From positions 49,149 through 113,148 of the forward strand of contig DATILL010000065.1 in NCBI GenBank assembly GCA_035476575.1: a stretch of DNA of 64,000 nt, given 5' to 3'. The notes under the pieces were generated by a model. It made no database searches, was not told the DNA's origin, and was given only the letters and a program-made list of their open reading frames with translations. Positions within the stretch are counted from its first letter, which is position 1, and each line of letters starts with the position of its first letter. This document shows positions 1 through 64,000 of this stretch, piece by piece. The position numbers and the translations under genes were made by a program. The stretch is from Mycobacteriales bacterium (GTDB lineage: Bacteria; Actinomycetota; Actinomycetes; Mycobacteriales; JACQDL01).

Positions 1-11
1 CGCTACCCGCG

Positions 12-143
12 TGTGGTGACCACAACGCCATGTGGGCACCTCTTGGGGTCGCCGGGCAACGACAGGTGACCACAACGCCGTGTGGTGACCACACGGGGTG
101 GGGCGAGCCCAACAGGTCACCACACGGCGCAGAGGTGACCACA
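12..143. repeat. Array of palindromic TGTGGT(G/C)ACCACA-type sites. GGTSACCACA cores lie at 15, 65, 84, 115 and 134, as 19-bp doublets on a 50-bp period.
   Basis: Read directly from the sequence. Full 13-bp palindromes lie at 12-24 and 81-93. Half-palindromic cores lie at 65-74, 115-124 and 134-143. The region has no credible coding frame. The same units recur at 44089-44117 and 52925-53003. The array may continue upstream of the window. Confidence 0.7.
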
Positions 144-193
144 AGGGCTTCCGGTACGGCGCCTGATGGGTCGGCCAGGCTAGGTTATGCCCC

Positions 194-877
194 GTGCATC
201 CGATCCCCGGGCTGGCTGGTGCGGCCCTCGGCGTTCTGCTCGGGCCGTTTCTGGCCGGGCTGACGGTTCGGGTGCCGGCTGCCGAGTCGTGTTTCCCGGC
301 TGGCTGGTGGCAGGGCGCGGGCACCGGCCCACGGCGTCGGGCAGCGCTGGCCCTCGGCGCGGCGCTGGCGCTCGGGCTGGTCGCGGCCGGCGTCGGCTTC
401 TCCGCCGGGCTGCCGGCGTACCTGTGGTTCGGGGCGGCCGGGGCCGTGCTGGTGGTCACCGACCTCGAGCACTACCGGCTGCCCAACCGGATCACCTACC
501 CGACCTGCGTGGCCGGTCTGGCCCTGCTCGGCGGCGCGGCCGTGGTCCGGCGGGACGGCGCGGCGTACGGGCGGGCGCTCATCGCGATGGTCGTTCTGCT
601 GGCGGCGTTCCTTCTGGTGGCGCTCAGCGCCCCGGCCGCGTTCGGGCTGGGCGACGTCAAGCTCGCCGGCCTGCTCGGGCTGTACCTGGGCTGGCTCGGC
701 ACCGGGCACCTGCTGCTCGGCCTGCTCGCCGGCATCGTCGCCGGGGCGCTGCACGCGGTGGGACTGCTGGCCACTCGCCGGACAAGCTGGACGGGCGAGT
801 TCGCCTATGGTCCGGCGCTGATCGTCGGTGCCCTGCTGGCCATCGGGCTCGGTGACCTCGTGCTAGGCCCGCGCTGA
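194..877 (+). CDS. Type IV prepilin peptidase (A24 family), polytopic membrane protein
   Basis: 227-aa hydrophobic ORF. Both catalytic-Asp motifs of A24 peptidases are present (VVTDLEHYRLP and GLGDVKLAG). Confidence 0.8.
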   Translation: MHPIPGLAGAALGVLLGPFLAGLTVRVPAAESCFPAGWWQGAGTGPRRRAALALGAALALGLVAAGVGFSAGLPAYLWFGAAGAVLVVTDLEHYRLPNRITYPTCVAGLALLGGAAVVRRDGAAYGRALIAMVVLLAAFLLVALSAPAAFGLGDVKLAGLLGLYLGWLGTGHLLLGLLAGIVAGALHAVGLLATRRTSWTGEFAYGPALIVGALLAIGLGDLVLGPR

Positions 878-1061
878 GCCGGACATACCGATCCCACGAT
901 CCCAGCTCGCGTTGGCGCTCGCGGGTCCTGTTGAGAGGTCTCTCCGCGGACGCCGACTGCCCGTTCGGAGGACACTGGGTGGTGACTGGGCGCCGTTCGG
1001 CTGGGCCGGCGGTGATCAGCCAACGTTCGCCCAAGCGACCTGGCAGCCACCGGAGGTGATC

Positions 1062-1840
1062 ATGTCGCACCCACGCGGGAGCGACCCCACCGGCACGGAA
1101 GAGCCCGGCAGCCCGCCGGCACGACGTACCGAAACCGGGCTTGAGCGGTCGCCGCGCGGCGGTCGCGACCATCCGGAATGGCCGCCGACGAGCCTGCTCG
1201 GCCGGTTGTCAGAACCGGCCCGCACCGCGCTGCTCAATCTGGGTACCGCGGTAACGTTTCCTCGCGGCAGGCGGATTCTGCGCCAAGGCGCGGCGGGCAC
1301 GAATGCGTACCTGCTGCTGGCCGGGTGTGTAAAGGTGACCGGGAATGGCGGCGACCGGGAGCCGCTGCTCGCGGTCCGGGTAGGCGGTGACCTGGTCGGC
1401 GAGATGTCCGTGCTCTCGGGAAGACCCGCTCGGCGACGGTGTCGACGTGCGTGGCCACCTCGGTGCGGGTGATTCCGGGCGCCGTGTTGCGCGGGTTCTT
1501 CCTCGGTTACCCTGACGCGGCGCTGGAGCTGGCGTGCATGATCAGCGAGCGGCTGCGGTGGGCGAACGAGCGGCGGGTCGACTTCGCCGCCCTCGATGCC
1601 AGGACGCGGGTTGTCCGCGCCCTGCTCGCGCTGGCCGAAACGTATGGTCGGGACACCGCTGGGGGCCTGGATCTCGGCGTGTCGCTGACGCAGGAGGAGA
1701 TCGCCTCGCTGGCGGGGGTGCGGCTGCCCACCGCCGAGAAGATCCTTCGCGCGCTGCAGAGCGCTGGGGTGGTGCGGCTTGGGTACCGCAGAATTGTCGT
1801 CACCGACCTGACCGCGTTGCACGCCGTCGAGGCTCATTGA
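1062..1840 (+). pseudogene. Crp/Fnr-family cNMP-binding transcriptional regulator, frameshifted
   Basis: ATG 1062 is preceded by GGAGG. The phosphate-binding cassette GEMSVLSGRP/RSATV is split between ORFs 912-1472 and 1439-1840. One extra C in the CCC run at 1435-1437 would restore the frame. A C-terminal Crp-type HTH is present (LTQEEIASLAGVRLPTAEKILR). Confidence 0.75.
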
Positions 1841-2012
1841 CGGCAAACCCGTATCGGTAGTGGTTCTGAAGATTGCGCTGGCGGCAACCTATAGTGGCAG
1901 CGGTGCTGGAGGGTTACTCTCGGCGTCTGGCTCATGAGATTTCCCAAGATCACGCTCTTCGGCCGGAGGGGTCCGCTGCCATGACCGGGACTGGTTCTTT
2001 CGCGCGCTACCT

Positions 2013-2750
2013 GTGTCTCTCGGTGGACGTACAGGGTATGGCTGCGGCAACGATCGAGTGCAGTCGGCTGTTCAGGATGAGCTGCTGAGCCTGCTGGCGA
2101 CCGCGGCGCGGGCCGCCGGGCTGGCCCGCGAGTCGTGGGTTCGGCAGGGCAGCGGGGACGGCGAGCTGGCGATAATTCCGCCCGGTGAGTCCGAGCCCGC
2201 CGTGGTGGACGGCTTTGTCGGTGAGCTGGCGGGGTTGCTGTATCGCCGTAACCGCGACAGGGCTCCGGCCGACCGCCTGCTGCTGCGGCTGGCCGTCGAC
2301 CATGGCCTGGCGGGGCCGACGTCCAACGGGTTCTCCGGCCGGCCTGTGCTCGCGGTCAGCCGCCTGGTCAACGCCGCCGTGGTCAAGCAGGCCTTGGTGG
2401 CCGCAGCGGACGCCAGCCTGGCGGTGATCGTGTCGCAGCAGGTCTACACCGACCTGATCATCAGCGGCCACACCAGCCTGGAGCCCAGCTTGTTCCGCCG
2501 GGTGCGGGTGCGGGAGAAGGAGCTCGACGAGCACGCGTGGCTGCGGGTGCCCGGCGTCGACGTACACCGGCTTGTCCTCACCCCCGATCCGGCGGCGCCG
2601 GACGGTGGCCCGCCAGACGCTGACCTCAGCCCGCGCGCCCCCGGCGCCGAGGAGGACCGCGGCCCCGCCCCCCGGGTGACCGCCGAGCACAGCAACGTCG
2701 CGATGGGCGACGGCAACGTCGTCGGCACCGGCAACGTCGTACGGCGGTGA
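2013..2750 (+). CDS. Cyclase-fold-like protein (possible class III nucleotidyl-cyclase homology domain) with a C-terminal G/N/V-rich motif; its 5' end is probably frameshifted
   Basis: The motif order YLCLSVDVQG(Y)G .. GDGELAI .. LRLAVDHG .. GFSG .. SRLVNAA .. LAVIVS matches the cyclase homology fold by eye only. The best start is ATG 1981 (RBS GGAGGGG). It encodes MTGTGSFARYLCLSVDVQG in another frame. That frame joins this ORF only if 1 nt is added in the GGG run at 2034-2036. The stop overlaps the next gene's start (GTGA at 2747-2750). Confidence 0.55.
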   Translation: MSLGGRTGYGCGNDRVQSAVQDELLSLLATAARAAGLARESWVRQGSGDGELAIIPPGESEPAVVDGFVGELAGLLYRRNRDRAPADRLLLRLAVDHGLAGPTSNGFSGRPVLAVSRLVNAAVVKQALVAAADASLAVIVSQQVYTDLIISGHTSLEPSLFRRVRVREKELDEHAWLRVPGVDVHRLVLTPDPAAPDGGPPDADLSPRAPGAEEDRGPAPRVTAEHSNVAMGDGNVVGTGNVVRR

Positions 2751-5700
2751 CCGGTCCGCGGGGGAGCGATCCCGGCCCGGCGTCCAGCCTGGTGATCAGC
2801 GGCAGCCAGGTCGCGGTGGGCGACCGCAACGTCGTGGGCGACGGCAACGTCGTCGTGGACAGGTTCGTCTTCGAGGGATGGGCACACGTCTCCGAGCCCA
2901 CGACCCGGGACGAGGCCGCCGGCATGCTGCTGTGCCCGCCGCCGCGGCCAGCGAGCGATGCGCTGCCGGGCGGGTGGTTACGGCCGGAGGCGGGGGTCAT
3001 CACGCCGTGGCGCCGCCCTGAGGCCGAGGATCTGGTCCAGTGGTGCGTGGGCAAGCCGACCGGGCTGCTGCGGCTGGTGCACGGGCTGGGCGGGCAGGGA
3101 AAGACGCAGCTTGCCGGGCAGGTCTGTGCCGAGCTGCGGCAACGCGGCTGGCTCGCCGGGTTCGTCGAGCTGCCCGCGCCAGGCGGCGGCGAGGTCCCGG
3201 CCGTCGGCCGCGGTGCGGGCCTGCCGATCTCAGCCTGGTCGCACCGGCAGTCAGAGATCATGACGGCGGTCCGGGCGCTGCCGAAGCTCGGCGTGTCCGC
3301 ACTGCTGGTGGTGGACTACGCCGAGAACCACGCCGCCGCGGTCGGCATGCTGCTGCGGGAGGCGGTACGGGCCGCGACCGCGCCGACCGCATCGACTCCA
3401 CCGCGGATCCTGCTGCTCAGCCGCGGTGAGGTGGACTGGCTGGACGACCATCCGTGCCGGGGCTGGGTCCATCCGGAGCCGATCCTGCTGGGACCGCTGC
3501 CGGGCTCGTTGTGGGAGGCGGGCGGGGAGTTCGCCGAGCTCGACGCGGCAGAGGTGGTCGCGCAGGTCTGGACCAAGGCGGTCACCCAGTTTGCTGCCCA
3601 TGTGGAGAGCGGCCCGCTCACGACCACGGCGGAGCCTGGGGCGCTTGCCGCGGCGGCACTGGCGACCGGCACGCCGACCAGCTTCCTGACCACGTTGGAC
3701 CTGTACGCCGACGCGCTGCTGCGTGTCCTTGACCGTGCGCAGCAGCTCGCCGGCCCCGCCGAGGCTGGCGCGTCCAGGCCCGGTGGCGACCCGATCAGCG
3801 GGATCCTGGCTCACGAACGGCGGGTCGTCGCGCAGGCGTTCGCGGCGGCTGGGGTGGACCTCGACGGGTACGAGCGTGACCGGGCGGTCTGCGTGGCCTT
3901 CCTGCGGCCGGCCGCTGACAGCACCTCTGCCGCGGATGCGCTGGCCACGTTGCCGGGGCTGCGCGCCTTGCCTGCCGGCCAGCGTGACCGGGTGGTCGGC
4001 GTGCTGGCCAGGTTGTTCCCGTCGGACGGCGGCGAGAACGTGTGGGAGGCGCCGAGGCCGGACCGGCTCACCGACACCCACCTGCTGCGCGTGGCCCAGG
4101 CAGCGCGGTCCGGCAAGGACTTCGACGACTACGTGGTGGCGGTCTGCGGCGGCGATGACCGGCAGCTCGCCGGCCACACGGCCCGGACCCTCCTCCGCGC
4201 CCTGTCCACGCCGGGGGCGGCCGTGTGGTACCCGGTTGGGCTGCGGCGGGTCGAGGGCTCGATCACCGCCCTGGCCCGCGCTCACCCCGGTGGGTACGTC
4301 CCGGCGCTGGTCGCGCTGGACCCCGTCCGGTTCGAAGACGAGATCCTGGACACGCTCGACGTACGGCGTACGGCGGCGGGGAGCCAGCCGCTGCCCATCG
4401 AGCCGGTGGAGGACATCGACTCCGAGCTGCGCCGGATCGGGGCCACGACCTCCCGGCTGCGGATCGCGGTCGCGGTGTCCCGGCGCCTGGTCGAGGCCAC
4501 CCGCCCGGCGGGCACCGCCGAGGACGACCCGGTGGAGGTCGCCCGGCACGCCGACCAACTGGTCGGGCTGAGCCGGCGGCTGGCCGAGGCGGGCTCGCTC
4601 GGTGAGGCGGTCGGCCCGGCGCGGGAGGCGGTCAAGTGGTACCGCCCGCTCTTCGACGGCGACCCCGAGACATACCGCCAGGCTCTGGCGGCGGCGGTGA
4701 CCAACCTGGGCAGCCGGCTGGCCGACGACGGCGCGCCGGCTGCCGCGCTGGCCGCGGCCGAGGAGGCCGTGACGTTGCGCCGGGAGCTGGCCGAGACCGG
4801 CAGCCACGAGCATCAGGTCGACCTGGCCTCGGCGCTGCACAACCTCGGCCTGCGGCTGTGGGACGCCGAGGAGGTCGACCGCGCCGTCGCCCCGGCCGGG
4901 GAGGCAGTCACGCTGCTGCGCGCGCTGGCCGCGGCCGACCCGGCTGAGCAAGCCCGGCTGGCAGTCGTACTGACCAGCCTGGCCCAGATCCACGCGGCCA
5001 CCGGGTCGCCAGTCCAGGCCGTGGCGGCGGCGCGGGAGGCTGTTGCGATCATGCGGCGGCTGGCCGAGGCCAACCCCGACGGCTACCTCCCCGGGCTGGC
5101 CGCGGCGCTGGTTGCCCTGTCCGCGCACCTGAGCCCGCCCGCCGGTCGACCGAGGATGTCCAGGCCCGTCCGGGAGGCGGTCCGGCTGGCCGCCGAAGCC
5201 GTCGAGACCTGCCGCCAGCTCGCCGTCGTCAACCCGCTTGCCTACGAGCCCGACCTCGCCGCCGCCCTGACCAACCTCGGCCTGCGATACGCCACCGCGG
5301 GGCAGGCCACGGAGGCGGTCACCGCCACCGAGCAGGCGGTCGACATCCGTCGGCGGCTGGCCGGGCACGACTCGAACCGCCACCGCGCCGACCTGGCCGC
5401 GTCGCTGAGCAACGTCGCCCTGCAGGTGGGCTCGACCCGGCGCCGCGCCGACGCGCTGGCGCCGGCACGCGAGGCGGTGGAGGTCTACGGGCAGCTCCAG
5501 GAGGAGCTTCCCTCGGCCCGCTCAGATCTCGCCGCGGCCCTGACCAACCTCGGCTACCTGTTGGCCGCCACGGGGCGAGACGATGAGGCGATCGCACCGA
5601 CCGCCCAGGCCGTCGCTACGTACCAGCAGCTCCTCGCCGACCAGCCCCAGCTTGTGCAGCGCATCTACCTCGCCGAGGCTCAGTACAACCTTGGCCTGCA

Positions 5701-8005
5701 CTACACCCATACTCGACACCCCCAGGACGCCGTCGAGGCGCTGACCGCCGCCGTCGACGGCTACCGCCAGATCGCCGAGACACACCCGCACGCCGTCCAT
5801 GCCGGCCTGCGCGCGGCCACCGCGGCACTCGACCACGCCCAGGCGCCCGGCACCGGCGCAACCGCCCACCCGGACCGCGCCCGAACGCAGGTCCGCTACG
5901 CCCGCCGCTGGCACGAAGAGGCCATCCGCTACCCGCTGCCCGGCATCATCATCGTTCTCGGCTGGCGGACCGACCTGGCCGCGCGCCAGCCCCGCCAGCG
6001 CACGGTCCGCGACGATCTCGTCGCGCTGGTCTTCGATCGCAAGCGTGCCGCCACAGCCGCCGAGGCCACCAGCACTGAAGAAGCCGCCACCGGCGTACCG
6101 GCCGCGCCGGCCAGCGCAGCCACCGGGGCGCTGTCCGGCATCGCCAACCGCGTCTCCCAGCTCACCGGAACCCTGACGGCCCGCGTCGCCAGCTCTCGCC
6201 TCCTGTCCCCACTGGTTGCCAACAGCAACATCACCCAGCTTGGCAAGGTCGTCGGCCTCGCCACCGCCCTCACCGCCCTGGTCGCCGGCGTCATCGTCGT
6301 GGCACCCGGCCACCATCCGGCGCCCGCGCCATCCACCGACGTGGCCCAGTCGACCCCAAATCCCACCTTCCCCCCCGGCCCGGGTCAGACCGGCGGGCCG
6401 CTCGTCCCCGGCTCTACGTCGAGCAACGGCTCCACGTCTGGGACCGGCTCTACGTCGAGCAACGGCCCTGGTGTTACGTCGAGCAATGGGGCCGGCTCCA
6501 GCCCCTCAAGCGGCTCTAGCGTTTCAAACCCCGATATTATTAATACACCCTGCGGGCAGAACCAGCACGCCGTTGCCGTTCCCCATGACCCTAGTCCGGC
6601 GACGATGTCCCTATCGAACCCGAACGTCGTGTCGCCCTCGAACCACGGCGTCTCGACGTGGGCAATGTCCCGCGTTGCTCGTATGGAAGCTGTCAGTTTG
6701 ACTGCCCCGACATTCGCCATCCGCATCGACGCCACGCGTCTAGTCTACCGACGCTTCTTCATCCCTGGGGTGACCTCCCACGTGTGGGTGGATTCCCGAT
6801 TGGTACAAACATTACAGCTTGCGCCCGGCTCATATCCGTTCCAGTTTGCTTCTGGCTACTTCGCCGACTTCAGGTTCACGGTGACCCAGGCTGGAAAGAT
6901 CGACTACGACTCCCGTTTCAATAGTTTCCTGTCCGGAACGGGTACCTCCACACTCACTATCTCGGGCTTCTTGGTGACCCTGGATGCCCGTCATCTGTCG
7001 GGCCTTGGCGTCCTGCTCGCTCACATGCCAGCCCAGGGCTGGATCACCTACACGCAGGTTCGCATGGTTCCCGCCTCGCACTACGATGTGCAGAGCCCAG
7101 GTGGCATCGCGAGCTTTTCATTCAAGCTGGGACTCGACGGGCGGTTCTCGTACGGCTCTTCTCTGGACGTGAGAAGCGGTGGAGTCCTTAAAGGAAACGG
7201 GACCTCCTCGTTGGAAATCGTCGGTTATCCTATCCGTATCGACGCCTCACGCCTATCTTATCGGTACTTCCTTATCCCTAACATAACGCTCAAATTCATA
7301 GACGCTCAGACGATACCCACCCTGCAGGTCCTGCCAGGCTCATACGCGTTTCAGTTTGCTTCCGGCTACTTCGCCGACTTCAGGTTCACGGTGACCCAGG
7401 CCGGACTGATTGACTACGACTCCCGCTTCGCGGGTTTCCTCAGTGCGTATAGGTCCACACTTACTGTCACCGGCTTATCGGTGACCCTGGACGCTCGGCG
7501 CCTGTCGGGCCTTGGCATTCTGCTCGCTCACATGCCAGCCCAGGGCTGGATCACCTACGAGCAGGTTCGCATGCTCCCCGCCTCGCACTACTCTGTCCAG
7601 CAAGGCTCGGGCGAGGTCACGAGCTTTATCTTCAAGTTGGGGCTTGATGGAAGGTTCTCGTACGACTCTTCTCTGGACGCCAACAGCGGCGGGTTCCTCA
7701 AAGGAAACGGAACCTCCACCCTAGAATTTCTCGGCTACCCGCTATGTGTTGACGCACGGTCCGCCGGAGGAGCAGGGGTCACCGTCGAGCCAATCCGGGG
7801 AATGCCGTTCAGTACCACGCACGTCCAGCTTGCCTACCTGCTCCCTGCGCCGTACTTCAGACTCAGGTTCAATCCTGGCCATGCTCCGTTCTCCCTCGCA
7901 CCGAATGGCACCTTCAGCTTCGATAGCGCTCTGTCACCCTACTTGCGTCTGGAGAAGCGCGGCGGCATAACTGTGCTCACGGTTCTCGCGCCACCCCCTG
8001 CTTGA
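2747..8005 (+). CDS. NLR-like STAND NTPase (P-loop NOD) with TPR array, one TM helix, Ser/Gly/Thr linker and C-terminal tandem beta-rich repeats (1752 aa)
   Basis: The N-terminal motif SQVAVGDRNVVGDGNVV spans 2804-2854. Walker A is GLGGQGKTQLAG (about 3085-3110) and Walker B-like is LLVVDYAEN. About ten TPR_10/12-like units carry a recurring AAALTNLG..L...GR..EA pattern (about 4500-5800). A hydrophobic helix LGKVVGLATALTALVAGVIVVAP lies at about 6240-6305. An S/G/T-rich linker spans 6400-6530, and five roughly 85-aa repeat units run from 6712 to 8005. Confidence 0.85.
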   Translation: MTGPRGSDPGPASSLVISGSQVAVGDRNVVGDGNVVVDRFVFEGWAHVSEPTTRDEAAGMLLCPPPRPASDALPGGWLRPEAGVITPWRRPEAEDLVQWCVGKPTGLLRLVHGLGGQGKTQLAGQVCAELRQRGWLAGFVELPAPGGGEVPAVGRGAGLPISAWSHRQSEIMTAVRALPKLGVSALLVVDYAENHAAAVGMLLREAVRAATAPTASTPPRILLLSRGEVDWLDDHPCRGWVHPEPILLGPLPGSLWEAGGEFAELDAAEVVAQVWTKAVTQFAAHVESGPLTTTAEPGALAAAALATGTPTSFLTTLDLYADALLRVLDRAQQLAGPAEAGASRPGGDPISGILAHERRVVAQAFAAAGVDLDGYERDRAVCVAFLRPAADSTSAADALATLPGLRALPAGQRDRVVGVLARLFPSDGGENVWEAPRPDRLTDTHLLRVAQAARSGKDFDDYVVAVCGGDDRQLAGHTARTLLRALSTPGAAVWYPVGLRRVEGSITALARAHPGGYVPALVALDPVRFEDEILDTLDVRRTAAGSQPLPIEPVEDIDSELRRIGATTSRLRIAVAVSRRLVEATRPAGTAEDDPVEVARHADQLVGLSRRLAEAGSLGEAVGPAREAVKWYRPLFDGDPETYRQALAAAVTNLGSRLADDGAPAAALAAAEEAVTLRRELAETGSHEHQVDLASALHNLGLRLWDAEEVDRAVAPAGEAVTLLRALAAADPAEQARLAVVLTSLAQIHAATGSPVQAVAAAREAVAIMRRLAEANPDGYLPGLAAALVALSAHLSPPAGRPRMSRPVREAVRLAAEAVETCRQLAVVNPLAYEPDLAAALTNLGLRYATAGQATEAVTATEQAVDIRRRLAGHDSNRHRADLAASLSNVALQVGSTRRRADALAPAREAVEVYGQLQEELPSARSDLAAALTNLGYLLAATGRDDEAIAPTAQAVATYQQLLADQPQLVQRIYLAEAQYNLGLHYTHTRHPQDAVEALTAAVDGYRQIAETHPHAVHAGLRAATAALDHAQAPGTGATAHPDRARTQVRYARRWHEEAIRYPLPGIIIVLGWRTDLAARQPRQRTVRDDLVALVFDRKRAATAAEATSTEEAATGVPAAPASAATGALSGIANRVSQLTGTLTARVASSRLLSPLVANSNITQLGKVVGLATALTALVAGVIVVAPGHHPAPAPSTDVAQSTPNPTFPPGPGQTGGPLVPGSTSSNGSTSGTGSTSSNGPGVTSSNGAGSSPSSGSSVSNPDIINTPCGQNQHAVAVPHDPSPATMSLSNPNVVSPSNHGVSTWAMSRVARMEAVSLTAPTFAIRIDATRLVYRRFFIPGVTSHVWVDSRLVQTLQLAPGSYPFQFASGYFADFRFTVTQAGKIDYDSRFNSFLSGTGTSTLTISGFLVTLDARHLSGLGVLLAHMPAQGWITYTQVRMVPASHYDVQSPGGIASFSFKLGLDGRFSYGSSLDVRSGGVLKGNGTSSLEIVGYPIRIDASRLSYRYFLIPNITLKFIDAQTIPTLQVLPGSYAFQFASGYFADFRFTVTQAGLIDYDSRFAGFLSAYRSTLTVTGLSVTLDARRLSGLGILLAHMPAQGWITYEQVRMLPASHYSVQQGSGEVTSFIFKLGLDGRFSYDSSLDANSGGFLKGNGTSTLEFLGYPLCVDARSAGGAGVTVEPIRGMPFSTTHVQLAYLLPAPYFRLRFNPGHAPFSLAPNGTFSFDSALSPYLRLEKRGGITVLTVLAPPPA
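6712..7745 (+). repeat. Intragenic tandem duplication (about 510 bp / 170 aa, two copies, each made of two roughly 85-aa sub-units; a fifth divergent unit follows to 8005)
   Basis: The string cagtttgcttc(t/c)ggctacttcgccgacttcaggttcacggtgacccagg occurs at 6842 and at 7352, an offset of 510. The protein blocks FAIRIDATRL..TLTISG/FLVTLDARHLSG..SLEIVG repeat as YPIRIDASRL..TLTVTG/LSVTLDARRLSG..TLEFLG. The region is visibly AT-richer than its surroundings. Confidence 0.9.
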
Positions 8006-8339
8006 CCCAGGCCGGTCCAACTCTCAGCCCCGATTCTGCGGTAGCGTCAAAGTTAGTATTCGCATTATTAGATAATCTCGCGGCGAGGTTAGCTCTATGT
8101 GGCAAGTCAGATCCCGCTGGTGGCGAGTTCGGGTGTTCCGGGTGCGCGGTATCTGTGGGGGAGTGATGGTCAAGGCACGGTGGCAGGCACCCCGCGGATC
8201 AACAGCCGGATCCGCAGACCCGCAGTTCGAGCAGTAGGAAGCTGCCGGTTCATTCATTGGAGCTGGCTGCGACGTGGTAACTTCGTCGGCGGTCCCTCTA
8301 AACCGGCCAGGAGCTGTGCGCCAGACCCCACTATGTGGT

Positions 8340-9452
8340 CTACGCGGCGGGTAGCTGCCAAATGTGGTCAGTGTCGAGCCGGACGAGCTGCTGGTCGTGG
8401 CGGATAGTGAGCAGGTAGGCGTCGTAGCTGGGTTTGCCGAGGTGCTCCCATTCGGAGTGGGCGGCCTCGACCTCGTCCCAGAGCCGGCGTGGGCCGTTCT
8501 GGGTGACGGTGCCGGCGGGGGTGATATGGGCGCGCGAACCGTCAGGGTGGCTGAGGTACAGGTCGGCCAGGTCGTTTCCGCCGTTGGCGTAGCTCAGGCT
8601 GGGCAGCGCGATCGAGAGGTGGAAGCGAAACGGTCCGTCGTACACGGCGGTGCTGGGCAGGTTCGCCTGACGGGATGGGCCGGCGGGCTCGGCCGGCGAG
8701 TGAGGGGCCGGCCCGGGCCGAGTGGCCGCCGTCCCGCGCAGTGGCATGAAGTATGCCCCGGACAGGAACCGGCCGGCGGCGCGGTCACCGTCGACCTCCA
8801 GCAGGGCCAGGCCGCTGGCGATGGGCGCGAGTATCTTCCCGCCGGGCCGAGTCTGCGCGAGCCATGCGGGCGGGACGCGGGTCAGGCCGCAGGTGGCGAG
8901 GATCCGGTCGTACGGCGCGCGAGCTGGGTAGCCGTTGGCGCCGTTGCCGCTGCCAATGAGCGGGTGGTAGCCAGCCGCTGCTAGCCGCTTTCGCGCAGCG
9001 GTGCAGAGGCCGGGGTCGATGTCGATGCTGGTGACGAGGTGGTCGCCGAGGCGATGGCAGAGCAGCGCGGCGGTGTAGCCGGTACCGGTGCCGACCTGCA
9101 GCACCCGGTGCCCGTCGGCTACGTCCAGGTCGTGCAGCATCGCGGCGACCAGGGATGGCATGGTGCCGGAGGAGGTGACGCTGGCGGGGGTGATCTGGGT
9201 GATCAGCGTGCTGTCGCGGTAGACCGCGGCCAGCCACTCCTGCCGATCCTCCACTCGCGTGCTGTCGACCAGACGATAGCCGGGCTGAGCGTAGAATCGC
9301 GGGACAAGCAGGTGCCGTGGTACCGCGGTGAAGGCCGCCTGCCACGCGGGGTCGGGCAGCGACCCATCAGCGACGAGCTCGGTGACCAGCGCCTTCCTCA
9401 GTTCTGCCGCCAGCTCTGTCGCGTCACGCGGTTGTGCGGCTGGACCGTTCAC
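8340..9452 (-). CDS. RiPP-associated O-methyltransferase, protein-L-isoaspartate O-methyltransferase (PIMT) homologue with a C-terminal extension
   Basis: A PIMT-like N-terminal half (AFTAVPRHLLVPRFY) and a SAM-binding GxGxG motif (VLQVGTGTGYTAALL) are present. The preferred start, GTG 9452, overlaps the ATP-grasp stop (GTGA). The tracked ORF begins further upstream, at 9524. Confidence 0.8.
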   Translation of the reverse strand: MNGPAAQPRDATELAAELRKALVTELVADGSLPDPAWQAAFTAVPRHLLVPRFYAQPGYRLVDSTRVEDRQEWLAAVYRDSTLITQITPASVTSSGTMPSLVAAMLHDLDVADGHRVLQVGTGTGYTAALLCHRLGDHLVTSIDIDPGLCTAARKRLAAAGYHPLIGSGNGANGYPARAPYDRILATCGLTRVPPAWLAQTRPGGKILAPIASGLALLEVDGDRAAGRFLSGAYFMPLRGTAATRPGPAPHSPAEPAGPSRQANLPSTAVYDGPFRFHLSIALPSLSYANGGNDLADLYLSHPDGSRAHITPAGTVTQNGPRRLWDEVEAAHSEWEHLGKPSYDAYLLTIRHDQQLVRLDTDHIWQLPAA

Positions 9453-10444
9453 GGCTGTTCCATGAGCAGGTCGGCGATCGACGCGGAGATCGGTATGCCA
9501 GTCCGGTATTCCAACCAGGCCCACTGCCCGGCCGGGTTCACGTCCACCAGCAGATGCCGGCCGGTGCCTTTCTCGACCACAAAGTCCAGTGTGGCGAAGT
9601 GCAGCCCGAGGTGCTTGAGCAGCCGTGCGACGCCGAGCGACTCCGGCTCGGGCAGCTCGCCGATGCGGTAGTCCAGGTCGGCGTAGTGAGCTCGCCAGTC
9701 CAACAGGTCCCGACCGGTGGCCGAGCGGATCTCAACCGCGAACATCTGCCGACCGACGACGGTCACCCGCAGGTCATGGTCTTTGTCGATGAGCTGCTGG
9801 AAGCAATGCCCGGTAGCTCGTATTCCGGGATCTTCCCAGCGCCCGGTAGGGACCTCGGTGACGTACACGACTCTGCTCGGCCGCCCGTGCTTGTCACGGA
9901 GACCGCGTCCGTCCAACGGCTTGTACACGATCCGGCCGCCCACCTCCGCGGCAAACGGCGGCACATCCTCGGGCCGGTTGGTGATCAAAGTGGGCGGCAC
10001 GACCAGACCGCAAGCGCGAGCGGCCGCCAGGTTGACCGGCTTGGACTCAGCCCCTTCCACCGCGGCAGGGTCGTTGACCAGGCGAACAGGTAACGACCGC
10101 AGGACTCCCCACAGCGCGTGACGACCCTGCCGCGCGCACCATTGTCGCTGCTCGGCGGGCAGCGCCTCGGCCGGCCGGACGTCACCGGCTCGGCGCCAGT
10201 ACACCGATCGGAGTCGGGTCAGGTCGACCTCCCGGAGGCCCCACATCGACCCAGACCAACCCTCACCCTTCTCGGCGGCGCCCAAGGTGGCGGTCAGGGA
10301 CAGCCCTGCTGGGAAGTGCGCGCCGTCGATGCGTGCGAAGCTCACCCCCCGCTCCAACAGATGCCGGATGACGTGGTCTGCGGTCGGGTCGACATCGGCG
10401 GTGACAACCAGGACGCGAGGGCTGTCGGGCATGGGTGACGTCAC
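9449..10444 (-). CDS. ATP-grasp ribosomal peptide maturase (graspetide omega-ester/amide ligase)
   Basis: 331-aa ORF with ATP-grasp-type motifs (IVYKPL, FQQLIDKDHDLRVTVVG, LDFVVEKGTGRHLLVDVNPAGQW). It lies between a small precursor ORF and the methyltransferase. The start could be GTG 10444 or ATG 10432. Confidence 0.8.
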   Translation of the reverse strand: MTSPMPDSPRVLVVTADVDPTADHVIRHLLERGVSFARIDGAHFPAGLSLTATLGAAEKGEGWSGSMWGLREVDLTRLRSVYWRRAGDVRPAEALPAEQRQWCARQGRHALWGVLRSLPVRLVNDPAAVEGAESKPVNLAAARACGLVVPPTLITNRPEDVPPFAAEVGGRIVYKPLDGRGLRDKHGRPSRVVYVTEVPTGRWEDPGIRATGHCFQQLIDKDHDLRVTVVGRQMFAVEIRSATGRDLLDWRAHYADLDYRIGELPEPESLGVARLLKHLGLHFATLDFVVEKGTGRHLLVDVNPAGQWAWLEYRTGIPISASIADLLMEQP

Positions 10445-10450
10445 GTTGCC

Positions 10451-10699
10451 TTAGTCGTGCGCGGGGTCGGTGTCGACGGCGAGTGGGTCCTTGCCGTCGG
10501 GGTTGGTTTGCGCGGTGCAGGTCGCCACCATCGGCGCGACCTCGTGTAGCGGCCGACCATCCGGCAACACCGCGATCTGCTGGTCCGGGCAGAGGAAGGC
10601 GGCGGACAACACGGACCCATCAGGGTCGGCTGGGACCGGCAGCGCGAACACCAACCCCAACGGCGGACAAGGCTGCACATCGACGGTTATCGGATCCAT
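10451..10699 (-). CDS. Graspetide precursor peptide (82 aa); predicted core ..ATCTAQTNPDGKDPLAVDTDPAHD
   Basis: ATG 10699 is preceded by GGAGAGGAG. The Thr- and Asp-rich C-terminus surrounds an Asp-Gly dipeptide. The gene sits 6 nt upstream of the ATP-grasp gene. The 268-aa tracked ORF (to 11257) is treated as an upstream read-through artefact. Confidence 0.7.
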   Translation of the reverse strand: MDPITVDVQPCPPLGLVFALPVPADPDGSVLSAAFLCPDQQIAVLPDGRPLHEVAPMVATCTAQTNPDGKDPLAVDTDPAHD

Positions 10700-10949
10700 G
10701 GAGTCTCCTCTCCTGCGGCCAGATCTTATCCGGACGAGGCATGGTTTCTCACCACCTGGTCGGCACGGAAGTGGCTCGCCGTCCTCACGCGGCCGTTTAG
10801 CTACGACGAGCAACCGGCCGATAGGGCAGTTTCTTGAAGACCGAGACCGATATTGTCCGCGGTGCCGTGCGTCAGCCCGTGTTCGATGAAGGGTATGGGT
10901 GCAGAGCCGATCGAGATAGTTGGTCTGCTGGTGTCCGGTCTGTCTGCCG

Positions 10950-11253
10950 CGGGCGTGCGCCGGGGGCGGGTCGCGGCGTGGCAGACTCCACCTCATGTTG
11001 CGCTGGATAACCGCGGGGGAGTCGCACGGCCCCGCGCTGGTCGCCGTACTCGAGGGGCTGCCGGCCGCGGTGCCCGGATGAGCTTCGAGCGGGACGAGGT
11101 CGAGCTGACCGGCGGGGTCCGGCACGGGGTCACGATGGGCGGCCCGGTCGCGATCCGGGTCATGGCCGTCGACCCGGTCGACCCGGACGAGCTCGCCAGC
11201 CTGGCCCGCAACGCCCCCCTGACCCGGCCCCGCCCCGGCCACGCCGACCTGGA
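10950..11253 (+). pseudogene. aroC: Decayed duplicate of the aroC 5' end plus about 40 nt of upstream leader
   Basis: The nucleotide sequence is near-identical to 12072-12470, apart from two internal deletions. Read from ATG 10995 it gives [28 protein letters not shown] and then a stop. Confidence 0.85.
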
Positions 11254-11454
11254 ACATGTGGGCGCGGGCCTATCCGCCCCGGCCGGCAGGAGATCCCGTG
11301 CCTGGTCCGGGACGGCGACGTCGTCCCGGACTGCACCACCTCGTTTCCGCAGGTCAACGGGGGGTGGGACGGTGGGACAGTTCTTGTAGGTCGGCGCTGT
11401 CCCACCTCCGCTACGGACATGCGACACTGGCCAGGGACAAGGAACGGAGGTGCG

Positions 11455-11640
11455 ATGACGACCAGCAACCCCGATCACACCGCGCTGCCTGAGCCGCTCA
11501 CCGTCGAGGAGCTGTTCCGGCACGTCCAGCCCATCCGGTCGGCCGACGACCTCGCCTGCGAGGGCATCTTCGAGACCGACGCCGAGCTGGACGAGTTCCT
11601 TGCGCACGTGGTGACAGCGCGACACTCCGATCTTGCATGA
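11455..11640 (+). CDS. Putative type II antitoxin (VapB-like, 61 aa)
   Basis: ATG 11455 follows a GGAACGGAGG RBS. The protein is small and acidic. Its stop overlaps the PIN-toxin start (ATGA at 11637-11640). Confidence 0.55.
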   Translation: MTTSNPDHTALPEPLTVEELFRHVQPIRSADDLACEGIFETDAELDEFLAHVVTARHSDLA

Positions 11641-12028
11641 AGCGCATCGTCCTCGACACCGACGTTGCCTCTCTCAGTCTCAAGCATCGGCTGCCGCCGA
11701 CCACAGCGGCCCGCCTCGTGGGCTGGCAGCCAAGCGTTACCTTGGGCGAGCTGACACAATGGGCGGAGCTACGCCAGTGGGGACAACGAAACCGCGGGCT
11801 TCTCGACAGTGGCTTTCCGGGGTAGCCGTGCTCCCCTGCACCAGCGAGGTGGCACGGACCTGGGGACGGATTTCCGCCTCGGCAGTACGGCGCGGCCGGC
11901 CACGTCCACAGAACGACACGTGGATCGCAGCCTGCTGCCTCACCTACGGCTTCCCGTTGGCAACGCTGAACCTGAAGGACTTCGCCGACTTTGCCGAACA
12001 CGAAGGTCTGAGGTTGCTCGGCAGTTGA
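11637..12028 (+). pseudogene. vapC: PIN-domain toxin VapC, frameshifted
   Basis: The N-terminus MKRIVLDTDVAS (PIN Asp) is in frame 11637-11825. The rest (WLSGVAVLPCTSEVARTWGRI..NDTWIAACCLTYGFPLATLNLKDFADF) is in the frame of ORF 11633-12028. The frame changes near 11800-11815. Confidence 0.7.
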
Positions 12029-12115
12029 CCCGAGCCCCGACTTCACTGTGACATGGCGCGGTGAACGTCGTAGGGGTGCGCTGGGGCGGGGTCGCGGCGT
12101 GGCAGACTCCACCTC

Positions 12116-15349
<3,234 letters not shown>

Positions 15350-16039
15350 CCCACCCGCACGGCTCAGCCGCCACCGGCAGTCCGGGGCGGCACGGGGTGA
15401 GAAACCCTGGCCGCCTATCTCTCCTACCGCAACTCGATGAAGGTTGGTCCGCGTCGACGCGGGCGCGGCGGCGTAGGGACGCAGCCGAGACGGCTGTACG
15501 GCGTAGCCTCGACGGGCCAAAAGACTAGGCTTCTACGAACCGAGGACACAGCTTCTGCCAAGATTTCCCAATGCGCACCGCGACGGCCGCAGATCGTGCT
15601 TGCCGCGCGGCTTCCGCACCGGCGGTGACGCCAGCCTCCGTCTCGCAGCCCATGCCTGGGCGCCGACCGCTAGAGCCGGTAGGCCTGCACCTGCACCCGT
15701 GCCCTTGGCGATTACAGCCGTCGCCACGCTCGTCTCCAGGCACGGCGAGCTGACCCGTGTCGGTCACGCCGGTCTGGTGGGTCTTGCCCATGTCGGTCCC
15801 CTTCCTCCTGGTCTTCCTGACCTTCTTGGCGGATCACCCGATAACCGCCATACGGCAGGTTGCCGGTGGGGAACCGCTGCCTCATTTCCGAAAGTCCGGA
15901 CAACCTCCATGGCGTGCCCGCCACGGGGGCATCGCCACCTGGCGCCTGGTGGCTCCTTTCTTGGCGGCAGCGGAGAGAACTAAATTTCAGAAAACGTGGT
16001 TCTCAACGACAACCGACCGCCACCCTAGGGGGAGACGGC

Positions 16040-16774
16040 ATGGCGGCGCGACAGGAGATAAGACTTGAACTACTGGGTGTCTTTCGGCTTCGGTACGCAC
16101 AGACCGCCGTTGTCCTGCGCCCAAGCTCGCGCCGTCTTATCGCGCTGCTGGCCGTTACCGGAACTCAGGCACGGTTGGACGCCGCCGCGCGGCTGTGGCC
16201 GGACCTGCTGCAGGCCCGAGCCGCGTCCAACTTGCGCACGGCGGCCTGGCGGATCCGGCAGGACGCGTGTGGGCTCCTGGTCAGCGAGGGCGACGTGCTG
16301 CGGCTTGAGGAGCTGAGCTGCGACCTCACGGAGGTACGGGACTGGGCGCGCCGCACGGTGGCCGGTGAGCAGCTTAGCCACCTCCCTGAGCACGCGGCGG
16401 CGGAGCTGCTGCCCCGGTGGAGCGACGAGTGGCTTATCGAGCCCCGCGAAGAGCTCCGGCTCCTGCAGCTGCACGCGCTTGAAGCATTAGCGCAGCGACT
16501 CCTCATGGCTGGTCGGCTCGCTGAGGCATGCACTCACGCGCTGACCGCCGTGATGATGGACCCACTACGCGAAAGCGCTACCCGGCTGCTTATCGAGATT
16601 CATTTGCGCGAGGGCAACACTCTGGACGCCGTCCGGAGGTTCCACCGCTTTGAGGAGCTGCTCGACCAAGAGCTCGACGTTGCGCCCAGCCCCGCGATCA
16701 CCTCTCTGGTGGCTCCCCTTATTACGTCGAAGCGTGCGGCGGGGGTTGACCCGCGAAGGCTCCGCCGGACCTGA
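16040..16774 (+). CDS. SARP-family regulator (OmpR-type winged helix plus bacterial transcriptional activation domain)
   Basis: The protein starts at ATG 16040 (MAARQEIRLELLGVFRL..). A BTAD-like helical region is present (LLIEIHLREGNTLDAVRRFHRFEELLDQELDVAPSP). It lies immediately upstream of the lanthipeptide genes. Confidence 0.75.
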   Translation: MAARQEIRLELLGVFRLRYAQTAVVLRPSSRRLIALLAVTGTQARLDAAARLWPDLLQARAASNLRTAAWRIRQDACGLLVSEGDVLRLEELSCDLTEVRDWARRTVAGEQLSHLPEHAAAELLPRWSDEWLIEPREELRLLQLHALEALAQRLLMAGRLAEACTHALTAVMMDPLRESATRLLIEIHLREGNTLDAVRRFHRFEELLDQELDVAPSPAITSLVAPLITSKRAAGVDPRRLRRT

Positions 16775-17009
16775 GGCTCAGCCACCCTCCGTGGCCGCCG
16801 ACCGCACCATGTGCCCGATAACTCCGTTCTCCGGCAACCCGTTCATCAACGCGTCGACCACTCGGCGTCGGCGCGGCTGCGACGGCATCGAGGCATCGCC
16901 GCGGCGCCCGCGCGGTGAGCTCCCGGCGCGCGAGGAGCCAGTCGACCCACGGGTGGGGAACGTAGCCCGTGCCATGGTCCTGGTGACGCACTCGCAAGGG
17001 AGGGGTCGA

Positions 17010-17372
17010 ATGGCCGACGGCGTGGACCTCGCGCATTTGCAGGAGCTCGAGCAGCGGCTCGCCACGCTCGAGGCACAGTCAGGCCAGCCATCAGGCGGCA
17101 GTGAACAAGGATCCGGAGGTGTCGGAATGACCAGCGGTCAAGGCCAAGCCCCAAGCCCAGAGCAACAAGGGCTTATGCAGGCGTTCTTGCAAGGGGCCAT
17201 GGCGGCCCAGGCGCTCGCCCAAGCGGCGGCACAGCAGGCGGGCCAAGCGGGCCAGGCGGTCGTCGGCGCGCAGGGCGGTGCAGCTCCAGCGGGGTTCACG
17301 AGCTACGACTCCATCTTCTGGTGCAGGAGCCGGTTCATGTGCAACCCGCAGTCAATCTCCTGCTTCTGCTGA
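17010..17372 (+). CDS. Lanthipeptide precursor (120 aa); C-terminal core ..FTSYDSIFWCRSRFMCNPQSISCFC
   Basis: ATG 17010 follows a GGGAGGGG RBS. The leader opens with an amphipathic HLQELEQRLATLEA segment and continues as a long Q/A/G-rich stretch. The last 25 residues contain 6 Ser/Thr and 4 Cys. The kinase and LanC genes lie directly downstream. Confidence 0.75.
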   Translation: MADGVDLAHLQELEQRLATLEAQSGQPSGGSEQGSGGVGMTSGQGQAPSPEQQGLMQAFLQGAMAAQALAQAAAQQAGQAGQAVVGAQGGAAPAGFTSYDSIFWCRSRFMCNPQSISCFC

Positions 17373-17539
17373 GGACGAGAAGAGGCACCTGAGCCGGGCG
17401 GGGCGTCGCGGCCCACGCCATGCCCTGCGCATGCCGTGTGCGGCGCTCCCCTGGCTTGGTCCTTGCGCGCAGCCGGCGAGGAGTGCGGCCCAGTGCGGAA
17501 TGCGGCCAGTGCGGAATGCGGCCCAGTGAGGAGTGGACG

Positions 17540-18700
17540 GTGACGGACAAGCTGCTGACCGAAGCTCACGGAACCCTGACCGAGACTGAGGTCATCCCAT
17601 ACCTGCGCGAACGCGGTCTCGTCGACGGCGCCAGCGTCGTCGACGGCGACATCCGCGTTCTCGACGTGTCGCGACGGAACCGGAACTTCCGCGTGCTCCG
17701 CTCCGCGGGACCGTCGTTCCTGCTCAAGCAGGGCGTCGCGCGGGACAGCTTCAGCGCTGTTGCCCGGGAGGCACGTGCTTATGAGCTGTTCGGCCCGTTG
17801 CCCCACAGCGTCGGGGCGGGATCGTCGCCAGCGTTTCGGCACGCGCCAACCGCGTACGCATACGACGACGAGCGCGACGTGCTGGTCCTGGAGCTCGTGA
17901 CCGGCGTGGAGAACCTGCGCGTCCGGCACCGGCGCGCGCGCCGCCCGCCGCGAGACGCCGCTCGTGCCGTCGGGCGGGCGCTTGCCGCGCTGCACCAGCT
18001 TGTGCCGGCGACGGTCGACCTGGCCACGGCGCAGCGGCTGCTGGGGGCCGGCGAGCCTGGTGTCTTGTCGGTGCAGCGTCCGGGGCTGAGCATGCTGCGC
18101 GACTTCAGCAGCGCGTGCGTTGACCTGGTGCGGATGGTCCAGGCGGCGCCCGACGTCCCCGAGCTGCTCGCCGGCCTGCGGCAGGACTGGCGCACTGACA
18201 CGCTGATTCACCATGACGTCCGCTGGGACAACTTCCTGCTGCCCCTTCCGCGCGCGCGAAATGGCGCACGCGGCCGGCGTGAGGTCATGCTCGTCGACTG
18301 GGAGACCGCCGCCCTGGGCGACCCCTGCTGGGATGTCGGCGCGGTGTTTGGTGAATATCTCGGCGACTGGCTCAGCTCCGTCCCGGGTGTGGCAGGAGAG
18401 CCGCCAGAGCGGTTCCTGCATTTGGCGCGCTGCCCGCTGGAGTCGGTGCAGCCAGCCGTCCGGTCGTTCTGGTCGGCCTATGTCGGGCAGGCCGGCCTGG
18501 CAGCGGGACAGGCCAGCGAGCATCTTCTCCGGTCAGTCCGGTACTCCGGGCTCAAGCTGGTTCAGTCTGGCCTGGAGCAGGTGCAACGGTCCGCCCGGTG
18601 GACCGTCTGCACCGTGTCCTTCCTGCAGGTCGGGGTCAACATCCTGACCAGGCCGGAGGAGGCTGGCGCTGTGCTGCTCGGGTTGGGAGGCGTGGCGTGA
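17540..18700 (+). CDS. Aminoglycoside-phosphotransferase-like kinase (LanK-type dehydration kinase candidate)
   Basis: GTG 17540 follows a GAGGAG RBS. The catalytic loop is HHDVRWDNFLL and the metal-binding segment is LVDWETAALGDPCWDVG. Its stop overlaps the next gene's start. Confidence 0.75.
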   Translation: MTDKLLTEAHGTLTETEVIPYLRERGLVDGASVVDGDIRVLDVSRRNRNFRVLRSAGPSFLLKQGVARDSFSAVAREARAYELFGPLPHSVGAGSSPAFRHAPTAYAYDDERDVLVLELVTGVENLRVRHRRARRPPRDAARAVGRALAALHQLVPATVDLATAQRLLGAGEPGVLSVQRPGLSMLRDFSSACVDLVRMVQAAPDVPELLAGLRQDWRTDTLIHHDVRWDNFLLPLPRARNGARGRREVMLVDWETAALGDPCWDVGAVFGEYLGDWLSSVPGVAGEPPERFLHLARCPLESVQPAVRSFWSAYVGQAGLAAGQASEHLLRSVRYSGLKLVQSGLEQVQRSARWTVCTVSFLQVGVNILTRPEEAGAVLLGLGGVA

Positions 18701-21120
18701 CCAGCCATGTCGACCGCCTCGACGAGGCGGTGCGCGCGGTGCGGATCGTGTCGTCGACGTCCTTCACCTGGTTCGGCGTCCGGTCGCCCGCCCCACCGGC
18801 CCGGCTCCGGTCCATGTTTACCCCCGAGGTCGCTCGCGCCCACCTGCGCCTCGGCCTCCGTGACCGGCTTTACCAGGACTTTTACTGCGCGGGCACGGCA
18901 CGGCCCTCCCCGTCGCAAGACTGGCACGCCGGCCGGCCCAGTGACCGGATGGCCCTCGCGATGTCCCGCGCCAACGGCGGCCGCGGCACGTGGGAACCGG
19001 GCTGGGTGGTCCGCACCGTCGAAGAGGGGCTGTTCGCGGTGCGCCGCAACGGCCTGGAGCTGTGGGTACGGCCGCAGGACTGCCGCACCGACGCTGGGAC
19101 GCCGGCTTCCGGGCACGAGGTAGCGGTCCGCCTCCCCAAGGAGTCGTTCGAGCTGGCGCCCGGCTACTACTGCGCCCTCAGCGACGCGCCCTTTCCGTGG
19201 GATGGCGACGGCGTCCTGGTCCGGGTGTACCTCAACCTGCGACCCGACCAGGCGGTGCGTGGCGTCGGGGCGCTCACCGGCCGGCTCAACGCCGCTGACG
19301 TGCCGTACCGGTTGAAGGTGCTCAACGACGAGCAGAGCTACGCCCGGTGTGACACCGCGGTGCTCTACCTGCGGCAGCAGGATGTTGCCGTCGCCGTTGA
19401 GCCCCTTGCCCACGCCGTCAACGACCTCCGCGCGGCGTTGCGGCCGGCAGTGCCGGCGATGACCAAGGCGCTGGTGCCGGGGGTGGGGCTGGCCGAGGAC
19501 CCGGGATCCGCCGGTGACAGCTTCGGGCAGCACCGCTGCGCGCTGGTCGCCGACGGGTTGCTGCAGGCGCACGAGGTGGGCAGCAGGTCTCCGCGGGCCC
19601 AGTTGGAGGCAGTCCTGGACGTCTTCCGCGCCGCGGGCGTCGATCCGGAACGGCCTTACCTGAACCCCGGCTCGCTCGACCGCTACGCGCTTCCCGCCCA
19701 GCCCCGCCTCGCCATCCCTGGGTGGAGGCCGGTCCGCGCCGACGGTGCCGGGAGCCCCGACCTCCGGGTGGCCCCCTTGAGCGCTGTCGCGCTCATCGAC
19801 GTCGCGCGCCGGATCGGCTGCCGGCTGACCGCCGACGCCGTCTGGCACGAGGACCGCTGCACCTGGCTCGGGCCTGTTCCAGCGCTGGACGAGCATGGCG
19901 GGCCGGCGCTGGCGCACGGCACCATTGGCAGCGGGCTGTATGACGGCACCAGCGGCGTCGCTGTTTTCCTCGCCGCGCTCGCCGCCACGACGGGCGACCA
20001 GGATGCGGCCCGGACCGCGTCGGCCGCGGTCCGGCAGGCGCTGGGCGCCGCCGGGCACGGCCGCGACGCCCCTGGCCTGTACAACGGCACGGTGGGCGTG
20101 TGCCTCGCCGCCGCGGTCGTGGCCAGGCTCACCAGCGACGGCGCCCTGGCCACGGCTGCCCGAAAGCTCGTAGACGAAGCGCTGTCGCGCCAGCAGGAGG
20201 CGTTCGGGTTCGACGTCCTGTCCGGCTTGGCCGGTGCGGTCGCGGGCGTGCTGACGCTCTCGGCGCTGCTTGCGGACAGCAGCCTGGTCGAGGACGCGGT
20301 CCGGCTCGGAGAGGCGCTGGTCGGCGCCGCCGTTCGCGCTGACGAGGGCTGGTCGTGGCGGCCCGGGACCGGGTTGCGCCATCCCGATCTGACCGGCCTG
20401 TCGCACGGTGCCGCTGGCGCGGGCTACGCGTTGCTGGAGCTCTTCCGGGTCACTGGCGACAGCCGGTGGGCGTCGGCGGGCCGGGAGGCTTTCCGGTACG
20501 AGCGGGCCTGGTTCTCGCCGGACGCGGGCAACTGGCCGGACTTTCGCGACGAGAAGGGGCGGCCGTCGCGGCGGCGCCCCTTGGCGTTCCGCACCCAGTG
20601 GTGCCACGGCGCACCAGGGATCGCCCTCACCCGGCTCAGGGCCGCCGAGCTCCTGGGCGACACAGCGCTGGGCGAGGAGGCGGTCGTGGCGCTGTCAACC
20701 ACCATCGAGAACACTCGGGCGGCCCTGCTCGATGGGACTTTGGGCTTCAGCCTGTGCCACGGGCTGGCCGGCAACGCGGACGTGCTGCTCGACGGCCTGC
20801 CGCTGGCGGAGGAGCGGGACCTTCCCGCCCGGGCGTTGGTGGCGGAGATTGCCGCGGCCGGACATGCCCGGCACGCCGTCGGCGAGCAGCCGTGGCCCTG
20901 CGGGCTGTCTACGCACGGAGGCGAGAGCCCCGGCCTCATGCTTGGGCTCGCGGGTATCGGCTACCACTACCTCCGCCTCGCCTGTCCCGACGTCGTCCCG
21001 TCCGTGCTGCTGCTGCGGCCGGAGCGCACGGCCGAAGGCATCGCCGCGCTCGCGGGCGAGCGGGCCAGCCGCGCTGCCACCACCAGCCGCGCTGCCACCA
21101 CCAGCCTTGCGGGCACGTAA
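18697..21120 (+). CDS. Fusion protein: about 400-aa N-terminal domain (candidate HopA1-like phospho-Ser/Thr lyase) plus a C-terminal LanC-like cyclase
   Basis: The GTG start overlaps the kinase stop (GTGA). The C-terminal half has the LanC signatures GLSHGAAGAGYALLELF, TQWCHGAPGIALTRL and FSLCHGLAGNADVLL, so the Zn ligands are present. The N-terminal assignment is inferred from three-component (class V) systems and was not recognised directly. Confidence 0.7.
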   Translation: MTSHVDRLDEAVRAVRIVSSTSFTWFGVRSPAPPARLRSMFTPEVARAHLRLGLRDRLYQDFYCAGTARPSPSQDWHAGRPSDRMALAMSRANGGRGTWEPGWVVRTVEEGLFAVRRNGLELWVRPQDCRTDAGTPASGHEVAVRLPKESFELAPGYYCALSDAPFPWDGDGVLVRVYLNLRPDQAVRGVGALTGRLNAADVPYRLKVLNDEQSYARCDTAVLYLRQQDVAVAVEPLAHAVNDLRAALRPAVPAMTKALVPGVGLAEDPGSAGDSFGQHRCALVADGLLQAHEVGSRSPRAQLEAVLDVFRAAGVDPERPYLNPGSLDRYALPAQPRLAIPGWRPVRADGAGSPDLRVAPLSAVALIDVARRIGCRLTADAVWHEDRCTWLGPVPALDEHGGPALAHGTIGSGLYDGTSGVAVFLAALAATTGDQDAARTASAAVRQALGAAGHGRDAPGLYNGTVGVCLAAAVVARLTSDGALATAARKLVDEALSRQQEAFGFDVLSGLAGAVAGVLTLSALLADSSLVEDAVRLGEALVGAAVRADEGWSWRPGTGLRHPDLTGLSHGAAGAGYALLELFRVTGDSRWASAGREAFRYERAWFSPDAGNWPDFRDEKGRPSRRRPLAFRTQWCHGAPGIALTRLRAAELLGDTALGEEAVVALSTTIENTRAALLDGTLGFSLCHGLAGNADVLLDGLPLAEERDLPARALVAEIAAAGHARHAVGEQPWPCGLSTHGGESPGLMLGLAGIGYHYLRLACPDVVPSVLLLRPERTAEGIAALAGERASRAATTSRAATTSLAGT

Positions 21121-21166
21121 CCAGCCGCCTCGGCGGCACCCGTCTAGCATCACCTTGGGGAGCGTC

Positions 21167-22609
21167 ATGTACAGCGAGGTCCTAGCCGGGGCACTGCCCA
21201 CCACCCACCGCGCGATGGTGATCGTCCGGCTCCGTGCGGGGTCGGCGGCAGGCCAGGCCGCCGCGGAGGCCGAGCCTACGGGCGGCCTGTCCATCCTCGA
21301 TGAGCTCGACCGGGCCGGCCGGGTGAGGGCGGTCCTGCCGTTGACCCCCGCCGCGGCAGGGCCGGAGGGCGCCGGCGGTGCGATCGCCGCGCTGTCCACC
21401 ACTGCGCAGCAGGGGGACCTGGGCGCGGCGAGCATCATCCGCCTCACCGACGACGAGGACGTGGCCCGGCTGCTTCCGGCCCTCAACGACCACCGCGACG
21501 TTGAGTACGCCAGCCGCGTCCCGGCCCGCTGGTTCGCCTCCGCGACACCGCCGGCTCAGGCCGTCGAGCACCGGATCGCCGGCCTGGAGTCCCGCATCGC
21601 GGGCCTTGAGGCAGCCCCCCAGCCTTCTCCGGTGTGGAACCTACAGAAGGTCCTGTGGGACCAGGCGGTCCGCGAGCTCGGGACCGAGGAGGTCGGGAAC
21701 GTGCGCGTCGGCGTCCTCGACACCGGCGTCGACGACCAGCACCCTGACCTGGCCGACCGGCTGGCCCGCTACGTCCACGCTGGCCCGTCCACCTCCGGGC
21801 AGGTGGTGTCCGACCAGGACGTCGTCGGGCACGGCACGCACGTCGCCGGCACCATCGCCGCCCGGTTCAACCAGGCGATCGGGACACGCGGGATCTGCGC
21901 CACCCGGCTGTCAGTATGGAAGATCTTCGACGATGTCCCCGACTACATCGAGACACGGGGCGTGTACTGGTATCTCGTTGACCCGGTCCTGTACCGGCGG
22001 GCGCTCGCCGACTGCGCCGAGCAGGTCGACGTCGTCAACCTCAGCATTGGCGGCACCGAGCCGCCCGACCCGCAGGAGAGTGCGCTGTTCCGCGTGCTCG
22101 GCGAGCGCGGTGTCACGGTCGTGGCGGCGATGGGCAACGAGCGCGGCCTGGGCAGCCCGACGTCGTACCCGGCCGCCATCCCGGGTGTGGTCGCCGTCGG
22201 GGCCACCGCGCCCGACGACAGCGTGGCCTCCTTCTCCAACGCCGGCGACTACATCAGCGTGTCCGCGCCTGGGGTCGCTATCTGGTCCACGGTGCCCCAC
22301 TATCCTGGGCAGGTCGGGTTCCATGCCGACGTCCGCGCCGACGGCCAGCCCGAGCGCGGCGCGCCGGTGCCGCGCGAGGTGAACTACGCGGCATTGAGCG
22401 GTACGTCCATGTCCGCGCCGCATGTGACGGCGGCGACCACCCTCCTGCTGGCGAGCAGCCGCCAGAAGCGCGATCCGGAGTCGGTCCGCTACCTGCTCAT
22501 GGCCAGTGCTGATCATGTGGGGAGCATGCAGGGCCAGGTGTGGAACCGGGACATCGGCGCTGGTCGGCTCAACCTGCGCCGGCTGATCCTCGCCGGCCGG
22601 CACCTGTAG
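21167..22609 (+). CDS. Subtilisin-like S8 serine protease (candidate leader peptidase)
   Basis: The catalytic triad motifs VGVLDTGVDDQHPDL, GHGTHVAGTIAA and SGTSMSAPHVTAA are present. ATG 21167 follows GGGGAG. Confidence 0.85.
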   Translation: MYSEVLAGALPTTHRAMVIVRLRAGSAAGQAAAEAEPTGGLSILDELDRAGRVRAVLPLTPAAAGPEGAGGAIAALSTTAQQGDLGAASIIRLTDDEDVARLLPALNDHRDVEYASRVPARWFASATPPAQAVEHRIAGLESRIAGLEAAPQPSPVWNLQKVLWDQAVRELGTEEVGNVRVGVLDTGVDDQHPDLADRLARYVHAGPSTSGQVVSDQDVVGHGTHVAGTIAARFNQAIGTRGICATRLSVWKIFDDVPDYIETRGVYWYLVDPVLYRRALADCAEQVDVVNLSIGGTEPPDPQESALFRVLGERGVTVVAAMGNERGLGSPTSYPAAIPGVVAVGATAPDDSVASFSNAGDYISVSAPGVAIWSTVPHYPGQVGFHADVRADGQPERGAPVPREVNYAALSGTSMSAPHVTAATTLLLASSRQKRDPESVRYLLMASADHVGSMQGQVWNRDIGAGRLNLRRLILAGRHL

Positions 22610-22616
22610 CACCGGC

Positions 22617-22874
22617 ATGGCAGCGCCAGTTGTCGCGTTCACCATCGCGGCGGATGTCCCCGCGGAGGCGCAGGGTGCGGTGATCGCGGCGGTCAGGTCC
22701 GTTGACGGGGTGGTGGACGCCTACCGCCTCTCCCCGGAGTCGAGCATTCCGGAGGTACGGCGCATGTGCGCCGCGGCCCTCGCCAACGGTGCCGATCCGC
22801 GCGCGGTGGCCGCACGCGTGCGGGGCGTCCCCGGCGTCGAAAGCGCCGACGTGCCGCCTGCCCGCGGGATCTGA
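22617..22874 (+). CDS. Hypothetical 85-aa protein at the end of the lanthipeptide island
   Basis: The ORF has GC-biased third positions. It starts 8 nt after the protease stop. No motif was recognised. Confidence 0.4.
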   Translation: MAAPVVAFTIAADVPAEAQGAVIAAVRSVDGVVDAYRLSPESSIPEVRRMCAAALANGADPRAVAARVRGVPGVESADVPPARGI

Positions 22875-22920
22875 CCTGTGGACAACCGGCCTTGCTGGCC
22901 GGGCGGATACCGTGGCAGCC

Positions 22921-24018
22921 ATGCCTGCCACCCACATCGCCCGGCGGGACCGGCTGCGGGAGATCCTCCGCGAACGCGGGCTGGACGCCGCCCTGGTCAC
23001 CAACCTGGTCAACGTCCGCTACCTCACCGGTTTCACCGGCACCAACGCCGCCCTCCTGGTGTACGCCGACGGCCCGGGCGCCGACCCGGGCGTGTTCGGC
23101 ACCGACGGCCGGTATGACGCCCAGTCGGCCGAGCAGGTGCCGGAGCTGCCCCGGGTGCTCCAGCGGGCCACCGACCAGGCCATGGCCGCCCGAGCCGCCG
23201 CCGACGGCCACCACACGGTCGGCTACGAGTCGCACCACGTCACCGTGGACGGCCTCGCCGAGCTGCGGGCCGCCGCCGAGCAGCTCCGGCTCGCCACCCT
23301 CAACCAAGCGGTCGAGCAGCTCCGGCTGACCAAGGACAACGCCGAGATCGAGCTGCTCCGGCGGGCCTGCGCGATCGCCGACCAGGCCCTGGCCGGGCTC
23401 ATCGAGGCCGGCGGGCTGCGGCCCGGCCGGACGGAGCGCCAGGTCGGCCGCGACCTGGACGGCCGGATGCTGGACCTCGGCGCGCACGCCGTCAGCTTCG
23501 AGACGATCGTGGCCACCGGGCCGAGCTCCGCCATCCCGCACCACCGCCCGGACGACCGTGAGCTGGCCGCGGGCGACCTCGTCAAGCTGGACTTCGGCGC
23601 GCAGTACGGTGGCTACCACTCCGACATGACCCGCACGATGGTCCTCGGCGAGCCGGCCGGCTGGCAGCGCGAGATCTACGAGCTGGTGGCCGCGGCGCAG
23701 CGGGCCGGCAGCGCCGCCGTGGCCGTCGGTGCGGACGTGCGGGAGGTGGACCGGGCCGCCCGCGAGGTGATCGAGCGGGCCGGGTACGGCGAGCGGTTCA
23801 GCCACGGGCTGGGGCACGGGGTGGGGCTGGAGATCCACGAGGCACCGGCGTTGTCCCCTCTCGGCGCCGGTACACTCGCCGAGGCGACGCCGCTCACCGT
23901 CGAGCCCGGTGTGTACCTGCCCGGCCGCGGCGGCGTCCGCATTGAGGACACGCTCGTGGTCCGCGCCGACGGGCCCGAGCTGCTCACCCTCACCACCAAG
24001 GATCTCGTCAGCCTGTAA
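22921..24018 (+). CDS. pepP: Xaa-Pro aminopeptidase (M24 family)
   Basis: The protein starts MPATHIARRDRLREIL. The metal-ligand block SHGLGHGVGLEIHEAP is present. It sits in conserved synteny with efp and nusB. Confidence 0.85.
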   Translation: MPATHIARRDRLREILRERGLDAALVTNLVNVRYLTGFTGTNAALLVYADGPGADPGVFGTDGRYDAQSAEQVPELPRVLQRATDQAMAARAAADGHHTVGYESHHVTVDGLAELRAAAEQLRLATLNQAVEQLRLTKDNAEIELLRRACAIADQALAGLIEAGGLRPGRTERQVGRDLDGRMLDLGAHAVSFETIVATGPSSAIPHHRPDDRELAAGDLVKLDFGAQYGGYHSDMTRTMVLGEPAGWQREIYELVAAAQRAGSAAVAVGADVREVDRAAREVIERAGYGERFSHGLGHGVGLEIHEAPALSPLGAGTLAEATPLTVEPGVYLPGRGGVRIEDTLVVRADGPELLTLTTKDLVSL

Positions 24019-24033
24019 CAGCGAAGGACACCC

Positions 24034-24597
24034 GTGGCCACCACGAACGACCTGAAGAACGGCCTGGTGCTCAACCTCGACGGCAACCTGTGGTCCGTCG
24101 TGGGGTTCCAGCACGTCAAGCCCGGCAAGGGCGGCGCCTTCGTCCGGACCACCCTGAAGAACGTGCTGACCGGCAAGGTCGTGGACCGCACCTTCAACGC
24201 CGGGGTCAAGGTCGACACCGCCACCGTGGACAAGCGCAACATGACGTACCTGTACCGCGAGGGTACCGACTTCGTGCTCATGGACGCCGAGACCTATGAC
24301 CAGATCCACGTCCCGGTCGAGACGGTGGGCACCGCGGCCGACTACCTGCTGGAGAACGCCGACGCCGTGGTCGGCCTGCACGAGGGTGTCCCGCTCTACG
24401 TCGAGCTGCCCACCAGCGTGGAGCTGGTCGTCGAGTACACCGAGCCCGGCCTGCAGGGTGACCGGTCCACCGGCGGCACCAAGCCGGCCCGGCTGGAGAC
24501 CGGCGCGGAGATCGCCGTCCCGCTGTTCATCACCACCGGCGAGAAGGTGAAGGTCGACACCCGCGATGGCCGCTATCTCGGCCGTATCTCGCAGTGA
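24034..24597 (+). CDS. efp: Elongation factor P
   Basis: [33 protein letters not shown]; 187 aa. Confidence 0.95.
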
Positions 24598-25001
24598 CGG
24601 CGCGGAGCACGGCACGCAAACGGGCGCTGGACGTCCTGTACGAGACCGACCTGCGCGGCACCAGCGCGGTGGACACGGTAGCCGAGCGGATCGCCGTCGC
24701 CGACCCGCCGGTGCCGGAGTACGCCGTGACCCTGGTCGAGGGCGTCGCCGGCCACCGGGCCCGCATCGACGAGATCATCGCGTCCTACGCTGAGGGCTGG
24801 ACGATCGACCGGATGCCCACGGTGGACCGCAACATCCTGCGGATCGGGGTGTACGAGCTGCTCTGGTGCGACGACGTGCCGGACGCGGTGGCCGTGGACG
24901 AGGCAATCGAGCTGGCCAAGGCGCTGTCCACCGGCGACTCGCCCCGGTTTGTCAACGGCCTGCTCGGTCGCATCATCCGTAGTCGCCCGGTGGTCAGCTA
25001 G
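24594..25001 (+). CDS. nusB: Transcription antitermination factor NusB
   Basis: 135-aa ORF with [10 protein letters not shown] and [20 protein letters not shown] motifs. Its start overlaps the efp stop. Confidence 0.9.
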
Positions 25002-25010
25002 CCCTCCCAG

Positions 25011-25080
25011 CTCCGACGATCATCGACCTGTGGTCGCTTGTTGATCTCCAGCCGCGACCACAGCTCGATGATCGTCGGAG
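25011..25080. repeat. Dispersed hairpin element, copy A (70 nt)
   Basis: CTCCGACGATCATCGAcCTGTGGTCGC-ttGTTGATCTCCAgcc-GCGACCACAGcTCGATGATCGTCGGAG. The 27-bp arms have one mismatch. It lies in the intergenic region between nusB and bldD. Confidence 0.85.
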
Positions 25081-25135
25081 AGGGGCGCGGCGGAGAGGGG
25101 CGCGGTCAGGCCGGAGGGCAGCTACCGGAGGGCAG

Positions 25136-25636
25136 CTAGGAGAGGCTGTCGCTGCCGACGGTCCGGGCGTCGGGGGAGAGCACCCCCCACTCGATCAGCC
25201 GGTCGGTCAGCTCGCCGGCCGACTGGTCGTAGATGATCGCCAGCGAGCGCAGGTCCTCGGCCCGGATGGACAGCACCTTCCCGTTGTAGTCGCCGCGCTG
25301 GCTCTGGATGGCGGCCGCGTAGCGGGCCAGCGGGCCGACCTGCTCGGCCGGCAGCCGGCCCAGGGTCTCCAGGTCGAGCACGATCCGGGTGGCTGGCTCG
25401 CCCCCGGCCGGTGGCCGGCCCTCGGGCAGCAGCTCGCTGACCGGCACGCCGTAGAACTCGGCGAGCTCGGCCAGCTTCTGGACGGTGACCGCGCGGTCGC
25501 CCCGTTCGTAGGATCCGACGACGACCGCCTTCCACCGGCCCTGAGATTTCTTCTCCACGCCGTGCAAGGACAGTCCCTGCTGGGTGCGGATCGCCCGTAG
25601 GCGCGCGCCTAGGGCCTTGGCGTAGTCGCTCGTCAT
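25136..25636 (-). CDS. bldD: Developmental master regulator BldD (XRE-type HTH, c-di-GMP-binding C-terminal domain)
   Basis: The N-terminus MTSDYAKALGARLRAIRTQQGLSLHGVEKKSQGRWKAVVVGSYERGDRAVTV closely matches Streptomyces BldD. The bipartite RGD-x8-RAED motif (QRGDYNGKVLSIRAED) is present. Confidence 0.9.
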   Translation of the reverse strand: MTSDYAKALGARLRAIRTQQGLSLHGVEKKSQGRWKAVVVGSYERGDRAVTVQKLAELAEFYGVPVSELLPEGRPPAGGEPATRIVLDLETLGRLPAEQVGPLARYAAAIQSQRGDYNGKVLSIRAEDLRSLAIIYDQSAGELTDRLIEWGVLSPDARTVGSDSLS

Positions 25637-25825
25637 GTAGCTCGCTCCGTTGCTCCCGTGTCCGGCCCAGGGCCGGTGCTGACCCCATCAGTCACCGGGT
25701 TTGTGTAGGTGACTACAGAGAGTAACCGTATACAGAGAGTGAACTCCAGGTCAAGCAAAACCACCCAACTTGGGTAGTGGCGTTGCCCGAAGGCGCATCT
25801 TGCTACCGTAGTGCCCGCGAAAGAC

Positions 25826-25861
25826 GTCCTTTAAGCCCGTCCCGTGAGGCGGGGAAGGGAG
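25826..25861 (+). promoter_or_regulatory. Candidate PyrR-binding RNA hairpin overlapping the pyrR ribosome-binding site
   Basis: The sequence is GUCCUUUAAGCCCGUCCCGUGAGGCGGGGAAGGGAG. Outer pairing is CCUUU/AAGGG and inner pairing is CCCG/CGGG. The loop UCCCGUGAGG resembles the UCC.G.GAGG PyrR loop. The 3' arm contains the RBS, 8 nt before ATG 25869. Confidence 0.55.
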
Positions 25862-25868
25862 TCACAAT

Positions 25869-26507
25869 ATGACACTGCCGCCGTACGCCGCAGCAAATCG
25901 GCATGACCCAGCGGCGCGGACGCTACTCGATGCATCCGGCCTGGCGCGTGTCGTCGACCGGATCGCGCACCAGGTCCTGGAGAAGACCGAAGGTGCCGGC
26001 GACACGGTCCTGCTCGGGGTCCCGACCCGCGGCGTCCCGCTGGCCGGCCGGCTCGCTGCCCGGATCGCGGCGTTCGAGGGCCTGGCCATCCCGACCGGCT
26101 CGCTCGACATCACCCTGTACCGCGACGACCTGCGGCTGCGCGGGGTCCGGGCGCTGGAGGAGACCGCGGTGCCGCCCGGCGGCGTCGACGGCAAGCTGGT
26201 CGTGCTGGTCGACGACGTGCTCTGCTCCGGCCGCACCGTGCGGGCCGCGCTGGACGCGCTGCGGGACCTGGGGCGGCCACGGGCGGTGCAGCTCGCCGTG
26301 CTGGTCGATCGGGGCCACCGGGAGCTGCCGATCCGGGCCGACTACGTCGGCAAGAACGTTCCCACCGCCACCTACGAGAAGGTCTGGGTCCGGCTGTCCG
26401 AGGTGGACGGCGCCGACGCCGTGCTGATCGGGTCCATCAGACCTGCCGGTCCGGCCAGGTCGGCTAGGCCGGCCAGGCCGGCTAGGCCCGACGGAGAGAC
26501 CAGGTGA
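25869..26507 (+). CDS. pyrR: Bifunctional pyrimidine operon regulator / uracil phosphoribosyltransferase PyrR
   Basis: The PRTase motif [13 protein letters not shown] is present. The C-terminal tail contains an ARPARPARP repeat from a 2 x 18-bp tandem duplication at 26461-26496. Confidence 0.9.
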
Positions 26508-27436
26508 ACCGGCACCTGCTCTCCGCCGCGGACCTGTCCCGGGCCGACGCCCTGCTGGTGCTCGACACCGCGGAGCAGATGGACCACGCGCTGGCCGGCC
26601 GCGAGGTGAAGAAGCTGCCGACGCTGCGCGGCCGGACCGTGGTCAACCTCTTCCTGGAGGACTCCACCCGTACCCGCACCTCCTTCGAGCTGGCCGCCAA
26701 GCGGCTGTCCGCGGACGTCATCAACTTCTCCACCAAGGGCTCCAGCGTCTCCAAGGGCGAGTCGCTGAAGGACACGGCGCTGACCCTGGAGGCGATGGGT
26801 GCGGACGCGGTGGTGATCCGGCACGGGCTGTCCGGTGCGCCACACCGGCTGGCGGGCTGGGTGGCCGGCAGCGTGCTGAACGCCGGGGACGGCACCCACG
26901 AGCACCCCACCCAGGCGCTGCTGGACGCGTTCACCATGCGCCGGCGGCTCGGCCGTATGGACGGCCTGCGGGTAGCCATCGTCGGTGACGTGCTGCACTC
27001 CCGGGTGGCCCGGTCCAACGTGCTGCTGCTGGCCACGCTGGGCGCCGAGGTGACCCTGGTGGCGCCACCTACGCTGCTCCCGGTCGGGGTGGAGGCCTGG
27101 TCGGCCAGCGTCTCCTACGAGCTGGACGCCGTGTTGCCCAAGGTGGATGTGTGCATGATGCTGCGGGTGCAGCGGGAGCGGATGAGCTCCTCGTACTTTC
27201 CCAGCGCGCGCGAGTACAGCCGGCGGTACGGGCTCGACGCACACCGGATGGCGCTGCTGCCCGAGCACGCCGTGGTGATGCACCCCGGTCCGATGAACCG
27301 CGGCATGGAGATCGCCGCCGAGGTCGCCGACCACCTGACCCGGTCCACCGTTGTCGAGCAGGTCAGCAACGGCGTGAGCGTCCGGATGGCCGTCCTCTAC
27401 CTGCTGCTGGCCGGACGGTCGGAGGAGCTGGCATGA
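26504..27436 (+). CDS. pyrB: Aspartate carbamoyltransferase catalytic subunit
   Basis: [17 protein letters not shown] and HPGPMNRG motifs are present. The GTG start overlaps the pyrR stop. Confidence 0.95.
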
Positions 27437-28731
27437 CCCGCCAGCCGGTGTGGCTGGTCACCGGGGTTCGCCCGTACGGTGAGGCGCCGGTCGACCTGGT
27501 GCTGCGCGGCGGCGTGATCGCCGAGGCCGGGCCGGGCCTGTCCGCGGCCGGCGCGACCGTCCTGGCCGCCGACGGGCTGATCGCCCTGCCCGGCCTGGTC
27601 GACCTGCACACCCACCTGCGCGAGCCCGGCCGGGAGGACGCCGAGACCGTCGAGACCGGCACCCGGGCGGCTGCCCTCGGCGGGTACACGGCCGTGTTCG
27701 CGATGGCCAACACCGAGCCGGTCGCCGACACCGCGGGCGTGGTGGAGCAGGTCTGGCGGCTCGGGCGGCAGGCCGGGCTGGCCGACGTGCAGCCGGTCGG
27801 CGCGGTCACCGTCGGGCTGGCCGGCGCGCGGCTGGCCGAGCTGGGCGCGATGGCCGACTCCGCGGCCCGGGTGCGGGTCTTCTCCGACGACGGGCACTGC
27901 GTGGCCGACCCGGCCCTGATGCGGCGGGCGCTGGAGTACGTCAAGGCGTTCGGCGGGGTGGTCGCCCAGCACGCCGAGGAGCCGCGGCTGACCGAAGGCG
28001 CCCAGCTCAACGAGGGGGTGATGTCCGCCCAGCTCGGCCTGGTCGGCTGGCCGGCCGCGGCGGAGGAGGCGATCATCGCCCGGGACGCGCTGCTGGCTGG
28101 GCACGTCGGCTCCCGGCTGCACGTCTGCCATGTGTCCACCGCCGGCTCGGTGGAGATCCTGCGCTGGGCCAAGGCAAAGGGCGTACGGGTCACCGCCGAG
28201 GTCACCCCGCACCACCTGCTGCTCACCGATGACCTGGCCGCCGGCTACGACCCGGTCTTCAAGGTCAACCCGCCGCTGCGCACCGCCGAGGACGTGGCCG
28301 CGCTGCGCGCCGGGCTGGCCGACGGCACCATCGACTGCGTCGCGACCGACCACGCCCCGCACGCACTGGAGGACAAGGAGACCGAGTGGGGCGCTGCCCG
28401 GCCGGGCATGCTTGGCCTGGAGACGGCGCTGTCGGTGCTGGTCGAGACGATGGTGGAGCCTGGCCTGCTGGGCTGGCGCGGCCTGGCGCAACGGATGAGC
28501 ACGGTGCCGGCTCGGCTCGGCGGTCTCGACGGGCATGGCCACGAGCTGGTCGAGGGGGCGGCGGCAAACCTGGTGCTGCTCGACCCGGCCGCCCGCCGGG
28601 TGGTCGACCCGGCCGGGCTGGCCAGCCGCAGCCGGAACACGCCCTACGCTGGCCGTGAGCTGCCCGCTCGGGTGCTGGCCACGTTCCTGCGTGGCGAGCC
28701 GACGGTCCTCGACGGCAAGGCCCAGAGATGA
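27433..28731 (+). CDS. pyrC: Dihydroorotase
   Basis: The ATGA overlap with pyrB is present. Motifs are [13 protein letters not shown] and ATDHAPH. Confidence 0.9.
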
Positions 28732-28786
28732 CCGGCCCAGAGATGACCGGCCCAGAAGTGACTCGCACGCACGTGACGGAGGCCTG

Positions 28787-29938
28787 ATGGCGCTGCTGGT
28801 GCTGGAAGACGGCCGCACCTTCCGCGGCACGGCGTACGGCGTGGTGGGCGAGACGTTCGGCGAGGCGGTCTTCGCCACCGGCATGACCGGGTACCAGGAG
28901 ACGCTGACCGACCCGTCGTACCACCGGCAGGTGGTGGTGCAGACCGCGCCGCACATCGGCAACACCGGTGTCAACGACGAGGACCCGGAGTCGGCCCGGA
29001 TCTGGGTGGCCGGCTACGTGGTCCGCGACCCGGCCCGCCGGGCGTCGTCCTGGCGGGCGGTCCGGTCGCTGGCGGAGGAGCTTGCCACCTACGGCGTGGT
29101 CGGCATCGCCGGCGTCGACACCCGAGCGCTGACCCGGCACCTGCGCGAGCGCGGCGCGATGCGGGTCGGGCTGGCCAGCGATGCCGAGACGGAGTCCGAC
29201 GCCGCGGCGCTGCGTGAGCGGGTGCTGGCCAGCCCGCCGATGGAGGGTGCCGACCTGACCGGTGAGGTCACCACCGCGGCGCCGTACGTCGTGCCGGCGG
29301 TGGGGCAGCGGCGGCACCGGGTGGCCGCGCTGGACCTCGGCATCAAGGCGATGACACCGCGCCGGATGGCCGAGCGCGGCATCGAGGTGCACGTGCTGCC
29401 GGCGTCGTCCACGGTGGACGACCTGCTCGCGGTTGACCCGGACGGCGTGTTCCTGTCCAACGGCCCGGGCGACCCGGCCACCGCGGGCCGCGCGGTCGGG
29501 CTGACCCGGGCGGTGCTGGACCGGGGCATCCCGCTGTTCGGCATCTGCTTCGGCAACCAGGTGCTCGGCCGGGCGCTCGGCTTCGGCACCTACAAGCTGA
29601 GGTACGGCCACCGCGGCATCAACCAGCCGGTCCAGGACCGCGCCACCGGCCGGGTCGAGGTGACCGCGCACAACCACGGCTTCGCCGTCGACGCGCCGAC
29701 CGGTGGCGGCGGTGTCGGTGGCGGCGGCGGTGTCGGCGGCGACGGCGGCCCCACCGACACGCCGTACGGCCGGGTTGAGGTCAGCCATGTCTGCCTGAAC
29801 GACGGCGTGGTCGAGGGCCTGCGCTGCTTGGACCGGCCGGCGTTCTCGGTCCAGTACCATCCCGAGGCGGCGGCCGGCCCACACGACGCCGCCCACCTGT
29901 TCGACCGCTTCGCCGACCTCATGGCGGCCAGCCGATGA
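28787..29938 (+). CDS. carA: Carbamoyl-phosphate synthase small (glutaminase) subunit
   Basis: The protein starts [14 protein letters not shown]. GATase motifs GICFGNQ and HNHGF are present. A Gly-rich low-complexity insert ([16 protein letters not shown]) lies at about 29702-29750. Confidence 0.9.
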
Positions 29939-31162
29939 CCACCCAGACACCCACCCGGCTGCACCAGCTCCGCGTCCGAAACTTCCGGGTCCTGCGCGAC
30001 GTCGAGCTCCGGCTGTCCCCGCTGAGCGTCTTCCTCGGGCCGAACGGCAGCGGGAAGTCCACGCTGCTCGACGTGTTCGCCCTCATCCAGGATGCGGCCA
30101 GCAGCAACCTGGAGGACGCATGGTACCGCGCCGGCCGGATGGCGAACCTGCGAAGTCGCCAGTCCTCCGGACCGGTCGAGATCGACCTCACCTACAGCGA
30201 CGAAGGCACGGCTGGCAGACCGGTCCGCTACCACCTGGCCGTTGACGAGGTCGACGGCGCACCGAGGGTCGCGCGGGAGCTCCTGCAGTGGTTCCACGAC
30301 GGCACCACTCCCGAGCATGTGCTCGACTTCCGTGACGGCAAAGGCATCGCGCGGGACGACGAGACCATGTTGCCTCGGAAAGAGGCTCTCTCGGCCGGCA
30401 GTCTCGCGTTGTCGGTCTTCGGCCAGCAAGACCGCTATGGCAGCGTGCAACGCACCATGCATTCGCTGCGCGACTGGCATGTGTCGCTGTTCAGCGCGGA
30501 GCGAGCGCGGGAGACGGCGACGGCGGGACCACAGCGCCGGCTCGCTTCCGACGGCCGCAACCTGTCGAATGTGCTCCAGCACCTGGCCGAGCGGCACCCT
30601 GACGACCTCCGCGAGATCGTTGCCGCACTGCGTCGGCAGGTTCCGCGGACCGCGGGGACCGACACAGAGGTGCTGCCCGACGACCGGCTGCTCCTCCACC
30701 TCCAGGATGAGCCGTTCGACAGCCCGGTTCTCTCGCGGTTCGTCTCCGAAGGCACCGTGAAGCTGCTGGCCTACCTCATCCTCCTGCACGGCAACCCGCC
30801 GCCCGGACTGCTCGGCATCGAGGAGCCCGACAACCAGCTTCACTCCCGGCTGATCTACGGCCTCGCCGAAGAGATGCGCATCGCGGCGGGCCGCAGCCAG
30901 CTCGTCGTCACCACGCATTCGCCGTACCTGGTCGACGCGTTGCGCCCGGAAGAGCTGTGGACTCTCTACCGCGCTGACGACGGGTACGCACGTGCGGTAC
31001 GGGCGGCGGACGTCCCCCGGCTCATGGCGCAGCTCAGGGCCGGGGGCTCTCTCGGCGACCTGTGGATGGCGGGCTACTTCGACGTCGGCGACCCGCTGAC
31101 GCGGGGTGGGCGACCGCGGGGTCGAGTCGACGGGCTGCGTCGCCTCGTGGGTGAGGAGTCCA

Positions 31163-31170
<8 letters not shown>
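29935..31170 (+). CDS. ABC/SMC-like AAA_21-type ATPase of unknown function, inserted between carA and carB
   Basis: Walker A is GPNGSGKST. An [10 protein letters not shown] segment and a signature-like [14 protein letters not shown] are present. Walker B is [12 protein letters not shown] and the H-loop is [11 protein letters not shown]. The ATG overlaps the carA stop (ATGA), and the 3' end overlaps the carB ATG by 8 nt. Confidence 0.8.
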
Positions 31171-34530
<3,360 letters not shown>

Positions 34531-34531
<1 letters not shown>

Positions 34532-35586
34532 TGCTCTACCGGCGGGTGCTGCGGCCGGCACTGTTCCGGCTCGGCGGCGGGGACGCGGAGACGGCGCACG
34601 AGTGGACGCTGCGCGGGCTGGCCTGGCTGGACCGGCAGCCGACGGCGCTGGCGGCGCTGCGGCGGCGGTACGGCGGTACGGCGCCGCGCACGGTGTTCGG
34701 GGTGCGGTTCGCCAACCCCGTCGGGCTGGCCGCCGGGATGGACAAGGACGGCCGGGCGCTGCGGGCCTGGCCGGCGCTGGGCTTCGGCTTCGTCGAGGTG
34801 GGCACCGTAACGGCCTGGCCGCAGCCGGGCAACCCGCGGCCGCGGGTGTTTCGGCTGCCGGCCAGCGAGGCGGTCATCAACCGGATGGGCTTCAACAACG
34901 CCGGCGCCGCGGCGCTGGCGGACCGGCTCGCGGGGTACGGGCGGCTGCCGGTGCCGCTCGGGATCAGCCTGGGCAAGTCCAGGGTCACCCCGCTGGACCA
35001 AGCGGTGGAGGACTACCTGGGCTCACTGGCCCGGCTCTACCCGTACGGCGACTACTTCGCGGTGAACGTCAGCTCGCCGAACACGCCCGGGCTGCGGGCG
35101 TTGCAGGGCGCCGGCCACCTCGCCGAGCTGCTGGGGGCGCTGCGCGCGCACGGGCCGAAGCCGCTGCTGGTGAAGATCGCGCCGGACCTGGCCGAGCCGG
35201 ACCTGGCCGAGCTGCTCGCAGCCTGCGCGGCGCATGGCGTGGACGGCGTTATCGCGACGAACACGACCACCAGCAGGCCGGGCCGGCTGGGCCTGCTGGC
35301 GGGCGGGCCGGCGAGCGAGGCGGGCGGGCTGTCCGGCCGGCCGCTGCGGGCGCTGGCCCTGGACGTGGTGCGGTTCGTCGCCCGGGAGACGGGCGGCTCG
35401 CTGCCGATCATCGCGGTGGGCGGCATCCTCGACCCGGACGACGCCGCCCGGATGTTCGACGCGGGCGCCAGCCTGGTCCAGCTCTACACCGGCCTGGTGT
35501 ATCGCGGGCCGGGGCTGGTCCGGGCCATCAACCAGTCGGCGGCCAGCCGCCGCCCGTCCCGACGATCATCGACTTTTGGGGGTTAG
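34531..35586 (+). CDS. pyrD: Dihydroorotate dehydrogenase (quinone), class 2
   Basis: [10 protein letters not shown] and IAVGGI motifs are present. The start overlaps the carB stop. The last codons and the stop lie inside hairpin element copy B. Confidence 0.9.
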
Positions 35587-35625
35587 TTGATCTCCAATCA
35601 CCCCAACAACTCGATGATCGACGGG
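35558..35625. repeat. Dispersed hairpin element, copy B
   Basis: CCCGaCGATCATCGAcTTTTGGGGG-TTAGTTGATCTCCAAT-CACCCCAACAAcTCGATGATCGaCGGG. The ends and loop match copy A, but the inner stem differs while remaining complementary. Confidence 0.8.
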
Positions 35626-36465
35626 AGCTTTGGGGCCAGTTTTGGGGCCAGGCTGCTGGGCCGGCTGGCCGAGCGCGGAGCGCTGTGCGTGGGCATCGAC
35701 CCGCATCCCGGCCTGCTGCGCGACTGGGGGCTGGCCGACGACCTTGCCGGGCTAGCGGCGTTCACCCGTACGGCGGTCGACGCGCTGGCCGACCGGGTCG
35801 CCGTGCTCAAGCCCCAGTCGGCCTTCTTCGAACGGCACGGCTCCCGCGGCATCGCCGTGCTGGAGCGGGTCATCGCCGACGCCCGGGCCGCCGGCGCGCT
35901 GGTGCTCCTCGACGCCAAGCGCGGCGACATCGGCAGCACCGTCGCGGCCTACGCCGCTGCCTACCTCGACCCGGCCAGCCCGCTGTGCGCCGACGCGGTG
36001 ACCGCCAGCCCCTACCTCGGCTTCGGCTCGCTGGCGCCCATGGTGGACGCCGCGCTGGCCGGCGGCGGCGGCGTGTTCGTGCTCGCGCTGACCTCCAACC
36101 CAGAGGGCGGCGCGGTGCAGCGGGCTGTCGGCGGCGACGGCCGGACGGTCGCCCAGTCCATGGTGGACGGTGCCGCGGCGGTGAACGCGGGCGCCGACCC
36201 GATCGGCTCGGTCGGCGTGGTGGTCGGCGCGACGGTGGGGGAGCACGGGCTCGACCTGGCCAGGCTGCACGGCCCAGTGCTGGTACCCGGGCTCGGCGCC
36301 CAGGGCGGTACGGCGGCCGACGTGGGCCGGCTGTTCGGCCCGACGGCCCGCGCCGTCGTACCCAGCATGTCGCGGGAGATCCTCCGGCATGGGCCCGACC
36401 CCGCCGCGCTGCGCGCCGCGGCCACCCGGGCCACCGACGAGCTCCGCACCGTGCTGGCCGGCTGA
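35614..36465 (+). CDS. pyrF: Orotidine 5'-phosphate decarboxylase (type 2)
   Basis: The LDAKRGDIGST motif is present. ATG 35614 is preferred over the tracked TTG 35587, which lies in the hairpin loop. Confidence 0.85.
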   Translation: MIDGSFGASFGARLLGRLAERGALCVGIDPHPGLLRDWGLADDLAGLAAFTRTAVDALADRVAVLKPQSAFFERHGSRGIAVLERVIADARAAGALVLLDAKRGDIGSTVAAYAAAYLDPASPLCADAVTASPYLGFGSLAPMVDAALAGGGGVFVLALTSNPEGGAVQRAVGGDGRTVAQSMVDGAAAVNAGADPIGSVGVVVGATVGEHGLDLARLHGPVLVPGLGAQGGTAADVGRLFGPTARAVVPSMSREILRHGPDPAALRAAATRATDELRTVLAG

Positions 36466-36497
36466 CGGCGGCGGGGCTAGCCAGCACAGCGGGCCGC

Positions 36498-37292
36498 TCA
36501 GGCCGCCAGGCTGACCAGCGCCGACCAGCCGAACGCCAGGACGGTGAACGCCACCGCCATGCCGGCCGCCGCCAGCCCGGCCGCGCGCCAGCCCACCCTG
36601 GCCTGCCCGCCCGGCGCCTGCTCCGGTGGCATGACGTGCAGCACCAAGGCGATTCCGCCGCCGTACACCGGCACCGCGTAGCAGAACAGCAGCAGCGCGG
36701 TCAGCCAGTGCTGCTGCCACAGCGCCACCGGCAGCGCGAACCGCTGCGCCGCGACGGAGCCGAGCCCGCCGAGCAGCCAGAAGACGTGCGGCGGGGTTAG
36801 CGCGTAGTGCCGCCAGGCAAACCAGACCGCGACCAGCAGGCCGAGCCACGGGCCCAGCTCACGGGCGACGGTGAGCCGCGGGTCGTCCGGCCCGAACAGC
36901 CCGAACCCGCTCCCGGCGGCCACCGCCAGGGTGACCAGCGGCACCCCGGCCACCAGGTAGGTGACCGGCGCCGGCAGCCGCGGCCAGCGCAGCGCCCGGC
37001 GCAGCGGCTCACGGCGCCGGAGCACGGCGAACCACAGCCCGGCCAGCAGCAGCGGCGAGAGCGCCAGCCGCAGGGGACCGGGCAGCCAGCCGGGCACCCG
37101 ACCGACCCGCCGGTCGTCCAGCCAGAGCACCACCGTGGCCAGCACGAACGCCGTCCAGAACATCCGGTGCGCGATGAGCTGGCCCCTGGTCACCGGCCGG
37201 GTGACCCGCCCAGAGCCGTCGCCGCCGGCGATCGTCGCCAGGATGCCCGGTAACCGCGCCCCCGCCAGCCTTGGCCGCCGCCTGTCGTCCAC
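36498..37292 (-). CDS. Polytopic integral membrane protein, function unknown
   Basis: 264-aa ORF with about seven hydrophobic segments. No motif was recognised. Confidence 0.5.
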   Translation of the reverse strand: MDDRRRPRLAGARLPGILATIAGGDGSGRVTRPVTRGQLIAHRMFWTAFVLATVVLWLDDRRVGRVPGWLPGPLRLALSPLLLAGLWFAVLRRREPLRRALRWPRLPAPVTYLVAGVPLVTLAVAAGSGFGLFGPDDPRLTVARELGPWLGLLVAVWFAWRHYALTPPHVFWLLGGLGSVAAQRFALPVALWQQHWLTALLLFCYAVPVYGGGIALVLHVMPPEQAPGGQARVGWRAAGLAAAGMAVAFTVLAFGWSALVSLAA

Positions 37293-37594
37293 CCGGCCAG
37301 TCTGCCCGATCAGCCTGCCCGATCAGGTCATCCAACTTTTCGCTGTGGACGTTGTGGAGACCCACTGAATCTCACGGTGCGGATGGCCGGTTCCGGGGGG
37401 TCTGGGTGGGATCGCCTCGGTGGCTGGGACCGACGGCGGTCGGGTGACGCCGTGGCGAACCGGTGGGCACGTTGCCGTTGCCTGGCGGACTCGCTAGGTT
37501 CCCCTGCGTGTGGGGTGTTTCGGGCCCTGCCCCGGCCCGTTCGACCTCCGATCCTTCGACCCTCCGTCCCTTCGACCAAGCTGAGGTGACTCGC

Positions 37595-37927
37595 GTGGCG
37601 TTGCCGCCCCTGACGCCAGAGCAGCGAGCCGCTGCACTTGAGAAGGCCGCCGCGGCGCGAAAGGCGCGTGCCGAGCTCAAGGAGCGGCTCAAGCGGAACG
37701 GTACCTCCCTGTCGGACGTGCTCAACGCCGGCGACACCGACGACGTGATCGGCAAGATGCGTGTCTCGGCGGTCCTCGAGGCACTGCCGGGCGTAGGCAA
37801 GGTCCGCGCCGCCAAGATCATGGAGCGGCTCGACATCTCCCCGACCCGGCGGGTGCGCGGCCTCGGCGCCAAGCAGCGCAGCGCCCTGGAGCACGAGTTC
37901 GGGGCCGGTGACCGAGCTGGCGACTGA
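37595..37927 (+). CDS. mihF: Actinobacterial integration host factor (MihF/sIHF)
   Basis: The sequence [54 protein letters not shown] is typical of the family. Synteny with gmk and rpoZ is conserved. Confidence 0.8.
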
Positions 37928-38516
37928 GGCCGGGCCCGGTCAGCGTGGACCGGGCCGGCTGACCGTCCTGTCCGGCCCGTCCGGCGTGGGCAAGGGTACG
38001 GTGATCGCTGCCGTGCGCCGCCGCCATCCCGAGGTGTGGGTGTCGGTGTCGTGCACCACGCGCACGCCCCGGCCCGGCGAGACCGAGGGTGTGCAGTACC
38101 ACTTCGCCGGCCTCGACGAGTTCCACAAGATGGTCGAGCACGGTGAGTTCCTGGAGTGGGCGCGCTATGCCGGCAACCTCTACGGCACGCCCCGCCAGCC
38201 GCTGCTGGACCGGCTGGCCAGCGGGGTGCCCGCGGTGCTGGAGATCGAGCTGCAGGGCGCCCGCCAGGTCAGGCAGGCGATGCCCGAGGCGCAGTTCGTC
38301 TTCCTCGCCCCGCCGTCCTGGACCGAGCTCGAACGCCGCCTGATCGGCCGCGGCACCGAGCCCGTCGACCTACGCTGGGCCCGGTTGGACCAGGCGAAGG
38401 TCGAGCTCTCCGCCGAGTCCGAGTTCGACGTGACGATCGTCAACGACGATGTCGGGCGGGCTGCGGACGGCTTGGTAGAGTTGATCCGTTTCCCCACCCC
38501 ACATCGAGAAGGTTGA
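37908..38516 (+). CDS. gmk: Guanylate kinase
   Basis: [10 protein letters not shown]-loop and TTRTPRPGE motifs are present. Confidence 0.9.
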
Positions 38517-38521
38517 CCCGC

Positions 38522-38785
38522 GTGTCCGGTACCACCGCCACACCTGAGGGAATCACCAACCCACCGATCGACGAGCTGCTGGAGAAGACCACCTCCAAGT
38601 ACGGTCTCGTCATCTACGCCGCCAAGCGGGCCCGCCAGATCAACGCCTACTACAGCCAGCTCGGCGAGGGCCTGCTGGAGTACGTCGGCCCGCTGGTGGA
38701 GACCTCGCCGCAGGAGAAGCCGCTGTCCATCGCGCTGCGCGAGATCAACGAGGGCATGCTGACCTGCGAACCGACCGAGGGCTGA
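38522..38785 (+). CDS. rpoZ: DNA-directed RNA polymerase subunit omega
   Basis: The sequence is [34 protein letters not shown]. The start is GTG 38522. Confidence 0.9.
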
Positions 38786-38794
38786 GAGGGGACC

Positions 38795-40015
38795 TTGCCG
38801 CGGGTTCTGCTCGGCGTCGCCGGGGGTGTCGCGGCGTACAAGTCCTGCGAGCTGCTCCGCGCGTTCACCGAGGCCGGGCACGACGTCACGGTGGTGCCCA
38901 CCGAGTCGGCGTTGAGGTTCGTCGGGACGGCGACCTTCGAGGCGCTGTCCGGCCAGCCGGTGGCCACCGACGTGTGGACCGGGGTGCCGCGGGTGCGGCA
39001 CGTCCGGCTCGGCCAGGCCGCGGAGCTGGTCGTGGTCGCGCCGGCCACCGCCGACCTGCTGGCCCGCGCCGCCGCCGGCCGGGCCGACGACCTGCTCACC
39101 GCCTCCCTGCTGGTGGCCCGCTGCCCGGTGCTGATGGCGCCGGCCATGCACACCGAGATGTGGGAGCACCCAGCCACCCAGGCCAACGTCGCGACGCTGC
39201 GCGGGCGCGGTGTGGTCGTGCTAGAGCCCGCGGTGGGCCGGCTGACCGGGCCGGACACCGGCCGGGGCCGGCTGCCCGAGCCGGCGGAGATCTTCGCGGT
39301 GGCCCGGCGGCTGCTGGCCCGGGGCGGTCCGGCCGGGCCCGACCTGGCCGGCCGGCACGTCCTGGTGACCGCCGGCGGCACCCGCGAGTACCTGGACCCG
39401 GTCCGGTTCCTCGGCAACGCCTCCTCGGGCAAGCAGGGCTACGCCTTCGCGGTCACCGCCGCGGCCCGTGGCGCCCGGGTCACCCTGGTTGCGGCCAACA
39501 CCGCGCTGCCCGACCCGGCTGGGGTGGACGTCGTCCGGGTGGTCACCACCGGGGAGCTGCGCGACGCCGTGCTGGCGGCCTCGCCAGCCGCCGCCGCGGT
39601 GGTGATGGCCGCGGCGCCGGCCGACTTCCGGCCCACGGCGTACTCGGCGTACAAGATCAAGAAGACCGACGACGGGGGCGCGCCGGCCATCGAGCTGACC
39701 CGCACCCCGGACATCGCCGCCGAGCTGGGCGGGCGCAAGCCGGCCGGGCAGGTGCTGGTGGCGTTCGCCGCCGAGACCCACGACGCGCTGCCCAACGCGC
39801 GGGCCAAGCTGGCCCGCAAGAAGGCCGACCTGATCGTGGTGAACGACGTCTCGGCGGGCCGCGTGTTCGGATCCGACGAGAGTTCCGCTACGGTGTTGTC
39901 CGCCGATGGCACGGTAGCTGATATTCCGCAATGTCCCAAAGAGGACCTAGCAGACCGGGTCTGGGACGAAGTGGTCAAGATTCTCGGTGACCGGCCGTCG
40001 CTACACTCGGCATAA
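38795..40015 (+). CDS. coaBC: Bifunctional phosphopantothenoylcysteine decarboxylase / phosphopantothenate-cysteine ligase
   Basis: 406-aa ORF. The flavoprotein N-terminus is [19 protein letters not shown], and PATADLLA and NASSGKQG motifs are present. Confidence 0.9.
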
Positions 40016-40040
40016 TGCCGCCTCACCCTTCAGGAGAGCC

Positions 40041-41246
40041 GTGTCTCGGCGATTGTTCACCTCCGAGTCCGTGACGGAGGGCCATCCGGACAAGATCGCT
40101 GACCAGATCAGCGACTCGATCCTCGACGCCCTGCTGGCGCAGGACCGCAAGAGCAGGGTCGCCGTCGAAACGCTGATCACCACCGGTCAGGTGCACGTGG
40201 CCGGCGAGGTGACGACGGAGGCCTACGCCGACATCCCGACCATCGTGCGGGACCGTGTCCTGCAGATCGGCTACGACTCGTCCAAGAAGGGCTTCGACGG
40301 CGCGTCCTGTGGCGTCTCGGTGTCGATTGGCTCGCAGTCGCCGGACATCGCCCAGGGGGTGGACGCCGCCTACGAGTCGCGGCTGGCGGGAGCCGCGGCC
40401 GACCCGACCGACGAGATCGCCCGGCAGGGCGCGGGCGACCAGGGCATGATGTTCGGCTTCGCCTGCGACGAGACACCGGAGCTGATGCCGCTTCCGATCG
40501 CGCTGGCGCACCGGCTGGCCCGGCGGCTCTCGGCGGTGCGCAAGGACGGCACCATCCCGTACCTGCGGCCAGACGGCAAGACCCAGGTCACCATCGAGTA
40601 CGTGGACGGCCGGCCGGTCCGGCTGGACACCGTGGTCATCTCCAGCCAGCACGCCGAGGACATCTCGCTGGACACCCTGCTCACCCCGGACGTGGCCGAG
40701 CACGTGGTGGCCCCGGAGCTGGACCAGCTCGGCATCGACTACGCCGGCCACCGGCTGCTGGTCAACCCCACCGGCAAGTTCGTCGTCGGCGGCCCGATGG
40801 GCGACGCCGGGCTGACCGGGCGCAAGATCATCGTGGACACCTACGGCGGGTACGCCCGGCACGGCGGCGGCGCCTTCTCCGGCAAGGACCCGTCCAAGGT
40901 GGACCGTTCGGGGGCGTACGCGATGCGCTGGGTGGCGAAGAACGTCGTCGCCGCCGGGCTGGCCACCAAGTGCGAGATGCAGGTGGCCTACGCGATCGGC
41001 AAGGCCGAGCCGGTGGGCCTGTTCGTGGAGACCTTCGGCACCGAGGCAGCCCCGGTGGACATCATCTCCGCCGCCGTGACCGAGGTGTTCGACCTGCGCC
41101 CGGCCGCCATCATCCGGGATCTGGACCTGCTCCGCCCGGTCTACGCGCAGACCGCGTCGTACGGGCACTTCGGCCGTGAGCTGGCGGACTTCACCTGGGA
41201 GCGCACCGACCGCGCCGACCTGCTGAAGAAGCTCGTCCTCGGCTGA
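40041..41246 (+). CDS. metK: S-adenosylmethionine synthase
   Basis: GTG 40041 follows CAGGAGAG. Motifs are [25 protein letters not shown] and [16 protein letters not shown]. Confidence 0.95.
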
Positions 41247-41264
41247 CCGACCCACCGCACGGCT

Positions 41265-41286
41265 CCGCCCGACCCCGGTCGGGCGG
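41265..41286 (+). terminator. Candidate intrinsic terminator hairpin after metK
   Basis: CCGCCCGAC-cccg-GTCGGGCGG forms a perfect 9-bp stem 19 nt after the metK stop, followed by GATT. There is no strong U-tract, which is common in high-GC actinomycetes. Confidence 0.45.
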
Positions 41287-41301
41287 GATTCCGTCGCTGG
41301 T

Positions 41302-41706
41302 CAGCTTGCCCGGGTTGGCCACGATGTACACCGTGTCGATCAGGCCGTCCACGTCGCCACCGGTGGACGCCGCCAGGAACCGTTCGGTGACCCGCGCGCG
41401 GTGGTCGCCCGGTCGGCCGGGTAGCGCGGCGCGCCGCCCCGCACGTGCTCGCGGGCGCGGCTGGCAAGCTGGCGCACCGCGGCCTCAGAGCGGCCGAGCA
41501 GCTCGGCGATCTCCCGGTGCGGGAACCCGAACGCCTCGCGTAGCACGAACACCGCCCGCTCGGCGGGGGACAGGGTCTCCAACACCGCCAGCATCGCCAT
41601 CGAGACGGTCGAGGCGAGCTCCGCCTGGTCGGCCACGTCGGCGGTGGTGAGCAGCGGCTCCGGCAGCCACGGGCCGACGTAGGACTCGCGGCCGGCCTGT
41701 ACCCGG
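41302..41706 (-). pseudogene. Remnant of a SigJ-like ECF sigma factor (sigma-4 region plus fragments of the C-terminal domain)
   Basis: ESYVGPWLPEPLLTTADVADQAEL..LSPAERAVFVLREAFGFPHREIAELLGRSEAAVRQLASRAREHV is followed by a frameshift into VTERFLAASTGGDVDGLIDTV|YIVANPGKL. The N-terminal sigma-2 region is missing, with a stop at about 41707. Confidence 0.65.
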
Positions 41707-41719
41707 CGCAGCCGGCGCG

Positions 41720-41870
41720 CTCAGCCGGCGCGCCCGACCGCCACGAACACGCACAGTGCCAGGATCGCGAGGTTTATCACGCTGTTGCGCGGCTCGCCCA
41801 GCCGGGCGTGCACGACGGACGCCAGCGGCGAGCACACCCTGCGCGATCCACAGTGCGGCGTCCATCCGAA
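41720..41870 (-). pseudogene. Possible DoxX-like membrane protein remnant
   Basis: The fragments MDAALWIAQGVLA and NLAILALCVFVAVGRAG lie in different frames. Most of the gene is absent. The call is weak. Confidence 0.3.
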
Positions 41871-42031
41871 GCCCCTTCCGATCGGGTCTGCCTGTACAAT
41901 AGACGGGCCTGTACACCAGACGGGCCTGGGCGCCGCGGGTGTGACATCGCCGGCCGGGCGGGCCGTGTTGCCGGGCGCGCGGGAGCCGCCGCGCGGGCGG
42001 GCCGTCGTACTCCTCTGGTAGACCACGTGCC

Positions 42032-44020
42032 GTGACCCGGAGCAGCCGACGTCCCCAGCAGCGCGAGCCGGCGCCGGCGCTGCCGGTGGCCCGGGTCTGC
42101 GTGGACCTGCCGCTGCCGCACCTGGACCGGCCGTTCGACTACCTGGTCCCGGCCGAGGCGGCGAGCTCGGTGTGCCGGGGCTCGCGGGTGCGGGTGCGGT
42201 TCGCCGGGAAGCTGGTGGACGCGATCGTGCTGGACCGGGTGGCGGAGTCCGAACATCCCGGCACGCTGGCCTTCATCGAGCGGGCCATCTCGGCCGAGCC
42301 GGTGCTGGCCGAGGAGATCGCCCGGCTGGCCCGGGCGGTCGCAGACCGGTGGGCCGGCCCGCTGTCGGACGTGCTCCGGCTGGCCATCCCGCCCCGGCAC
42401 GCCCGGGTCGAGGCCGGTCCGGCGGGCGAGCCGGCCCGGCCGGTCGCCCCGCCGCCGGGTGAGGGCTGGGCGCGGTACCGGGCCGGCGGCACCTTCCTGG
42501 CCGCGGTCGGGGCCGGCCGGGTGGCCCGCGCGGTCTGGCAGGCGCTGCCCGGCGAGGACTGGCCGGCCCGGCTGGCCGAGGCGGCCCAGGCCGCCCTGGC
42601 CGCGGGCCGCGGTGCGGTCGTGGTGGTGCCCGACCGCCGTGACCTGGACCGGGTGGACGCCGCGCTCGGTGCCGCGCTGGGCCCCGGGCGGCACGTCGCG
42701 CTGTCCGCCGACCTCGGTCCGGCCGAGCGGTACCGGCGCTGGCTGGCGGTCCGTCGGGGCGAGGTCCGGGTGGCGGCCGGTACCCGGGCGGCGGCGTTCG
42801 CCCCGGTGGCCGACCTCGGCCTGGTAGCCATCTGGGACGACGGCGACGACCTGCACGCCGAGCCGCGGGCGCCGTACCCGCACACCCGCGACCTGCTCGT
42901 GCTGCGCGCCCACCTGGCCGGTGCCGCGCTGCTGGCCGGCGGCTTCGCCCGGACCGCTGAGGCCGAGCTGCTGGTCCAGTCCGGCTGGGCCAGGCAGGTC
43001 GTGGCCGAGCGGGCGGAGGTGCGGCGGGCGGCCCCGCGGGTGGTCCCGGTGGGCGACGACACCCAGCAGCGGCGGGACCCGGCGGCGACGGCGGCCCGGC
43101 TGCCGTCGCTGGCGTTTCAGGCCGGCCGGGAGGCGCTGGCCGCCGGCCGGCCGGTGCTGGTGCAGGTCCCGCGGCGCGGCTACCTGCCGGTGCTGGCGTG
43201 CAACCGCTGCCGGGCGGTGGCGCGCTGCGGACACTGCGCCGGGCCGCTCGGCGTCGCCTCCGGCCATGCCATGCCGGCCTGCCGGTGGTGTGGCCGACCG
43301 GCTGGTGACTGGCACTGCCCGGTGTGCGGTGACCGGCGCTTCCGGGCCGTCGTGGTCGGGTCGAGCCGGACGGCGGAGGAGCTCGGCCGGGCCTTTCCCG
43401 GCGTGCCGCTGCGGGTGTCGGGGGGCGACCGGGTGCTCGCGGCGGTGCCGGCCGAGGCCGCGCTGGTGGTCGCCACACCGGGGGCCGAGCCGGTCGCCGC
43501 CGGTGGGTACGGCGCCGCGCTGCTGCTGGACGGCTGGGCGCTGCTCACCCGTCCGGACCTGCGGGCCGCCGAGGAGACGCTGCGCCGGTGGTGTGCCGCG
43601 GCCGCACTGGTCCGCCCGGCGGCCGACGGCGGCACGGTGGTGGTCGGCGCGGACTCTGGGCTGGCCGTGGTGCAGGCGTTGGTGCGGTGGGATCCGGCCT
43701 GGCACGCCGGCCGCGAGCTGGCCGAGCGCACCGGGCTGGGCTTCCCGCCAGCGTGCCGGATGGCCTCGCTGACCGGGCCGGCGGACGCGGTCGCCGAGCT
43801 GGCCGCCCTGGCCCGGCTGCCGGCGTCGGCCGAGCTGCTCGGCCCGGTGCCAGCCGGGCATCCCGGCGTGGAGGCCGATGCCGAGCGGCTGCTGGTCCGG
43901 GTGCCAAGGAGCGAGGGTGCTGCCCTGGCCGGCGTACTGTTCGAGGCGACCGCCGTGCGCAGCGCGCGCAAGGCGCCCGGCCCGGTGCGGGTGCAGCTCG
44001 ACCCCGCCGAGCTCTTCTGA
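42032..44020 (+). CDS. priA: Primosomal protein N' (replication restart helicase PriA)
   Basis: 662-aa ORF. The N-terminus is VARVCVDLPLPHLDRPFDYLVP. The Cys-rich zinc region is CNRCRAVARCGHCAGPL..CRWCG..CPVCG. Confidence 0.85.
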   Translation: MTRSSRRPQQREPAPALPVARVCVDLPLPHLDRPFDYLVPAEAASSVCRGSRVRVRFAGKLVDAIVLDRVAESEHPGTLAFIERAISAEPVLAEEIARLARAVADRWAGPLSDVLRLAIPPRHARVEAGPAGEPARPVAPPPGEGWARYRAGGTFLAAVGAGRVARAVWQALPGEDWPARLAEAAQAALAAGRGAVVVVPDRRDLDRVDAALGAALGPGRHVALSADLGPAERYRRWLAVRRGEVRVAAGTRAAAFAPVADLGLVAIWDDGDDLHAEPRAPYPHTRDLLVLRAHLAGAALLAGGFARTAEAELLVQSGWARQVVAERAEVRRAAPRVVPVGDDTQQRRDPAATAARLPSLAFQAGREALAAGRPVLVQVPRRGYLPVLACNRCRAVARCGHCAGPLGVASGHAMPACRWCGRPAGDWHCPVCGDRRFRAVVVGSSRTAEELGRAFPGVPLRVSGGDRVLAAVPAEAALVVATPGAEPVAAGGYGAALLLDGWALLTRPDLRAAEETLRRWCAAAALVRPAADGGTVVVGADSGLAVVQALVRWDPAWHAGRELAERTGLGFPPACRMASLTGPADAVAELAALARLPASAELLGPVPAGHPGVEADAERLLVRVPRSEGAALAGVLFEATAVRSARKAPGPVRVQLDPAELF

Positions 44021-44088
44021 GCCGGCCTTTCTCAGCCGGGAAGCCGGGGCCGTAAACCAGGCGGTACGCCCCACCGTCATGACAACAG

Positions 44089-44117
44089 TGGTCACCACAA
44101 CGCCGAGTGGTCACCTC
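44089..44117. repeat. Isolated doublet of the GGTSACCACA site (19-bp spacing)
   Basis: GGTCACCACAACGCC lies at 44089-44103, and the degenerate GGTCACCTCA lies at 44108-44117. The region is intergenic between priA and the DUF4232 gene. Confidence 0.6.
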
Positions 44118-44188
44118 AATGAATGTCCAGCGACAGTGGACCGACGGCAGCGCGCCGGGTCCCGACAACCACGATCTAGGTGATCTCC

Positions 44189-44806
44189 ATGACGACACGA
44201 GCCGTCCTGCCCCTGCTGCTCACCGCCACCGTCGTCGCGCTGGCGGGCTGCGCGCGGGAGGCCACCCCAGCCAGCCAGCCCGGTCCGGGAGGTACAACGA
44301 CCGGGCCGGCGACCAGCACGACCGCGGGCCCGACCCCGACCGGCACGCCCACGGCAGCGCCCACGACGCCGGCCGCCGGAACCCGCTGCCACACCGGTGA
44401 CCTGGCCATTCGGCTGGTGGCCGGCTCGCCCGGCGCCGGCCAGCGGTACGCCTCGATCGTGCTGACCAACACCACCGCGCGCACCTGCACGATCTACGGC
44501 TACGGCGGCCTGGTGCTGCTCGACCCGGCCAGGCATGAGCTGCCGACCAGGGTGCTCCGCGACCCGACCGCCCCGCCCCGGACCGTCGTCCTGCGGTCGG
44601 GCCAGCAGGCCGCGTCGCAGTTGCACTGGACCGTGGTGCCCGATGCCCACGAGCCGACCACCGGCCCGTGCGAGCCGACCCCAGCGTACCTGCGGGTGAT
44701 CCCGCCGGACGAGCGGACCAGCCTGACCACGCCCTGGCCGTACGGCCCGGTCTGCCAGCACGGCAAGATCACCCAGGGGGCCTACCGCCCCGGCTCGGGC
44801 GAGTAA
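44189..44806 (+). CDS. DUF4232-like secreted lipoprotein
   Basis: A signal peptide with lipobox LLLTATVVALAGC is followed by a Pro/Thr/Gly linker. The conserved Cys pattern is CHTGDL..TNTTARTCTIYGYGG..GPCEP..GPVC. Confidence 0.65.
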   Translation: MTTRAVLPLLLTATVVALAGCAREATPASQPGPGGTTTGPATSTTAGPTPTGTPTAAPTTPAAGTRCHTGDLAIRLVAGSPGAGQRYASIVLTNTTARTCTIYGYGGLVLLDPARHELPTRVLRDPTAPPRTVVLRSGQQAASQLHWTVVPDAHEPTTGPCEPTPAYLRVIPPDERTSLTTPWPYGPVCQHGKITQGAYRPGSGE

Positions 44807-44918
44807 CGGAGGCCTGGAGATCCCCGCGAGGGTGTCTGGTCGACGGCGTTCATTCACCTCCCGGACAGGTGAACCGAGCAGGGTGGCCCGCAACGTGGCC
44901 ACCACCGGGGAGTGCAAG

Positions 44919-46322
44919 ATGCCGCTGTCTCGTCGTGACTTTCTGAACCGCTCCGCCGTCGGCGCTGGCGTGCTGCTGGTCGGCAGCACCGCGATGCTCG
45001 GCACCGCGCCCAACTCGGCCGGTGCCGGGCTCGCAGCCGGCGCGGGGGATGGCGGCCCGCTTGGCTACGGACCGCTGGTGGACGACCCAGCCGGCCGGCT
45101 CGCACTGCCGAGCGGGTTCAGCTACTCGATCGTCACCCAGGCGGGCGTGACGACGTTGGAGTCCGGCGAGCCCACCCCGTCCAACCACGACGGGGCCGGA
45201 GCGTTCCGGTCTCCGCACGGCGGCACCGTGCTGGTCTACAACCACGAGCTCCGGGAGCCGCTGGGCGCCGTGCCGTTCCCGGTCCCGCACCTGGACGGCC
45301 TGGTCTACGACCCGGGCGCGGCGGGCGGCTGCACCGTCGTGGAGACCGACCACCACGGGCACCGGATCCGCGAGCACGTCGGCGTGGCCGGCACCTCGAC
45401 CAACTGCGCCGGCGGGGTCACGCCGTGGGGCACCTGGCTGACCTGCGAGGAGACCGAGGCGCTGGCCGGGCAGGGCGGCATGACCAAGGACCACGGGTAC
45501 GTCTTCGAGGTCCACCCGCACGACCGGCGGGCCAACCGCGACCCCAAGCCGATCAAGGCACTGGGCCGCTACGCGCACGAGGCCCTCGCCATCGACCCGG
45601 TGCGCGGGCACTTCTACCTCACCGAGGACGCCGCCGGGCCGAACGGCCTGCTCTACCGGTGGACGCCGCCGCGTGGGCTGCGGGCCGGTGCCGGCGGGCT
45701 ACGGCACCTGGCCGACGACGCCGGCGTCCTGGCCGCGATGAAGGCGCACGACGGCAGCGGCGCGCACGTGGACGACCTGGCCCGCGCCACCGAGGTCGGC
45801 ACGACCTACGGCGTCGAGTGGGTGCCGGTCCCGGAGCGGGACGCCCGGACCGCGTCCACCCGCAAGCAGTTCGCCGACTCCGGCATCACCCGCGGCCGCA
45901 AGCTGGAGGGCATCTGGTGGGGTGACCACGGCGCGTACGTGGTGACCAGCTTCGCCCGCTCCGAGAGCCCGGTCCCGCACGACGGCCAGGTGTGGTTCTA
46001 CGACCCGCGCCGGGCCACGCTGACGCTGCGGCTGCGGTTCGGCGTGAACCCCACGCCCGCCGTCGACGGCCCCTTCGACGGTCCCGACAACATCACCGTG
46101 TCGCCGTACGGCGGGGTTCTGCTGGCCGAGGACGGCGTGGGCGTGCAGCACCTGGTCGGGGTCACCGACGGCGGCGAGCCCTACCCGCTGGCGCGCAACG
46201 ACGTCGACGACAACGAGTTCGCCGGGCCGGTGTTCTCGCCGAGCAAGCGGATCCTGTTCGTCAGCCTGCAGACCCCGGGCACCCTGTTCGCGATCACCGG
46301 ACCCTGGCGGCACCACCCGTAG
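44919..46322 (+). CDS. PhoX-like (DUF839) secreted phosphatase with a Tat signal
   Basis: The twin-arginine signal is MPLSRRDFLNRSAVGAGVLLVGS. The NCAGGVTPWGTWLTCEE block is typical of the PhoX/DUF839 family. Confidence 0.7.
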   Translation: MPLSRRDFLNRSAVGAGVLLVGSTAMLGTAPNSAGAGLAAGAGDGGPLGYGPLVDDPAGRLALPSGFSYSIVTQAGVTTLESGEPTPSNHDGAGAFRSPHGGTVLVYNHELREPLGAVPFPVPHLDGLVYDPGAAGGCTVVETDHHGHRIREHVGVAGTSTNCAGGVTPWGTWLTCEETEALAGQGGMTKDHGYVFEVHPHDRRANRDPKPIKALGRYAHEALAIDPVRGHFYLTEDAAGPNGLLYRWTPPRGLRAGAGGLRHLADDAGVLAAMKAHDGSGAHVDDLARATEVGTTYGVEWVPVPERDARTASTRKQFADSGITRGRKLEGIWWGDHGAYVVTSFARSESPVPHDGQVWFYDPRRATLTLRLRFGVNPTPAVDGPFDGPDNITVSPYGGVLLAEDGVGVQHLVGVTDGGEPYPLARNDVDDNEFAGPVFSPSKRILFVSLQTPGTLFAITGPWRHHP

Positions 46323-46426
46323 AGCCGGATGCCGACCGGCCGGCATCCGGCCCGACCGGCGGTTACCATCCCTGCGGCGTCCTTAGACTGGCATGGCCTA
46401 CCGTTGCCGCCGAAGGAGTCGACCAC

Positions 46427-46978
46427 GTGGCCGTCCAGACCATCCGCACGTTCGGCGATCCGGTGCTGCGCATCCCCGCCGAGCCGGTCCGCGACTTCGA
46501 CAAGGAGCTGCGGGTCCTGGTCGACGACCTGTTCGAGACCATGATCGAGGCACCCGGTGCCGGGCTGGCCGCGCCCCAGATCGGCGTCAGCCTGCGGGTG
46601 TTCACCTACGCCCTGGACGACGAGGAGTACGGTCACCTGATCAACCCGGTCCTGTCCTTCCCTGATGCCGAGGAGCAGTACGGGCCGGAGGGCTGCCTGT
46701 CGCTGCCGGGGCTGAGCTTCGACTGCGTCCGCCGGATGAACGTCATCGCCACCGGCTTCACCATGTACGGGGAGCCGATCACGGTCACCGGCAGCGACCT
46801 GCTGGCCCGCTGCATCCAGCACGAGACCGACCACCTGGACGGCGTGCTGTTCATCGACCGGCTGGACGCGGAGACGAAGAAGGCGGCGATGCGGGCCATC
46901 CGCGAGGCGGAGTGGGCCGGGGAGCCACCGCCGGTGGTCAAGCCGAGCCCGCACCGGCTGTTCGGGCGGCCGCTCTGA
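46427..46978 (+). CDS. def: Peptide deformylase
   Basis: GTG 46427 follows GAAGGAG. Motifs are [16 protein letters not shown] and QHETDHLDG. Confidence 0.9.
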
Positions 46979-47910
46979 GACTCGTCTTCGCCGGTACGCC
47001 GCGGGTCGCTCTCGCCTCGCTCACGGCACTGCTTGGCTCCCGGCACGAGGTGGTCGCGGTGGTGACCCGCCCGGACGCGCCTGCTGGCCGGGGGCGGCGG
47101 GTGGCCGCGTCCCCGGTCGCCGCACTGGCCCGGGCCAACGGCATCGAGGTGCTCAGCCCGGTCCGGCCGCGCGAGCCGGAGTTCCTCGCGAGGCTGGCCG
47201 AGCTGGCGCCGGACTGCTGCCCGGTGGTCGCATACGGCGCGCTGCTGCCCAAGGCCGCGCTGGGCATCCCACCGCACGGCTGGGTCAACCTGCACTTCAG
47301 CCTGCTCCCGGCGTGGCGTGGCGCGGCCCCGGTGCCGGCTGCCATCTGGCACGGCGACGAGATCACCGGGGCGACCACGTTCGAGATCGAGGAGAGCCTC
47401 GACTCCGGCCCGGTGTACGGCGTCGTGACCGAGCCGATCCGGCCCACCGACACCGCGGGCGACCTGCTTGACCGGCTGTCGGCTGCCGGGGCCGGCCTGC
47501 TCGCGGCCACCATGAACGGCATCGCCGACGGCATCCTCACGCCACGCCCGCAGCCGGCCGCGGGCGTGTCGCTGGCCCCCAAGATCACCGTCGAGGACGC
47601 CCGGGTGGACTTCGCCCTGCCGGCGTTCGCGGTGGACCGCCGGATCCGGGCCTGCACGCCGAGCCCGGGAGCCTGGACGACGTTCCGCGGTGACCGGCTC
47701 AAGCTCGGCCCGGTGCGGCCGGTCGCGGACCCGGGCTTGGACGTGGACCTGCCGCCCGGCACGATCCTGGTCGAACGGCGCCGGGTGCTGGCCGGCACCG
47801 CGGCCGGCGCGGTCGAGCTGGGCCAGGTGCAGCCACCGGGTCGCCGGCCGGCGCCGGCCCCCGACTGGGCCCGCGGGGCACGGCCGGAGCCGGGGGAGCG
47901 CCTTGGCTGA
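46912..47910 (+). CDS. fmt: Methionyl-tRNA formyltransferase
   Basis: RLVFAGTP and [16 protein letters not shown] motifs are present. The start is uncertain. ATG 46912 overlaps def by 67 nt, and the conserved core begins at about 46972, where only a CTG codon is available. Confidence 0.85.
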
Positions 47911-47917
47911 GGGCCGG

Positions 47918-49300
47918 ATGCCCGCGGGCCGGGTGGTCGTGGACCCGGCCCGGGGCGCCGCCGTCGACGTGCTGCGCGCGGTGACCGACCGGGGCGCGTA
48001 CGCCAACCTGCTGCTGCCCAGCCTGCTCGCCGAGCGCCGGATCGCCGGCCGGGACGCCGACTTCGCCACCGAGCTGACCTACGGCACGCTCCGGGTCCGG
48101 GGCACTCTGGACGCGGTCATCGAGGCCTGCGCCGGCCGCCCGCTAGCCGCCGTCGACCCACCGGTGCTGGACCTGCTCCGGCTCGGCGCCTACCAGATCC
48201 TGTACCTGCGCACCCCCGACTACGCCGCGGTGTCCGCCACGGTGGACGACGCCAAGAGCCGGGTCGGCGCCCGGGTCGGCGGGTTCGTCAACGCCGTGCT
48301 GCGCCGGGTCGCCGGCCAGGACCTGGCGGGCTGGGTCGCCGAGATCGGCCCGCCGTACGACGCTGACCCGGTTGGGCAGCTCGCGCTGCGGCACGCCCAC
48401 CCGGAGTGGGTGGTGGCGGCGTTCCGCGAGGCGCTCGGTGGCGACCTGGCCGAGACCGCCGCCGCGCTGGCGGCCGACAACGAGCGGCCGCTGGTGCACC
48501 TGGCCGCCCGGCCCGGCCGGATCACCCGGGACGAGCTGGTCACCGAGGCGGGCGGGGAGCCGGGGCCGTGGTCGCCGTACGCGGTCCGGCTGCCGCAGGG
48601 CGATCCCGGCAAGCTGCCGGCGATCCGCCGCGGGCTCGCCCACGTGCAGGACGAGGGCAGCCAGGTGGTCGCGCTGGCGCTGGCCGCTGTACCGCTGGAC
48701 CGGCCGAGCGGGCCAGGCGGGCCGGACCGGCCGGGCGAGACCTGGCTGGACCTGTGCGCCGGTCCGGGGGGCAAGGCCGCGCTGCTCGGCGCGCTGGCCG
48801 CCCCGCGGGGCGCCCGGCTGCTGGCGGTGGAACGCAACCCGCGGCGGACCGGGCTGGTGGCCGGGGCGGTCCGCGGCCTGCCGGTCCTCGCGGTGACCGC
48901 GGACGGGCTGGCCGCCCCGGTCCGGCCGGGGTCGGTCGACCGGGTGCTGGTGGACGCGCCGTGTACCGGGCTGGGCGCGCTGCGGCGCCGGCCGGAGGCG
49001 CGCTGGCGGCGGCAGCCGGCCGACATCCCGGCGCTGACCCGGCTGCAGCGCGGGCTGCTCACCGCCGCGCTGGCCGCGGTCCGGCCGGGCGGCGTGGTGG
49101 CCTACGTGACCTGCTCGCCGCACGTGGCCGAGACTCGTGCGGTGGTGGCCGAGGTGCTGCACCGCTCCGGCGGCGAGCAGCTCGACGCCCGCCCGTACCT
49201 GCCGCCGGATCTGCCCGACCTCGGCCCCGGCCCGGCCGTCCAGCTGTGGCCGCACCGGCACGGCACCGACGCGATGTTCCTCGCCCTGCTCCGCCGGTAG
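47918..49300 (+). CDS. rsmB: 16S rRNA (cytosine967-C5)-methyltransferase RsmB/Sun
   Basis: The NusB-like N-terminus is followed by DLCAGPGGK, VDAPCTGLGALRRRPE and VYVTCS motifs. Confidence 0.85.
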   Translation: MPAGRVVVDPARGAAVDVLRAVTDRGAYANLLLPSLLAERRIAGRDADFATELTYGTLRVRGTLDAVIEACAGRPLAAVDPPVLDLLRLGAYQILYLRTPDYAAVSATVDDAKSRVGARVGGFVNAVLRRVAGQDLAGWVAEIGPPYDADPVGQLALRHAHPEWVVAAFREALGGDLAETAAALAADNERPLVHLAARPGRITRDELVTEAGGEPGPWSPYAVRLPQGDPGKLPAIRRGLAHVQDEGSQVVALALAAVPLDRPSGPGGPDRPGETWLDLCAGPGGKAALLGALAAPRGARLLAVERNPRRTGLVAGAVRGLPVLAVTADGLAAPVRPGSVDRVLVDAPCTGLGALRRRPEARWRRQPADIPALTRLQRGLLTAALAAVRPGGVVAYVTCSPHVAETRAVVAEVLHRSGGEQLDARPYLPPDLPDLGPGPAVQLWPHRHGTDAMFLALLRR

Positions 49301-49344
49301 GCCGGGGACGCCGCCACGGTGGCCACGTCCCCGACCCGAGGGGG

Positions 49345-51084
49345 TCAGCGCCGGAACAGACCGCTGAAGTCTGCCACCGCGGCGTCCCGCGTGCCCAGCG
49401 GCGCCAGCCCGAACCGGTGCTCGATGGTCGCCAGGACCGACGTGGTGTCGTGAGCGATGTCATCGACGGTGAACGGCCGCGCCAACCGCGGCGAGATCAC
49501 CAGGCCCGGCACCCGGGTGCCGGGGCCCCACCGGTCGCTGATCCCCGGCACGTGCGACGGCGGCGGGACGTGGTCCCATGACCCGCCGAACTCGTCGTAG
49601 GTCACCACGATCATCGTGTCGGCGGCGTCCGGGCCTTCCTCGATGGCCTTGATCAGGTCCACCAGGTGGTCGCTGCCCAGGTGCTCGCTGGCGTAGCCGG
49701 GGTGCTCGTTCTCCAGCCCGATCGGCTTGACGATGCTCACCGGCCTGAGCTCGCCAGCCCGCGCGGCTGTGATGAGCTCGGCCTCGTCGCGCAGGTGGGC
49801 GGCGCGGGCCGCGGTGCCCGGTGCGTAGTTGGCGTAGTAGTTGAACGCCTGGTGGTGGTACTGGAACGTCGCGTTGGGGCAGTTCGGCCACACCGCGCCG
49901 GTCGCCGTCCGCGGGTCGCTGCAGGCGCCCGGCGTGCTGCCGTTCGTCCAGCCGGGCCCGCCCACGTCGCCGTCGGCGTTGGACCAGCCGCCGGAGTACC
50001 ATGCCCAGTCCACGCCGGCGGCGGACAGCCGGTCACCGATGGTGGGGGTGGTCAGCGGCGGGAGCCTGCGGGCTGCCGAGGTACCGGGCGCGTACGGCTG
50101 GTAGGGCGGCTGGATGGTGTTGACCGCGTAGTCGCCGCAGGTCGTGCGCGGCGGCGGGGTTGGCCCGTTGGCCGGTACGGCGCAGGACCCGTCTGGGTTG
50201 GCCGCCTGGGTCAGCGCCGCGTCCTTGGTGCCGGGCGTGGCCGGGTGCAGCGGGGTGCCGGCCGGGAGGCCGTCCGGTCCGACCACCGAGTGCAGGTCGT
50301 TCGGCCCGCCGTCGTGGACGGCGTTGGCGAAGACCGGCGGCTGCGCGGAGATCAGCCACTGGTGGTTCAGGAACGACCCACCGAACGTCCCCTGGAAGAG
50401 GTAGTCCGACACGGCGTAGTGGGGTGCGCCGGGTGAGTGCAGGTACCGGTAGATCGGCAGCGCGCGGGTGTCGTAGTACCCCATGGCCAGGCCGGCGGCG
50501 TCGCTGCCGGCGACGTAGCGGTCCATCCGGCCGCCGTGGATCTGGTACTGCTCGTTGTAGTAGCGGTGCACCATGTCACGGGTGCAGCCGCCCGGCTGGC
50601 CCTGGCCCTTGGCCATGCCGTTGGGGGCGAACACGCCGGGCGCCGGGCAGGTGGTGTCGGTGGGCGCGATGTGGTCGTCGATCCGGAACGGCACGTTTCG
50701 GAACGCCGACGACACCGGCTGGCCGGCGTTGGTGCCGGTGCACGTCACGGCCAGCGGCGGCGCGGTCAGGTTGACGTCGTTCTGCGGCAGGCAGGAGAGC
50801 GTGCTGCCGTCCGGCGCACGCTGCGTGTGCCGGGGGGTGTTGTCCGGGCCCGGCTCGTTGGCCAGCCCGTCGGTGGACTCCCACAGCCCGAACAGGTTGT
50901 CGTAGCTGTGGTTCTCCTCGTAGATCATCACGATGTGGTTGATGCCGGCGAGGCCAGCCGCGTGCCCGCCGGCTGTCTCGCGCGGGCTGGCTGCCGCACG
51001 GTGGTCACCTCCGGCGACCACCGTGGCGATCCCGAGCGCGGCGGCGGCAGCACCGGCCACCCGACGACGCAGCTGCACGTCCAC
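49345..51084 (-). CDS. Phosphoesterase-family protein (phospholipase C / acid phosphatase AcpA type), secreted
   Basis: GTG 51084 follows GGGAGGA. The signal VDVQLRRRVAGAAAAALGIATVVAGG is followed by INHIVMIYEENHSYDNLFG. The tracked ORF extends to 51423, but that extension lacks support. Confidence 0.75.
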   Translation of the reverse strand: MDVQLRRRVAGAAAAALGIATVVAGGDHRAAASPRETAGGHAAGLAGINHIVMIYEENHSYDNLFGLWESTDGLANEPGPDNTPRHTQRAPDGSTLSCLPQNDVNLTAPPLAVTCTGTNAGQPVSSAFRNVPFRIDDHIAPTDTTCPAPGVFAPNGMAKGQGQPGGCTRDMVHRYYNEQYQIHGGRMDRYVAGSDAAGLAMGYYDTRALPIYRYLHSPGAPHYAVSDYLFQGTFGGSFLNHQWLISAQPPVFANAVHDGGPNDLHSVVGPDGLPAGTPLHPATPGTKDAALTQAANPDGSCAVPANGPTPPPRTTCGDYAVNTIQPPYQPYAPGTSAARRLPPLTTPTIGDRLSAAGVDWAWYSGGWSNADGDVGGPGWTNGSTPGACSDPRTATGAVWPNCPNATFQYHHQAFNYYANYAPGTAARAAHLRDEAELITAARAGELRPVSIVKPIGLENEHPGYASEHLGSDHLVDLIKAIEEGPDAADTMIVVTYDEFGGSWDHVPPPSHVPGISDRWGPGTRVPGLVISPRLARPFTVDDIAHDTTSVLATIEHRFGLAPLGTRDAAVADFSGLFRR

Positions 51085-51247
51085 AGATCCTCCCGATCCT
51101 TCTGGTGCCGCGGCATGTCTCCGCGTTGTCGCAGCCTGGCCCCGACGGGGTGCCCTTGGGGAGCCCCCAAAGAACCGAATCGGAGAATTTCCGGTTACAG
51201 GCTGGTGAGTTCTCGAGGGCGGATAGTCCGATCGGACTACTAGACTG

Positions 51248-51575
51248 CGCGGGTGCAGGCACGCATCGCGCCCGCATCCTGGCCGCCGACTTCGCCTGTC
51301 TCGGCGCGCGGGCCGAGGCGGTGGCGAACGCCGACTGGCTGCATATCGACGTGATAGATCAACGATCCGGACCGGTGGGCGCCGCCATACGCCGAGCAGG
51401 GCGCCTGCAATGTCAGCTTCCACGTCGAGGCGGCGGCCGACCCGGTGCGGACGGCCAGGGCGATCCGCTCGGGCGATGCGCTGGCCGGCCTGGCGATCAA
51501 GCCGAAGACGCCGCTCGACCCCTATCTGGAACGGGTGTCGACATGTTCGTCGTCACTTCCATGATCGGGAGTTAG
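51248..51575 (+). pseudogene. rpe: Ribulose-phosphate 3-epimerase remnant (multiple frameshifts, internal deletions, 3' truncation)
   Basis: Fragments in three frames read RIAP / ILAADFACLGARAEAVANADWLHIDV.D / [43 protein letters not shown] / [12 protein letters not shown]. They are colinear with Rpe but cover only about 110 of about 220 residues. Confidence 0.7.
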
Positions 51576-51585
51576 ACCGAACGTC

Positions 51586-51996
51586 TTACAGTCCCGCCGA
51601 GTCGGAAAGGTCGAGTAGTTCGCGGCGCACTCGCCCGCTGGGCGTAGTCTCGCGTTCGTTCCACCCGACGACACCGAGCGTATCGCCGGCCTGATACAAC
51701 CCAATTCCCGCCACCGTATACGGCACGGTATTCTCCGGCAGCATGTCGAGCGGACACCATCCAATCTTCGCGCATTTGTGCGGCTCGGCGTTGACCGGCT
51801 CGCCCTGGCCGGCCGGGTTGCTGACGACGTGGAAGAAGAACCCGATACGGGCCTCCTCCGCTGGGTTGCGGTAGTGGACGGTGGACGTGAGCCGGACATC
51901 GGCGTAGCCGGTGCCCTCCCGCAGGGCCAGCAGCACTTGGTCGCCCCGGGTGAGGATGAGCAGGACATCGACAACGCTGGCGTAGGGCTCCAGCAT
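51586..51996 (-). pseudogene. Nudix-hydrolase-like gene lacking the Nudix box (degenerate)
   Basis: The flanking Nudix-fold segments VVDVLLILTRGDQVLLALREGTGYADV and EPVNAEPHKCAKIGWCPLDMLPENTVPY are present. The GX5EX7REUXEEXGU box between them is absent. Confidence 0.45.
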
Positions 51997-52149
51997 GGCC
52001 GCGCAGCCTAGCCGCTGGCTGCCTCCAGTCGCGGACTAACCCGCCGGGCTACCCAGGCAACCCGGCGCCCAGGCGCGGCAGCACTGCGCCATAGCGTCAA
52101 GGACGGGTCCGGTTTGGGGGTCGGCTGAGGGGTCGAGGACGAGCCGGGC

Positions 52150-52900
52150 ACGCCAGCCGAGCATCACCCGGCCCGTCGAGCTGGGCGTGTTCGAGGACGG
52201 CGAACCAGCCCGGGTGCTGCTGCTGCGCCGGCACACCCTGATCGGTGGGGCGACCGAGGCCGGCAAGTCCGGCGTCCTCAACGTCATCCTGGCTGCCCTG
52301 ACCCGGCTGCCCGGATGTGGTGGTGTGGGGCATCGACCTCAAAGCAGGGATGGAGCTACGCCCCTGGGCCGGCTGCCTGCAACGGCTGGCCACCACCCCC
52401 GACCAAGCCCAGAGCCTCCTCGCCCAAGCCGTGACCGAGCTCGACCGCCGTGCCGCACTGCTGGCCGAGACCGGCCACCGGCAGTGGACCCCGACCCCGG
52501 ACACGCCCGCGCTGGTCATCCTCATCGACGAGTACGCCGAGCTCGGCGAGCCCGCCCGCCAGCACGCCGACTCCCTCGCCCGACGCGGCCGAGCCGTCGC
52601 CGTGACCCTGCTGGCCGCGACCCAACGCCCGACACAGGCCGCGATGGGCCACGGCGCCACCCGCTCCCAGATGGACGCCCGGATCTGCCTACGCGTCCGA
52701 GAACGCAGAGACACCGACCTGATCCTCGGCCAAGGCGCGCACACCGCAGGCTGGCACGCCGTCCACGCCGCCGTCGAGGCACTGCCACCCCTCACCGACG
52801 AACACAACCTGACCCGACACCACCACCCGGGTGCCCGCATCCCAACAGGAGCGCGGGCACCCGCACATCACCTCTACACCACCTATCACTGCACCTAATT
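52150..52900 (+). pseudogene. FtsK/SpoIIIE-family (TraB/TraSA-like) conjugative DNA translocase remnant
   Basis: Walker A is LIGGATEAGKSGVLN and Walker B is ALVILIDEYAEL. The LLAATQRP motif is present. A frameshift lies at about 52305-52312 (extra C in ctgcccggatg). The N-terminal membrane part and the C-terminus are missing. Confidence 0.75.
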
Positions 52901-52924
52901 CGACACTTAACGCAGGCAACATGA

Positions 52925-53003
52925 GGTGACCACAGCGCCGACAGGTCACCACACGGGCGCTGCGGGCAACGACAGGTGACCACAACGCCGAGAGGTGACC
53001 ACA
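52925..53003. repeat. Array of four GGTSACCACA sites (two 19-bp doublets, 50 bp apart), directly downstream of the TraB-like remnant
   Basis: The cores lie at 52925, 52944, 52975 and 52994. The string gggcaacgacaGGTGACCACAACGCCg is identical to 54-80 at the left end of the window. Confidence 0.75.
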
Positions 53004-53016
53004 GGGGAGGGCGGAG

Positions 53017-54588
53017 TTGTCGGTGCCCGGGCGGATGATGCGTCTCGTGCTGCTACACGACGTCGCCGCGACCTCGGAGTCGGTCGCCGCATCGAGCTCC
53101 AGGCTGGCCAAGATCGATGCGCTGGCGGCCTGCCTGCGCCGGCTGGCACCGGGCGAGATCGCTCCCGCGGTGGCTTACCTGGCTGGCGAGCTCCGGCAGC
53201 GGCAGATCGGCGTCGGCTGGGCGGCGTTGCGTGACCTGCCTGGGCCGGCGGCCGAGCCGGGCCTGACGGTCGCCGAGGTGGATGCGGCCTGCGGGGTCAT
53301 CGGCGCGCTGGCCGGCCCCGGCTCGCAGGCCGAACGGCGGCGCGGGCTGGCCGAGCTGTTCGGCCGGGCCACCGAGAGGGAGCAGCGGTTCCTGCGCGCC
53401 CTGCTAACCGGCGAGCTGCGGCAGGGCGCGCTGGAGGGGGTGATGGCGGACGCGGTAGCTCGGGCGGCCGACCTGCCGGCTGCCGCGGTCCGCCGGGCGG
53501 TGCTGCTACGCGGCGACCTGCACGCGGTGGCCGAAGCGGCGCTGACCGGAGGCGCGGCCGGGCTGGCGGCGTTCCGGCCGCGGATCGGGCAGCCGCTGCG
53601 GCCGATGCTGGCCCAGCCGGCCGACGACGTCGACGCCGCGCTGGCCCGGGCTGGCGGTGGTGCGGCCGGCGTGGAGCAGAAGCTGGACGGCGTGCGGATC
53701 CAGGTGCACCGGTCGGGGGCGGACGCGGCGGTGTTCACCCGCAGCCTGGACGACATCACCGACCGGGTGCCGGAGGTGGTCGAGGCCACGCTGGCGCTGC
53801 CGGCCGGCGCGCTGATCCTGGACGGCGAGGCAATCGCGCTGCGGGCCGACGGCCGGCCACTGCCGTTCCAGGTGACCGCCGGCCGGGTCGGCAGCCGCGG
53901 TGAGACCGACCGGCTGCGCGCGGCGGTGCCGCTGTCTCCGGTGTTCTTCGACATCCTGCACGCCGACGGTGCCGACCTGCTGGACGAGCCGGGCGAGCTC
54001 CGGGTGGCCGCGCTGGCCGGGATCGTGCCGGAGCCGCTGCGGATCGGCCGGATCGTGGCCAACGGCGTCGAGCCGGCCCGTGCGTTCCTTGCCGAGGCAC
54101 TGCGGCACGGGCACGAGGGGGTGGTGGTCAAGTCGCTGGCCACGCCGTACGAGGCAGGTCGGCGAGGCGGCGGCTGGCTCAAGGTCAAGCCGAGGCACAC
54201 GCTCGATCTCGTGGTGCTGGCCGCCGAGTGGGGGCACGGCCGGCGCCGCGGCTGGCTGTCCAACCTGCATCTGGGCGCGCGGGACACGGCCGGGCCAGGG
54301 TTCGTGATGCTGGGCAAGACGTTCAAGGGGCTGACCGACCAGATGCTGGCGTGGCAGACCGAGCGGCTGCGTGAGCTGGCCGTGACACCGCTCGACCAAT
54401 GGGTCGTCCAGGTCCGGCCGGAGCTGGTGGTGGAGATCGCCTTCGACGGCGTGCAGCGCTCGCCGAGGTACCCGGGCGGGCTGGCCCTGCGGTTCGCCCG
54501 GGTGAAGGGCTACCGCACTGACAAGTCAGCCGCCGACGCAGACACGATTGACATGGTGCGGGCCATCCATGCCGCCGGGCGTGCATGA
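53017..54588 (+). CDS. ATP-dependent DNA ligase (three-domain LigB type)
   Basis: The adenylation motif I is [28 protein letters not shown] and an OB-fold C-terminus are present. The start may be ATG 53035 or 53038. Confidence 0.85.
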
Positions 54589-54600
54589 CCGGCACGCAGC

Positions 54601-55458
54601 TCAGCCGTAGCGGGCGGTCATCACGCTGTCGCCGGAGTACGCCGGGTTGCCGTCGTCTTTCTCGTAGCTGATCTCGACCGTGGTGTAGCCGGAGACCAGC
54701 GAGTCGCTCAGCACATACTGGTTGGACGTGCTCGGCGTCAGCACTCCGACCGGCAGCAGCTTGGGCGTGCCGGCCCCGCCATTGATCAGCCACACCTCGT
54801 AAAAGCGGCCGCGCGGTGCCGCATTCAGGTTGTGTGCGTCGATGGTCATCGTCGAGCCGCGCATGGTCACGGTGCCGGTCGCGGTCCACGTGCCGACCGG
54901 CCGCATCGCGACCTCGCGGGCCGACCCGTCCGGGCCCGGCCGGTGGATCAGCGTGGCCGCTCCGATCCCGCCGACCAACAACACCGCGGCGGCCGCGGCC
55001 GACCACCAGCCACGCCGGCTCGGCTGCCGTGCGCCGGCCAGGCGCCGGTCGCGTGTCGGCGCCCGCGCGGTGGCCGCCCCTGTGGCCGGCGCGTTGCCCG
55101 GGGCGCTCTCGGAGGCGCCCTCGGCCCATCCGTCGAGCTCGCTCCGCTGGACAGGCACGCCCCATTGGTTGGCGTCCTCGGACCGGGTGAGCAGGCTGCC
55201 GGCCTCCGTACCGACCCCGCCGCCGGTGATCTCAGCGAGGAGTCGTGAAGGGTCCGGCAAGACCACCTCAGACTGGGTGATGACCTCCGGCGCGAACCGG
55301 GCAGCCGAGCGCACCGACGCGGACGCGACCGCGACCACGACCAGATCCTGCCGGCAGTCGTCGCAGCTCCGCAGGTGCGCGGCGAGCTGCGCCGTGGCCG
55401 ACCGGTCCAGCTCGCCAGCGAGCAGTCCCGGCAGGTCGTCGAAGACATGGTCGGTCAG
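54601..55458 (-). CDS. Anti-sigma factor (zf-HC2 N-terminus, one TM, RskA-like extracytoplasmic domain)
   Basis: The conserved N-terminus LTDHVFDDLPGLLAGELDRSATAQLAAHLRSCDDCRQDL lies upstream of the tracked GTG 55338. It contains no ATG, GTG or TTG codon. The only candidate start is CTG 55458, which overlaps the sigma gene stop. Confidence 0.7.
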   Translation of the reverse strand: MTDHVFDDLPGLLAGELDRSATAQLAAHLRSCDDCRQDLVVVAVASASVRSAARFAPEVITQSEVVLPDPSRLLAEITGGGVGTEAGSLLTRSEDANQWGVPVQRSELDGWAEGASESAPGNAPATGAATARAPTRDRRLAGARQPSRRGWWSAAAAAVLLVGGIGAATLIHRPGPDGSAREVAMRPVGTWTATGTVTMRGSTMTIDAHNLNAAPRGRFYEVWLINGGAGTPKLLPVGVLTPSTSNQYVLSDSLVSGYTTVEISYEKDDGNPAYSGDSVMTARYG

Positions 55459-55997
55459 GGCACGCCCCCTTTCTCCTCGAGCAGGCCAGCGAGCCGTTGC
55501 ATGCCGCGCGACATCCTGGTCTTCACCGTACCAATCGGGATGCCGAGCTTCCGGGCGATCTCGGCTTGAGTGTGCCGTTCGAAGTACGCGAGGACCAGCA
55601 CCTCCCGCTGCGGCGGCGGCAGCATGGCCAGCGCCCGGCGTACGTCGATCGCCCAGGCATAGCGTTCGGCGATCTCCCGACCGTCATCGCCGGTCAGCTC
55701 CCGCATCTCGTCCAGGGCTACGACGCCCTGCGGTCGCGCGCGCAGGTGGTCGATGGCCCGCTTGCGAGCGATGCCGAGGACCCACCCGTGCAGGCTCCTG
55801 CCGGGGTCGAAACGGTCCTGATGCCGCCAGACCTCGATGAAGACCCGCTGCAGCACGTCCTCGGCCTCGCTCGGTGAGACGTAGCGGCGCAGGTAGGACA
55901 GCACCAGCGGCCCGAGCTGCCGGTAGCAGTCCTCCAGGGCGGACAGCTCGCCGTGGGCGAGTCGCACGCCGATCGCATGCAGCACCGATGAGTCCAC
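55455..55997 (-). CDS. ECF-family RNA polymerase sigma factor (SigK-like by its partner)
   Basis: The sigma-2 region is VLQRVFIEVWRH and the sigma-4 region is QREVLVLAYFERHTQAEIARKLGIPIGTVKTRMSRGM. Confidence 0.85.
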   Translation of the reverse strand: MDSSVLHAIGVRLAHGELSALEDCYRQLGPLVLSYLRRYVSPSEAEDVLQRVFIEVWRHQDRFDPGRSLHGWVLGIARKRAIDHLRARPQGVVALDEMRELTGDDGREIAERYAWAIDVRRALAMLPPPQREVLVLAYFERHTQAEIARKLGIPIGTVKTRMSRGMQRLAGLLEEKGGVP

Positions 55998-56071
55998 GAC
56001 TCCCTATCGTGGCCGTTGCGCGGCCTGTGGGCCACCCGTGGCCGGGCGGTCGGCGGCTGGGCCGCCTGCGA

Positions 56072-56503
56072 TCAGGATGTGGACAGCTCCCGGTCCGCGG
56101 CCAGCCCGATGCCGAGCAGGACCAGCGCGCTGCCAAAGTGCAGGACGTTGTCGAACCCGTTCAGCGCCAGGATGTTCGCCGAGTTGTCCAGGATAAACAG
56201 ACCGATGACGCCAACGAACAGGTAGATGGCGCCCACCAGGGTGTTGACGGCGCGGGAGAGCCCCAGGCCGGCGTACGCGGCCCCGGCGAGCAGCACGCCG
56301 ACCAAGATGTGCACCAGGTTGTGGAGCGGGTTGATCTCAAACAGCCCGAGCAGCTTGTTGCCGTGGTGGGCGGCAAAGTCGGTGCCACCGGTGACGGTGA
56401 ACCCGACTAGGCCCACGAGCAGGTAGACCACGCCAAGAACCATGCCGACGAGGGTGTTGACGGACCGCGTTGCGGCGCCGCCCTTTGCGGTGCGGGTAGT
56501 CAT
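56072..56503 (-). CDS. DUF4383-like small membrane protein
   Basis: 143-aa ORF with four hydrophobic segments and the INPLHNLVH / DNVLHFG His motifs typical of the family. Confidence 0.6.
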   Translation of the reverse strand: MTTRTAKGGAATRSVNTLVGMVLGVVYLLVGLVGFTVTGGTDFAAHHGNKLLGLFEINPLHNLVHILVGVLLAGAAYAGLGLSRAVNTLVGAIYLFVGVIGLFILDNSANILALNGFDNVLHFGSALVLLGIGLAADRELSTS

Positions 56504-56699
56504 CTGGGCCTCCGCGGAGTTGGTTTCGCTACACCGACGTATTCGGTGTCGGGCTGGTGCCTGGTTCCCAGTTCGCCGACTTTTCCGCCGGATCGAAACC
56601 CTGGCAGCACCACGCCGTTCCCGAGCGCGGCCGCCGAGCGTGGCCCCCTCCGAGCATGGCCCCCCGAGCGCGGCATGGTGCTACCAGCTCCGCTCGGCA

Positions 56700-57593
56700 T
56701 CACTCGGTACGGCGGAACTCCAGGATGGCGACGCCGAGCATCGCCAGGCCGAGCATCGCGACGATCAGCACCTCCAGCGACGCCGGCACCGCCCAGCCGT
56801 TCCAGGTGACGCCCCGGCCGAGCGCCTCGTGCACCGCCGGGCTGACCGCGAGGTGGCCGAACACCGCGTGCCGCATGGGGTCGACGGCGTACGTCATCGG
56901 GTTGACCCGGGTCAGCACCGCCAGCCAGGTCGGCAGGTTGGCCAGCGGGAACAGCGCGCCGGACAGGAACATCATCGGCATCATGGCGATCTGCATCACG
57001 CCCATGAACGCCTGGATGCTCTTGATCCGGGCTGCCAGCACCACCCCGAACGCGGTCAGCATGAACGCCGCCAGGAACATCTCCCCGGCGAGGGTGAGCA
57101 GCAGCATGGGTGAGTAGGGCACCCCGGCCAGCCCGGCCAGGCCCAGGATGACCAACCCCTGCAGGGTGGCGATCAGCGCCCCGCCGAGCGTCTTGCCGAC
57201 CACGATCGTGGCCCGGCTGATCGGCGCCACCAGCATCTCGCGCAGGAAGCCGAACTCACGATCCCAGACGATCGAGGCGGCCGAGAACAGCGCGGTGAAC
57301 ATCGTCGACATGGCCACCACGCCGGGGAAGATGAAGGTGCGCAGGTTCAGCCCGCCGGAGCCGCGGGCGACCAGCGCGGACAGCCCGGTGCCGAGCACCA
57401 GCAGCCACAACAGCGGCTGGACCAGGCTGGTGACCAGCCTGGTCCGGTCCCACCAGAACCGGATCAGCTCGCGCTGGACCAGGATCTTCACCCCGCGCAG
57501 GTCATGCCGCAGGCTGCGCTCCGGGACGCTGACCCGGACCACCGTCCCGCTGCTGAGCTCCTCGTTCACAAGCTGGCTGACCATCTCACTCAC
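56700..57593 (-). CDS. ABC-2 type transporter permease
   Basis: 297-aa ORF with six TM segments. Its start overlaps the stop of the upstream ATPase gene. Confidence 0.8.
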   Translation of the reverse strand: MSEMVSQLVNEELSSGTVVRVSVPERSLRHDLRGVKILVQRELIRFWWDRTRLVTSLVQPLLWLLVLGTGLSALVARGSGGLNLRTFIFPGVVAMSTMFTALFSAASIVWDREFGFLREMLVAPISRATIVVGKTLGGALIATLQGLVILGLAGLAGVPYSPMLLLTLAGEMFLAAFMLTAFGVVLAARIKSIQAFMGVMQIAMMPMMFLSGALFPLANLPTWLAVLTRVNPMTYAVDPMRHAVFGHLAVSPAVHEALGRGVTWNGWAVPASLEVLIVAMLGLAMLGVAILEFRRTE

Positions 57594-58624
57594 CTCCGCG
57601 CGAAGTGGCGCATGATGTCCCTGCCGGACGCGGCCTCGGCGTCGCGGATGGTGTTGCCGGTGTAGGACATGAACACGTCGTCCAGCGATGGCCGGGCCAC
57701 GCTCACCGACCTGATCGGTACGCCGAGCTCGGCGAACAGCTTCGGTACGAACTCCTCCCCGGAGGCCACCGAGAAGGTCACCGCGCCCTCGTGCACGGCC
57801 GCCGGCAACCCGAAGTGGTCGGCCAGCGCGGTGATGGCGGCGGCGTCGTCCACGGTGCTGATCTGCACCCGGTCCTTGCCGACCGAGGCCTTCAGTGCCT
57901 CCGGGGTGTCCAGCACCACGATCTGACCCTGGTCGATGATCGCGATCCGGTCGCAGTACTCGGCCTCGTCCATGTAGTGCGTGGTGAGGAAGATGGTGAT
58001 GTCCTCGGTCGCCTTCAGCTCGTTGATGTAGCCCCAGATCGCCGAGCGGGTCTGCGGGTCGAGGCCGACCGTCGGCTCGTCCAGGAACAGCACCCGGGGC
58101 GAGTGCAGCAGGCCGCGGGCGATCTCCAGCCGCCGCTTCATGCCGCCGGAGAAGGTCTCCACCCGGTCGGTGCGGCGGTCCCAGAGGTTGACCATCGTCA
58201 GCACCTGGCGCAGCCGGTCGGGCACCACCTCGCGCGGGACGCCGTACAGCTCGGCGTGGAAGCGCAGGTTCAGCTCGGCGGTGAGGTAGGTGTCGACGGT
58301 CGGGTCCTGGAAGACCAGCCCGATGTTGCGCCGGACGTCGTCCCGCTCGGTCACCACGTCATAGCCGGCCACGGTGGCGGACCCGGCGGTGGGCATCGCG
58401 AGCGTACAGAGGATCTTGATGGTGGTGGACTTGCCGGCGCCGTTCGGCCCGAGAAAGCCGAACGTCTCGCCCGGCGTGACATCGAAGTCGATGCCGCGTA
58501 CCGCCTCGATCTCGCCGTACCGCTTGACCAGCCCGCGGACCGACACTGCTGTGAGCGGTTGAGCCGGCGGCGCGGTCGGCGTCCCGGCTGTGTTGGTGGC
58601 GGCTATGGCGGCTGCCTCCGTCAT
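57590..58624 (-). CDS. ABC transporter ATP-binding protein (DrrA-like exporter ATPase)
   Basis: Walker A is GPNGAGKST, the signature is FSGGMKRRLEIA and Walker B is LFLDEPTVGLD. Confidence 0.9.
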   Translation of the reverse strand: MTEAAAIAATNTAGTPTAPPAQPLTAVSVRGLVKRYGEIEAVRGIDFDVTPGETFGFLGPNGAGKSTTIKILCTLAMPTAGSATVAGYDVVTERDDVRRNIGLVFQDPTVDTYLTAELNLRFHAELYGVPREVVPDRLRQVLTMVNLWDRRTDRVETFSGGMKRRLEIARGLLHSPRVLFLDEPTVGLDPQTRSAIWGYINELKATEDITIFLTTHYMDEAEYCDRIAIIDQGQIVVLDTPEALKASVGKDRVQISTVDDAAAITALADHFGLPAAVHEGAVTFSVASGEEFVPKLFAELGVPIRSVSVARPSLDDVFMSYTGNTIRDAEAASGRDIMRHFARR

Positions 58625-58760
58625 GCTTTCCCTCCCCAGAATGATGGGATGCTCCCACGGTAGAAATGACGCCGTCGGCGGGTCAAGGGATTTGGCGACT
58701 ATCGGACAGATATTCGTGGGTGACTCCCATCATCGCGCCGGCTCGCCTATCATTGGCGGT

Positions 58761-59276
58761 ATGGAGCCAGCGGAGGTGTTGGCGTGCGCGGCAGCGCCCG
58801 AGCGCCTGCTGCGGAACCCCGTCTTCCTGATGGCGCAGATCGTCCGGCTGGCCCGGCGGCGCGCCGCCACCGGCCACGAGGCCGTGCATCGGCTGCCGCG
58901 CTACGCCGTGCTCGCCGTGCTCGCCGAGTTCGGCCCGTGCTCGCAGCGTGGGGTCAGCGACCGGCTGCGGATCGACCCGAGCGACCTGGTGGACGTGATC
59001 GACGCGATCGAGCGGGACGGTCACCTGGTGCGCGAGCGTGACCCCCGGGACCGGCGGCGCTACACGGTGCGGATCACCCCGGCCGGCCGGCGCGCGCTGC
59101 GGGCTACCGACGAGCGCTCGCGGGACTGGCAGCAGAAGTTCTTCGAGCCGCTGTCCACGGCCGAGCTGGAGACCCTGCGCGACCTGCTGGCCAGGCTGTA
59201 CGCCCACCACTCCTGCTGTGACGATCATCGAGCCGCTGGGACTGTTGGAGATCAACAAGGCACAATGACCCGGTGA
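58761..59276 (+). CDS. MarR-family transcriptional regulator
   Basis: The winged-helix block is YAVLAVLAEFGPCSQRGVSDRLRIDPSDLVDVIDAIERDGHLVRERDPRDRRRYTVRITPAGR. The gene is divergent from the ABC exporter. Its C-terminal codons run through the degenerate hairpin-element copy D. Confidence 0.8.
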   Translation: MEPAEVLACAAAPERLLRNPVFLMAQIVRLARRRAATGHEAVHRLPRYAVLAVLAEFGPCSQRGVSDRLRIDPSDLVDVIDAIERDGHLVRERDPRDRRRYTVRITPAGRRALRATDERSRDWQQKFFEPLSTAELETLRDLLARLYAHHSCCDDHRAAGTVGDQQGTMTR

Positions 59277-62026
59277 TCGACAGCTCCGGGGACCGCGACC
59301 CGGCGGACGCCGACCCGGCCCGGTGGGTGGACCCTTTCATCGGCACCCGGCCGGGCGGGCTCGACTTCGGCCATGGCGGCGGCGCCGCGAACACGTTCCC
59401 CGGCGCGACCACGCCGTTCGGCATGGTGCAGTGGAGCCCGGACACCGAGACCTACCAGCACGGCGGGTACCACTACGACGACAACCGGATCAAGGGCTTC
59501 AGCCTGACCCACCTGTCCGGGCCAGGCTGTGGTGACCTGGGCAACCTGCCGTTCCTGCCGGTGCTGGGCCGGGTGGCGCCGTATCTGCGGTTCAGGCACG
59601 AGAACGAGCGGGCCGAGCCGGGCTACTACCGGGTCGCCCTGGACAACGGCGTCAGCGTGGAGCTGACCGCGACCACCCGGTCTGGCCTGGCCCGGATCCG
59701 GTACCCGGCCAGCCGGCCACGCCGGCAGCGGGCCGGGCTTGTGGTGGACGCCGGGGCCGCCGTCAACCCGGCGACCGGCCGGGTCGACATCCGCGGCCGC
59801 GAGCTGTCCGGGTGGACCGAGTCCGGCGGGTTCTGCGGCACCGGCAACCGGTACACGCTGTACTTCCACGCCGAGCTGGACACCGACTTCGCCAGCAGTG
59901 GAGACGGCGAGCCACGGGTCGAGCTGGACCTCGGCGCCGCCGAGACCGTGACCATGCGGGTCGGGCTGTCCTATGTGGACGCCGCCGCGGCTGGCCGAAA
60001 CCTCGCCGCCGAGCAAGGCGGCGACCCCGGGAGCCCCAACCCTGGGAGCCCCAACCCTGGAGGCCGTAGCGACTTCGCGGCGGTCCGGACCGCTGCCCGG
60101 CAGCGGTGGAACGAGCTGTTGTCCCGGATCGCCGTGGCCGGCGGCACCGACGAGCGGCGGACCGTCTTCTACACCGCGCTCTACCACGCCCTGCTGCACC
60201 CCAACGTGTTCAGCGACGTGGACGGGCGGTACATCGGCTTCGACGGGCAGGTCCACACCGTGCCGGCCGGCCACGCGCAGTACGCCAACTTCTCCGGCTG
60301 GGACGTCTACCGCTCCCAGGTGCAGCTCATCGCCCTGCTCGACCCGGCGCTGGCCGCCGACATCGCGCAGTCGGCGGTCAACCAGGCCGAGCACGGCGGC
60401 TACTGGGACCGCTGGACTATCGCCAACGGCGGCACCGGAGTGATGGTCGGCGACCCCATGCAGATCATCGTGGCCAGCATCTACGCCTTCGGCGGTACCG
60501 CGTTCGACGCGCCGCGGGCGCTGCGGCTGATGGAGCGCGGCAGCACCGACGAGCGGGAGCGGCCCGGCCAGGCCCGGTACGAGGCGATGGGCTACCTGCC
60601 GGCCGGCGCGGGCGGCGTGTGGGGCTCAGTGTCCACCGCGCTGGAGTACGGCGCCGCCGACCTCGCCGTCGCCCAGCTTGCCCGGCGGCTCGGCGAGCCG
60701 GCGACGGCCGAGCGGTTCCAGTGGCGGGCGCAGCGGTGGCGGCATCTGGTCCGGCCCGGCTCGGGCTACCTCCAGCCACGGGCGGCGGACACCTCGTGGC
60801 CGCCGTTCAGCCCGACCCAGACCGCTGACTACGTCGAGGGCAACGCCGCGCAGTACGCCTTCAGCGTGCCGTGGAACGTGCGCGGGCTGTTCGACGCGCT
60901 GGGTGGCGACGAGGTGGTGCTACCCCGGCTGGAGGCGTTCTTCACCGAGCTGAACGCCGGCCCGGGCAAGCCCTACGCCTATCTCGGCAACGAGCCGACC
61001 CTGCATGTGCCCTGGCTGTTCGGCTACGCCGGCGCGGCGCACCGCACCCAGGACGTCGTCCGGCGGGTGGTCAGCACGATCTTCCGGGCCGCCCCGGACG
61101 GGCTGGTCGGCAACGACGACCTCGGCCAGATGTCGTCCTGGGCGGTGTGGGCGATGCTCGGCATGTACCCGCTGCTGCCCGGGCGGGCCGAGCTGGTGCT
61201 GGCCAGCCCGGAGTTTGAGCGGGCCACCGTCCGGCGCGGCGACGGCACGGTGATCGACATCCGGGCGCCCGGCGCGTCGGTCACCTGCCGGTACGTGCGT
61301 GGGCTGCGGGTGAACGGCCGGGAGTGGTCGCGGCCGTGGCTGCCGGAGTCGTTCGTGCTGGCCGGGGGCACGCTGGAGTACGAGCTGTCCGAGTGTCCCG
61401 AGCCGGGGTGGGGGAGCGCGGCGGAGGACGCGCCGCCGTCGTTCGACCACGTGGGCACGCCGGCTCCGCTGGCGTCGTACGCCGACAACGACAGCCGTGA
61501 CCTGGACCTGTTCGGCTGTGGGTACGCCGTGGCGGCGTTGCGGGCCGCCGGGGTGCGGCCGGGCGGGCAGGTCAGCGTCGGTGGGCTGGTCTACCCGGTG
61601 CCGGCCGGTCTGGCGGCTGGCGGACCGGACGGCGCTGGCCCTGACAACGTGCTGGCCTTCGGGCAGGAGGTGGACCTGGTCTGGGTGCCGGCTGGCGCGA
61701 CCCGGCTGGGCTTCCTGGGCGCGGCCACGCACGGGCCGTCGGCCGGGACGGTGCTGCTGCGGTACGCCGACGGTGTGGTGCGTCGGGCGCTGCTCGGCTT
61801 CCCCGACTGGACCCTGAACGGTGCCACGGCGGACCTCGAGTACGGTGCGGCCGTGGCCGCCCGGATGCCGTACCGCAGCGTCGGCAGCGAACGGGACATG
61901 ATCGCCAGCTACCTGTTCGGCAGTGCGCCGATCGCGCTGGACCCAGGCCGGCGGCCGGTCTCCGTCCGGCTGCCCTGGACGGTCGGGTCGGGCCGGCTGC
62001 ACGTGTTCGCGGTCAGCGCCGGGTGA
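59273..62026 (+). CDS. Glycoside hydrolase family 92 (alpha-mannosidase-like)
   Basis: 917-aa ORF with the blocks [23 protein letters not shown] and [18 protein letters not shown], characteristic of GH92. Confidence 0.8.
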
Positions 62027-62433
62027 TCCGGCGAGGGCAGGGCTCGGTGCTGGCTGTGGTCGCGGCCGGCGGCGCGCTGGGCAGCGCGGCCCGGTACGGC
62101 GTGGCGGTGGCGTGGCCGCACCGGCCGGGCGGGTTCGCCTGGTCGACATTCTGCTGCAACGCGGTGGGCTGCCTGCTGATCGGCGTGCTGCTGGTGGCGG
62201 CGACCGAGGTGTGGTTGGCGCACCGGCTGATCCGGCCATTCCTCGGGGTGGGGGTGCTGGGCGGCTTCACGACGTTCTCCACCTATGTGGTCGACACCGC
62301 GGCGCTGGTGCGCGCCGGGCGGCCGGCGGTCGCGGCCGGCTACCTGCTGGGCACTGTGGTCACCGCCCTGGTCGGGGTGCAGGCTGGGGTGGTGCTCACG
62401 CGCCTCGCGGCGGGAAGGGGGCGGGCGGGATGA
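62023..62433 (+). CDS. crcB: Fluoride channel subunit CrcB/FluC (copy 1)
   Basis: 136-aa ORF with four TM segments and the GGFTTFSTY motif. Its start overlaps the GH92 stop. Confidence 0.85.
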
Positions 62434-62768
62434 GGCTGGCCGGGCGGGCGATCCGGTTGTCGATCTTCATCGGGGAGGACGACACCTGGCATCACACGCC
62501 GCTCCATCACGAGATCGTGCACCGGGCGCATGAAGCCGGGCTGGCCGGAGCGACCGTGCTGCGCGGCGTCGAGGGGTACGGCGCGTCCAGCCGCATCCAC
62601 ACCACCCGGCTCCTCAGCCTGTCCCAGAACCTGCCGCTGCTGATCGTGATCGTCGACGCCGAGGAGCGGGTCCGGGCCTTCCTGCCGCAGTTGGACGAGC
62701 TGGTCGGCGAGGGCATGGTGATCCTCGACGAGGTCGAGGTGATCCGCTACGTCGGCCGGGAGCGCTGA
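62430..62768 (+). CDS. DUF190 (PII-like) protein commonly linked to crcB
   Basis: The ATGA overlap with crcB is present. The sequence is [42 protein letters not shown]. Confidence 0.75.
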
Positions 62769-62819
62769 GTGGCCGGGGATGCTAAGTGGCCGGGGATGCT
62801 AAGTGGCCGGGGATGCTGA

Positions 62820-63185
62820 GTGAGCCTGCTGCTGGTGCTGCTCGGCGGTGCTCTCGGCGCGCCGGCCCGGTACCTCACCGACCGGGCGCTGGCGGCCCGG
62901 ACCAGGTCGGCGTTCCCGTGGGGGACGCTGGCGGTGAACGTGGTGGGGTCCGGGCTGCTCGGGCTGCTGGCCGGGCTGGGCGGTGCGCTGCCGTCGGCGG
63001 TGGGCACGCTGGTCGGCACCGGCTTCTGCGGCGCGCTGACGACGTACTCCACGTTCGGGTACGAGACGGTGCGGCTGGTCGAGGAGGGCGCGTCCTGGCT
63101 TGCCGCCCGCAACGTGCTGGCCAACGTCGTCCTGGGACTCATCGTCGGCGTGGCCGCCTACGTCGCCGGCATCGCCCTCGCCTGA
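62820..63185 (+). CDS. crcB: Fluoride channel subunit CrcB/FluC (copy 2)
   Basis: 121-aa ORF with the CGALTTYSTF motif. GTG 62820 is the last unit boundary of a 3 x 17-bp tandem repeat. Confidence 0.85.
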   Translation: MSLLLVLLGGALGAPARYLTDRALAARTRSAFPWGTLAVNVVGSGLLGLLAGLGGALPSAVGTLVGTGFCGALTTYSTFGYETVRLVEEGASWLAARNVLANVVLGLIVGVAAYVAGIALA

Positions 63186-63204
63186 GCTCCACCTGCCCCT
63201 CACT

Positions 63205-63271
63205 CCGAACGATCATCGAGTTGTTGTCGCTAGTTGATCTCTACCAGCGACAACAACTCGATGATCGGCGG
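63205..63271. repeat. Dispersed hairpin element, copy C
   Basis: CCGaaCGATCATCGAGTTGTTGTCGCT-AGTTGATCTCTACC-AGCGACAACAACTCGATGATCGgcGG. It lies in the intergenic region between crcB and the PAAR gene. Confidence 0.85.
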
Positions 63272-63293
63272 GTAGGGGGCGGGAAGGGCGGGC

Positions 63294-63686
63294 TCAGCCG
63301 CCGATCATGACGGTGCCGGCGGCCTGGACGGTGCCGACCGGGGCCGGCGCCGGGTCGTTGCAGGTGTTCGCCGTGTCGCCCATGCGCGCGGCCGGCTTGT
63401 TGTTGATGAGCACCGTCGCGCTGCCCTTGATGATGGTGCCCTGGTTGGTCGGCGGCACCTGGAACGGGCCGCCGGCCGGGATGTGCGGTGGGGTGTTCAT
63501 CGCGATGCTGCCCACCACCGCGGCCGGTTGCCCGCCGATCAGCACGTTGGTGCTGCACCCGCTGGTGATCGTGCCGTTGAACGGCATCGGGGTCGGCGTC
63601 GGCACCGGCCCGCCCGGCGTCGGCACCATGATGATGTGCGTGTCGGTGCCGATCACCTTGTCGCCCATCTTCGCCGCGGGTGGCAT
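63294..63686 (-). CDS. PAAR-domain protein (spike-tip protein of contractile injection systems)
   Basis: Three PAAR-type repeats are present (PPAAKMGD, GQPAAVVGS, NKPAARMGD). ATG 63686 overlaps the upstream gene's stop (ATGA). Confidence 0.8.
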   Translation of the reverse strand: MPPAAKMGDKVIGTDTHIIMVPTPGGPVPTPTPMPFNGTITSGCSTNVLIGGQPAAVVGSIAMNTPPHIPAGGPFQVPPTNQGTIIKGSATVLINNKPAARMGDTANTCNDPAPAPVGTVQAAGTVMIGG

Positions 63687-64000
63687 CAGCGTGGCTCCTC
63701 GACGTGCCGCTTGCGCCAGTGCTGGTCGGGGCGGGGCACCGGCATGCCGTTGGCCGCCGGCGGCTGCGGGCCGGGGTGCTTCGGCGGGTCGGGCGGGGTG
63801 GCGTCCCGGCCGACCCCCAGGTGCATGTCCTGCGCCGGCTTGGCCAGGTCGGTGACCAGGGCCGGTACCAGCGGCGCGCTGATGGCCAGGTCGACGGCCA
63901 GCCGCGGGGCCAGCCCGAGGGCCGCCCACAGCGTGCCGGGGTTGCTTGGCGGCGCCGGCCGGCTGACCGACAGCAGCACCGGCAGGTCGGTCTCGGCCAG
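63686..64000 (-). CDS. 3' end of an unidentified gene translationally coupled to the PAAR gene (5' part lies outside the window)
   Basis: The open frame runs to the window edge and ends ..PRPDQHWRKRHVEEPR. No motif was recognised. Confidence 0.35.
   Translation of the reverse strand: MAETDLPVLLSVSRPAPPSNPGTLWAALGLAPRLAVDLAISAPLVPALVTDLAKPAQDMHLGVGRDATPPDPPKHPGPQPPAANGMPVPRPDQHWRKRHVEEPR

Follow-up and report, generated by a model that had tools for sequence, protein, structure and literature searches.

A three-gene cassette for a predicted graspimiditide in a metagenome-assembled genome of the Mycobacteriales

The window, that is, the whole 64-kb stretch of DNA analyzed here, comes from a metagenome-assembled genome and carries an intact three-gene cassette whose sequence predicts a small ribosomal peptide stapled by side-chain esters and bearing an aspartimide. 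The cassette is a rare and uncharacterized, but otherwise ordinary, member of a well-described actinobacterial natural-product family. Its genes, each of them single-copy within the window, are intact, match the families of the graspimiditides (group 13 graspetides), retain conserved motifs and evolve under purifying selection, and homology to the closest relative marks the cassette boundaries. Reading the chemistry, the order of the steps and the modified residues from characterized homologues, we consider it highly probable that the cassette is a functional graspimiditide biosynthetic unit. The original prediction had called it a three-gene graspetide cluster with a PIMT-type methyltransferase, and all three open reading frames were found in place and matched the family HMMs. 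Precursor, ATP-grasp ligase and PIMT-type methyltransferase together define the graspimiditides, a family with 962 to 1,432 catalogued clusters and four characterized products; the label 'fuscimiditide-like' greatly understates its size and how well it has been charted.

Organization of the cassette

The three genes lie on the minus strand. The precursor gene (10451..10699, stop included) was identified as an open reading frame running from an ATG at 10699 to a TAA at 10451-10453, and its sequence reads as an 82-aa peptide, MDPITVDVQPCPPLGLVFALPVPADPDGSVLSAAFLCPDQQIAVLPDGRPLHEVAPMVATCTAQTNPDGKDPLAVDTDPAHD. The calculated average mass of this untagged peptide, Met1 included, is 8466.5 Da, and V54-D82, the fragment expected from GluC cleavage, has an unmodified monoisotopic mass of 2949.35 Da. 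Direct reading also located a Shine-Dalgarno-like sequence, AGGAGAGGAG (10705..10714, minus strand), 5 nt 5' of this ATG. The ATP-grasp ligase, or graspetide synthetase (9449..10444, minus strand, 331 aa), begins at a GTG at 10444 that is preceded by AAGG and separated by 6 nt from the precursor stop, an in-frame ATG at 10432 being an alternative start, and it ends with a TGA at 9449-9451. The PIMT-homologue O-methyltransferase of the PAMT type (8340..9452, minus strand, 370 aa) starts with a GTG at 9452, so that it overlaps the end of the ligase gene by 4 nt as GTGA (9449-9452), and its stop lies at 8340-8342. A longer form of this ORF, extended to 9524, was rejected as upstream read-through only, both NCBI and JGI calling the 370-aa form. 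The order precursor-ligase-methyltransferase with close junctions, another element of the original prediction, was thus seen directly, and the cassette forms a single operon-like unit. Two terminator-like matches within the precursor gene were disregarded, being on its opposite strand.

In frame, GC3 ranges from 0.81 to 0.85 and GC2 from 0.47 to 0.54 over the three ORFs. Compared with a copy at 87-90% identity on a JGI contig (L003), dN/dS was 0.26, 0.19 and 0.23 for precursor, ligase and methyltransferase, respectively; the precursor core, with one non-synonymous and three synonymous changes, gave 0.09.

The modifying enzymes

The ligase best matched TIGR04187, the SAV_5884 type (E 1.1e-93, profile positions 2-311 of 312), with MvdD next at 141 bits and the MvdD/MvdC models ranging over 137-141 bits. 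It carries the MvdD pre-ATP-grasp domain PF21068, above the cutoff of that model, and retains 39 of 39 invariant columns in an alignment of 14 homologues. Its relatives in the PDB are MdnB 5IG8, 9BOU, MdnC 5IG9, AMdnB 7M4S, CdnC 7MGV and PsnB 7DRM. The methyltransferase best matched TIGR04188 (E 1.1e-104, profile positions 1-361 of 363) and also matched PF01135. TIGR04186, TIGR04187 and TIGR04188 had been named beforehand and were indeed the best matches for the three proteins, yet both enzymes fell slightly under the NCBIfam curated cutoffs, the ligase with 313.9 bits against 350 and the methyltransferase with 350.7 against 380; these cutoffs are annotation thresholds and no biochemical criterion. 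The cassette thus agrees with the graspimiditides in ligase type, methyltransferase architecture, precursor layout and co-location of the genes, and departs from them in the enzyme cutoffs. Because both scores are below these cutoffs, the enzymes represent a divergent branch and no textbook members, and since, in addition, the nearest ligases from cultured genomes show 40-46% identity, the specificity of ligase and methyltransferase could differ.

In the literature, the hallmarks of RiPP-associated PIMT homologues are a SAM motif, an extra C-terminal domain and the motif WxxxGxP. Two of these motifs occur in the methyltransferase as GTGTG at residues 121-125 (GxGxG) and WEHLGKP at residues 335-341 (WxxxGxP); both are conserved in the family alignment, and W335, G339 and P341 are conserved in 27 homologues. 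An AF2 model of the protein (pLDDT 90.7) found its best fold match in the T. maritima PIMT 1DL5, with 360 columns aligned across the two domains. Sequence and predicted model together point to the two-domain architecture of the RiPP-associated homologues. A canonical protein-repair PIMT (Pcm, a single-domain protein of about 210 aa) was rejected on the size of the protein and on its scores of 106.5 with PRK00312 (cutoff 188) and 87.3 with TIGR00080 (cutoff 159). NCBI names it only 'methyltransferase domain-containing protein', as it does in some 50 related clusters, which show 47-53% identity.

Leader and core of the precursor

In a profile search the precursor matched TIGR04186 at 26.8 bits (E 4e-6), passing the cutoff of 25. 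It is identical to NCBI HSV65863.1, annotated "putative ATP-grasp-modified RiPP"; the exact precursor was thus already annotated. The expectation of a probable new family member holds. A word-based search retrieved two proteins and an exhaustive profile search 16 matches, of which roughly twelve are real precursors. Two large, multi-stretch proteins among these matches (P0127 and P0130) look like low-complexity matches.

The putative recognition motif of the leader, P13-L14-G15-L16 (PLGL; 10652..10663, minus strand), is a variant of the RPFG/PFGL of graspimiditide leaders, and its P13 and L16 are unchanged across an alignment of 14 related precursors. The sequence recognized by ThfB is RPFG (PMC13003496). 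The predicted core comprises residues 57-82 (MVATCTAQTNPDGKDPLAVDTDPAHD; 10454..10531, minus strand), as delimited by conservation by position in 20 related cores, with a putative leader/core boundary. Its layout is a Thr-rich segment (T60-C-T62-A-Q-T65), a loop with the DG pair (NPD68G69KDPLAV) and an Asp-rich segment (D76-T-D78-PAH-D82). The core TCTAQTNPDGKDPLAVDTDPAHD falls within a small, mainly metagenomic subfamily in which T65, D68-G69, D71, D76, D78 and D82 are conserved. Counted from D68, T(-3), D0-G(+1), D(+8), D/E(+10) and D(+14) are kept in 18 to 20 of the 20 related cores and S/T(-6) in 16. The D68-G69 codons (10493..10498, minus strand) would form the aspartimidylation site in the loop, D-G being present in all 20 relatives. 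Residues T62 and T65 are candidate ester donors, and D76, D78 and D82, possibly also D71, candidate acceptors. If T65 and D76 are linked, they enclose a 10-residue loop with P-D-G placed as in fuscimiditide. The conserved donors are spaced by 3 residues whereas the conserved acceptors are spaced by 2, 4, 5 and 6, so that the 'sequence-wise parallel' pattern of the characterized members cannot arise and ester connectivity is not confidently predictable. An AF2 model of the precursor from a 14-sequence alignment (mean pLDDT 68, core 54-62) had no confident core hairpin and is no guide to this connectivity, a result consistent with the random coil that the fuscimiditide paper describes for ThfA. 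A PDB sequence search that used the precursor and the 28-aa core as queries did not recover the 7LIF or 8DYM peptides, queries so short giving too little signal. The leader sequences PADPDGS and LPDGRP were considered as a second core and rejected, since neither a Thr-rich nor an Asp-rich segment flanks them and they are unconserved in the relatives L004 or P0129.

Proposed route to the mature peptide

On the mechanism established in ThfB/ThfM, AmdB/AmdM, GsaB/GsaM and SsfB/SsfM, the ligase would bind the 82-aa precursor through the PLGL of its N-terminal leader, activate the side-chain carboxylates of core Asp residues as acyl phosphates at the expense of ATP, and couple them to Thr hydroxyls, the resulting omega-esters closing a stem-loop. 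Probably no more than two or three esters are formed. The inner link would most likely be T65-D76 around the loop NPDGKDPLAV; a second could join T62 to either D78 or the C-terminal D82, these partners being a guess, and a third link is possible. The methyltransferase would then recognize the cyclized peptide only and methylate the side chain of loop D68 in a SAM-dependent reaction, after which the backbone nitrogen of G69 would attack the methyl ester, releasing methanol and leaving an aspartimide with a net change of -18 Da. The leader would finally be removed by a protease encoded elsewhere.

The same enzymes and esters could also lead to another end product, namely isoaspartate or an Asp/isoAsp mixture at residue 68, with the aspartimide as a short-lived intermediate (the 'PAMT' view). 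SsfM does turn Asp81 of its graspetide into an isoAsp/Asp mixture via an aspartimide intermediate, and the aspartimides of fuscimiditide, amycolimiditide and albusimiditide hydrolyze chiefly to isoAsp. However, the aspartimide form was isolated for three of the four characterized graspimiditides, and ThfM and AmdM re-methylate isoAsp, so that the product is driven back to the imide. The sequence carries no feature that discriminates between the two outcomes, and we regard isoaspartate as an unlikely, though by no means negligible, alternative to the aspartimide.

Genomic context and mobility of the cassette

The cassette is flanked by a convergent gene for a TPR protein and by a decayed aroC fragment; the neighborhood debris also includes a frameshifted PIN gene. 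Inspection of the flanks revealed no adjoining exporter or protease, as the original prediction had stated. Such absence is the norm for graspimiditides, for none of which a native protease is known. TPR proteins being statistically associated with ATP-grasp loci, a role in the system was considered for the adjacent 1,752-aa TPR protein and rejected: homology to L003 stops 3 nt past the methyltransferase stop, and no relative carries this gene beside the cassette.

By blastn, L003 aligns to the window only at 8337-10849, its flanks being unrelated, which sets the extent of the conserved cassette (8337..10849, minus strand) at the three genes and roughly 150 nt of upstream sequence. Another relative, L001, aligns only at 8350-10640. 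The order A-B-M (precursor, ligase, methyltransferase) recurs in L001, L002, L003 and L004, and the methyltransferase lies directly downstream of the ligase in 74 of 85 actinobacterial (Actinomycetota) ligase loci. The ligase of L003, the closest relative, is broken by deletions of 1 nt and 165 nt, which means that the cassette can decay.

These observations bear on whether the host carries the cassette as a cryptic or decaying passenger that it acquired recently and does not express or no longer uses productively. The unrelated surroundings of the 87-90% identical copy, with homology ending at the cassette edges, the broken L003 ligase and the debris in the window would all suit such a passenger, and so would the outcome of a sigma-70 consensus scan, which found no promoter-like site; but in high-GC actinobacteria such a scan has little power as a test. 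The three intact ORFs, the strong Shine-Dalgarno-like site, the translational coupling, the host-like GC3 and dN/dS values of 0.19-0.26 speak against it, and we hold a passenger to be quite improbable. As for a fortuitous adjacency, in which a meaningless small ORF happens to lie beside a PIMT for housekeeping protein repair and an ATP-grasp enzyme of the RimK/glutathione-synthetase kind, generic PIMT and RimK models do match, weakly, but the RiPP-specific models score higher by 244 bits (TIGR04188 over PRK00312) and 278 bits (TIGR04187 over rimK_fam), the small ORF is above the TIGR04186 cutoff and conserved with low dN/dS, and the trio is kept as a unit across many genomes, so that chance is effectively refuted.

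A functional graspimiditide cassette thus remains our preferred reading, and a more specific one may be put forward tentatively, with the doubt outweighing the confidence. The peptide might represent the first subtype of graspimiditide whose ester register is non-parallel (T62-D78 or T62-D82, possibly with a third link via D71 or T77), made by a divergent enzyme clade of uncultured Mycobacteriales/Pseudonocardiaceae that is systematically under the NCBIfam cutoffs, and hence under-counted in annotation-based surveys, while the 2.5-kb cassette, having no mobility genes itself, might pass from one genome to another as a discrete unit.

The chemistry of the graspimiditides, a RiPP family defined only recently, is unusual in that an enzyme installs an otherwise 'damage-type' aspartimide. 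To this family the cassette would add a compact core from an uncultured lineage, and a fuscimiditide-like loop on an unlike stem could help to define recognition by the ligase and the methyltransferase. Such a core might also serve as a small scaffold for cyclization engineering, as done with ThfB. A sizeable clade of these ligases and methyltransferases sits below the annotation thresholds.

Comparison with known systems

The original prediction likened the cassette to the fuscimiditide gene set of Thermobifida fusca (thfBAM; Elashal et al., bioRxiv 10.1101/2021.05.19.444834; NMR structure 7LIF). The likeness holds for the three-protein set and the short C-terminal core, but not for gene order: the precursor is central in thfB-thfA-thfM, whereas the window has the A-B-M order of amycolimiditide, albusimiditide and SsfA. 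By the residue positions published in the text of that paper, the fuscimiditide loop T7-Y-P-D-G-x-K-P-x-x-S-D18 (P9-D10-G11) and the window loop T65-D76, if this is the inner ester, both have 10 residues, with P-D-G at loop positions 2-4 and Pro at 7. The outer pair T3/D22, in contrast, corresponds to Cys61/Ala80 in the window precursor, so that the parallel diester register T3-D22/T7-D18 is absent and an outer ester would have to use other residues. The leaders differ as well, in PLGL against RPFG.

Amycolimiditide (amdABM), albusimiditide (gsaABM) and SsfA(BM) share with the window the lack of a protease or exporter. They also have a Thr-to-Asp ester stem-loop and a loop Asp-Gly target, as predicted for the window product, and a methyltransferase whose C-terminal domain bears WxxxGxP, as found in the window, and native amycolimiditide has a 10-residue loop like the one predicted here. 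All four characterized graspimiditides are modified at the loop Asp-Gly. The amycolimiditide, albusimiditide and SsfA peptides, however, carry four or five esters on long TxT...DxD stems, e.g. HxTSTx3TxTxTx3DGx7DxDx2Ex2DxD in Cluster 1a, while the window core has two conserved upstream hydroxyl residues only and lacks the conserved His just before the donor region. Streptomyces ligases are about 40-44% identical to the window ligase.

Microviridin-type systems with solved structures (MdnB/MdnC, CdnC, PsnB) have homologous ATP-grasp ligases whose MvdD-type pre-ATP-grasp domain binds the leader. They are without a PIMT-type methyltransferase, differ in core motifs and ring topologies, and are often associated with a protease or ABC exporter.

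Two further groups of relatives are uncharacterized as far as the literature searched shows. Relatives in Pseudonocardiaceae MAGs (L005, L010; P0131-P0138) have the core PTE[TK]DGKDPI[SN]VD[ST]DPFYD, and those in Streptomyces and Yinghuangia (L008, L011, L020, L021, L040, L046) the core C[NQ]TESDG[QKR]xxIxVDxDQNDD. Enzymes of both groups are 41-53% identical to those of the window. The window and both groups have in common the A-B-M order, the leader elements P[FL]GL and L[CD]Px.Q[IL].V..DG.P, and the core skeleton T(-3)-x-x-D-G-[KQ]-D-x-I-x-V-D(+8)-x-[DE](+10)...D(+14). Within this skeleton the window subtype places N-P ahead of D-G (TNPDG) and T/S at -6, whereas in the Streptomyces subtype position -7 is T/S and position -5 is Cys.

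Gene organization and family assignment

Three ORFs running in the same direction on the minus strand occupy window positions 8340-10699. The precursor gene, an 82-aa ORF, extends from an ATG at 10699, with a AGGAGAGGAG stretch 5 nt upstream, to a TAA at 10451-10453. Six nucleotides past this stop, the ligase gene begins at a GTG (10444) with AAGG just upstream and an in-frame ATG at 10432, and it ends with a TGA at 9449-9451. The methyltransferase gene is read from a GTG at 9452 to 8340 and its start overlaps the ligase stop as GTGA (9449-9452), as had been stated in the original prediction. A longer mechanical ORF reaching 9524 was discarded as read-through; both NCBI and JGI call the 370-aa form. 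In-frame GC3 was 0.81-0.85 across all three ORFs, and no second copy of any of these genes was found in the 64-kb window.

The ORFs, the GTGA junction and the HMM matches bear out the predicted three-gene graspetide cluster with a PIMT-type methyltransferase. Each protein matched the NCBIfam model proposed for it, yet only the precursor exceeded the curated cutoff (TIGR04186, 26.8 bits vs 25, E 4.1e-06), the ligase (TIGR04187, 313.9 vs 350, E 1.1e-93) and the methyltransferase (TIGR04188, 350.7 vs 380, E 1.1e-104) remaining under theirs. The ligase match was full length, with MvdD and MvdC as runners-up at about 140 bits, and Pfam recognized an MvdD pre-ATP-grasp domain. Its relatives with solved structures are graspetide ligases throughout (MdnB, 9BOU, MdnC, AMdnB, CdnC and PsnB), and all columns invariant in 14 ligase homologues are retained.

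The methyltransferase also matched its model at full length, ahead of the FxLD lanthipeptide methyltransferase (131 bits) and the housekeeping PIMT models (107 bits or less); Pfam assigned it to PCMT. Its structural relatives are all PIMTs, with T. maritima 1DL5 ranking first, and its AF2 model (pLDDT 90.7) aligned with 1DL5 over 360 columns covering both domains. According to the literature, the hallmarks of RiPP-associated PIMT homologues are an extra C-terminal domain and a WxxxGxP motif. The motifs GTGTG and WEHLGKP (WxxxGxP) were both conserved in an alignment of 27 sequences. About 50 homologue clusters (among P0145-P0260) showed 47-53% identity to this protein; MAGs of Pseudonocardiaceae or Streptomycetales supply most of them, and their NCBI name is simply "methyltransferase domain-containing protein", the name "ATP-grasp peptide maturase system methyltransferase" being given to relatives farther off. 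Apparently, the entire subclade lies under the TIGR04188 cutoff.

Precursor relatives and core conservation

The precursor is identical to HSV65863.1, which comes from a Mycobacteriales MAG and bears the name "putative ATP-grasp-modified RiPP"; the methyltransferase is HSV65861.1. Close relatives of the cassette are few. When 1.84 billion cluster representatives were searched exhaustively with a profile, related precursor clusters numbered only about a dozen, and the best ligase among 185,579 species-representative genomes, from a Pseudonocardiaceae MAG, was 46% identical. Four metagenomic contigs carry related cassettes, all in the order precursor-ligase-methyltransferase (A-B-M): L003 (precursor 87% and ligase fragment 91% identical), L001 and L002 (ligase 65%) and L004 (ligase 50%). 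Of 85 ligase loci inspected, 74 had the methyltransferase gene directly downstream of the ligase gene.

Twenty cores were aligned on their D-G, with the Asp as position 0. D68 and G69 (0 and +1) were invariant, as was an acidic residue at +10 (D/E 20/20; D78). T65 (-3, T 19/20), D71, D76 and D82 (+3, +8 and +14, each D 18/20), T62 (-6, S/T 16/20) and V75 (+7, V 16/20) follow the consensus; at +5, where 19/20 have I, the window has L73. The precursor and its relatives also share two leader motifs, L[CD]Px.Q[IL].V..DG.P and P[FL]GL, the latter corresponding to RPFG, the recognition sequence of the fuscimiditide precursor ThfA.

Selection, mobility and genomic context

In a comparison with L003, the closest copy, the ligase and methyltransferase had dN/dS values of 0.19 and 0.23; the precursor had 0.26, falling to 0.09 in its core, where one L-to-I change was seen. 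Nucleotide homology with L003 was restricted to window 8337-10849, with unrelated flanks, and the match with L001 to 8350-10640. Thus, the cassette behaves as a discrete 2.5-kb unit occurring in differing genomic contexts. The adjacent TPR protein gene, aroC fragment and toxin-antitoxin pair do not belong to it. The L003 precursor and methyltransferase genes are intact, and its ligase gene looks decayed: deletions of 1 nt and 165 nt (L003 10001-10821, window 9467-9887), the larger removing the C-terminal part with the family-invariant NPxGQW segment, point to either a pseudogene or an assembly error. The window ligase, unlike this copy, is intact.

Convergent to the cassette lies a gene for a 1,752-aa TPR-repeat protein with a domain of unknown function (2747-8005, plus strand). 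Its C-terminal part consists of two tandem copies of about 510 nt (repeats 6804-7755, 72-86% identical) with a GC content of 0.58-0.61, vs 0.70-0.77 over most surrounding sequence. On the other side, between the cassette and the intact chorismate synthase gene aroC (12116-13294), there is a decayed direct duplicate of the aroC 5' end (10952-11252 vs 12073-12470), 95-97% identical, spanning 43 nt upstream and about 355 nt of coding sequence with internal deletions of 64 and 33 nt. The two copies bracket a VapBC-like pair (11419-12028, plus strand), an arrangement suggestive of a scar left by insertion or recombination. The genes of this pair overlap by 4 nt; the putative antitoxin (73 aa, 11419-11640) has no Pfam match, and the PIN toxin gene is frameshifted, its N-terminal frame ending at 11825 and the PIN match resuming in another frame to 12028. 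At the window start, a 50-nt tandem direct repeat (15-114, two copies, 70% identical) precedes a prepilin-peptidase (A24) gene (194-877), and a Crp-like HTH protein is encoded at 1439-1840.

A second RiPP locus was observed about 7 kb away (15860-21120, plus strand), between aroB/aroQ and an M24 peptidase gene. It comprises a BTAD/SARP-type regulator (15860-16774), a candidate lanthipeptide precursor ORF with a Cys/Ser/Thr-rich tail, ...GFTSYDSIFWCRSRFMCNPQSISCFC (16650-17372), an LxmK-like kinase (17420-18700; NF038156, 100 bits, under its cutoff) and an 840-aa HopA1 and LanC-like fusion (18598-21120). The locus has the look of a class V-type lanthipeptide cluster in which lyase and cyclase are fused. 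L001 in turn carries three graspetide loci inside 10 kb (3142-12902): the relative of the window cassette (7069-9438), an oppositely oriented A-B-M cluster whose core reads PTVPDG...PPPLDEGEKD (3142-5704), and an Actino_peptide (PF14408) precursor paired with a ligase but lacking a methyltransferase (11694-12902). Adjoining these loci are genes for IS605 OrfB and resolvase.

Predicted product and comparison with known graspimiditides

The inner ester would join T65 and D76 across the 10-residue loop NPDGKDPLAV, so that Pro-Asp-Gly would fill positions 2-4 of the loop and a further Pro position 7. This geometry is identical to that of fuscimiditide (T7...D18, with P9-D10-G11 and P14), and the native loop of amycolimiditide also has 10 residues; on this basis the aspartimide is predicted to form at D68-G69. 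Proline has no amide proton and an Asp preceding it cannot form an imide, which excludes D71, as its next residue is Pro. The outer ester is uncertain. C61 and A80 stand at the positions used in fuscimiditide. The conserved T62 is 3 residues from T65 whereas the acceptors D78 and D82 are 2 and 6 from D76, so a "sequence-wise parallel" ester rule cannot hold. T62-D78 is favoured; T62-D82 may form instead, or a third ester may be present. The precursor AF2 model gave no usable hairpin. Confidence is high for a graspimiditide pathway as the general mechanism and low for the exact ester connectivity.

The precursor/ATP-grasp/PIMT-homologue trio is the defining set of graspimiditides (group 13 graspetides), of which surveys counted 1,326, 962-1,083 and 1,432 clusters, nearly all in Actinomycetota. 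Products are characterised for four of them: fuscimiditide, amycolimiditide, albusimiditide and SsfA(BM). In all of them the ligase acts first, forming Thr-Asp omega-esters that close a stem-loop, and the methyltransferase works only on the cyclised peptide, methylating one loop Asp preceding Gly, which then collapses to an aspartimide. The original prediction was correct that no exporter or protease lies in the cluster, but this is typical rather than unusual, as clusters in the surveys consist of three genes; no graspimiditide has a known native leader protease. The proposed new family member is indeed uncharacterised. The known family, at 962-1,432 surveyed clusters, is far bigger than a likeness to fuscimiditide alone implies, and the cassette is a new representative of a small subfamily of this well-known type. 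Its likeness to the fuscimiditide set extends to the three proteins but not to gene order, which is B-A-M in T. fusca; the cassette instead shares its A-B-M order with the amycolimiditide, albusimiditide and SsfA(BM) clusters.

Follow-up and report, generated by a model that had tools for sequence, protein, structure and literature searches.

A predicted graspimiditide operon on a Mycobacteriales contig, encoding a precursor core with fuscimiditide-like loop geometry

The open reading frame (ORF) at positions 10451–10699 of the 64,000-nucleotide stretch of Mycobacteriales DNA analysed here (the window) very probably codes for a graspimiditide precursor (A), graspimiditides being the aspartimidylated graspetides of group 13, and is very probably co-transcribed with an ATP-grasp ligase (B) and a methyltransferase (M). 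This assignment follows from the three-gene operon in which the ORF lies, a match above cutoff to the precursor family TIGR04186, the recurrence of the arrangement at homologous loci, the conservation of the core peptide and the correspondence of this core with that of fuscimiditide. Ester formation, the aspartimide and the ring connectivity of the window peptide are predicted from sequence comparison with characterised relatives. The gene set and the logic of the cluster are already known and nothing about them is new. No characterised member of the core family was found in the searchable literature, and a full-text search for the motif DGKDP returned no relevant paper. The operon and the features that delimit it are as follows.

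8340–9452, minus strand: gene of a PIMT-like O-methyltransferase, 370 aa, whose GTG start overlaps the stop codon of the ATP-grasp gene (GTGA)
9449–10444, minus strand: gene of an ATP-grasp peptide ligase, starting with GTG at 10444 (331 aa) or, in GenBank, with ATG at 10432 (327 aa)
10451–10699, minus strand: gene of the precursor peptide, 82 aa, with the leader at about residues 1–58 and the core at about residues 59–82
10705–10713, minus strand: ribosome-binding site, read off the sequence as GGAGAGGAG and separated from the ATG by 5 nt
8346–10768, minus strand: block held in common with a metagenome contig (L003) at 89–90% nucleotide identity (blastn), with unrelated flanks

Translation of the minus strand across 10451–10699 yields the 82-residue peptide MDPITVDVQPCPPLGLVFALPVPADPDGSVLSAAFLCPDQQIAVLPDGRPLHEVAPMVATCTAQTNPDGKDPLAVDTDPAHD, with the stop codon lying within these coordinates. 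Both the ORF and its last 24 residues are exactly those quoted by an earlier, sequence-only reading of this DNA, and the strong ribosome-binding site it described is likewise found, GGAGAGGAG at 10705–10713 preceding the ATG by 5 nt. GC content at codon positions 1/2/3 of the 82 codons is 0.72/0.47/0.83, which is coding-like, the adjacent operon genes having values of 0.73/0.49/0.81 (ATP-grasp) and 0.73/0.54/0.85 (methyltransferase). Against the NCBIfam model TIGR04186 (GRASP_targ) the peptide scores 26.8 bits, passing the curated cutoff of 25, with residues 13–81 aligned. In addition, the pattern of the core, defined as Asp-Gly at positions 10–11, at least three Ser/Thr in positions 1–7 and at least four Asp/Glu in positions 12–24, was matched by this core and by no other of the 96,515 stop-free 24-mers in the six frames of the whole window; this, along with its retention in more than 100 homologues, indicates that the pattern did not arise by chance.

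The precursor ORF is contained, in frame, within an ORF of 268 aa (10451–11257, ATG at 11257) that is present in the mechanical ORF list, so that the small ORF might be read as the C-terminus of a larger protein, with some other small ORF nearby as the true substrate an associated possibility. Either of these is extremely improbable. The extension upstream of the 82 codons, up to 11257, has a codon-position GC of 0.76/0.61/0.73, characteristic of non-coding sequence, its translation is Arg/Pro/Gly-rich and junk-like, and it overlaps, on the complementary strand, a decayed duplicate of the 5' part of aroC. Nucleotide similarity to L003, the closest relative, stops at 10768, homologues begin at the equivalent Met/Val and are 73–98 aa in length, and the strong ribosome-binding site lies ahead of the ATG at 10699. 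The 268-aa ORF was rejected as the true gene on the basis of its codon-position GC, the end of conservation at 10768 and the antisense aroC fragment. As for a different substrate, which the earlier reading had itself raised as a way in which it could fail, six further small ORFs within or next to the operon (8024–8257, minus; 8099–8407, plus; 10441–10680, minus; 10620–10742, minus; 10435–10800, plus; 10470–10889, plus) have neither a coding-like signature nor a match to the family HMM. The earlier reading was right that the precursor is nested in a spurious 268-aa call, but its expectation that automated annotation could miss the gene was not borne out, since GenBank HSV65863.1, from a Mycobacteriales bacterium metagenome-assembled genome (MAG), is the exact 82-aa peptide, named "putative ATP-grasp-modified RiPP", and the JGI gene call also gives the exact product, named as an ATP-grasp-modified RiPP.

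The three genes, in the order precursor, ATP-grasp ligase and PIMT-like O-methyltransferase, abut or overlap on the minus strand. The ligase carries the MvdD pre-ATP-grasp domain (PF21068), retains all residues that are invariant in the ATP-grasp alignment and has as its PDB relatives the graspetide ligases 5ig8, 9bou, 5ig9, 7m4s and 7mgv (E 3e-33 to 5ig8). Its best NCBIfam match, over the full length, is TIGR04187 ("ATP-grasp ribosomal peptide maturase"), with 313.9 bits against a cutoff of 350. The methyltransferase matches PF01135 (PCMT, protein-L-isoaspartate O-methyltransferase) at 1e-28, contains the SAM-binding motif VLQVGTGTG and aligns to positions 1–361 of the 363 in TIGR04188 ("ATP-grasp peptide maturase system methyltransferase"), with 350.7 bits against a cutoff of 380. 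As neither enzyme reaches the curated NCBIfam cutoff of its SAV_5884-type model (maturase, TIGR04187; methyltransferase, TIGR04188), the two are, by sequence, divergent relatives rather than members by threshold. This also explains their labels in GenBank, where the ligase is a "hypothetical protein" (HSV65862.1) and the methyltransferase a "methyltransferase domain-containing protein" (HSV65861.1). The operon contains no protease or exporter gene, and we know of no leader protease for graspimiditides as a class. A scan for terminators found two terminator-like sites, both within the precursor gene on the plus strand, a number no higher than shuffled sequences predict.

[quoted passage not shown] 2023, bioRxiv 10.1101/2023.06.21.545981; Zhu and Link 2026, PMC13001092). 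The window holds this set as the precursor at 10451–10699, a PF21068/TIGR04187-type ATP-grasp protein and a PF01135/TIGR04188-type methyltransferase, and the precursor belongs to the ATP-grasp-target RiPP family TIGR04186 at the score given above. Its core has the corresponding layout, with S/T4 and T7 in the N-terminal part, D10-G11 in the loop and D18, D/E20 and D24 in the C-terminal part, while the (R)PFG motif of the leader is represented by P13-L-G-L16. All four characterised graspimiditides are nested stem-loops with a methylated Asp in the loop, and in the characterised systems the methyltransferase acts solely on the cyclised peptide (PMC13001092).

The same three-gene order is found around ATP-grasp homologues with 65%, 51%, 45% and 47% identity to the window ligase and around a truncated one with 91%, these five traced contigs each having an ORF of 74–92 aa directly upstream of the ATP-grasp gene and a PCMT-type methyltransferase gene directly downstream. 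More widely, a methyltransferase gene follows immediately in 82 of the 87 ATP-grasp-homologue loci fetched, and a precursor-like ORF lies upstream in 80 of the 86 that yielded ORFs. The search of genome contigs with the ATP-grasp alignment returned 80 loci, Thermobifida fusca not being among them. At the loci that lack a methyltransferase (n=5) the Asp-Gly status is mixed, and many methyltransferase-bearing loci have an Asp-Xaa other than Asp-Gly, in agreement with published reports. Profile searches with the precursor alignments gave about 105 precursor clusters at 90% identity, mostly from Pseudonocardiaceae or Mycobacteriales metagenome bins with one from the cultured Pseudonocardia acaciae, and many family members already carry the name "putative ATP-grasp-modified RiPP". 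One 24.7-kb contig (L001, ENA ERZ25039533 contig_78313) holds, besides the homologue of the window operon, two further and separate ATP-grasp RiPP clusters. The first of these consists of precursor, ATP-grasp and PCMT genes on the opposite strand, its core ending in HKPTVPDGNPANPPPLDEGEKD. In the second, a precursor of the Actino_peptide type (PF14408) is paired with an ATP-grasp gene of its own, and no methyltransferase was called within the fetched locus.

Conservation of the core was profiled from 101 cluster representatives anchored on Asp-Gly, with the last 24 residues of the window peptide numbered 1–24. The features of the precursor that this profile and the family alignments bring out are listed below, the boundary between leader and core being placed at about residue 58/59.

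10652–10663, minus strand: leader motif P13-L-G-L16, equivalent to the (R)PFG(L) motif for leader recognition, from the family alignments
10454–10525, minus strand: 24-residue core ATCTAQTNPDGKDPLAVDTDPAHD, residues 59–82, from the 101-homologue conservation profile and the ungapped alignment with fuscimiditide
10505–10516, minus strand: predicted ester donors T62 (core 4) and T65 (core 7), conserved as Ser/Thr and Thr, respectively, in 101/101
10493–10498, minus strand: Asp68-Gly69 (core D10-G11), predicted site of methylation and aspartimide formation, matching Asu10-Gly11 of fuscimiditide and invariant in MAFFT alignments
10454–10474, minus strand: candidate ester acceptors D76 (core D18), D78 (core D20) and D82 (core D24, C-terminal), from conservation and, for D18, as in fuscimiditide

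The consensus of the 101 related precursors is S/T4-x-x-T7-x-x-D10-G11-K-D13-P-I-x-V-D18-[ST]-[DE]20-P-x-x-D24, and that of the family, with at least 100 sequence clusters, can be written S-x-P-T-E-x-D-G-K-D-P-I-x-V-D-[ST]-D-P-x-Y-D. Both donor positions are fully conserved (position 4 Ser/Thr and position 7 Thr, each 101/101), as are Asp at position 18, Ser/Thr at 19 and Asp/Glu at 20. Position 21 is Pro and position 24 Asp in 100 sequences each, and the precursors usually end at position 24. Within the loop Lys12 is present in 97 sequences, Pro14 in 95, Ile15 in 96 and Val17 in 100 of the 101. D10, G11 and D13 are fixed by the anchor in this count, and their invariance (D68, G69 and D71 of the precursor) was judged from independent MAFFT alignments. 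The T-N-P-D-G variant of the window represents a minor branch (5/101). In the leader P13 and L16 are invariant and G15 is nearly so, the family consensus being PFGL with Leu in place of Phe in the window. RPFG is reported to be the key sequence by which ThfB recognises the ThfA leader (PMC13003496).

A conserved C-terminal pattern of hydroxyl and acidic residues, on which the sequence-only reading had staked its claim, is thus present around the Asp-Gly in the homologous clusters, and its interpretation as a stem-loop with an aspartimide at Asp-Gly gains support from this conservation and from the ungapped alignment with fuscimiditide. Its T-x-T donor motif did not survive. Core position 2 (T60) is V, A, T, M and others across the family, with V in L001, A in P0124 and L in L004 among the closest relatives, and the conserved donors are instead [ST]62-x-x-T65. 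As for the proposed D-x-D, the D76/D78 pair is conserved but the C-terminal D82 is conserved too, such that the esterified acids are not fixed by sequence.

Fuscimiditide (ThfA/ThfB/ThfM of Thermobifida fusca; PDB 7LI2/7LIF), with the core AGTMRVTYPDGQKPGQSDVEKD, provides the closest comparison. Its esters T3-D22 and T7-D18 and its aspartimide at D10-G11 have been established by NMR (PMC12291112). The entries 7LI2/7LIF and 8VYC were retrieved by searching with fuscimiditide residues taken from the papers, a direct PDB search with the 24-residue window core giving no match. Both systems have a three-gene A-B-M operon, a core at the extreme C-terminus and a P-[FL]-G motif in the leader, and the cores align without gaps, being identical at A1, T7, P9, D10, G11, P14 and D18. 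Both consequently have the same 10-residue loop between T7 and D18, with Asp-Gly at loop positions 3–4 (core 10–11), and the family profile agrees with this spacing of donor, acceptor and Asp-Gly. The shared T7, P9, D10, G11, P14 and D18, together with the equal loop length, allow the inner ring and the aspartimide site to be transferred from fuscimiditide to the window peptide. The outer ring, on the other hand, is not transferable, since the fuscimiditide pair T3/D22 aligns with Cys3/Ala22 of the window core. Where fuscimiditide has three residues on each side of a symmetric stem (T3-MRV-T7/D18-VEK-D22) in a 22-residue core, the 24-residue window core offers as conserved alternatives S/T4 with D20 or D24, and any stem closed by S/T4 with D24 or D/E20 is necessarily asymmetric. 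A further difference is the loop sequence G-K-D-P-[IL]-x-V, which is strongly conserved within the window family.

From these comparisons the following route to the mature peptide may be proposed. Ligase B would bind the leader at its P-[FL]-G-L motif, with a conserved beta-hairpin at precursor residues ~35–44 probably adding to recognition, and would phosphorylate the side chains of C-terminal core Asp residues, which N-terminal Ser/Thr hydroxyls would capture to give two omega-esters and hence a stem-loop. The inner ester, assigned by homology with fuscimiditide as T65-D76 (core T7-D18), would enclose the 10-residue loop N-P-D-G-K-D-P-L-A-V. Methyltransferase M would then methylate Asp68 in the closed loop, and the backbone nitrogen of Gly69 would displace methanol to give an aspartimide that could persist or open to isoAsp/Asp, the leader being cut off by a protease. 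Proline has no backbone N-H with which to close a succinimide. Among the acids of the core, D13 and D20 precede Pro, D24 is C-terminal and D18 is the likely ester acceptor, which designates D10 as the predicted methylation site.

For the outer ester T62 (core 4)-D82 (core D24) is the favoured pairing, to which we give about an even chance, with T62-D78 (core D20) appreciably less likely. D24 is preferred for three reasons. It is near-invariantly Asp, whereas position 20 tolerates Glu, and Asp-to-Glu substitutions were not accepted by ThfB (PMC12291112). In more distant relatives, from Kribbella and Streptomyces sp. R302, D18 is retained along with acids at 22–24, but position 20 is Cys in one of the sequences. 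Finally, ThfB is able to make an asymmetric stem (PMC12291112). An AlphaFold2 model of the precursor, built from a 35-sequence alignment, is confident solely for leader residues ~31–50, which include the hairpin at 35–44. Its core is of low confidence (block-mean pLDDT 50–62) with no hairpin or strand pairing, so the model is silent on ring topology.

Five conserved acidic positions (D10, D13, D18, D/E20 and D24) face just two N-terminal hydroxyl positions, which leaves the choice of acceptors under-determined and raises the possibility that the same class of peptide, made by the same enzymes, has a ring topology other than the fuscimiditide-like nested stem-loop. In one example the Asp-Gly would be enclosed by a small ring from T65 to D71 (core T7-D13), with T62-D76 as the second link. 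In another there would be three links, drawing on T60, on the conserved S/T77 or on the C-terminal alpha-carboxylate. The Ser/Thr at core position 19 (S/T77) is 100% conserved without an assigned role, most members end exactly at D24, and SsfA has been postulated to contain an ester between a side chain and the C-terminus (PMC10787088; PMC13001092), all of which speak for such alternatives, as does the extra Thr (T60) of the window peptide. T60, however, is not conserved even in the closest relatives, the characterised graspimiditides are all nested stem-loops, and the T7 to D18 spacing with P9, D10, G11 and P14 is the same as in fuscimiditide, where T7-D18 is established by NMR. We therefore regard a different topology as unlikely, and the fuscimiditide-like nested stem-loop remains the preferred reading.

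Less likely again is that the family forms a graspimiditide topology not yet described. This may take the form of an asymmetric stem ring, with 2 versus 5 residues, closed on the C-terminal Asp or its alpha-carboxylate, or of a third link through the invariant S/T19. In the branch to which the window belongs it may be a natural thioester from Cys61, which occupies the site of the outer donor Thr3 of fuscimiditide. The two cysteines of the precursor, C37 (codon 10589–10591, minus strand) and C61 (codon 10517–10519, minus strand), are shared with the three closest relatives alone, and a disulfide or natural thioester through C37/C61 is possible in this branch. PDB 8VYC contains a 22-residue chain that equals fuscimiditide at 4–22 and has Cys at position 3 (engineered T3C), and an engineered thioester-linked ThfA is on record in the literature.

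The stem-loop predicted here, with a methylated Asp-Gly in the loop, is also found, along with the same enzyme pair, in amycolimiditide and albusimiditide/SsfA (graspimiditide Clusters 5 and 1, from Amycolatopsis and Streptomyces), the ATP-grasp enzymes of this type encoded at the genome loci being 36–46% identical to that of the window. These peptides have much larger cores with four or five esters in T-x-T-x-T/D-x-D-x-D ladders, unlike the window family with its two conserved N-terminal hydroxyl positions. Cross-link spacing is equal in fuscimiditide and amycolimiditide (Choi et al. 2023, bioRxiv 10.1101/2023.06.21.545981), a rule that the window family breaks with 2 residues between the donors and 1 or 5 between the candidate acceptors. 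More distant are the microviridin-type graspetides (MdnA with MdnB/MdnC; 5ig8, 5ig9), which share the homologous ATP-grasp fold, the MvdD pre-ATP-grasp domain and leader-directed macrocyclisation through side chains, but have two ligases, a PFFARFL helical leader and a cage-like tricycle with an amide bond, and have neither methyltransferase nor aspartimide.

The closest relative of the operon, L003 (JGI 3300054999 contig Ga0498936_0000003, relevant stretch ~4001–4870), carries a precursor gene 89% identical to that of the window. Residues 41–82 of the two differ by one conservative replacement (L73I), with seven synonymous changes in sense codons, in contrast to nine replacements in the leader, a difference that indicates purifying selection concentrated on the core. 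The ATP-grasp gene of L003 lacks 165 nt found in the window (9467–9631), the ligase call being split into pieces of 223 and 50 aa, and the L003 operon may be a decaying copy. If the window operon were itself a decaying or silent remnant, no mature peptide would be made in the source organism. Such a remnant state would fit with the fragmented ligase of this closest relative, with the pseudogenised aroC fragment adjoining the operon, which suggests past rearrangement, and with a sigma-70 consensus scan that gave no promoter-like site. This consensus is ill-suited to high-GC actinobacteria, however, and the three window genes are intact, full length and of coding-like composition, the ATP-grasp enzyme keeping every alignment-invariant residue, the methyltransferase its SAM motif and the core being under purifying selection. 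A remnant is, on balance, very unlikely, and a functional graspimiditide operon is preferred.

The degraded aroC duplicate lies at 10995–11252 (plus strand), with the graspimiditide operon on one side and a PIN-domain ORF (11633–12028) on the other. It corresponds to the first ~118 codons of chorismate synthase aroC (12116–13294, plus strand) at 82–87% nucleotide identity, has a deletion and changes frame, which suggests that the 5' end of the aroC-aroB-aroQ operon once underwent an insertion or rearrangement. At the opposite end of the graspimiditide operon, a 1752-aa ORF with TPR repeats (2747–8005, plus strand) converges on the end of the methyltransferase gene, with GC falling to ~0.55–0.60 in its 3' part against ~0.70 in the surroundings. 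Further along the window are a BTAD regulator (15860–16774) and an APH-type kinase (17420–18700, plus strand), followed by an 840-aa HopA1 and LanC-like cyclase protein (18598–21120, plus strand). The kinase and HopA1/LanC-like set at 17420–21120 resembles kinase/lyase/cyclase lanthipeptide systems, and may represent a second RiPP cluster in the window.

To our knowledge no biological activity has been reported for any graspimiditide. The annotation lesson is the opposite of the earlier expectation, as the tiny precursor is correctly named and it is the divergent ligase that is left unnamed, so that enzyme-first mining by annotation keywords would skip this cluster on account of its "hypothetical protein" ligase. 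The window peptide adds to the graspimiditides a core family without a characterised member, which may be one of the eight clusters, or one of the small clusters, of Choi et al. 2023. It combines the loop geometry of fuscimiditide with a different, asymmetric stem and an unusually conserved loop sequence, and the family thereby bears on the reach of the equal-spacing rule and on what the PIMT-like methyltransferase recognises.

Follow-up and report, generated by a model that had tools for sequence, protein, structure and literature searches.

What do the six genes lying between aroQ and pepP make, and which kind of lanthionine-forming machinery do they encode? The window, i.e., the whole stretch of 64,000 nucleotides that was analysed, carries these genes as an island in which every ORF is intact and on the + strand. 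On its left, and outside it, aroQ encodes a type II 3-dehydroquinase (14903..15349, +; Pfam DHquinase_II 4e-57; start set as in the gene call on an identical contig, L014, which gives 148 aa) at the end of an aroC-aroK-aroB-aroQ series; on its right, likewise outside, pepP encodes an M24 Xaa-Pro aminopeptidase (22921..24018, +; Peptidase_M24 1.4e-66, Creatinase_N 1e-21) at the head of pepP-efp-nusB-bldD-pyrR. The insertion and its six ORFs lie where the initial annotation placed them. Its picture of an invariant housekeeping block has to be given up: of 32 relatives, 18 have unrelated genes between aroQ and pepP, in a gap of 0.55-8.7 kb. The left junction (15350..16039, unstranded) is 690 nt of non-coding DNA with a GC content of 0.67, in which a six-frame check reveals no convincing ORF and searches return no Rfam match and no tRNA; att-like repeats flanking the island were looked for, and none were found. 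Third-position GC is 0.75-0.90 in the island genes as compared to 0.89-0.98 in nine flanking genes (0.95 in both aroQ and pepP), a difference that fits an acquired island but could also stem from expression level.

The first enzyme gene, lanK (17540..18700, +), encodes a 386-aa Ser/Thr kinase of the APH fold (Pfam PF01636, 1e-12), a length reproduced in the independent gene call on L014. The family search returns the class V kinase LxmK as its sole significant match (NCBIfam NF038156, 9.5e-29), the other listed match being CcrZ at E 0.0074, and the PDB search returns LxmK alone (9dk1_A, 4e-6). By sequence, LanK is a distant relative of LxmK, since its 100 bits fall far below the equivalog cut-off of 315; it nonetheless groups with LxmK and not with the antibiotic-resistance APHs, a grouping with the latter being the outcome that the initial annotation had considered fatal to its reading. 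Residues K63, E77, H224-x-D226...N231 and D253-W-E255 are invariant in eight homologues. The lanK stop and the start of the following gene overlap by 4 nt, a translational-coupling arrangement kept as in homologues.

That following gene (18697-21120, +) encodes an 807-aa protein in which Pfam places HopA1 (1.4e-38) over residues 152-322 and LANC_like (8.4e-56) over residues 413-772, and which AF2 models with high confidence (pLDDT 91) as two domains. The N-terminal LanY half (residues 1-335; 18697..19701, +) is a HopA1-like (PF17914) phospho-Ser/Thr lyase, so that the check which the initial annotation had set for this region comes out in its favor: it matches LxmY by sequence in the PDB (1e-12) and by Foldseek (E 2.5e-16, TM 0.80), as well as the HopA1 effector 4rsx (1.9e-5). 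All 148 relatives keep R176, K207 and R217, and 145 of them keep Y224; the spacing of these residues matches R187/K219/R229/Y236 of CaoY, the cacaoidin lyase that acts with CaoK (PMC9486802). A low-confidence linker (about residues 336-360; 19702..19776, +; pLDDT <70 at residues 331-360) joins the lyase to the Zn cyclase half of the LanC type (residues 361-807; 19777..21120, +), and the gene boundary of two split relatives, L015 and L018, coincides with its position. The cyclase half keeps the anticipated Zn ligands, C636 (WCHG) and C687-H688 (LCHG), and the acid/base H570 (SHG), all conserved in 142-145 of 148 relatives. Among families, it matches the LanM C-terminus best (TIGR03897, 8e-73; model positions 544-932 only, 245 bits vs. 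a cut-off of 304), and its closest sequence relatives outside the fusion family are class II LanM cyclase domains, such as LicM2 6ST5 (1e-18 by sequence, 1.8e-11 by fold); structural similarity extends to LanCL1 and LanCL2 (E 1e-10 to 1e-11). Of the 150 nearest cluster representatives (50% identity), which come from several phyla, the fused form accounts for at least 108 and stand-alone lyases for 28. The fusion is a variant, not a new mechanism, because fused and split forms interleave among the closest relatives.

The predicted core peptide ends in Cys, the residue on which LanD-type decarboxylases act when it is C-terminal, and the kinase and lyase belong to the class Va families; together, these two points make the case for a class Va-type cluster whose C-terminal AviMeCys would be installed by LanD and LanX encoded elsewhere in the genome. 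Neither the island nor any of the homologous cassettes contains a flavoprotein decarboxylase or a second, LanX-like APH protein, and a Zn-LanC domain, the absence of which defines class Va (PMC11186320, PMC12291118), is present; this explanation is thus extremely improbable. The class V-type reading itself is supported by an APH-fold kinase encoded beside a lyase, a HopA1-like lyase with the CaoY residues, and an adjacent precursor with a core of Ser/Thr and Cys. The systems to which the island had been compared (lexapeptide, cacaoidin and pristinin) are class Va, in which LanD and LanX are present, AviMeCys is made and LanC is lacking (PMC11186320, PMC12291118), whereas the island has neither LanD nor LanX, and its LanC is joined to the lyase. 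LxmK-LxmY of the lexapeptide pathway (PDB 9DK1) are the only and the best solved-structure relatives of the kinase and the lyase half, respectively. The closer comparator is class Vb, composed of LanK, LanY and LanC (PMC11186320, PMC12291118), with SmoK/SmoY/SmoC, which yield mSmoA, as the type example in secondary accounts (PMC11186320, PMC12291118 and PMC12328550, describing Pei et al. JACS 2022). As in class Vb, the kinase has the APH fold, the lyase is HopA1-like and the cyclase is a Zn-LanC, with no LanD, LanX or AviMeCys, the likeness to Smo being one of description only; a split LanK-LanY-LanC relative, L018, has a LanY part 45% identical to that of the window. By contrast, here the lyase and the cyclase form one polypeptide and, relative to class Vb as the accessible literature describes it, the precursor family, the 94-aa bipartite leader, a linked cytoplasmic S8 protease and its 85-aa partner are additional. 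The proposal of a three-component, class V-like set holds as regards the three activities, which reside on two polypeptides: the kinase stands alone, and the lyase does not.

Domain searches of the island genes detect neither LanB nor a LanM dehydratase domain, and no LanD, reductase, methyltransferase or transporter either, in line with the absences listed in the initial annotation. Class IV LanL (CuvL, VenL) and class III LanKC enzymes combine the same lyase, kinase and cyclase activities in the same chemical logic, and the LanL cyclase likewise has Zn ligands, but these are single polypeptides in the order lyase-kinase-cyclase, whose kinase is of the PF00069 type and whose lyase is of the OspF type, in place of the separate APH kinase and the HopA1-type lyase found here. 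The island protein scores 106 bits vs. a cut-off of 650 for LanL and 59 vs. a cut-off of 575 for LanKC in NCBIfam, in the cyclase region only, and both assignments were rejected. So was class II LanM: the N-terminal DUF4135 dehydratase domain is missing.

The putative substrate is a 120-aa precursor (17010..17372, +) preceded by the ribosome-binding site GGGAGGGG. All four of its Cys residues fall within the last 16 residues, and residues 50-96 contain no Ser, Thr or Cys. The leader, predicted to span residues 1-94 (17010..17291, +), has no Cys at all and no Ser/Thr past residue 49; it carries the conserved motifs MA..VD..LQELE.RL..LE, QAFLQG and GAAP, with Q57, A58, F59 and G62 invariant. Class I LanP sites have Pro at -2, and by analogy cleavage is placed, perhaps, after GAAP-x. 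The predicted core, GFTSYDSIFWCRSRFMCNPQSISCFC, is encoded with the stop codon at 17292..17372 (+). The precursor family is rare, comprising 15 sequences, all labelled hypothetical. In an alignment of 13 members, T97, Y99, D100, S101, F103, W104, C105, S107, R108, M110, C111, N112, P113, S115, S117, C118 and C120 are invariant; with L016 and L017, which were checked separately, the pattern T.YDS.FWC.SR.MCNP.S.SC.C is unchanged across all 15. Just 3' of the precursor stop codon lies a strong stem-loop (17382..17464, +; folding energy -57.2 kcal/mol, z = -2.6), and hairpins of differing sequence occupy the same position in L011 (z -3.4), L012 (z -5.7) and L016 (z -1.9), i.e., in four cassettes with that of the window. 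It is a putative attenuator or transcript stabilizer.

The cassette of precursor, hairpin, kinase, lyase-cyclase, S8 protease and small ORF recurs in four other metagenomic contexts. The gene order from precursor to small ORF is identical in the window and L014, L011, L012 and L013, and L016; the P0001 contig, which begins with a truncated APH gene, retains kinase-fusion-S8-small ORF. The contigs that bear the cassette have unrelated neighborhoods, and its recurrence in different contexts indicates that it moves as a unit. An APH gene lies directly upstream of the fusion gene in nine loci from several phyla, and other members of the fusion family adjoin obvious Cys/Thr-rich (repeat) precursors. 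As judged from these comparisons, the grouping is far beyond chance, because the cassette recurs in other contigs and the core is invariant across 15 sequences. The same observations bear on a non-RiPP role, in which cellular proteins or small thiols would be what the kinase, lyase and LanC modify and the 120-aa ORF would be unrelated. Proteins are the substrates of HopA1 and OspF relatives (PMC9486802), eukaryotic LanCL proteins, which the LanC half resembles in LanCL1/LanCL2, add glutathione to dehydroamino acids, and an exporter and an immunity gene are absent. Against this, every close cassette has inherited the 120-aa ORF together with the enzymes, and the Ser/Cys core of that ORF does not vary although its leader does. 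A dedicated protease belongs to the linked genes, Cys/Thr-rich repeat precursors also lie next to more distant members of the family, and LanM cyclase domains are the nearest relatives of the LanC domain. A role of this kind is very unlikely.

The last two genes of the lanthipeptide cassette encode a 480-aa S8 subtilisin-like protease (21167..22609, +; Pfam Peptidase_S8 4e-43) and a conserved 85-aa protein (22617..22874, +). The window and L011, L012 and L016, as well as the P0001 contig, have the protease gene 3' of the fusion gene; D185, H222, S414 and N324 are invariant in four orthologues, a pro-region of ~170 residues precedes the catalytic domain, and no hydrophobic signal sequence was found at the N-terminus. 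It is the presumed leader peptidase, of the LanP type. The 85-aa protein, always encoded directly 3' of the protease gene, has orthologues of 48-58% identity in L011, L012 and L016, and an 86-aa ORF occupies the same position on the P0001 contig; it has no Pfam or NCBIfam match, and a fold search with a single-sequence AF2 model (pLDDT 60) gave no significant match. In one relative, an M4 protease and emfourin replace the S8 protease and the 85-aa protein, and the two pairs run parallel. The island encodes no exporter, immunity protein or LanT; with a protease devoid of a signal, the exit of the peptide from the cell is not explained by the cluster genes.

Is the cassette active in this organism? 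Its first gene encodes a putative 244-aa BTAD/SARP-like transcriptional activator (16040..16774, +; Pfam BTAD 1.2e-14, residues 129-224; GC3 0.77). In SARP regulators an OmpR-type winged helix precedes BTAD; here the BTAD domain is clear, and a DNA-binding part at the N-terminus is supported only by a weak alignment of residues 7-227 to the AfsR SARP module 8hvr_I (E 1.2e-3). Homologues of 63% identity are found within the L012 and L013 cassettes, and L017 also has a BTAD gene. Neither a sigma-70-like promoter in the window nor an 11-nt-periodic SARP box upstream of its precursor was found. Along with the atypical composition, the lack of an export gene and an organism for which a metagenome-assembled genome and a Logan contig are the only sources, the missing promoter and box favor an acquired cassette that is silent or decaying and makes no product here. 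This is unlikely, given that all six ORFs are intact, the catalytic residues and the precursor invariants are all present, and the coupling overlap between lanK and lanYC is retained.

Very probably, then, the island directs the synthesis of a class V-type lanthipeptide and is an intact cassette that moves horizontally; the peptide would be made along the following route. Transcription would be switched on by the BTAD/SARP-like protein, and the precursor would be produced in excess, with the hairpin after its stop codon limiting or stabilizing read-through into the enzyme genes. LanK would dock on the leader, via QAFLQG and the N-terminal LQELEQRL helix, and phosphorylate Ser/Thr of the C-terminal core; the HopA1/LanY domain, probably in complex with LanK as in LxmK-LxmY, would eliminate the phosphate to leave Dha or Dhb. 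The Zn-LanC domain of the same polypeptide would then add the four invariant Cys to the dehydro residues. Tentatively, the most economical rings would be Ser101->Cys105, Ser107->Cys111, Ser115->Cys118 and Ser117->Cys120, with Thr97 left as Dhb and the last two rings intertwined as rings D and E are in nisin. Against this pattern, which is drawn by analogy, a secondary account reports that class V cyclases form overlapping rings that are not obvious (PMC11186320, citing Pei et al. 2022). Finally, the signal-less S8 protease would remove the ~94-aa leader inside the cell, perhaps after GAAP-x, with the 85-aa protein serving, at a guess, as its partner (an inhibitor, chaperone or self-protection factor).

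The chemistry of this pathway is known, and the cluster leaves its logic unchanged; the fused enzyme layout and the peptide family are uncharacterized. It is plausible, if short of probable, that LanK with a fused LanY-LanC represents a large, experimentally unexplored branch of lanthionine synthetases, a reading that rests on the share of fused proteins among the closest representatives and their spread over several phyla, with the window adding a new, rare peptide family and a dedicated intracellular S8 protease that would work together with a new 85-aa protein as its regulator or inhibitor. The protease and small-protein module, in a cluster with no exporter, raises the question of where and how such peptides mature. 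The core, with 26 residues and four Cys, is compact and highly conserved, originates from uncultured actinomycetes and is suited to heterologous expression, and the enzyme is a natural class V lyase-cyclase fusion, the commonest form among its closest relatives, which bears on how dehydration and cyclization are coupled.

The island is made up of six plus-strand genes, defined by GC3-guided ORF calling and Pfam matches. Its left flank is formed by aroC, aroK, aroB and aroQ (14903-15349, + strand), and a 690-nt non-coding stretch separates aroQ from a BTAD regulator gene (16040-16774, +; Pfam). There follow a 120-aa precursor ORF (17010-17372, +), the APH-fold kinase gene lanK (17540-18700, +; Pfam), lanYC, encoding an 807-aa HopA1+LANC_like protein (18697-21120, +; Pfam), an S8 protease gene (21167-22609, +; Pfam) and an 85-aa ORF (22617-22874, +). 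Next comes pepP (22921-24018, +), and then efp, nusB, bldD and pyrR; the aroC-to-pepP run, efp, nusB and pyrR all lie on the + strand and bldD on the - strand. The gene inventory of the initial annotation is correct, since the gene lengths called independently on an identical Logan contig (L014) are the same. The window, actinomycete DNA of ~72% G+C, yielded no second precursor copy and no Rfam family, and no terminator was found between the small ORF and pepP. Proteins VLJ59_08205 and VLJ59_08225 from a metagenome-assembled 'Mycobacteriales bacterium' show 100% identity to the precursor and the small ORF. A word-index protein search returned both at 100% and lacked the window's 807-aa protein, with a best match at 67%; the 807-aa gene on L014 has no Pfam record. 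This absence from the word-index search is probably a database gap and not biology.

The initial annotation had left the nature of the N-terminal 400 residues of the 807-aa protein as a question; they form a HopA1/LanY lyase (Pfam 1.4e-38). Searched against the PDB with phmmer, the protein matches the 'Lyase' chain of 9DK1, the lexapeptide dehydratase LxmK-LxmY (PMC12141560), at 1e-12. An AlphaFold model built from a 46-sequence input (pLDDT 91, pTM 0.87) resolves into two domains with a disordered linker between them (about residues 336-360), and its top Foldseek match is LxmY (E 2.5e-16, TM 0.80 over the target); after LxmY rank LicM2, CuvL, LanCL1 and LanCL2, MadC, CylM and NisC, which match the C-terminal half, and the HopA1 effector is recovered at 1.9e-5. 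The enzymology proposed for the cluster is that established for the class V pairs CaoK/CaoY (PMC9486802) and LxmK/LxmY (PMC12141560). Aligned with 147 fused relatives (n=148), the window protein shares invariant lyase residues R176, K207 and R217, with Y224 kept in 145/148, and their spacing agrees with that of R187, K219, R229 and Y236 of CaoY, which were defined by mutation (PMC9486802). In the same alignment, the SHG histidine and the three Zn ligands (WCHG, LCHG) of the cyclase are present in 142-145 of the 148 sequences. The chemistry of Zn-LanC domains is established from NisC and LanM. Four HopA1-LanC proteins of 1063-1219 aa (P0027, P0037, P0039 and P0176) carry a C-terminal extension of 300-430 residues with no Pfam match.

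For the kinase, class V LxmK is the sole significant NCBIfam match (9.5e-29; CcrZ is also listed, at E 0.0074) and the only PDB match, with a score of 100 bits against the LxmK equivalog model, far under its 315-bit cut-off. Eight homologues all retain the kinase's ATP-binding Lys and Glu, its HxDxxxxN loop and its DWE motif. The possibility weighed in the initial annotation, that the kinase groups with antibiotic-resistance APHs, is not borne out: the family and PDB matches, significant only for LxmK, and the invariant motifs place it with the RiPP kinases.

All four Cys of the precursor lie within its last 16 residues, and residues 50-96 contain no Ser, Thr or Cys. Only 11 relatives were recovered among 5.8 billion proteins searched, with two more from fetched loci and two from the metagenomic loci L016 and L017; throughout this family the core T.YDS.FWC.SR.MCNP.S.SC.C is invariant. 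In the leader, MA..VD..LQELE.RL..LE, QAFLQG and GAAP are conserved, while the Gly/Gln/Ala-rich spacers between them drift. Position 98, a Ser in the window, can be S, N, R, K or Q in the family, which leaves Thr97, Ser101, Ser107, Ser115, Ser117 and the four Cys as the conserved residues open to modification. The calculated monoisotopic mass of the precursor with Met1 is 12103.6 Da; a core released after Ala94 would weigh 3084.29 Da unmodified, 2994.23 Da after loss of 5 H2O and 2976.22 Da after loss of 6 H2O. In many family members (P0068-P0071, L012, L016) the core is preceded by an additional F[LA]SIFGC...GGGGW.P segment that the window's peptide lacks; it mirrors the Ser-x3-Cys spacing of DSIFWC and may supply an additional, fifth ring. 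We infer the ring pattern, cleavage after GAAP-x, the regulation of the cluster and the role of the small ORF.

The cassette forms a unit: the order precursor, APH, HopA1-LanC, S8 and an 85-89-aa ORF is common to four cassettes, namely those of the window/L014, L011, L012/L013 and L016, whose neighborhoods are unrelated to one another. Enzymes of L011 share 62-68% identity with those of the window and those of L012/L013 52-57%, the latter with a BTAD gene downstream; on the contig of homologue P0001, an APH gene (the first gene, truncated), the fusion, the S8 protease and the small ORF follow the same order, again in an unrelated neighborhood. The P0001 contig carries the closest homologous cassette (67% identity); behind it, genes at 4986-7106 encode a further S8 protease and a protein with PatG_D/PatG_C domains, a hint that this relative carries out additional processing, perhaps macrocyclisation. 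Directly after the precursor stop, a strong hairpin is found in four cassettes (z -2.6, -3.4, -5.7 and -1.9); the hairpin sequences differ, and the arrangement would fit the usual lanA attenuator/stabiliser layout. An imperfect 33-nt tandem duplication (79% identity, GCGGCCCAGTG-rich) occupies 17469-17534 of the window and adjoins, on the upstream side, the lanK start and its GAGGAG ribosome-binding site.

SARP boxes show an 11-nt period. In L012, four tandem 11-nt repeats, GAGAYGGTCCT, lie at 8188-8231, ~140-185 nt 5' of the precursor start, in a cassette with a BTAD gene. No 11-nt-periodic repeats were found upstream of the window's precursor, where the only periodicity is a weak one of 14 nt (16851-16905), and no alignment between the upstream regions of the cassettes was obtained.

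The S8 protease lacks a signal peptide; its triad is invariant and its pro-region spans ~170 residues. The small ORF that follows it was tested as a subtilisin I9-like propeptide/inhibitor: compared with the S8 pro-region at the profile level, it scored E 0.048 with a probability of 1%, Pfam at E<=10 returned nothing relevant, and a single-sequence AF2 model (pLDDT 60) found no Foldseek match better than E 0.4. In L017, which keeps the same precursor core and enzymes as the window, the S8 and small-ORF genes are replaced (5071-6899) by genes for an M4 (thermolysin-like) peptidase, a 52-aa ORF and emfourin, an M4 inhibitor. L017 suggests that the protease and a cognate small partner form an exchangeable module, and this replacement is the only hint to the role of the small ORF.

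The initial annotation placed the island in an otherwise invariant housekeeping block, a description that does not hold for the aroQ-pepP junction. Among 80 metagenomic loci with pepP relatives (44-71% identity; L020-L099), none carries island genes, and aroQ also lies upstream in 32; the aroQ-pepP gap is <=302 nt in 14 of these 32 and 0.55-8.7 kb in the other 18, with unrelated genes inside (luciferase-like, transporter-like and others). In the window the gap is 7571 nt, and GC3 is 0.75-0.90 in the island genes vs 0.89-0.98 in nine flanking genes. No flanking direct repeats, tRNA or integrase mark the island borders. The variable gap, the lack of island genes in the 80 loci and the GC3 contrast point to acquisition at a recurrent variable junction of these actinomycetes.

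At 8340-10444 on the - strand, a gene for a PCMT/PIMT-type protein O-methyltransferase (Pfam 1e-28) adjoins one for an MvdD-like ATP-grasp protein (2.5e-7). Genes of these two kinds typically pair up in graspetide/aspartimide-forming RiPP clusters, and thus a second RiPP locus may exist in the window, ~5 kb upstream of the aro operon.

An exhaustive HMMER search with residues 1-400 of the fusion against 1.84 billion cluster representatives recovered 945 proteins at E<=1e-30. The best 150 of these include 108 fused proteins (700-830 aa), 28 stand-alone ones (300-370 aa) and 4 longer ones. The stand-alone relatives are parts of split systems: in L015 an overlapping downstream gene aligns to fusion residues 365-416, and L018 (5917-11844) encodes separate APH (362 aa), HopA1 (338 aa), LANC_like (421 aa) and MFS proteins. 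In L018 the APH is preceded by a 305-aa protein, likely a giant precursor, whose C-terminal 180 residues are crowded with Cys-Pro-Ser/Thr motifs. In nine loci, drawn from Acidobacteriota, Rhizobiales, Actinomycetota and Eremiobacterota, the gene directly 5' of the fusion is APH. Just 5' of APH and HopA1-LanC, the Rhizobiales loci L005 (7203-8669, +) and L002 (7176-8531, +) encode a 451-488-aa protein of tandem repeats such as AAAAPQAAAQPQGITFTPICQVTITPVCSTGIPVICNG, which looks like a multi-core lanthipeptide precursor; its A/Q-rich linkers resemble the window's leader. L005 and L002 also encode an S8 protease in divergent orientation.

No description of a LanY-LanC fusion (PF17914 with PF05147; LanYC-type names) or of this peptide family was found in the accessible literature, which excludes Pei et al. 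2022. That study reportedly lists more than 240 LanC-containing class V clusters, so it may already note the fusion. Class Va systems use LanK, LanY, LanD and LanX, make AviMeCys and have no LanC, while class Vb, of which mSmoA is the sole characterised member, combines LanK and LanY with a dedicated LanC (PMC11186320, PMC12291118, PMC12328550). The window cluster shares the gene logic of class Vb but differs in that LanY and LanC are fused. With split systems found among the best 150 relatives, fused and split forms intermingle, which makes the fusion an architectural variant of one system.

Follow-up and report, generated by a model that had tools for sequence, protein, structure and literature searches.

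An open reading frame (ORF) of 120 codons precedes the genes of a kinase and a lyase-cyclase fusion in the 64-kb window, the whole stretch of 64,000 nucleotides that was analysed. This position raised the question of whether the ORF encodes the substrate of these enzymes and, if so, which part of its leader they would recognise. The original prediction had described it as a lanthipeptide precursor with an N-terminal recognition helix, a long low-complexity spacer and a compact C-terminal core.

The precursor gene and its neighbours

Translation of the ORF gave exactly the 120-aa sequence that had been quoted, followed by a stop codon. The island in which it lies (15.35-22.9 kb) contains only a BTAD regulator, the precursor, one APH kinase, a HopA1-LanC protein, an S8 protease and an 85-aa ORF, with the following features:

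15860-16774, forward strand: BTAD (SARP-type) transcriptional activator, probable cluster regulator (PF03704, E 1.9e-14; start codon uncertain)
16998-17005, forward strand: Shine-Dalgarno sequence GGGAGGGG, read from the sequence, 4 nt 5' of the ATG
17010-17372, forward strand: precursor peptide gene, 120 aa plus stop (NCBI locus tag VLJ59_08205, annotated as 'hypothetical protein')
17387-17460, forward strand: RNA hairpin, 15 nt 3' of the precursor stop
17540-18700, forward strand: LanK-like Ser/Thr kinase of the APH fold (PF01636, E 1e-12), with a GTG start after GAGGAG
18697-21120, forward strand: HopA1-type phospho-Ser/Thr lyase (LanY-like; PF17914, E 1.5e-38) fused to a zinc-type LanC cyclase (PF05147, E 9e-56)
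21167-22609, forward strand: S8 subtilisin-like protease, probable leader peptidase (PF00082, E 4e-43; D/H/S motifs visible in the translation)
22617-22874, forward strand: 85-aa ORF with a ferredoxin-like beta-alpha-beta-beta-alpha-beta fold (AF2 pLDDT 91.5)

The size of the ORF alone is uninformative because ORFs abound in this DNA, the G+C content of which is 72%: 16 kb of it contain 134 with a length of 40 aa or more. A word-indexed search found 10 homologues of the precursor and an exhaustive profile search found 14 short peptides, all from metagenomes or MAGs; the latter search also returned a protein of 2855 aa (P0074), which was disregarded as a low-complexity match. Invariant blocks are common to these homologues, the source DNA of which ranges from 53 to 72% in G+C. 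Their synonymous differences are saturated (pS 0.5-1.0), and non-synonymous differences are low in three blocks, namely the N-terminal helix (pN 0.12-0.18 in the closer pairs), the FLQG helix (about 0.2) and the core (0.05-0.19). In these blocks pN is far under pS, whereas in the first linker it reaches 0.34-0.67, near pS. The location of the ORF in front of the kinase gene is also conserved, and the core sequence occurs as a single copy within the window. The in-frame sequence 5' of the ATG shows no conservation between loci and, as a consequence, 17010 was taken as the start codon. The homologues, the pN/pS pattern, the conserved position, the unconserved upstream frame and the single core copy together identify the ORF as a real gene, which very probably encodes a conserved precursor peptide for modification by lanthipeptide enzymes of an uncharacterised class V variant. 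No match for it was found in Pfam or NCBIfam. The lanthipeptide-type assignment of the original prediction was thus supported: all homologous clusters with enough sequence place the same ORF family directly 5' of the kinase, and the proposed check of whether they use a different small ORF favoured the earlier reading, the ORF family being constant.

The gene order precursor, APH kinase, HopA1-LanC fusion, S8 protease and small ORF is repeated in the homologous loci L003-L005, L007, L008 and L098, and L006, L010, L094 and L095 have the same order up to their contig ends. BTAD genes also flank the clusters L008, L004 and L098. The kinase, whose homologues have 365-391 aa, matched PDB entry 9dk1_A ('Kinase', E 4e-6) and scored 100.5 bits against NF038156 (LxmK), the cut-off of which is 315; judging by sequence, it is a distant LxmK relative and no equivalog. 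The GTG start of the fusion gene overlaps the kinase stop codon (GTGA), and its single ORF of about 807 aa holds both domains, with matches to PDB 9dk1_B ('Lyase', E 1e-12) and to the LicM2 cyclase domain (E 1e-18). The zinc ligands are intact: C669 (WCHG) and C720-H721 (CHG) are invariant in 26 fusion homologues, and the His of SHG is near-invariant. A scan of genome contigs with the fusion protein found only two distant loci (L001 and L002), and the breadth came from the metagenome scan; the fusion is present in 49 cluster representatives of the protein search and in most of 80 metagenome loci. A homologue search with the fusion fragment of L095 returned P0079 alone, whose locus, L097, is a globular-leader cluster.

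The S8 protease is limited to the clade with precursors carrying the N-terminal helix, and no obvious signal peptide was seen in its translation. The 85-aa ORF is conserved 3' of the protease in L003, L007, L008 and L098 and gave nothing in Pfam and NCBIfam. Its identification as a subtilisin I9-type propeptide was not supported, as Foldseek gave only generic HMA/ferredoxin-like matches (TM 0.55-0.6). Neither a transporter nor an immunity gene was found by Pfam among the island genes, the island holds no LanD flavoprotein, second APH (LanX) or F420 reductase, and there are no tRNA genes close to it.

A hairpin after the structural gene is typical of lanthipeptide clusters. The hairpin found here has a folding energy of -50.1 kcal/mol (z = -4.1), and none of 200 shuffles was as stable. 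Hairpins of unrelated sequence stand at the same place in L003, L007 and L008 (z -3.3 to -5.3) and none follows the precursor stop of L006, so that the position is kept in four of five loci. Only the 74-nt hairpin by itself is significant; the whole spacer of 181 nt between precursor and kinase folds no better than shuffles (z +0.9). Placed between the precursor and the enzymes, the hairpin probably acts as an attenuator or stabilises the mRNA. A consensus scan for promoters and terminators gave nothing above chance. As regards base composition, the GC3 of the precursor ORF is 0.75 versus 0.83-0.98 in its neighbours, which was counted against it.

Organization of the leader and the core

Alignment of the homologues gave a layout of three conserved blocks with variable linkers between them, which divides the precursor as follows:

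17028-17081, forward strand: leader helix 1, LAHLQELEQRLATLEAQS, residues 7-24 (AF2 helix, pLDDT about 80)
17082-17156, forward strand: linker 1, residues 25-49, G/Q/S/P-rich, length-variable and predicted disordered
17157-17237, forward strand: leader helix 2, residues 50-76 (AF2 helix, pLDDT about 70-74), carrying the family-wide motif F59-L-Q-G-A-M64
17238-17294, forward strand: linker 2, residues 77-95, A/G/Q-rich, length-variable, pLDDT <50, ending in a conserved GGAAP-x-F
17295-17369, forward strand: core peptide FTSYDSIFWCRSRFMCNPQSISCFC, 25 residues, with D100, S101, C105, R108, C111 and C118 invariant

The hydrophobic residues of helix 1 (L10, L13, L17 and L20) have a heptad-repeat-like 3-4-3 spacing, R16, L20 and E21 are invariant in 21 aligned sequences, and the motif [LM][ED]xR[LIV]xxLE is present in 20 of 25 family members. 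This N-terminal LQELEQRLATLEA helix is conserved but restricted to one clade, and most relatives carry a domain of about 100 aa in its place. The motif of helix 2 is encoded by nucleotides 17184-17201. Q57, A58, F59, L60 and G62 are invariant in the first homologue alignment, G62 also in the second, and QAFLQGxM is near-invariant. Helix 2 is amphipathic and is proposed as a docking element for the modifying enzymes, and GGAAP-x-F at the end of linker 2 is a possible protease site.

Between the helices and the core, AF2 pLDDT falls below 50 for residues 28-46 and 77-106, and the length of linker 1 varies widely across the homologue alignment. The only parts that are both truly variable and predicted disordered are the two Q/G/S/A-rich linkers. 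The stretch of about 70 Q/A/G/S-rich residues that had been described does exist in composition (77% in the 73 residues 23-95), but a conserved helix of 27 residues lies inside it. Likewise, the leader of about 95 aa is long and has two disordered, length-variable stretches, and yet the FLQGxM helix occupies the middle of the supposed spacer. Nor is this length atypical within the enzyme family itself, since the motif is preceded by about 100 aa in most relatives and by 58 here.

In the core, W104, S107, F109 and C120 are near-invariant. Its earlier description was right as to six Ser/Thr and four Cys and has to be amended as to the aromatic residues, which are four Phe, one Tyr and one Trp instead of three plus Trp. 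Each core Cys has a conserved Ser 3-4 residues before it, from which we infer the putative Ser-to-Cys pairs 101-105, 107-111, 115-118 and 117-120. The variant group P0075-78 has another C-terminal sequence, yet it shows four Ser/Thr-to-Cys pairs at spacings 4, 4, 3 and 3. In nisin, the segment T23-A-T25-C26-H-C28 forms the two interlocked rings D/E. The spacing of S115-x-S117-C118-x-C120 is that of these rings in nisin and subtilin (class I), and the i,i+4 spacing of nisin ring A is found in S101-C105, which makes the overlapping C-terminal rings suggested before plausible. The similarity to nisin and subtilin is limited to spacing, machinery and leader being unrelated, and the rings proposed here are read from the sequence. 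A near-invariant core, rich in Arg and aromatic residues and with four predicted rings, may suggest a specific molecular target.

The FLQGxM motif and alternative readings of the precursor

Of 50 distantly related loci, 31 carry a generalised FLQGxI/M motif in the forward-strand ORF just 5' of the kinase; the reverse strand gave one of 50 and shuffles gave none. The fusion proteins of the motif-bearing loci are just 28-47% identical to that of the window. In distant loci the FLQGxI-type motif is followed by unrelated Cys/Ser/Thr-rich cores, and the cores behind FLQGxI/M span from 25 to more than 1000 residues. Because the regular expression of the survey preset F, G and the aliphatic residue at +5, the counts of 35/35 and 33/35 obtained for the motif are circular; the strand and shuffle controls and the flanks are independent of it. 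Unselected flanking positions are also conserved, with A at -2 in 21 of 35 and F/Y at +9 in 18 of 35. The strict motif is missing in 19 of the 50 loci, some of which have YLRGPI or W(I/L)AGA(I/L) variants; the P0075-78 group, with the drifted form W(I/L)AGA(I/L), keeps helix 1. As far as sequence comparison tells, FLQGxM very probably marks the precursors of the whole kinase/HopA1-LanC enzyme family. Helix 1, by the same comparison, is replaceable, as P0070 and P0071 keep the same core behind a domain of about 100 aa swapped in for it.

These data bear directly on the possible recognition of the synthetase through the N-terminal LQELEQRLATLEA helix, as by the class III/IV leader motif, with the rest of the leader up to the core as a passive spacer. 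Such a role would fit the conservation of the helix (R16, L20 and E21; pN 0.12-0.18), its confident prediction and its persistence in P0075-78, where the FLQG motif has drifted. However, the class III-like motif to which the segment had been compared, [IL][LF][DE]LQ, occurs in 0 of 25 family members. In place of a LanKC the cluster has a separate APH kinase and a HopA1-LanC fusion, and the enzymes score far under the class III and IV cut-offs (NF038151, 58.7 versus 575; NF038150, 106 versus 650). Furthermore, in most of the related kinase/fusion pairs the precursors have no such helix at all and do have an FLQG-type motif, and P0070 and P0071 combine the same core with the absence of the helix. 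The element shared with distant kinase/HopA1-LanC precursors is therefore the FLQGxM helix instead of the N-terminal segment, and we consider the latter unlikely to be the synthetase recognition element. Helix 1 could rather be a dedicated handle of the S8 protease, pairing with the heptad-like VEHRIAGLESRIAGLE in the linker between prodomain and catalytic domain, so that modification through helix 2 and proteolysis would dock separately. The protease and the 85-aa ORF are found only in loci with helix 1 (the window, L003-5, L007, L008 and L098) and are missing beside more than 30 fusion genes with precursors lacking it; the contigs of P0070, P0071, P0075, P0077 and P0078, of 1.0-2.9 kb, end before the protease position. 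In addition, R(I/L)AxxExR(I/M)xxLE, which resembles the leader helix, is present in the proteases of the window, of L007 and partly of L003, and the VEHRIAGLESRIAGLE segment has a weak coiled-coil hint in Pfam (DUF7310, E 0.068). Against this, the L008 protease has no such segment although the L008 precursor retains helix 1, and the co-occurrence is confounded by phylogeny: it may reflect shared descent because the positive loci form a single clade. A protease handle of this kind is thus conceivable but doubtful.

Two further alternatives concern the ORF itself. Translation could begin at the internal Met40, giving a precursor of 81 aa with the first 39 codons outside the peptide. GGAGGT, a GGAGG-like sequence, stands 6 nt 5' of the Met40 ATG, Met40 aligns with a Met in P0002-P0006, and gene callers began the homologues L008, P0011 and P0069 near there; but residues 1-22 are conserved as protein under saturated synonymous change, the 'missing' N-terminus of L008 was found in frame upstream, Met40 is missing in P0007-P0010 and a strong Shine-Dalgarno precedes 17010, all of which makes this start very improbable. 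Still less credible is that the ORF encodes no substrate but a small coiled-coil protein, structural or regulatory in function, that is only a neighbour of the enzymes. The absence of any Pfam/NCBIfam match and a core unusually invariant for a RiPP would agree with it. However, in distant relatives the ORFs at the position upstream of the kinase share only the leader motif and have Cys/Ser/Thr-rich C-termini. A Ser/Thr is conserved three or four positions ahead of every Cys, also in precursors with a divergent sequence, and the island (15.35-22.9 kb) offers no alternative substrate candidate.

The reading that we prefer, and hold to be probable, is that the ORF is the LanA substrate of a three-activity lanthionine synthetase split over an APH-type kinase and a HopA1 lyase-zinc LanC fusion. 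Helix 2 would dock the peptide onto the kinase/lyase-cyclase pair, and the tether of about 35-45 residues behind it would allow the core to move from the kinase site to that of the lyase and on to that of the cyclase. Phosphorylation and elimination would turn Ser101, Ser107, Ser115 and Ser117, and perhaps Thr97 too, into dehydro-residues, to which the zinc cyclase would add Cys105, Cys111, Cys118 and Cys120. The outcome would be two i,i+4 rings plus two i,i+3 rings that interlock, after which the S8 protease of the cluster would cut off the leader, probably near GGAAPxF. Helix 1, found only in this clade, would serve as a second handle, most likely either for one or both of the proteins that are equally confined to the clade (the S8 protease and the 85-aa protein) or for self-association. 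A broader proposal, which we advance only tentatively and regard as slightly less likely than the protease handle, is that LanK plus LanY-LanC pairs constitute an undescribed and widespread subclass (MAGs of Acidobacteria, Actinobacteria and Chloroflexi) whose precursors are recognised by an aromatic-aliphatic-x-Gly-x-aliphatic motif, FLQGxI, in the last part of a long leader, and that in the clade of the window an ancestral leader domain of about 100 aa was replaced by a two-handle leader. Helix 2 would then serve the synthetase and helix 1 the S8 protease, two tasks divided within a single leader and linked by low-complexity tethers that evolve freely.

Comparison with known lanthipeptide systems

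In class V, LanK and LanY together dehydrate the substrate, the leader being held by hydrophobic contacts to the kinase, and substrate recognition by this split dehydratase is described as poorly understood (PMC9486802). Class Vb has, in addition, a LanC cyclase, by which overlapping rings are formed (PMC11186320, PMC12291118), and is presented as LanK, LanY and LanC as stand-alone enzymes, with mSmoA of Pei et al. 2022 as its example (PMC11186320, PMC12291118, PMC12328550). As in class V, the PF01636 kinase gene of the window adjoins the PF17914 lyase gene with translational overlap, the lyase here being fused to LanC, and the kinase remains under the cut-off of the curated class V model NF038156. 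The island also resembles class Vb in dehydration by an APH-type kinase and a HopA1-type lyase, in its zinc LanC with conserved ligands, in the lack of LanD and LanX and in the overlapping rings expected; since LanD and LanX are lacking, no AviCys is expected. It differs from class Vb, as reviews describe it, in that lyase and cyclase are a single polypeptide instead of separate proteins, in its bipartite leader of about 95 aa on a precursor unrelated to the described ones as far as detectable, and in the S8 protease and 85-aa ORF of the cluster. No described HopA1-LanC fusion was found in the literature searched, in which class Vb was represented by PMC11186320, PMC12291118 and PMC12328550. 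On these sequence features we assign the system to class V(b) as a new form of it, in which lyase and cyclase are fused and the leader has two parts.

The kinase and lyase families are shared with class Va (cacaoidin, lexapeptide and pristinin; LanK/LanY/LanD/LanX), from which the island 15.35-22.9 kb differs by the presence of a LanC domain and the absence of LanD, LanX and F420 reductase. Hydrophobic residues of the leader helix have been proposed to dock on the kinase in class Va, whose leaders are shorter (PMC9486802). Class IV LanL and class III LanKC have the same lyase, kinase and cyclase chemistries, and the zinc ligands are as in LanL; here, however, a separate APH-type kinase is followed by a HopA1-type lyase-cyclase, the class III/IV leader motif is missing, and the class II model TIGR03897 gave 245.5 versus a cut-off of 304, with a match to the C-terminal cyclase part only. 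The NHLP/Nif11 RiPPs also have long leaders (about 60-100 aa), and relatives of the present precursor have multi-Cys or very long cores as well, but the leader described here is made of two short helices and low-complexity tethers with no folded domain. No Pfam/NCBIfam leader model matched the precursor or three or four of its globular-leader relatives.

The FLQGxI/M motif offers a concrete and testable candidate for the recognition element, and the pairing of one and the same core with a coiled helix in some precursors and with a 100-aa domain in others is a natural experiment in leader modularity. If the two-handle model were true, the leader would lend itself to engineering as a compact scaffold of a synthetase helix, a protease helix and tunable tethers. 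The precursor family would escape the genome mining of PMC9486802 because only ORFs of <110 aa were taken there.

Precursor gene and surrounding island

Translation of 17010-17372(+) gave exactly the 120-aa peptide originally predicted, which is also identical to VLJ59_08205, a "hypothetical protein" of a Mycobacteriales MAG. A ribosome-binding site (GGGAGGGG) ends 4 nt upstream of its ATG. Because 16 kb at 72% GC held 134 ORFs of 40 aa or longer, so that an ORF of this size is by itself no evidence of a gene, and because its GC3 (0.75) is below that of the neighbouring genes, gene status was argued from relatives. Ten metagenome homologues (40-90% identity) were found, and an exhaustive profile search added 14 further short peptides; P0074, a 2855-aa protein from the same search, was disregarded as a low-complexity match. 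The precursor alignments displayed three conserved blocks separated by two stretches of variable length, with R16, L20, E21, G62, D100, S101, C105, R108, C111 and C118 invariant, and Q57, A58, F59 and L60 invariant among the closer 11 sequences. In codon alignments of five precursor loci (59-72% GC), synonymous differences (pS) were saturated at 0.5-1.0, and non-synonymous differences (pN) ranged from 0.12 to 0.18 for closer pairs in the N-terminal helix, lay near 0.2 in the middle block and were 0.05-0.19 in the core and 0.34-0.67 in the first leader linker. No conservation upstream of the ATG was detected between the loci compared. The homologue of locus L008 had been called from a later start, and its absent N-terminus is present in frame upstream. 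All these sequence comparisons indicate that 17010-17372 is a real, conserved gene.

The gene lies in a 7.5-kb island flanked by aroC-aroK-aroB-aroQ and pepP-efp-nusB, whose GC content is mildly lowered at the left end (0.66-0.69 versus 0.75). The following features were annotated:

15860-16774, BTAD/SARP regulator
17010-17372 (+), 120-aa precursor
17540-18700, APH-fold kinase (LxmK model 100.5 bits, cut-off 315)
18697-21120, HopA1-LanC fusion, with a GTG start overlapping the kinase stop codon
21167-22609, S8 subtilase
22617-22874 (+), conserved 85-aa ORF

Neither LanD, LanX, LanB, LanM, a transporter nor an immunity gene was found in the island. The same gene order recurs in the related loci L003-L005, L007, L008 and L098 and, as far as their contigs extend, in L006, L010, L094 and L095. 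Homologous clusters might have used a different small ORF as substrate; the same ORF family was found in them instead. The 85-aa ORF directly follows the S8 protease gene in every cluster of this clade. Its product was modelled with AlphaFold2 (pLDDT 91.5) as a beta-alpha-beta-beta-alpha-beta ferredoxin-like fold, which Foldseek matched only to generic HMA/copper-chaperone-like domains (TM 0.55-0.6); no CxxC motif was found in it.

A strong hairpin at 17387-17460, after the precursor stop codon, had a folding energy of -50.1 kcal/mol (z -4.1; 0 of 200 shuffles as strong), and L003, L007 and L008 have hairpins in the corresponding position that are unrelated in sequence. A hairpin after the structural gene is typical of lanthipeptide clusters, and such a placement would be predicted to favour mRNA of the structural gene over that of the enzymes. 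Between the hairpin and the kinase start codon, 17480-17532(+) consists of 3.2 copies of a 17-nt tandem repeat (GGAATGCGGCCCAGTGC; 89% matches).

The island looks mobile in behaviour: in the window, at 15350-22900, it splits the otherwise conserved aroCKBQ / pepP-efp-nusB neighbourhood and shows the lowered GC at its left end. A phage-type integrase is encoded 2 kb upstream of the cluster in L098 (928-1872), and L007 and L008 have different flanks. Neither a tRNA nor an att-like repeat was identified near the island.

Automated gene callers missed the precursor (L098, 3543-4964) or shortened it (L008, 3481-3771; P0011 and P0069), and published class V mining considered only ORFs below 110 aa (PMC9486802). 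Databases are therefore likely to under-represent the family.

Leader and core of the precursor

The long leader of the original prediction was supported, its internal organization was not. Residues 23-95 are 77% Q/A/G/S, and an AlphaFold2 model built on a 20-sequence alignment predicted helices at residues 7-24 (helix 1, pLDDT about 80) and 50-76 (helix 2, about 70-74), with pLDDT below 50 at residues 28-46 and 77-106. What had been described as some 70 residues of low-complexity spacer is, from this model and the conservation, a linker, a conserved helix and a second linker; instead of a passive spacer behind a recognition helix, the region holds helix 2 with its family-wide motif, here QAFLQGxM. 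Helix 1 has hydrophobic residues at 10, 13, 17 and 20 in heptad-like spacing, and its signature [LM][ED]xR[LIV]xxLE was present in 20 of 25 family members. The proposed likeness to class III leaders was not supported, since [IL][LF][DE]LQ occurred in 0 of 25 members and the enzymes scored far below the class III cut-off, as they did for classes IV and II.

The core, present in a single copy in the window, is FTSYDSIFWCRSRFMCNPQSISCFC. Its 6 Ser/Thr and 4 Cys had been counted correctly, and the "three aromatic residues plus Trp" are in fact 4 Phe, 1 Tyr and 1 Trp. All four Cys are preceded, at a distance of 3-4 residues, by a conserved Ser (S101-C105, S107-C111, S115-C118 and S117-C120). The related peptides P0075-78 end in a different sequence (xTxxCGGSGWC), yet they keep four Ser/Thr-to-Cys pairs with spacings of 4, 4, 3 and 3, which is how conservation of rings rather than sequence would look. 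The spacing of SxSCxC equals that of nisin rings D/E, so the overlapping C-terminal rings predicted are plausible; zinc ligands are retained in the LanC domain of the fusion protein. Just upstream of the core, a conserved GGAAPxF may be the S8 cleavage region. As a whole, the original interpretation was partly supported: on sequence evidence the ORF is very probably a lanthipeptide precursor with a long leader, and overlapping rings are plausible.

A leader motif shared with distant loci

Fused HopA1-LanC proteins are common: 49 cluster representatives came from the protein search and 499 confirmed stretches from the metagenome scan, with Pyrinomonadaceae, Acidimicrobiales, Thermoleophilaceae and Thermomicrobiaceae MAGs among the sources. 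Almost everywhere a kinase gene lies directly upstream. At L097 (2398-4518), HopA1 and LanC were called as two adjacent genes of 231 aa and at least 474 aa; the stop codon falls in a region continuous elsewhere, which could be a frameshift or assembly error or a natural split form.

At distant loci, with fusion proteins 28-47% identical, the ORF preceding the kinase usually carries a leader domain of about 100 aa (...LVxKLVPDP...GFLG...GYWRLYLT...EYVE...VW...), which ends in QAEFLQGxI and is followed by about 20-40 residues and then by unrelated Cys/Ser/Thr-rich sequence. The pattern F[LMFV][QKSTERL]Gx[ILMV], required to precede two or more Cys and two or more Ser/Thr, was searched upstream of the kinase in 50 loci and found in 31 on the coding strand, versus 1 on the opposite strand and 0 in shuffles. 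Beyond the search pattern, Ala at -2 and Phe/Tyr-Leu at +9/+10 were conserved. Where the strict motif was missing, some loci showed YLRGPI instead, and P0075-78 have W(I/L)AGA(I/L); the general form is aromatic-aliphatic-x-Gly-x-aliphatic.

Helix 1 was found only in the window's clade and the P0075-78 group, and in P0070 and P0071 a window-type core stands behind the ~100-aa domain instead. Because the helix 2 motif spans distant loci while helix 1 is so confined and can be swapped, helix 2 is the signature of the whole family and the best candidate for the site at which the synthetase docks; judged by its distribution, helix 1 is a module that is specific to the clade and can be replaced. What these data chiefly provide is a concrete leader motif, shared across the family, for a class V-type synthetase with poorly understood substrate recognition, and the same core behind either leader offers a natural example of leader modularity.

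Very large putative precursors with an FLQGxI-type leader were also observed upstream of the kinase in L047, L030, L078, L073, L045 and L067, as well as L082, L087 and L088. That of L047 is 1215 aa long, and the part that follows the motif contains 124 Cys and 156 Ser/Thr; others have 310-511 aa, and some are made up of tandem repeated core modules. Should these ORFs be substrates, they would count as lanthipeptide precursors of extraordinary size or with multiple cores.

Relation to class V systems and proposed mechanism

Class V systems combine an APH kinase with a HopA1 lyase; in class Va, LanD and LanX are present in addition and LanC is absent, and class Vb, for which one product with overlapping rings is known, uses LanC (PMC11186320, PMC12291118, PMC12328550). 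By analogy the system described here would work like class Vb, from which it differs in the fusion of lyase and cyclase, in a precursor family unrelated to those described and without a match to any curated model, in a bipartite leader, and in an S8 protease and an 85-aa ferredoxin-like protein as part of the cluster. This suggests a variant of class V(b)-type machinery. No description of the HopA1-LanC fusion was found in the literature searched, which did not cover the primary class Vb paper, and an earlier mention is possible.

In the proposed mechanism, helix 2 would dock the precursor peptide, the tether after it would let the core reach the active sites for phosphorylation (kinase), elimination (lyase) and cyclisation, and removal of the leader would fall to the S8 protease. 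Hydrophobic leader-kinase contacts are supported for CaoA-CaoK (PMC9486802). Regarding helix 1, the S8 protease and the 85-aa ORF were found only where this helix was found, and such loci all come from a single clade. A helix 1-like segment, R(I/L)AxxExR(I/M)xxLE, was seen in three of four proteases. In the window it lies at protease residues ~125-148 (~21540-21610, +), in the linker between the prodomain-like N-terminal region and the catalytic domain, where VEHRIAGLESRIAGLEAAPQPS resembles the leader segment LEQRLATLEAQSGQPS. The L007 and L003 proteases contain comparable segments and that of L008 does not; the linker segment gave a weak match to the DUF7310 coiled coil (E 0.068).

Follow-up and report, generated by a model that had tools for sequence, protein, structure and literature searches.

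The question raised by this locus is whether one reading frame, in a window of 64,000 nucleotides, encodes both a phosphate-eliminating lyase and a lanthionine cyclase, and what such a protein would add to the known lanthipeptide systems. An earlier note on the same DNA had proposed a lyase-cyclase fusion coupled to a kinase gene, and had suggested that, if the N-terminal domain is the phosphate-elimination module, this natural fusion fixes the stoichiometry of elimination and cyclisation. The features of the locus are summarized in Table 1.

Table 1. Features of the operon and of the fusion protein, with positions in the window
Feature	Position	Strand	Basis
SARP-type transcriptional activator, BTAD domain	15860..16774, start codon uncertain	+	Pfam PF03704, E 1.9e-14
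Precursor LanA, 120 aa	17010..17372	+	RBS, conserved position, NCBI ORF
LanK, predicted APH-fold Ser/Thr kinase, class V type	17516..18700, start uncertain (candidates 17420-17540)	+	PF01636
Predicted LanY (HopA1-like phosphoSer/Thr lyase) domain, aa 1-335	18697..19701	+	Pfam, Foldseek, catalytic residues
Interdomain linker, aa 336-361, predicted disordered	19702..19779	+	AF2 pLDDT
Predicted LanC-type zinc-dependent lanthionine cyclase domain, aa 362-775	19780..21021	+	Pfam, PDB matches
C-terminal tail, aa 776-807, and stop codon	21022..21120	+	Read from sequence
S8 subtilisin-like peptidase	21167..22609	+	Pfam Peptidase_S8, E 4e-43
Conserved 85-aa ORF, last of operon	22617..22874	+	Homologues in relatives

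Two domains in a single reading frame

Direct reading of the frame at 18697-21120 on the forward strand revealed a single unbroken ORF of 807 codons (807 aa) with no internal stops. The gene starts with a GTG at 18697-18699, which overlaps the TGA stop codon of the kinase gene at 18698-18700 (context ..ggcGTGAcc..), as expected from the GTGA coupling described in the earlier note. The peptides quoted in that note (GWVVRTVEEGLFAVRRNGLELWV, GYYCALSD, VRVYLNL, YRLKVLNDEQSYARCDTAVLYL and DSFGQHRCALVADGL) were all found in the translation, and so were the SHG (H570), WCHG (C636) and CHG (C687-H688) motifs. The Pfam matches, the predicted structure and the uninterrupted frame agree in placing the lyase and the cyclase in one polypeptide. 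The fused N-terminal module was correctly recognized, but its length had been overestimated at about 400 aa; it measures approximately 335 aa, followed by a linker of approximately 25 aa.

The AlphaFold (AF2) model of the fusion protein (pLDDT 91.1, pTM 0.87) displayed two domains and a disordered linker. The pLDDT values were 49-68 in 10-residue blocks spanning aa 331-360, and below 50 at residues 339-341 and 347-354. At 50 related loci where the two halves are encoded separately, the lanY stop and the lanC start map to query residues ~335-365; by its position in the alignment, the linker corresponds to the lanY/lanC gene boundary of these split homologues. The C-terminal tail, which extends beyond the Pfam domains and also beyond the region conserved among homologues, includes at 21067-21102 an 18-nt unit that is perfectly duplicated in tandem, so that SRAATT occurs two times in the protein.

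Analysis of the N-terminal domain identified a HopA1 match (PF17914) at aa 152-322 with an E value of 1.4e-38. A Foldseek search showed that the best fold match in the PDB is LxmY, a class V lanthipeptide lyase (9dk1_B, E 2.5e-16, TM 0.80), with a sequence identity of only about 26-28%. By spacing, residues R176, K207, R217 and Y224 correspond to R187, K219, R229 and Y236 of CaoY, which have been shown or proposed to be catalytic (PMC9486802), and each of the four is either invariant or shared by 90% or more of the sequences in an alignment of 46 fusion proteins. The fold and the spacing of these residues support the assignment of the domain as a predicted HopA1/LanY-type phosphoSer/Thr lyase, in line with the suggestion that it serves as the phosphate-elimination module.

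The C-terminal domain is a predicted cyclase of the LanC type in which none of the zinc ligands is missing. It matched LANC_like (PF05147) at aa 413-772 with an E value of 8.4e-56, and LicM2, CuvL, LanCL1/2, MadC and NisC were recovered from the PDB by both sequence and fold (Foldseek for the latter). In the 46 fusions, C636 never varies, and H570, C687 and H688 are each kept in 90% or more of the sequences. The top NCBIfam score was obtained with the cyclase region of LanM (TIGR03897, model positions 544-932), but the scores of this domain are below the equivalog cut-offs. Since the same holds true for the kinase (see below), both the kinase and this domain are distant from the characterized enzymes.

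Operon context and class assignment

The operon consists, in order, of genes for a SARP regulator, the precursor, an APH-type kinase (LanK), the LanY-LanC fusion, an S8 protease and an 85-aa ORF; the segment from the precursor to the protease, with the kinase and the fusion gene, spans about 5.6 kb. A BTAD gene likewise adjoins the homologous operon of two relatives (L082/L083). The order precursor, kinase, fusion, S8 protease and small ORF is kept in three relatives (L081, L082 and L083), and the order from the kinase to the small ORF also on the contig of the closest homologue (P0001).

The precursor gene is preceded by the ribosome-binding site AAGGGAGG just 5' of its ATG, and an identical 120-aa ORF is annotated by NCBI (HSV65869.1). 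The leader contains the motif LMQAFLQG..Q.LA and the sequence QGGAAP, and the core, AGFTSYDSIFWCRSRFMCNPQSISCFC, contains four Cys and six Ser/Thr residues. Homologues occur at the equivalent position in L081 and L082, with T97, S101, S107, S115, S117, C105, C111, C118 and C120 invariant. The conserved precursor suggests a lanthipeptide scaffold in Mycobacteriales that has yet to be described.

LanK was identified by Pfam as an APH-family phosphotransferase, and is 394 aa long if started at 17516, as compared to 380-387 aa in its relatives. Its best NCBIfam match was NF038156, "class V lanthionine synthetase subunit LxmK", with an E value of 1e-28 but a score below the equivalog cut-off. The only PDB sequence match was LxmK (9dk1_A), with an aligned region that includes HHDVRWDNF and VDWE. 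A kinase gene is located directly upstream of lanY or the fusion gene in 73 of 80 related loci.

Downstream of the fusion gene, the S8 translation has DTG, HGTH and GTSMSAPH, the motifs of the catalytic triad, and in each of the three closest relatives the fusion gene is likewise followed by an S8 gene, for 464-483 aa; the protease is probably a LanP-like leader peptidase. The 85-aa ORF gave no significant match to Pfam or NCBIfam. Homologues of 86-89 aa come after the S8 gene at L081 and L082/L083 and on the P0001 contig, and those of L081 and L082 could be aligned to it with 49-58% identity. No transporter or immunity gene was recognized in the operon.

The earlier note had labeled the protein LanX-LanY. 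The class V nomenclature uses LanY for the HopA1 lyase and LanX for a second protein with the APH fold, which closes the AviCys rings (PMC9486802, PMC12291118), and the protein is therefore named LanY-LanC. A tblastn search of the whole 64-kb window recovered no second APH homologue that could represent LanX. Nor was a flavoprotein (LanD) domain found, either in the genes scanned near the operon or in those called for L081 and L082.

The locus displays the hallmarks of class V: a HopA1 lyase with the Arg/Lys/Arg/Tyr set, a separate and adjacent APH kinase, and a precursor with Ser/Thr and Cys residues. It resembles the class Va systems LxmKY (lexapeptide, PDB 9dk1-9dk3) and CaoKY (cacaoidin) in that the N-terminal domain has the LxmY fold and the CaoY residues, and in that the kinase is closest to LxmK. 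Class Va clusters, however, encode LanD (a flavoprotein decarboxylase) and LanX but no LanC, and yield products with a C-terminal AviMeCys, whereas LanD and LanX were not found here and a LanC domain is present. A LanC with zinc ligands beside LanK and LanY, without AviCys machinery, is characteristic of class Vb, although the cyclase of that class stands alone and is fused to LanY here.

The best comparison within class Vb is SmoK/SmoY/SmoC, together with SpcC from Streptomyces pathocidini. In two later papers (PMC11186320, PMC12328550), these are described as an APH-type kinase, a HopA1-type lyase and a zinc LanC-type cyclase, as in our operon, and the split LanK/LanY/LanC system (Pei et al. 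2022, as cited there) is reported to need LanC for the native ring pattern. By these descriptions, SmoKYC also resembles our operon in having neither LanD nor LanX, and the Smo product contains Lan/MeLan rings only. According to the same papers, SmoC acts purely in cyclisation and may be omitted from co-expression, and it is hence a separate protein, in contrast to the fused cyclase studied here.

Class IV LanL enzymes, such as CuvL, and class III LanKC enzymes share the logic of phosphorylation, elimination by a lyase and cyclisation, and LanL likewise has a zinc LanC-type cyclase domain. In these enzymes, one chain carries the domains in the order lyase, kinase, cyclase, with an OspF-type lyase and a Ser/Thr protein kinase (PF00069). 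In our operon, by contrast, an APH-fold kinase is encoded by its own gene, and the lyase, which is of the HopA1 type, is fused straight to the cyclase. The fusion contains no kinase domain, and the models NF038150 and NF038151 matched its cyclase region alone, far below their cut-offs. The C-terminal domain is closest to LicM2 and to the cyclase region of class II LanM, but the lipid-kinase-like dehydratase domain (PF13575) of LanM gave no match, and TIGR03897 matched in its cyclase part alone.

Fused and split relatives

The fused layout is already known. Eyles et al. (2021) reported HopA1-LanC fusions from genome mining, associated with precursor Families 11/20 and 22, with the same HopA1 and LanC-like architecture beside a phosphotransferase gene, and proposed that they act as a lanthionine synthetase (PMC8153245). 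This report is solely bioinformatic, and it was the only mention of a fused LanY-LanC recovered by our literature search, which yielded no biochemical characterization of the fused form; another paper, PMC11162475, mentions neither LanC nor fusions.

Our database survey for the same fusion showed that the architecture is common in public sequence data and occurs in multiple phyla. The closest relatives (P0001, P0002 and P0003, with 67%, 63% and 52% identity) are single proteins of 811-824 aa that carry both domains and originate from independent metagenomes. The best 150 cluster representatives at 50% identity, from many phyla, were all full-length fusions; 147 of these matched as one stretch across both domains and three as two stretches. 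Three proteins of approximately 1,100-1,200 aa (P0027, P0037 and P0039) were considered as kinase-lyase-cyclase fusions and rejected, as their extra segment is C-terminal and gave no Pfam match. Thus, the fusion belongs to a large family reported in 2021 and is not an unusual natural experiment; being both reported and abundant, the architecture gains here an example and an evolutionary context rather than a new principle.

We analyzed the arrangement of the two halves in 80 related genomic loci, of which 76 bear both halves and were used for the fractions: 26 are fused, and 50 have adjacent, separate lanY and lanC genes. The split pairs mostly overlap by 4 nt (ATGA or GTGA) at the position of the linker, and LanYC apparently is the single-chain version of the widespread lanK-lanY-lanC operon. 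In a neighbour-joining tree without bootstrap, the fusion protein falls within a mainly fused clade, and about seven changes between the fused and the split state were counted, a figure that is approximate. At least three of the transitions are backed by reciprocal nearest-neighbour pairs that differ in state. A fused and a split orthologue (L017 and L059) share 67% identity; their junctions were compared at the protein-level boundary, the linker DNA being too diverged to align. The finding of close relatives with opposite states indicates that the fused and split forms interconvert, and the fusion most likely arose when the 4-nt overlap of the lanY stop with the lanC start was lost.

Alternative explanations and a proposed pathway

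The prevalence of the split form raises the concern that the fusion is an artefact. The sequence derives from a metagenome-assembled genome, and one indel in a 4-nt overlap of the kind seen in most of the 50 split loci (of 76) would be enough to merge lanY and lanC. A sequencing error that conceals a stop codon between the halves, named in the earlier note as a way in which its claim could fail, is however not supported, because the three closest relatives are equally fused in independent metagenomes. The position of the protein in a predominantly fused clade and the uniformly fused set of best representatives point in the same direction, and GC3 is 0.85, a value typical of coding sequence, over the entire open frame at 18355-21120. 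Moreover, the locus tags, which advance in steps of 5 from VLJ59_08205 (the precursor) to VLJ59_08225 (the small ORF), leave exactly two genes between the precursor and the S8 gene. Taken together, a 1-nt assembly or sequencing error is hardly credible as the source of the fusion.

It could also be argued that one of the domains is present but inactive. The N-terminal domain might serve for kinase docking or leader binding only, with elimination occurring elsewhere or the product remaining phosphorylated: HopA1-family proteins do not have the His and Lys residues of OspF lyases (PMC9486802), and LxmY contributes much of the interface with LxmK. We consider this highly improbable in view of the four residues shown or proposed to be catalytic in CaoY, all of which recur here at the same intervals and vary little or not at all, and of the result that no other lyase candidate was found in the operon. 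The cyclase domain, in turn, might only support LanY and LanK as a scaffold or chaperone, with rings formed spontaneously as in the class Va triantimycins, a reading that is likewise highly improbable. By itself, LanY is prone to aggregation and depends on partners to be stable (PMC12141560), and PMC11186320 documents spontaneous, stereoselective (Me)Lan formation for class Va peptides; since certain class V rings arise without an enzyme according to this source, the cyclase domain may not be needed here. However, the family-wide conservation of the zinc ligands C636, C687 and H688 and of the acid H570 is unexpected for a pure scaffold, and the SmoKYC cyclase alters both ring pattern and stereochemistry, as stated in PMC12328550.

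Based on the observed domain identities, conserved catalytic residues, operon context and family distribution, we conclude that the gene very probably encodes LanYC, which would serve as both lyase and cyclase in a class V-type synthetase made up of two proteins, LanK and LanYC. From the same features we infer its enzymatic activity, the number and topology of the rings and a complex with LanK. In the proposed pathway, the 120-aa precursor would be recruited via its leader, probably by the kinase, as suggested by the work on LxmKY and CaoKY. LanK would then phosphorylate Ser/Thr residues of the core with ATP, and the HopA1/LanY domain would eliminate the phosphate to yield dehydroalanine or dehydrobutyrine, with K207 as the putative base, R176 stabilizing the enolate and R217 and Y224 assisting. 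The LanC domain, with zinc bound by C636, C687 and H688 and with H570 as the acid, may then join the thiols of the four conserved Cys residues to the dehydrated positions, so that as many as four (methyl)lanthionine rings could form, and the S8 protease would finally cut off the leader. Where the leader is cleaved and how the rings are connected are guesses in this scheme.

A more far-reaching interpretation is that LanK and LanYC represent a functionally distinct sub-type of class V, in which tethering couples elimination to immediate cyclisation and provides kinetic control of ring topology, and that the operon's product belongs to a new lanthipeptide family with four rings and the core TSYDSxFWCRSRxMCNPxSxSCxC, matured by its own S8 protease and an 85-aa partner. 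We put this forward tentatively and think it rather doubtful. The idea that the fusion fixes the stoichiometry of elimination and cyclisation is plausible in itself; it probably provides no strong selective novelty, given that the split orthologues are usually adjacent with a 4-nt overlap and that the two states interconvert.

To our knowledge, a single-chain lyase-cyclase and a small kinase constitute the most compact kinase-dependent lanthipeptide machinery known. Such a compact system is convenient for engineering and for studies of the coupling between elimination and cyclisation, and paired fused and split orthologues such as L017 and L059 permit a direct test of what the fusion contributes.

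Reading frame and domains of LanYC

As the earlier note had claimed, the fusion protein LanYC is encoded by a single open frame; this runs for 807 codons, and all peptide strings and motifs quoted there were found in its translation. The GTGA overlap with the kinase gene was also confirmed: the junction reads ..ggcGTGAcc.., so that the kinase gene ends in a TGA made up of the final two bases of the GTG start codon and the A after it. Pfam placed HopA1 (PF17914) at residues 152-322 (E 1.4e-38) and LANC_like (PF05147) at residues 413-772 (E 8.4e-56). An AlphaFold2 model from a 46-sequence alignment (mean pLDDT 91.1, pTM 0.87) displayed two compact domains at residues 1-335 and 362-775, with pLDDT of 49-68 in 10-residue blocks over residues 331-360 and below 50 at 339-341 and 347-354. 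The proposed N-terminal domain of about 400 residues is thus indeed fused to LanC, but is smaller, with a module of about 335 residues followed by a linker of about 25.

In Foldseek searches of the PDB, the N-terminal domain matched 9dk1_B, chain B of the lexapeptide dehydratase complex LxmKY (E 2.5e-16, target TM 0.80), HopA1 effector structures ranking far lower than LxmY, and the C-terminal domain matched LicM2, CuvL (class IV), LanCL1/2, MadC and NisC. PDB sequence searches concurred with these assignments. Mutagenesis of the cacaoidin lyase CaoY has shown that R187 and K219 are essential and R229 important, Y236 being the conserved equivalent of SpvC Y158 (PMC9486802). The corresponding LanYC residues, R176, K207, R217 and Y224, have essentially equal spacing (31/10/7 versus 32/10/7 in CaoY); the first three are invariant in the 46-sequence alignment, and for Y224 conservation is 90% or higher. 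Conservation is just as strong for the cyclase residues, namely the acid histidine H570 (SHG) and the zinc ligands C636 (WCHG) and C687-H688 (CHG). Because the residues of both active sites are conserved, both halves look catalytically competent from the sequence. The HopA1 profile, the LxmY fold match and the CaoY-type residues support the suggestion that the N-terminal domain is the phosphate-elimination module, and neither the Pfam nor the Foldseek search assigned an unrelated function to it.

Since the window derives from a metagenome-assembled Mycobacteriales genome, we considered whether an artefactual frameshift or a stop codon hidden by a sequencing error had produced the fusion. Several observations argue against this. 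The three closest relatives, P0001 (67% identity), P0002 (63%) and P0003 (52%), come from independent metagenomes and are single proteins of 811-824 residues with both Pfam domains. When 1.84 billion cluster representatives were searched exhaustively with HMMER, the top 150 matches were all full-length fusions (E <= 1e-126), of which 147 gave one unbroken match across both domains and 3 matched in two stretches. Furthermore, the precursor and the small ORF carry the NCBI locus tags VLJ59_08205 and VLJ59_08225 in steps of 5, a numbering with room for exactly two genes from the precursor to the S8 protease. GC3, taken over the full length of the open frame (18355-21120), is 0.85, as is usual for coding sequence. 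The non-conserved C-terminal tail contains a perfect 18-nt tandem duplication (21067-21102, agccgcgctgccaccacc twice, coding SRAATT-SRAATT), which is probably a recent slippage event.

The operon and its proposed pathway

Genes of the lanthipeptide operon, in window coordinates
Feature	Position	Evidence
SARP/BTAD regulator	15860-16774	Pfam BTAD
Precursor LanA, 120 aa	17010-17372	good ribosome-binding site
LanK kinase	~17516-18700	Pfam APH, PF01636
LanYC fusion	18697-21120 (+)	Pfam HopA1 + LANC_like
S8 subtilase	21167-22609	triad motifs intact
Conserved 85-aa ORF	22617-22874 (+)	homologues in relatives

The top NCBIfam match of LanK was "class V lanthionine synthetase subunit LxmK", below the equivalog cut-off, and its sole PDB sequence match was LxmK, with the HHDVRWDNF and VDWE stretches inside the alignment. 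The related loci L081 and L082 have the same gene order of precursor, APH, YC, S8 and small ORF; in L083 and the P0001 contig the 5' end is cut, and the genes from APH onwards are visible. The L081 and L082 precursors align to that of the window. All three have L-x-QAF-[LM]-QG...Q.LA as leader motif, contain the segment QGGAAP and vary hardly at all in the core, TSYDS[IV]FWCRSR[FA]MCNPxS[IL]SC[FL]C, in which four Cys and five Ser/Thr are invariant.

LanK, LanYC and the S8 protease very probably constitute a lanthipeptide pathway. LanK would phosphorylate Ser/Thr of the core, the LanY domain would generate Dha or Dhb by removing the phosphate, the zinc-dependent LanC domain would join the four Cys thiols into up to four (Me)Lan rings, and the S8 protease would cut off the leader. 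Published work on LxmKY and CaoKY describes a stable LanK-LanY heterodimer, with the leader-binding site predicted by AlphaFold 3 in the kinase C-lobe (PMC9486802, PMC12141560). By analogy, we would expect a 1:1 LanK:LanYC complex with all three active sites.

LanK denotes the kinase, LanY the HopA1-like lyase and LanX a protein of kinase fold that acts with LanD in closing AviCys rings (PMC9486802, PMC12291118). The label LanX-LanY in the earlier note is therefore wrong, and the protein is a LanY-LanC; the observation as a whole is confirmed and, with the names corrected, its functional reading is supported. No LanX (second APH gene) was found anywhere in the 64-kb window, and a scan of genes close to the operon showed no LanD flavoprotein decarboxylase, nor did the annotated neighbourhoods of the relatives. 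Whereas the characterized class Va systems (cacaoidin, lexapeptide, pristinin, triantimycins) are without any LanC, the window system has a LanC domain. The single characterized class Vb system, SmoKYC, is described as having a dedicated LanC that can be omitted experimentally and is thus a separate protein (PMC11186320, PMC12328550); LanYC differs in that lyase and cyclase share one chain. The fused HopA1-LanC architecture was already described by genome mining (Eyles et al. 2021, PMC8153245), and no reconstituted fused member was found in the literature searched, which lay mostly outside subscription papers. LanYC is thus a further case of an abundant, bioinformatically described architecture whose fused form still seems to lack biochemical characterization, and the proposed unusualness of the fusion is not supported.

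An ORF of 85-89 aa always lies 3' of the S8 gene in the closest relatives (L081 10906-11175; L082 10921-11184). The copies are 49-58% identical, share the motifs IPEVRRM and G[IV]ESA, and gave no significant match in Pfam and NCBIfam searches; the product may assist or inhibit the protease, confer immunity or serve as a chaperone. The operon (15350-22900) is located between aroQ (end 15349) and pepP/efp (22702-24597), which are usually contiguous in actinobacteria, and this arrangement suggests an inserted island. There is no clear compositional signal, since GC in 2-kb bins over the operon (0.69-0.74) overlaps that of neighbouring bins (0.68-0.75).

Distribution, fusion and fission

The database survey for the same fusion that the earlier note had advised comprised the HMMER search, with its best 150 matches all fused, and a scan in which each GTDB species was represented by one genome, which returned 80 related loci. 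Among them are loci from Actinomycetota (Catellatospora, Nonomuraea, Kitasatospora, a Mycobacterium MAG), Bacillota (Tumebacillus avium), Proteobacteria (Pseudomonas, Sphingomonas, Undibacterium), Chloroflexota, Acidobacteriota, Planctomycetota, Verrucomicrobiota, Bacteroidota, Cyanobacteria and Gemmatimonadota, and one from a Nitrososphaeraceae archaeal MAG. In the latter (L004, CAYTQD010000085.1), the whole lanK-lanYC pair is on a 5-kb contig; either this is one of the rare lanthipeptide systems of archaea or the contig was wrongly binned.

A LanK-like gene was immediately upstream in 73 of the 80 loci. Only 26 had both halves in one frame and 50 had separate adjacent lanY and lanC genes; the remaining 4 gave no match to the lyase half. 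In most split loci an ATGA or GTGA sequence holds both the stop codon of lanY and the start codon of lanC, and the gene boundary coincides with the linker position of LanYC. When the Y+C sequences were arranged in a tree by neighbour joining, with no bootstrap, LanYC fell within a mostly fused clade, and about seven fused/split changes were required by parsimony. Three fused/split pairs were reciprocal nearest neighbours (L017/L059, 67% identity; L014/L016, 58%; L020/L018, 52%), well above the median identity of 37%. Based on these changes and pairs, lanY and lanC have been joined and separated repeatedly, as expected where a one-base change in the 4-nt overlap can suffice. This weakens the idea that the fusion fixes stoichiometry as a special adaptation. 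Translationally coupled genes of one complex nearly achieve fixed stoichiometry already. What gives the locus its value is the compactness of the system, a new family of conserved precursors and the existence of natural orthologue pairs with one fused and one split member.

Other precursors and neighbouring genes

Candidate precursors, chosen by a crude Cys/Ser/Thr filter, were observed upstream of the kinase in the distant fused loci L006 (4487-4891), L008 (4415-4771), L011 (4541-4840), L013 (4608-4886) and L014 (3814-4233). Their leaders, for example DFLSGDIARGHL, EFLSGDIMSGFL and DFLRGDIAAGFL, have the motif F-L-x-G in common with that of the window precursor (QAFLQG), and this motif may be a family-wide element of leader recognition. 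Further candidates beside fused lanYC genes, in L030 (4414-4719, Pseudomonas sp. NPDC089554), L009 (4516-4761) and L019 (11-142), are built of tandem short Cys-containing units (AKTCKPTRNPCC four times; GGHSFAC/GGQSFAC repeats; GSARGCG repeats), which suggests multi-core precursors. Four LanY-LanC fusions (P0027, P0037, P0039 and P0125, the last of 1115 aa) are 1063-1219 aa long. Kinase fusion was rejected for the first three, in which the added C-terminal region of about 300-450 aa had no Pfam match.

Elsewhere in the window, a PCMT/PIMT-type protein O-methyltransferase gene (8340-9524, - strand, PF01135, E 1e-28) is directly preceded by an MvdD-like ATP-grasp gene (9449-10444, - strand, PF21068), adjoined by an ORF with no Pfam match (10451-11257, - strand). 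Judged by gene content, this region seems to be another RiPP cluster with no relation to the lanthipeptide operon, of the graspetide type and with a PIMT homologue, which resembles the fuscimiditide-type aspartimide systems. A very large ORF of 1752 aa (2747-8005, +) contains TPR repeats at about residues 820-1003 as its only recognized feature.
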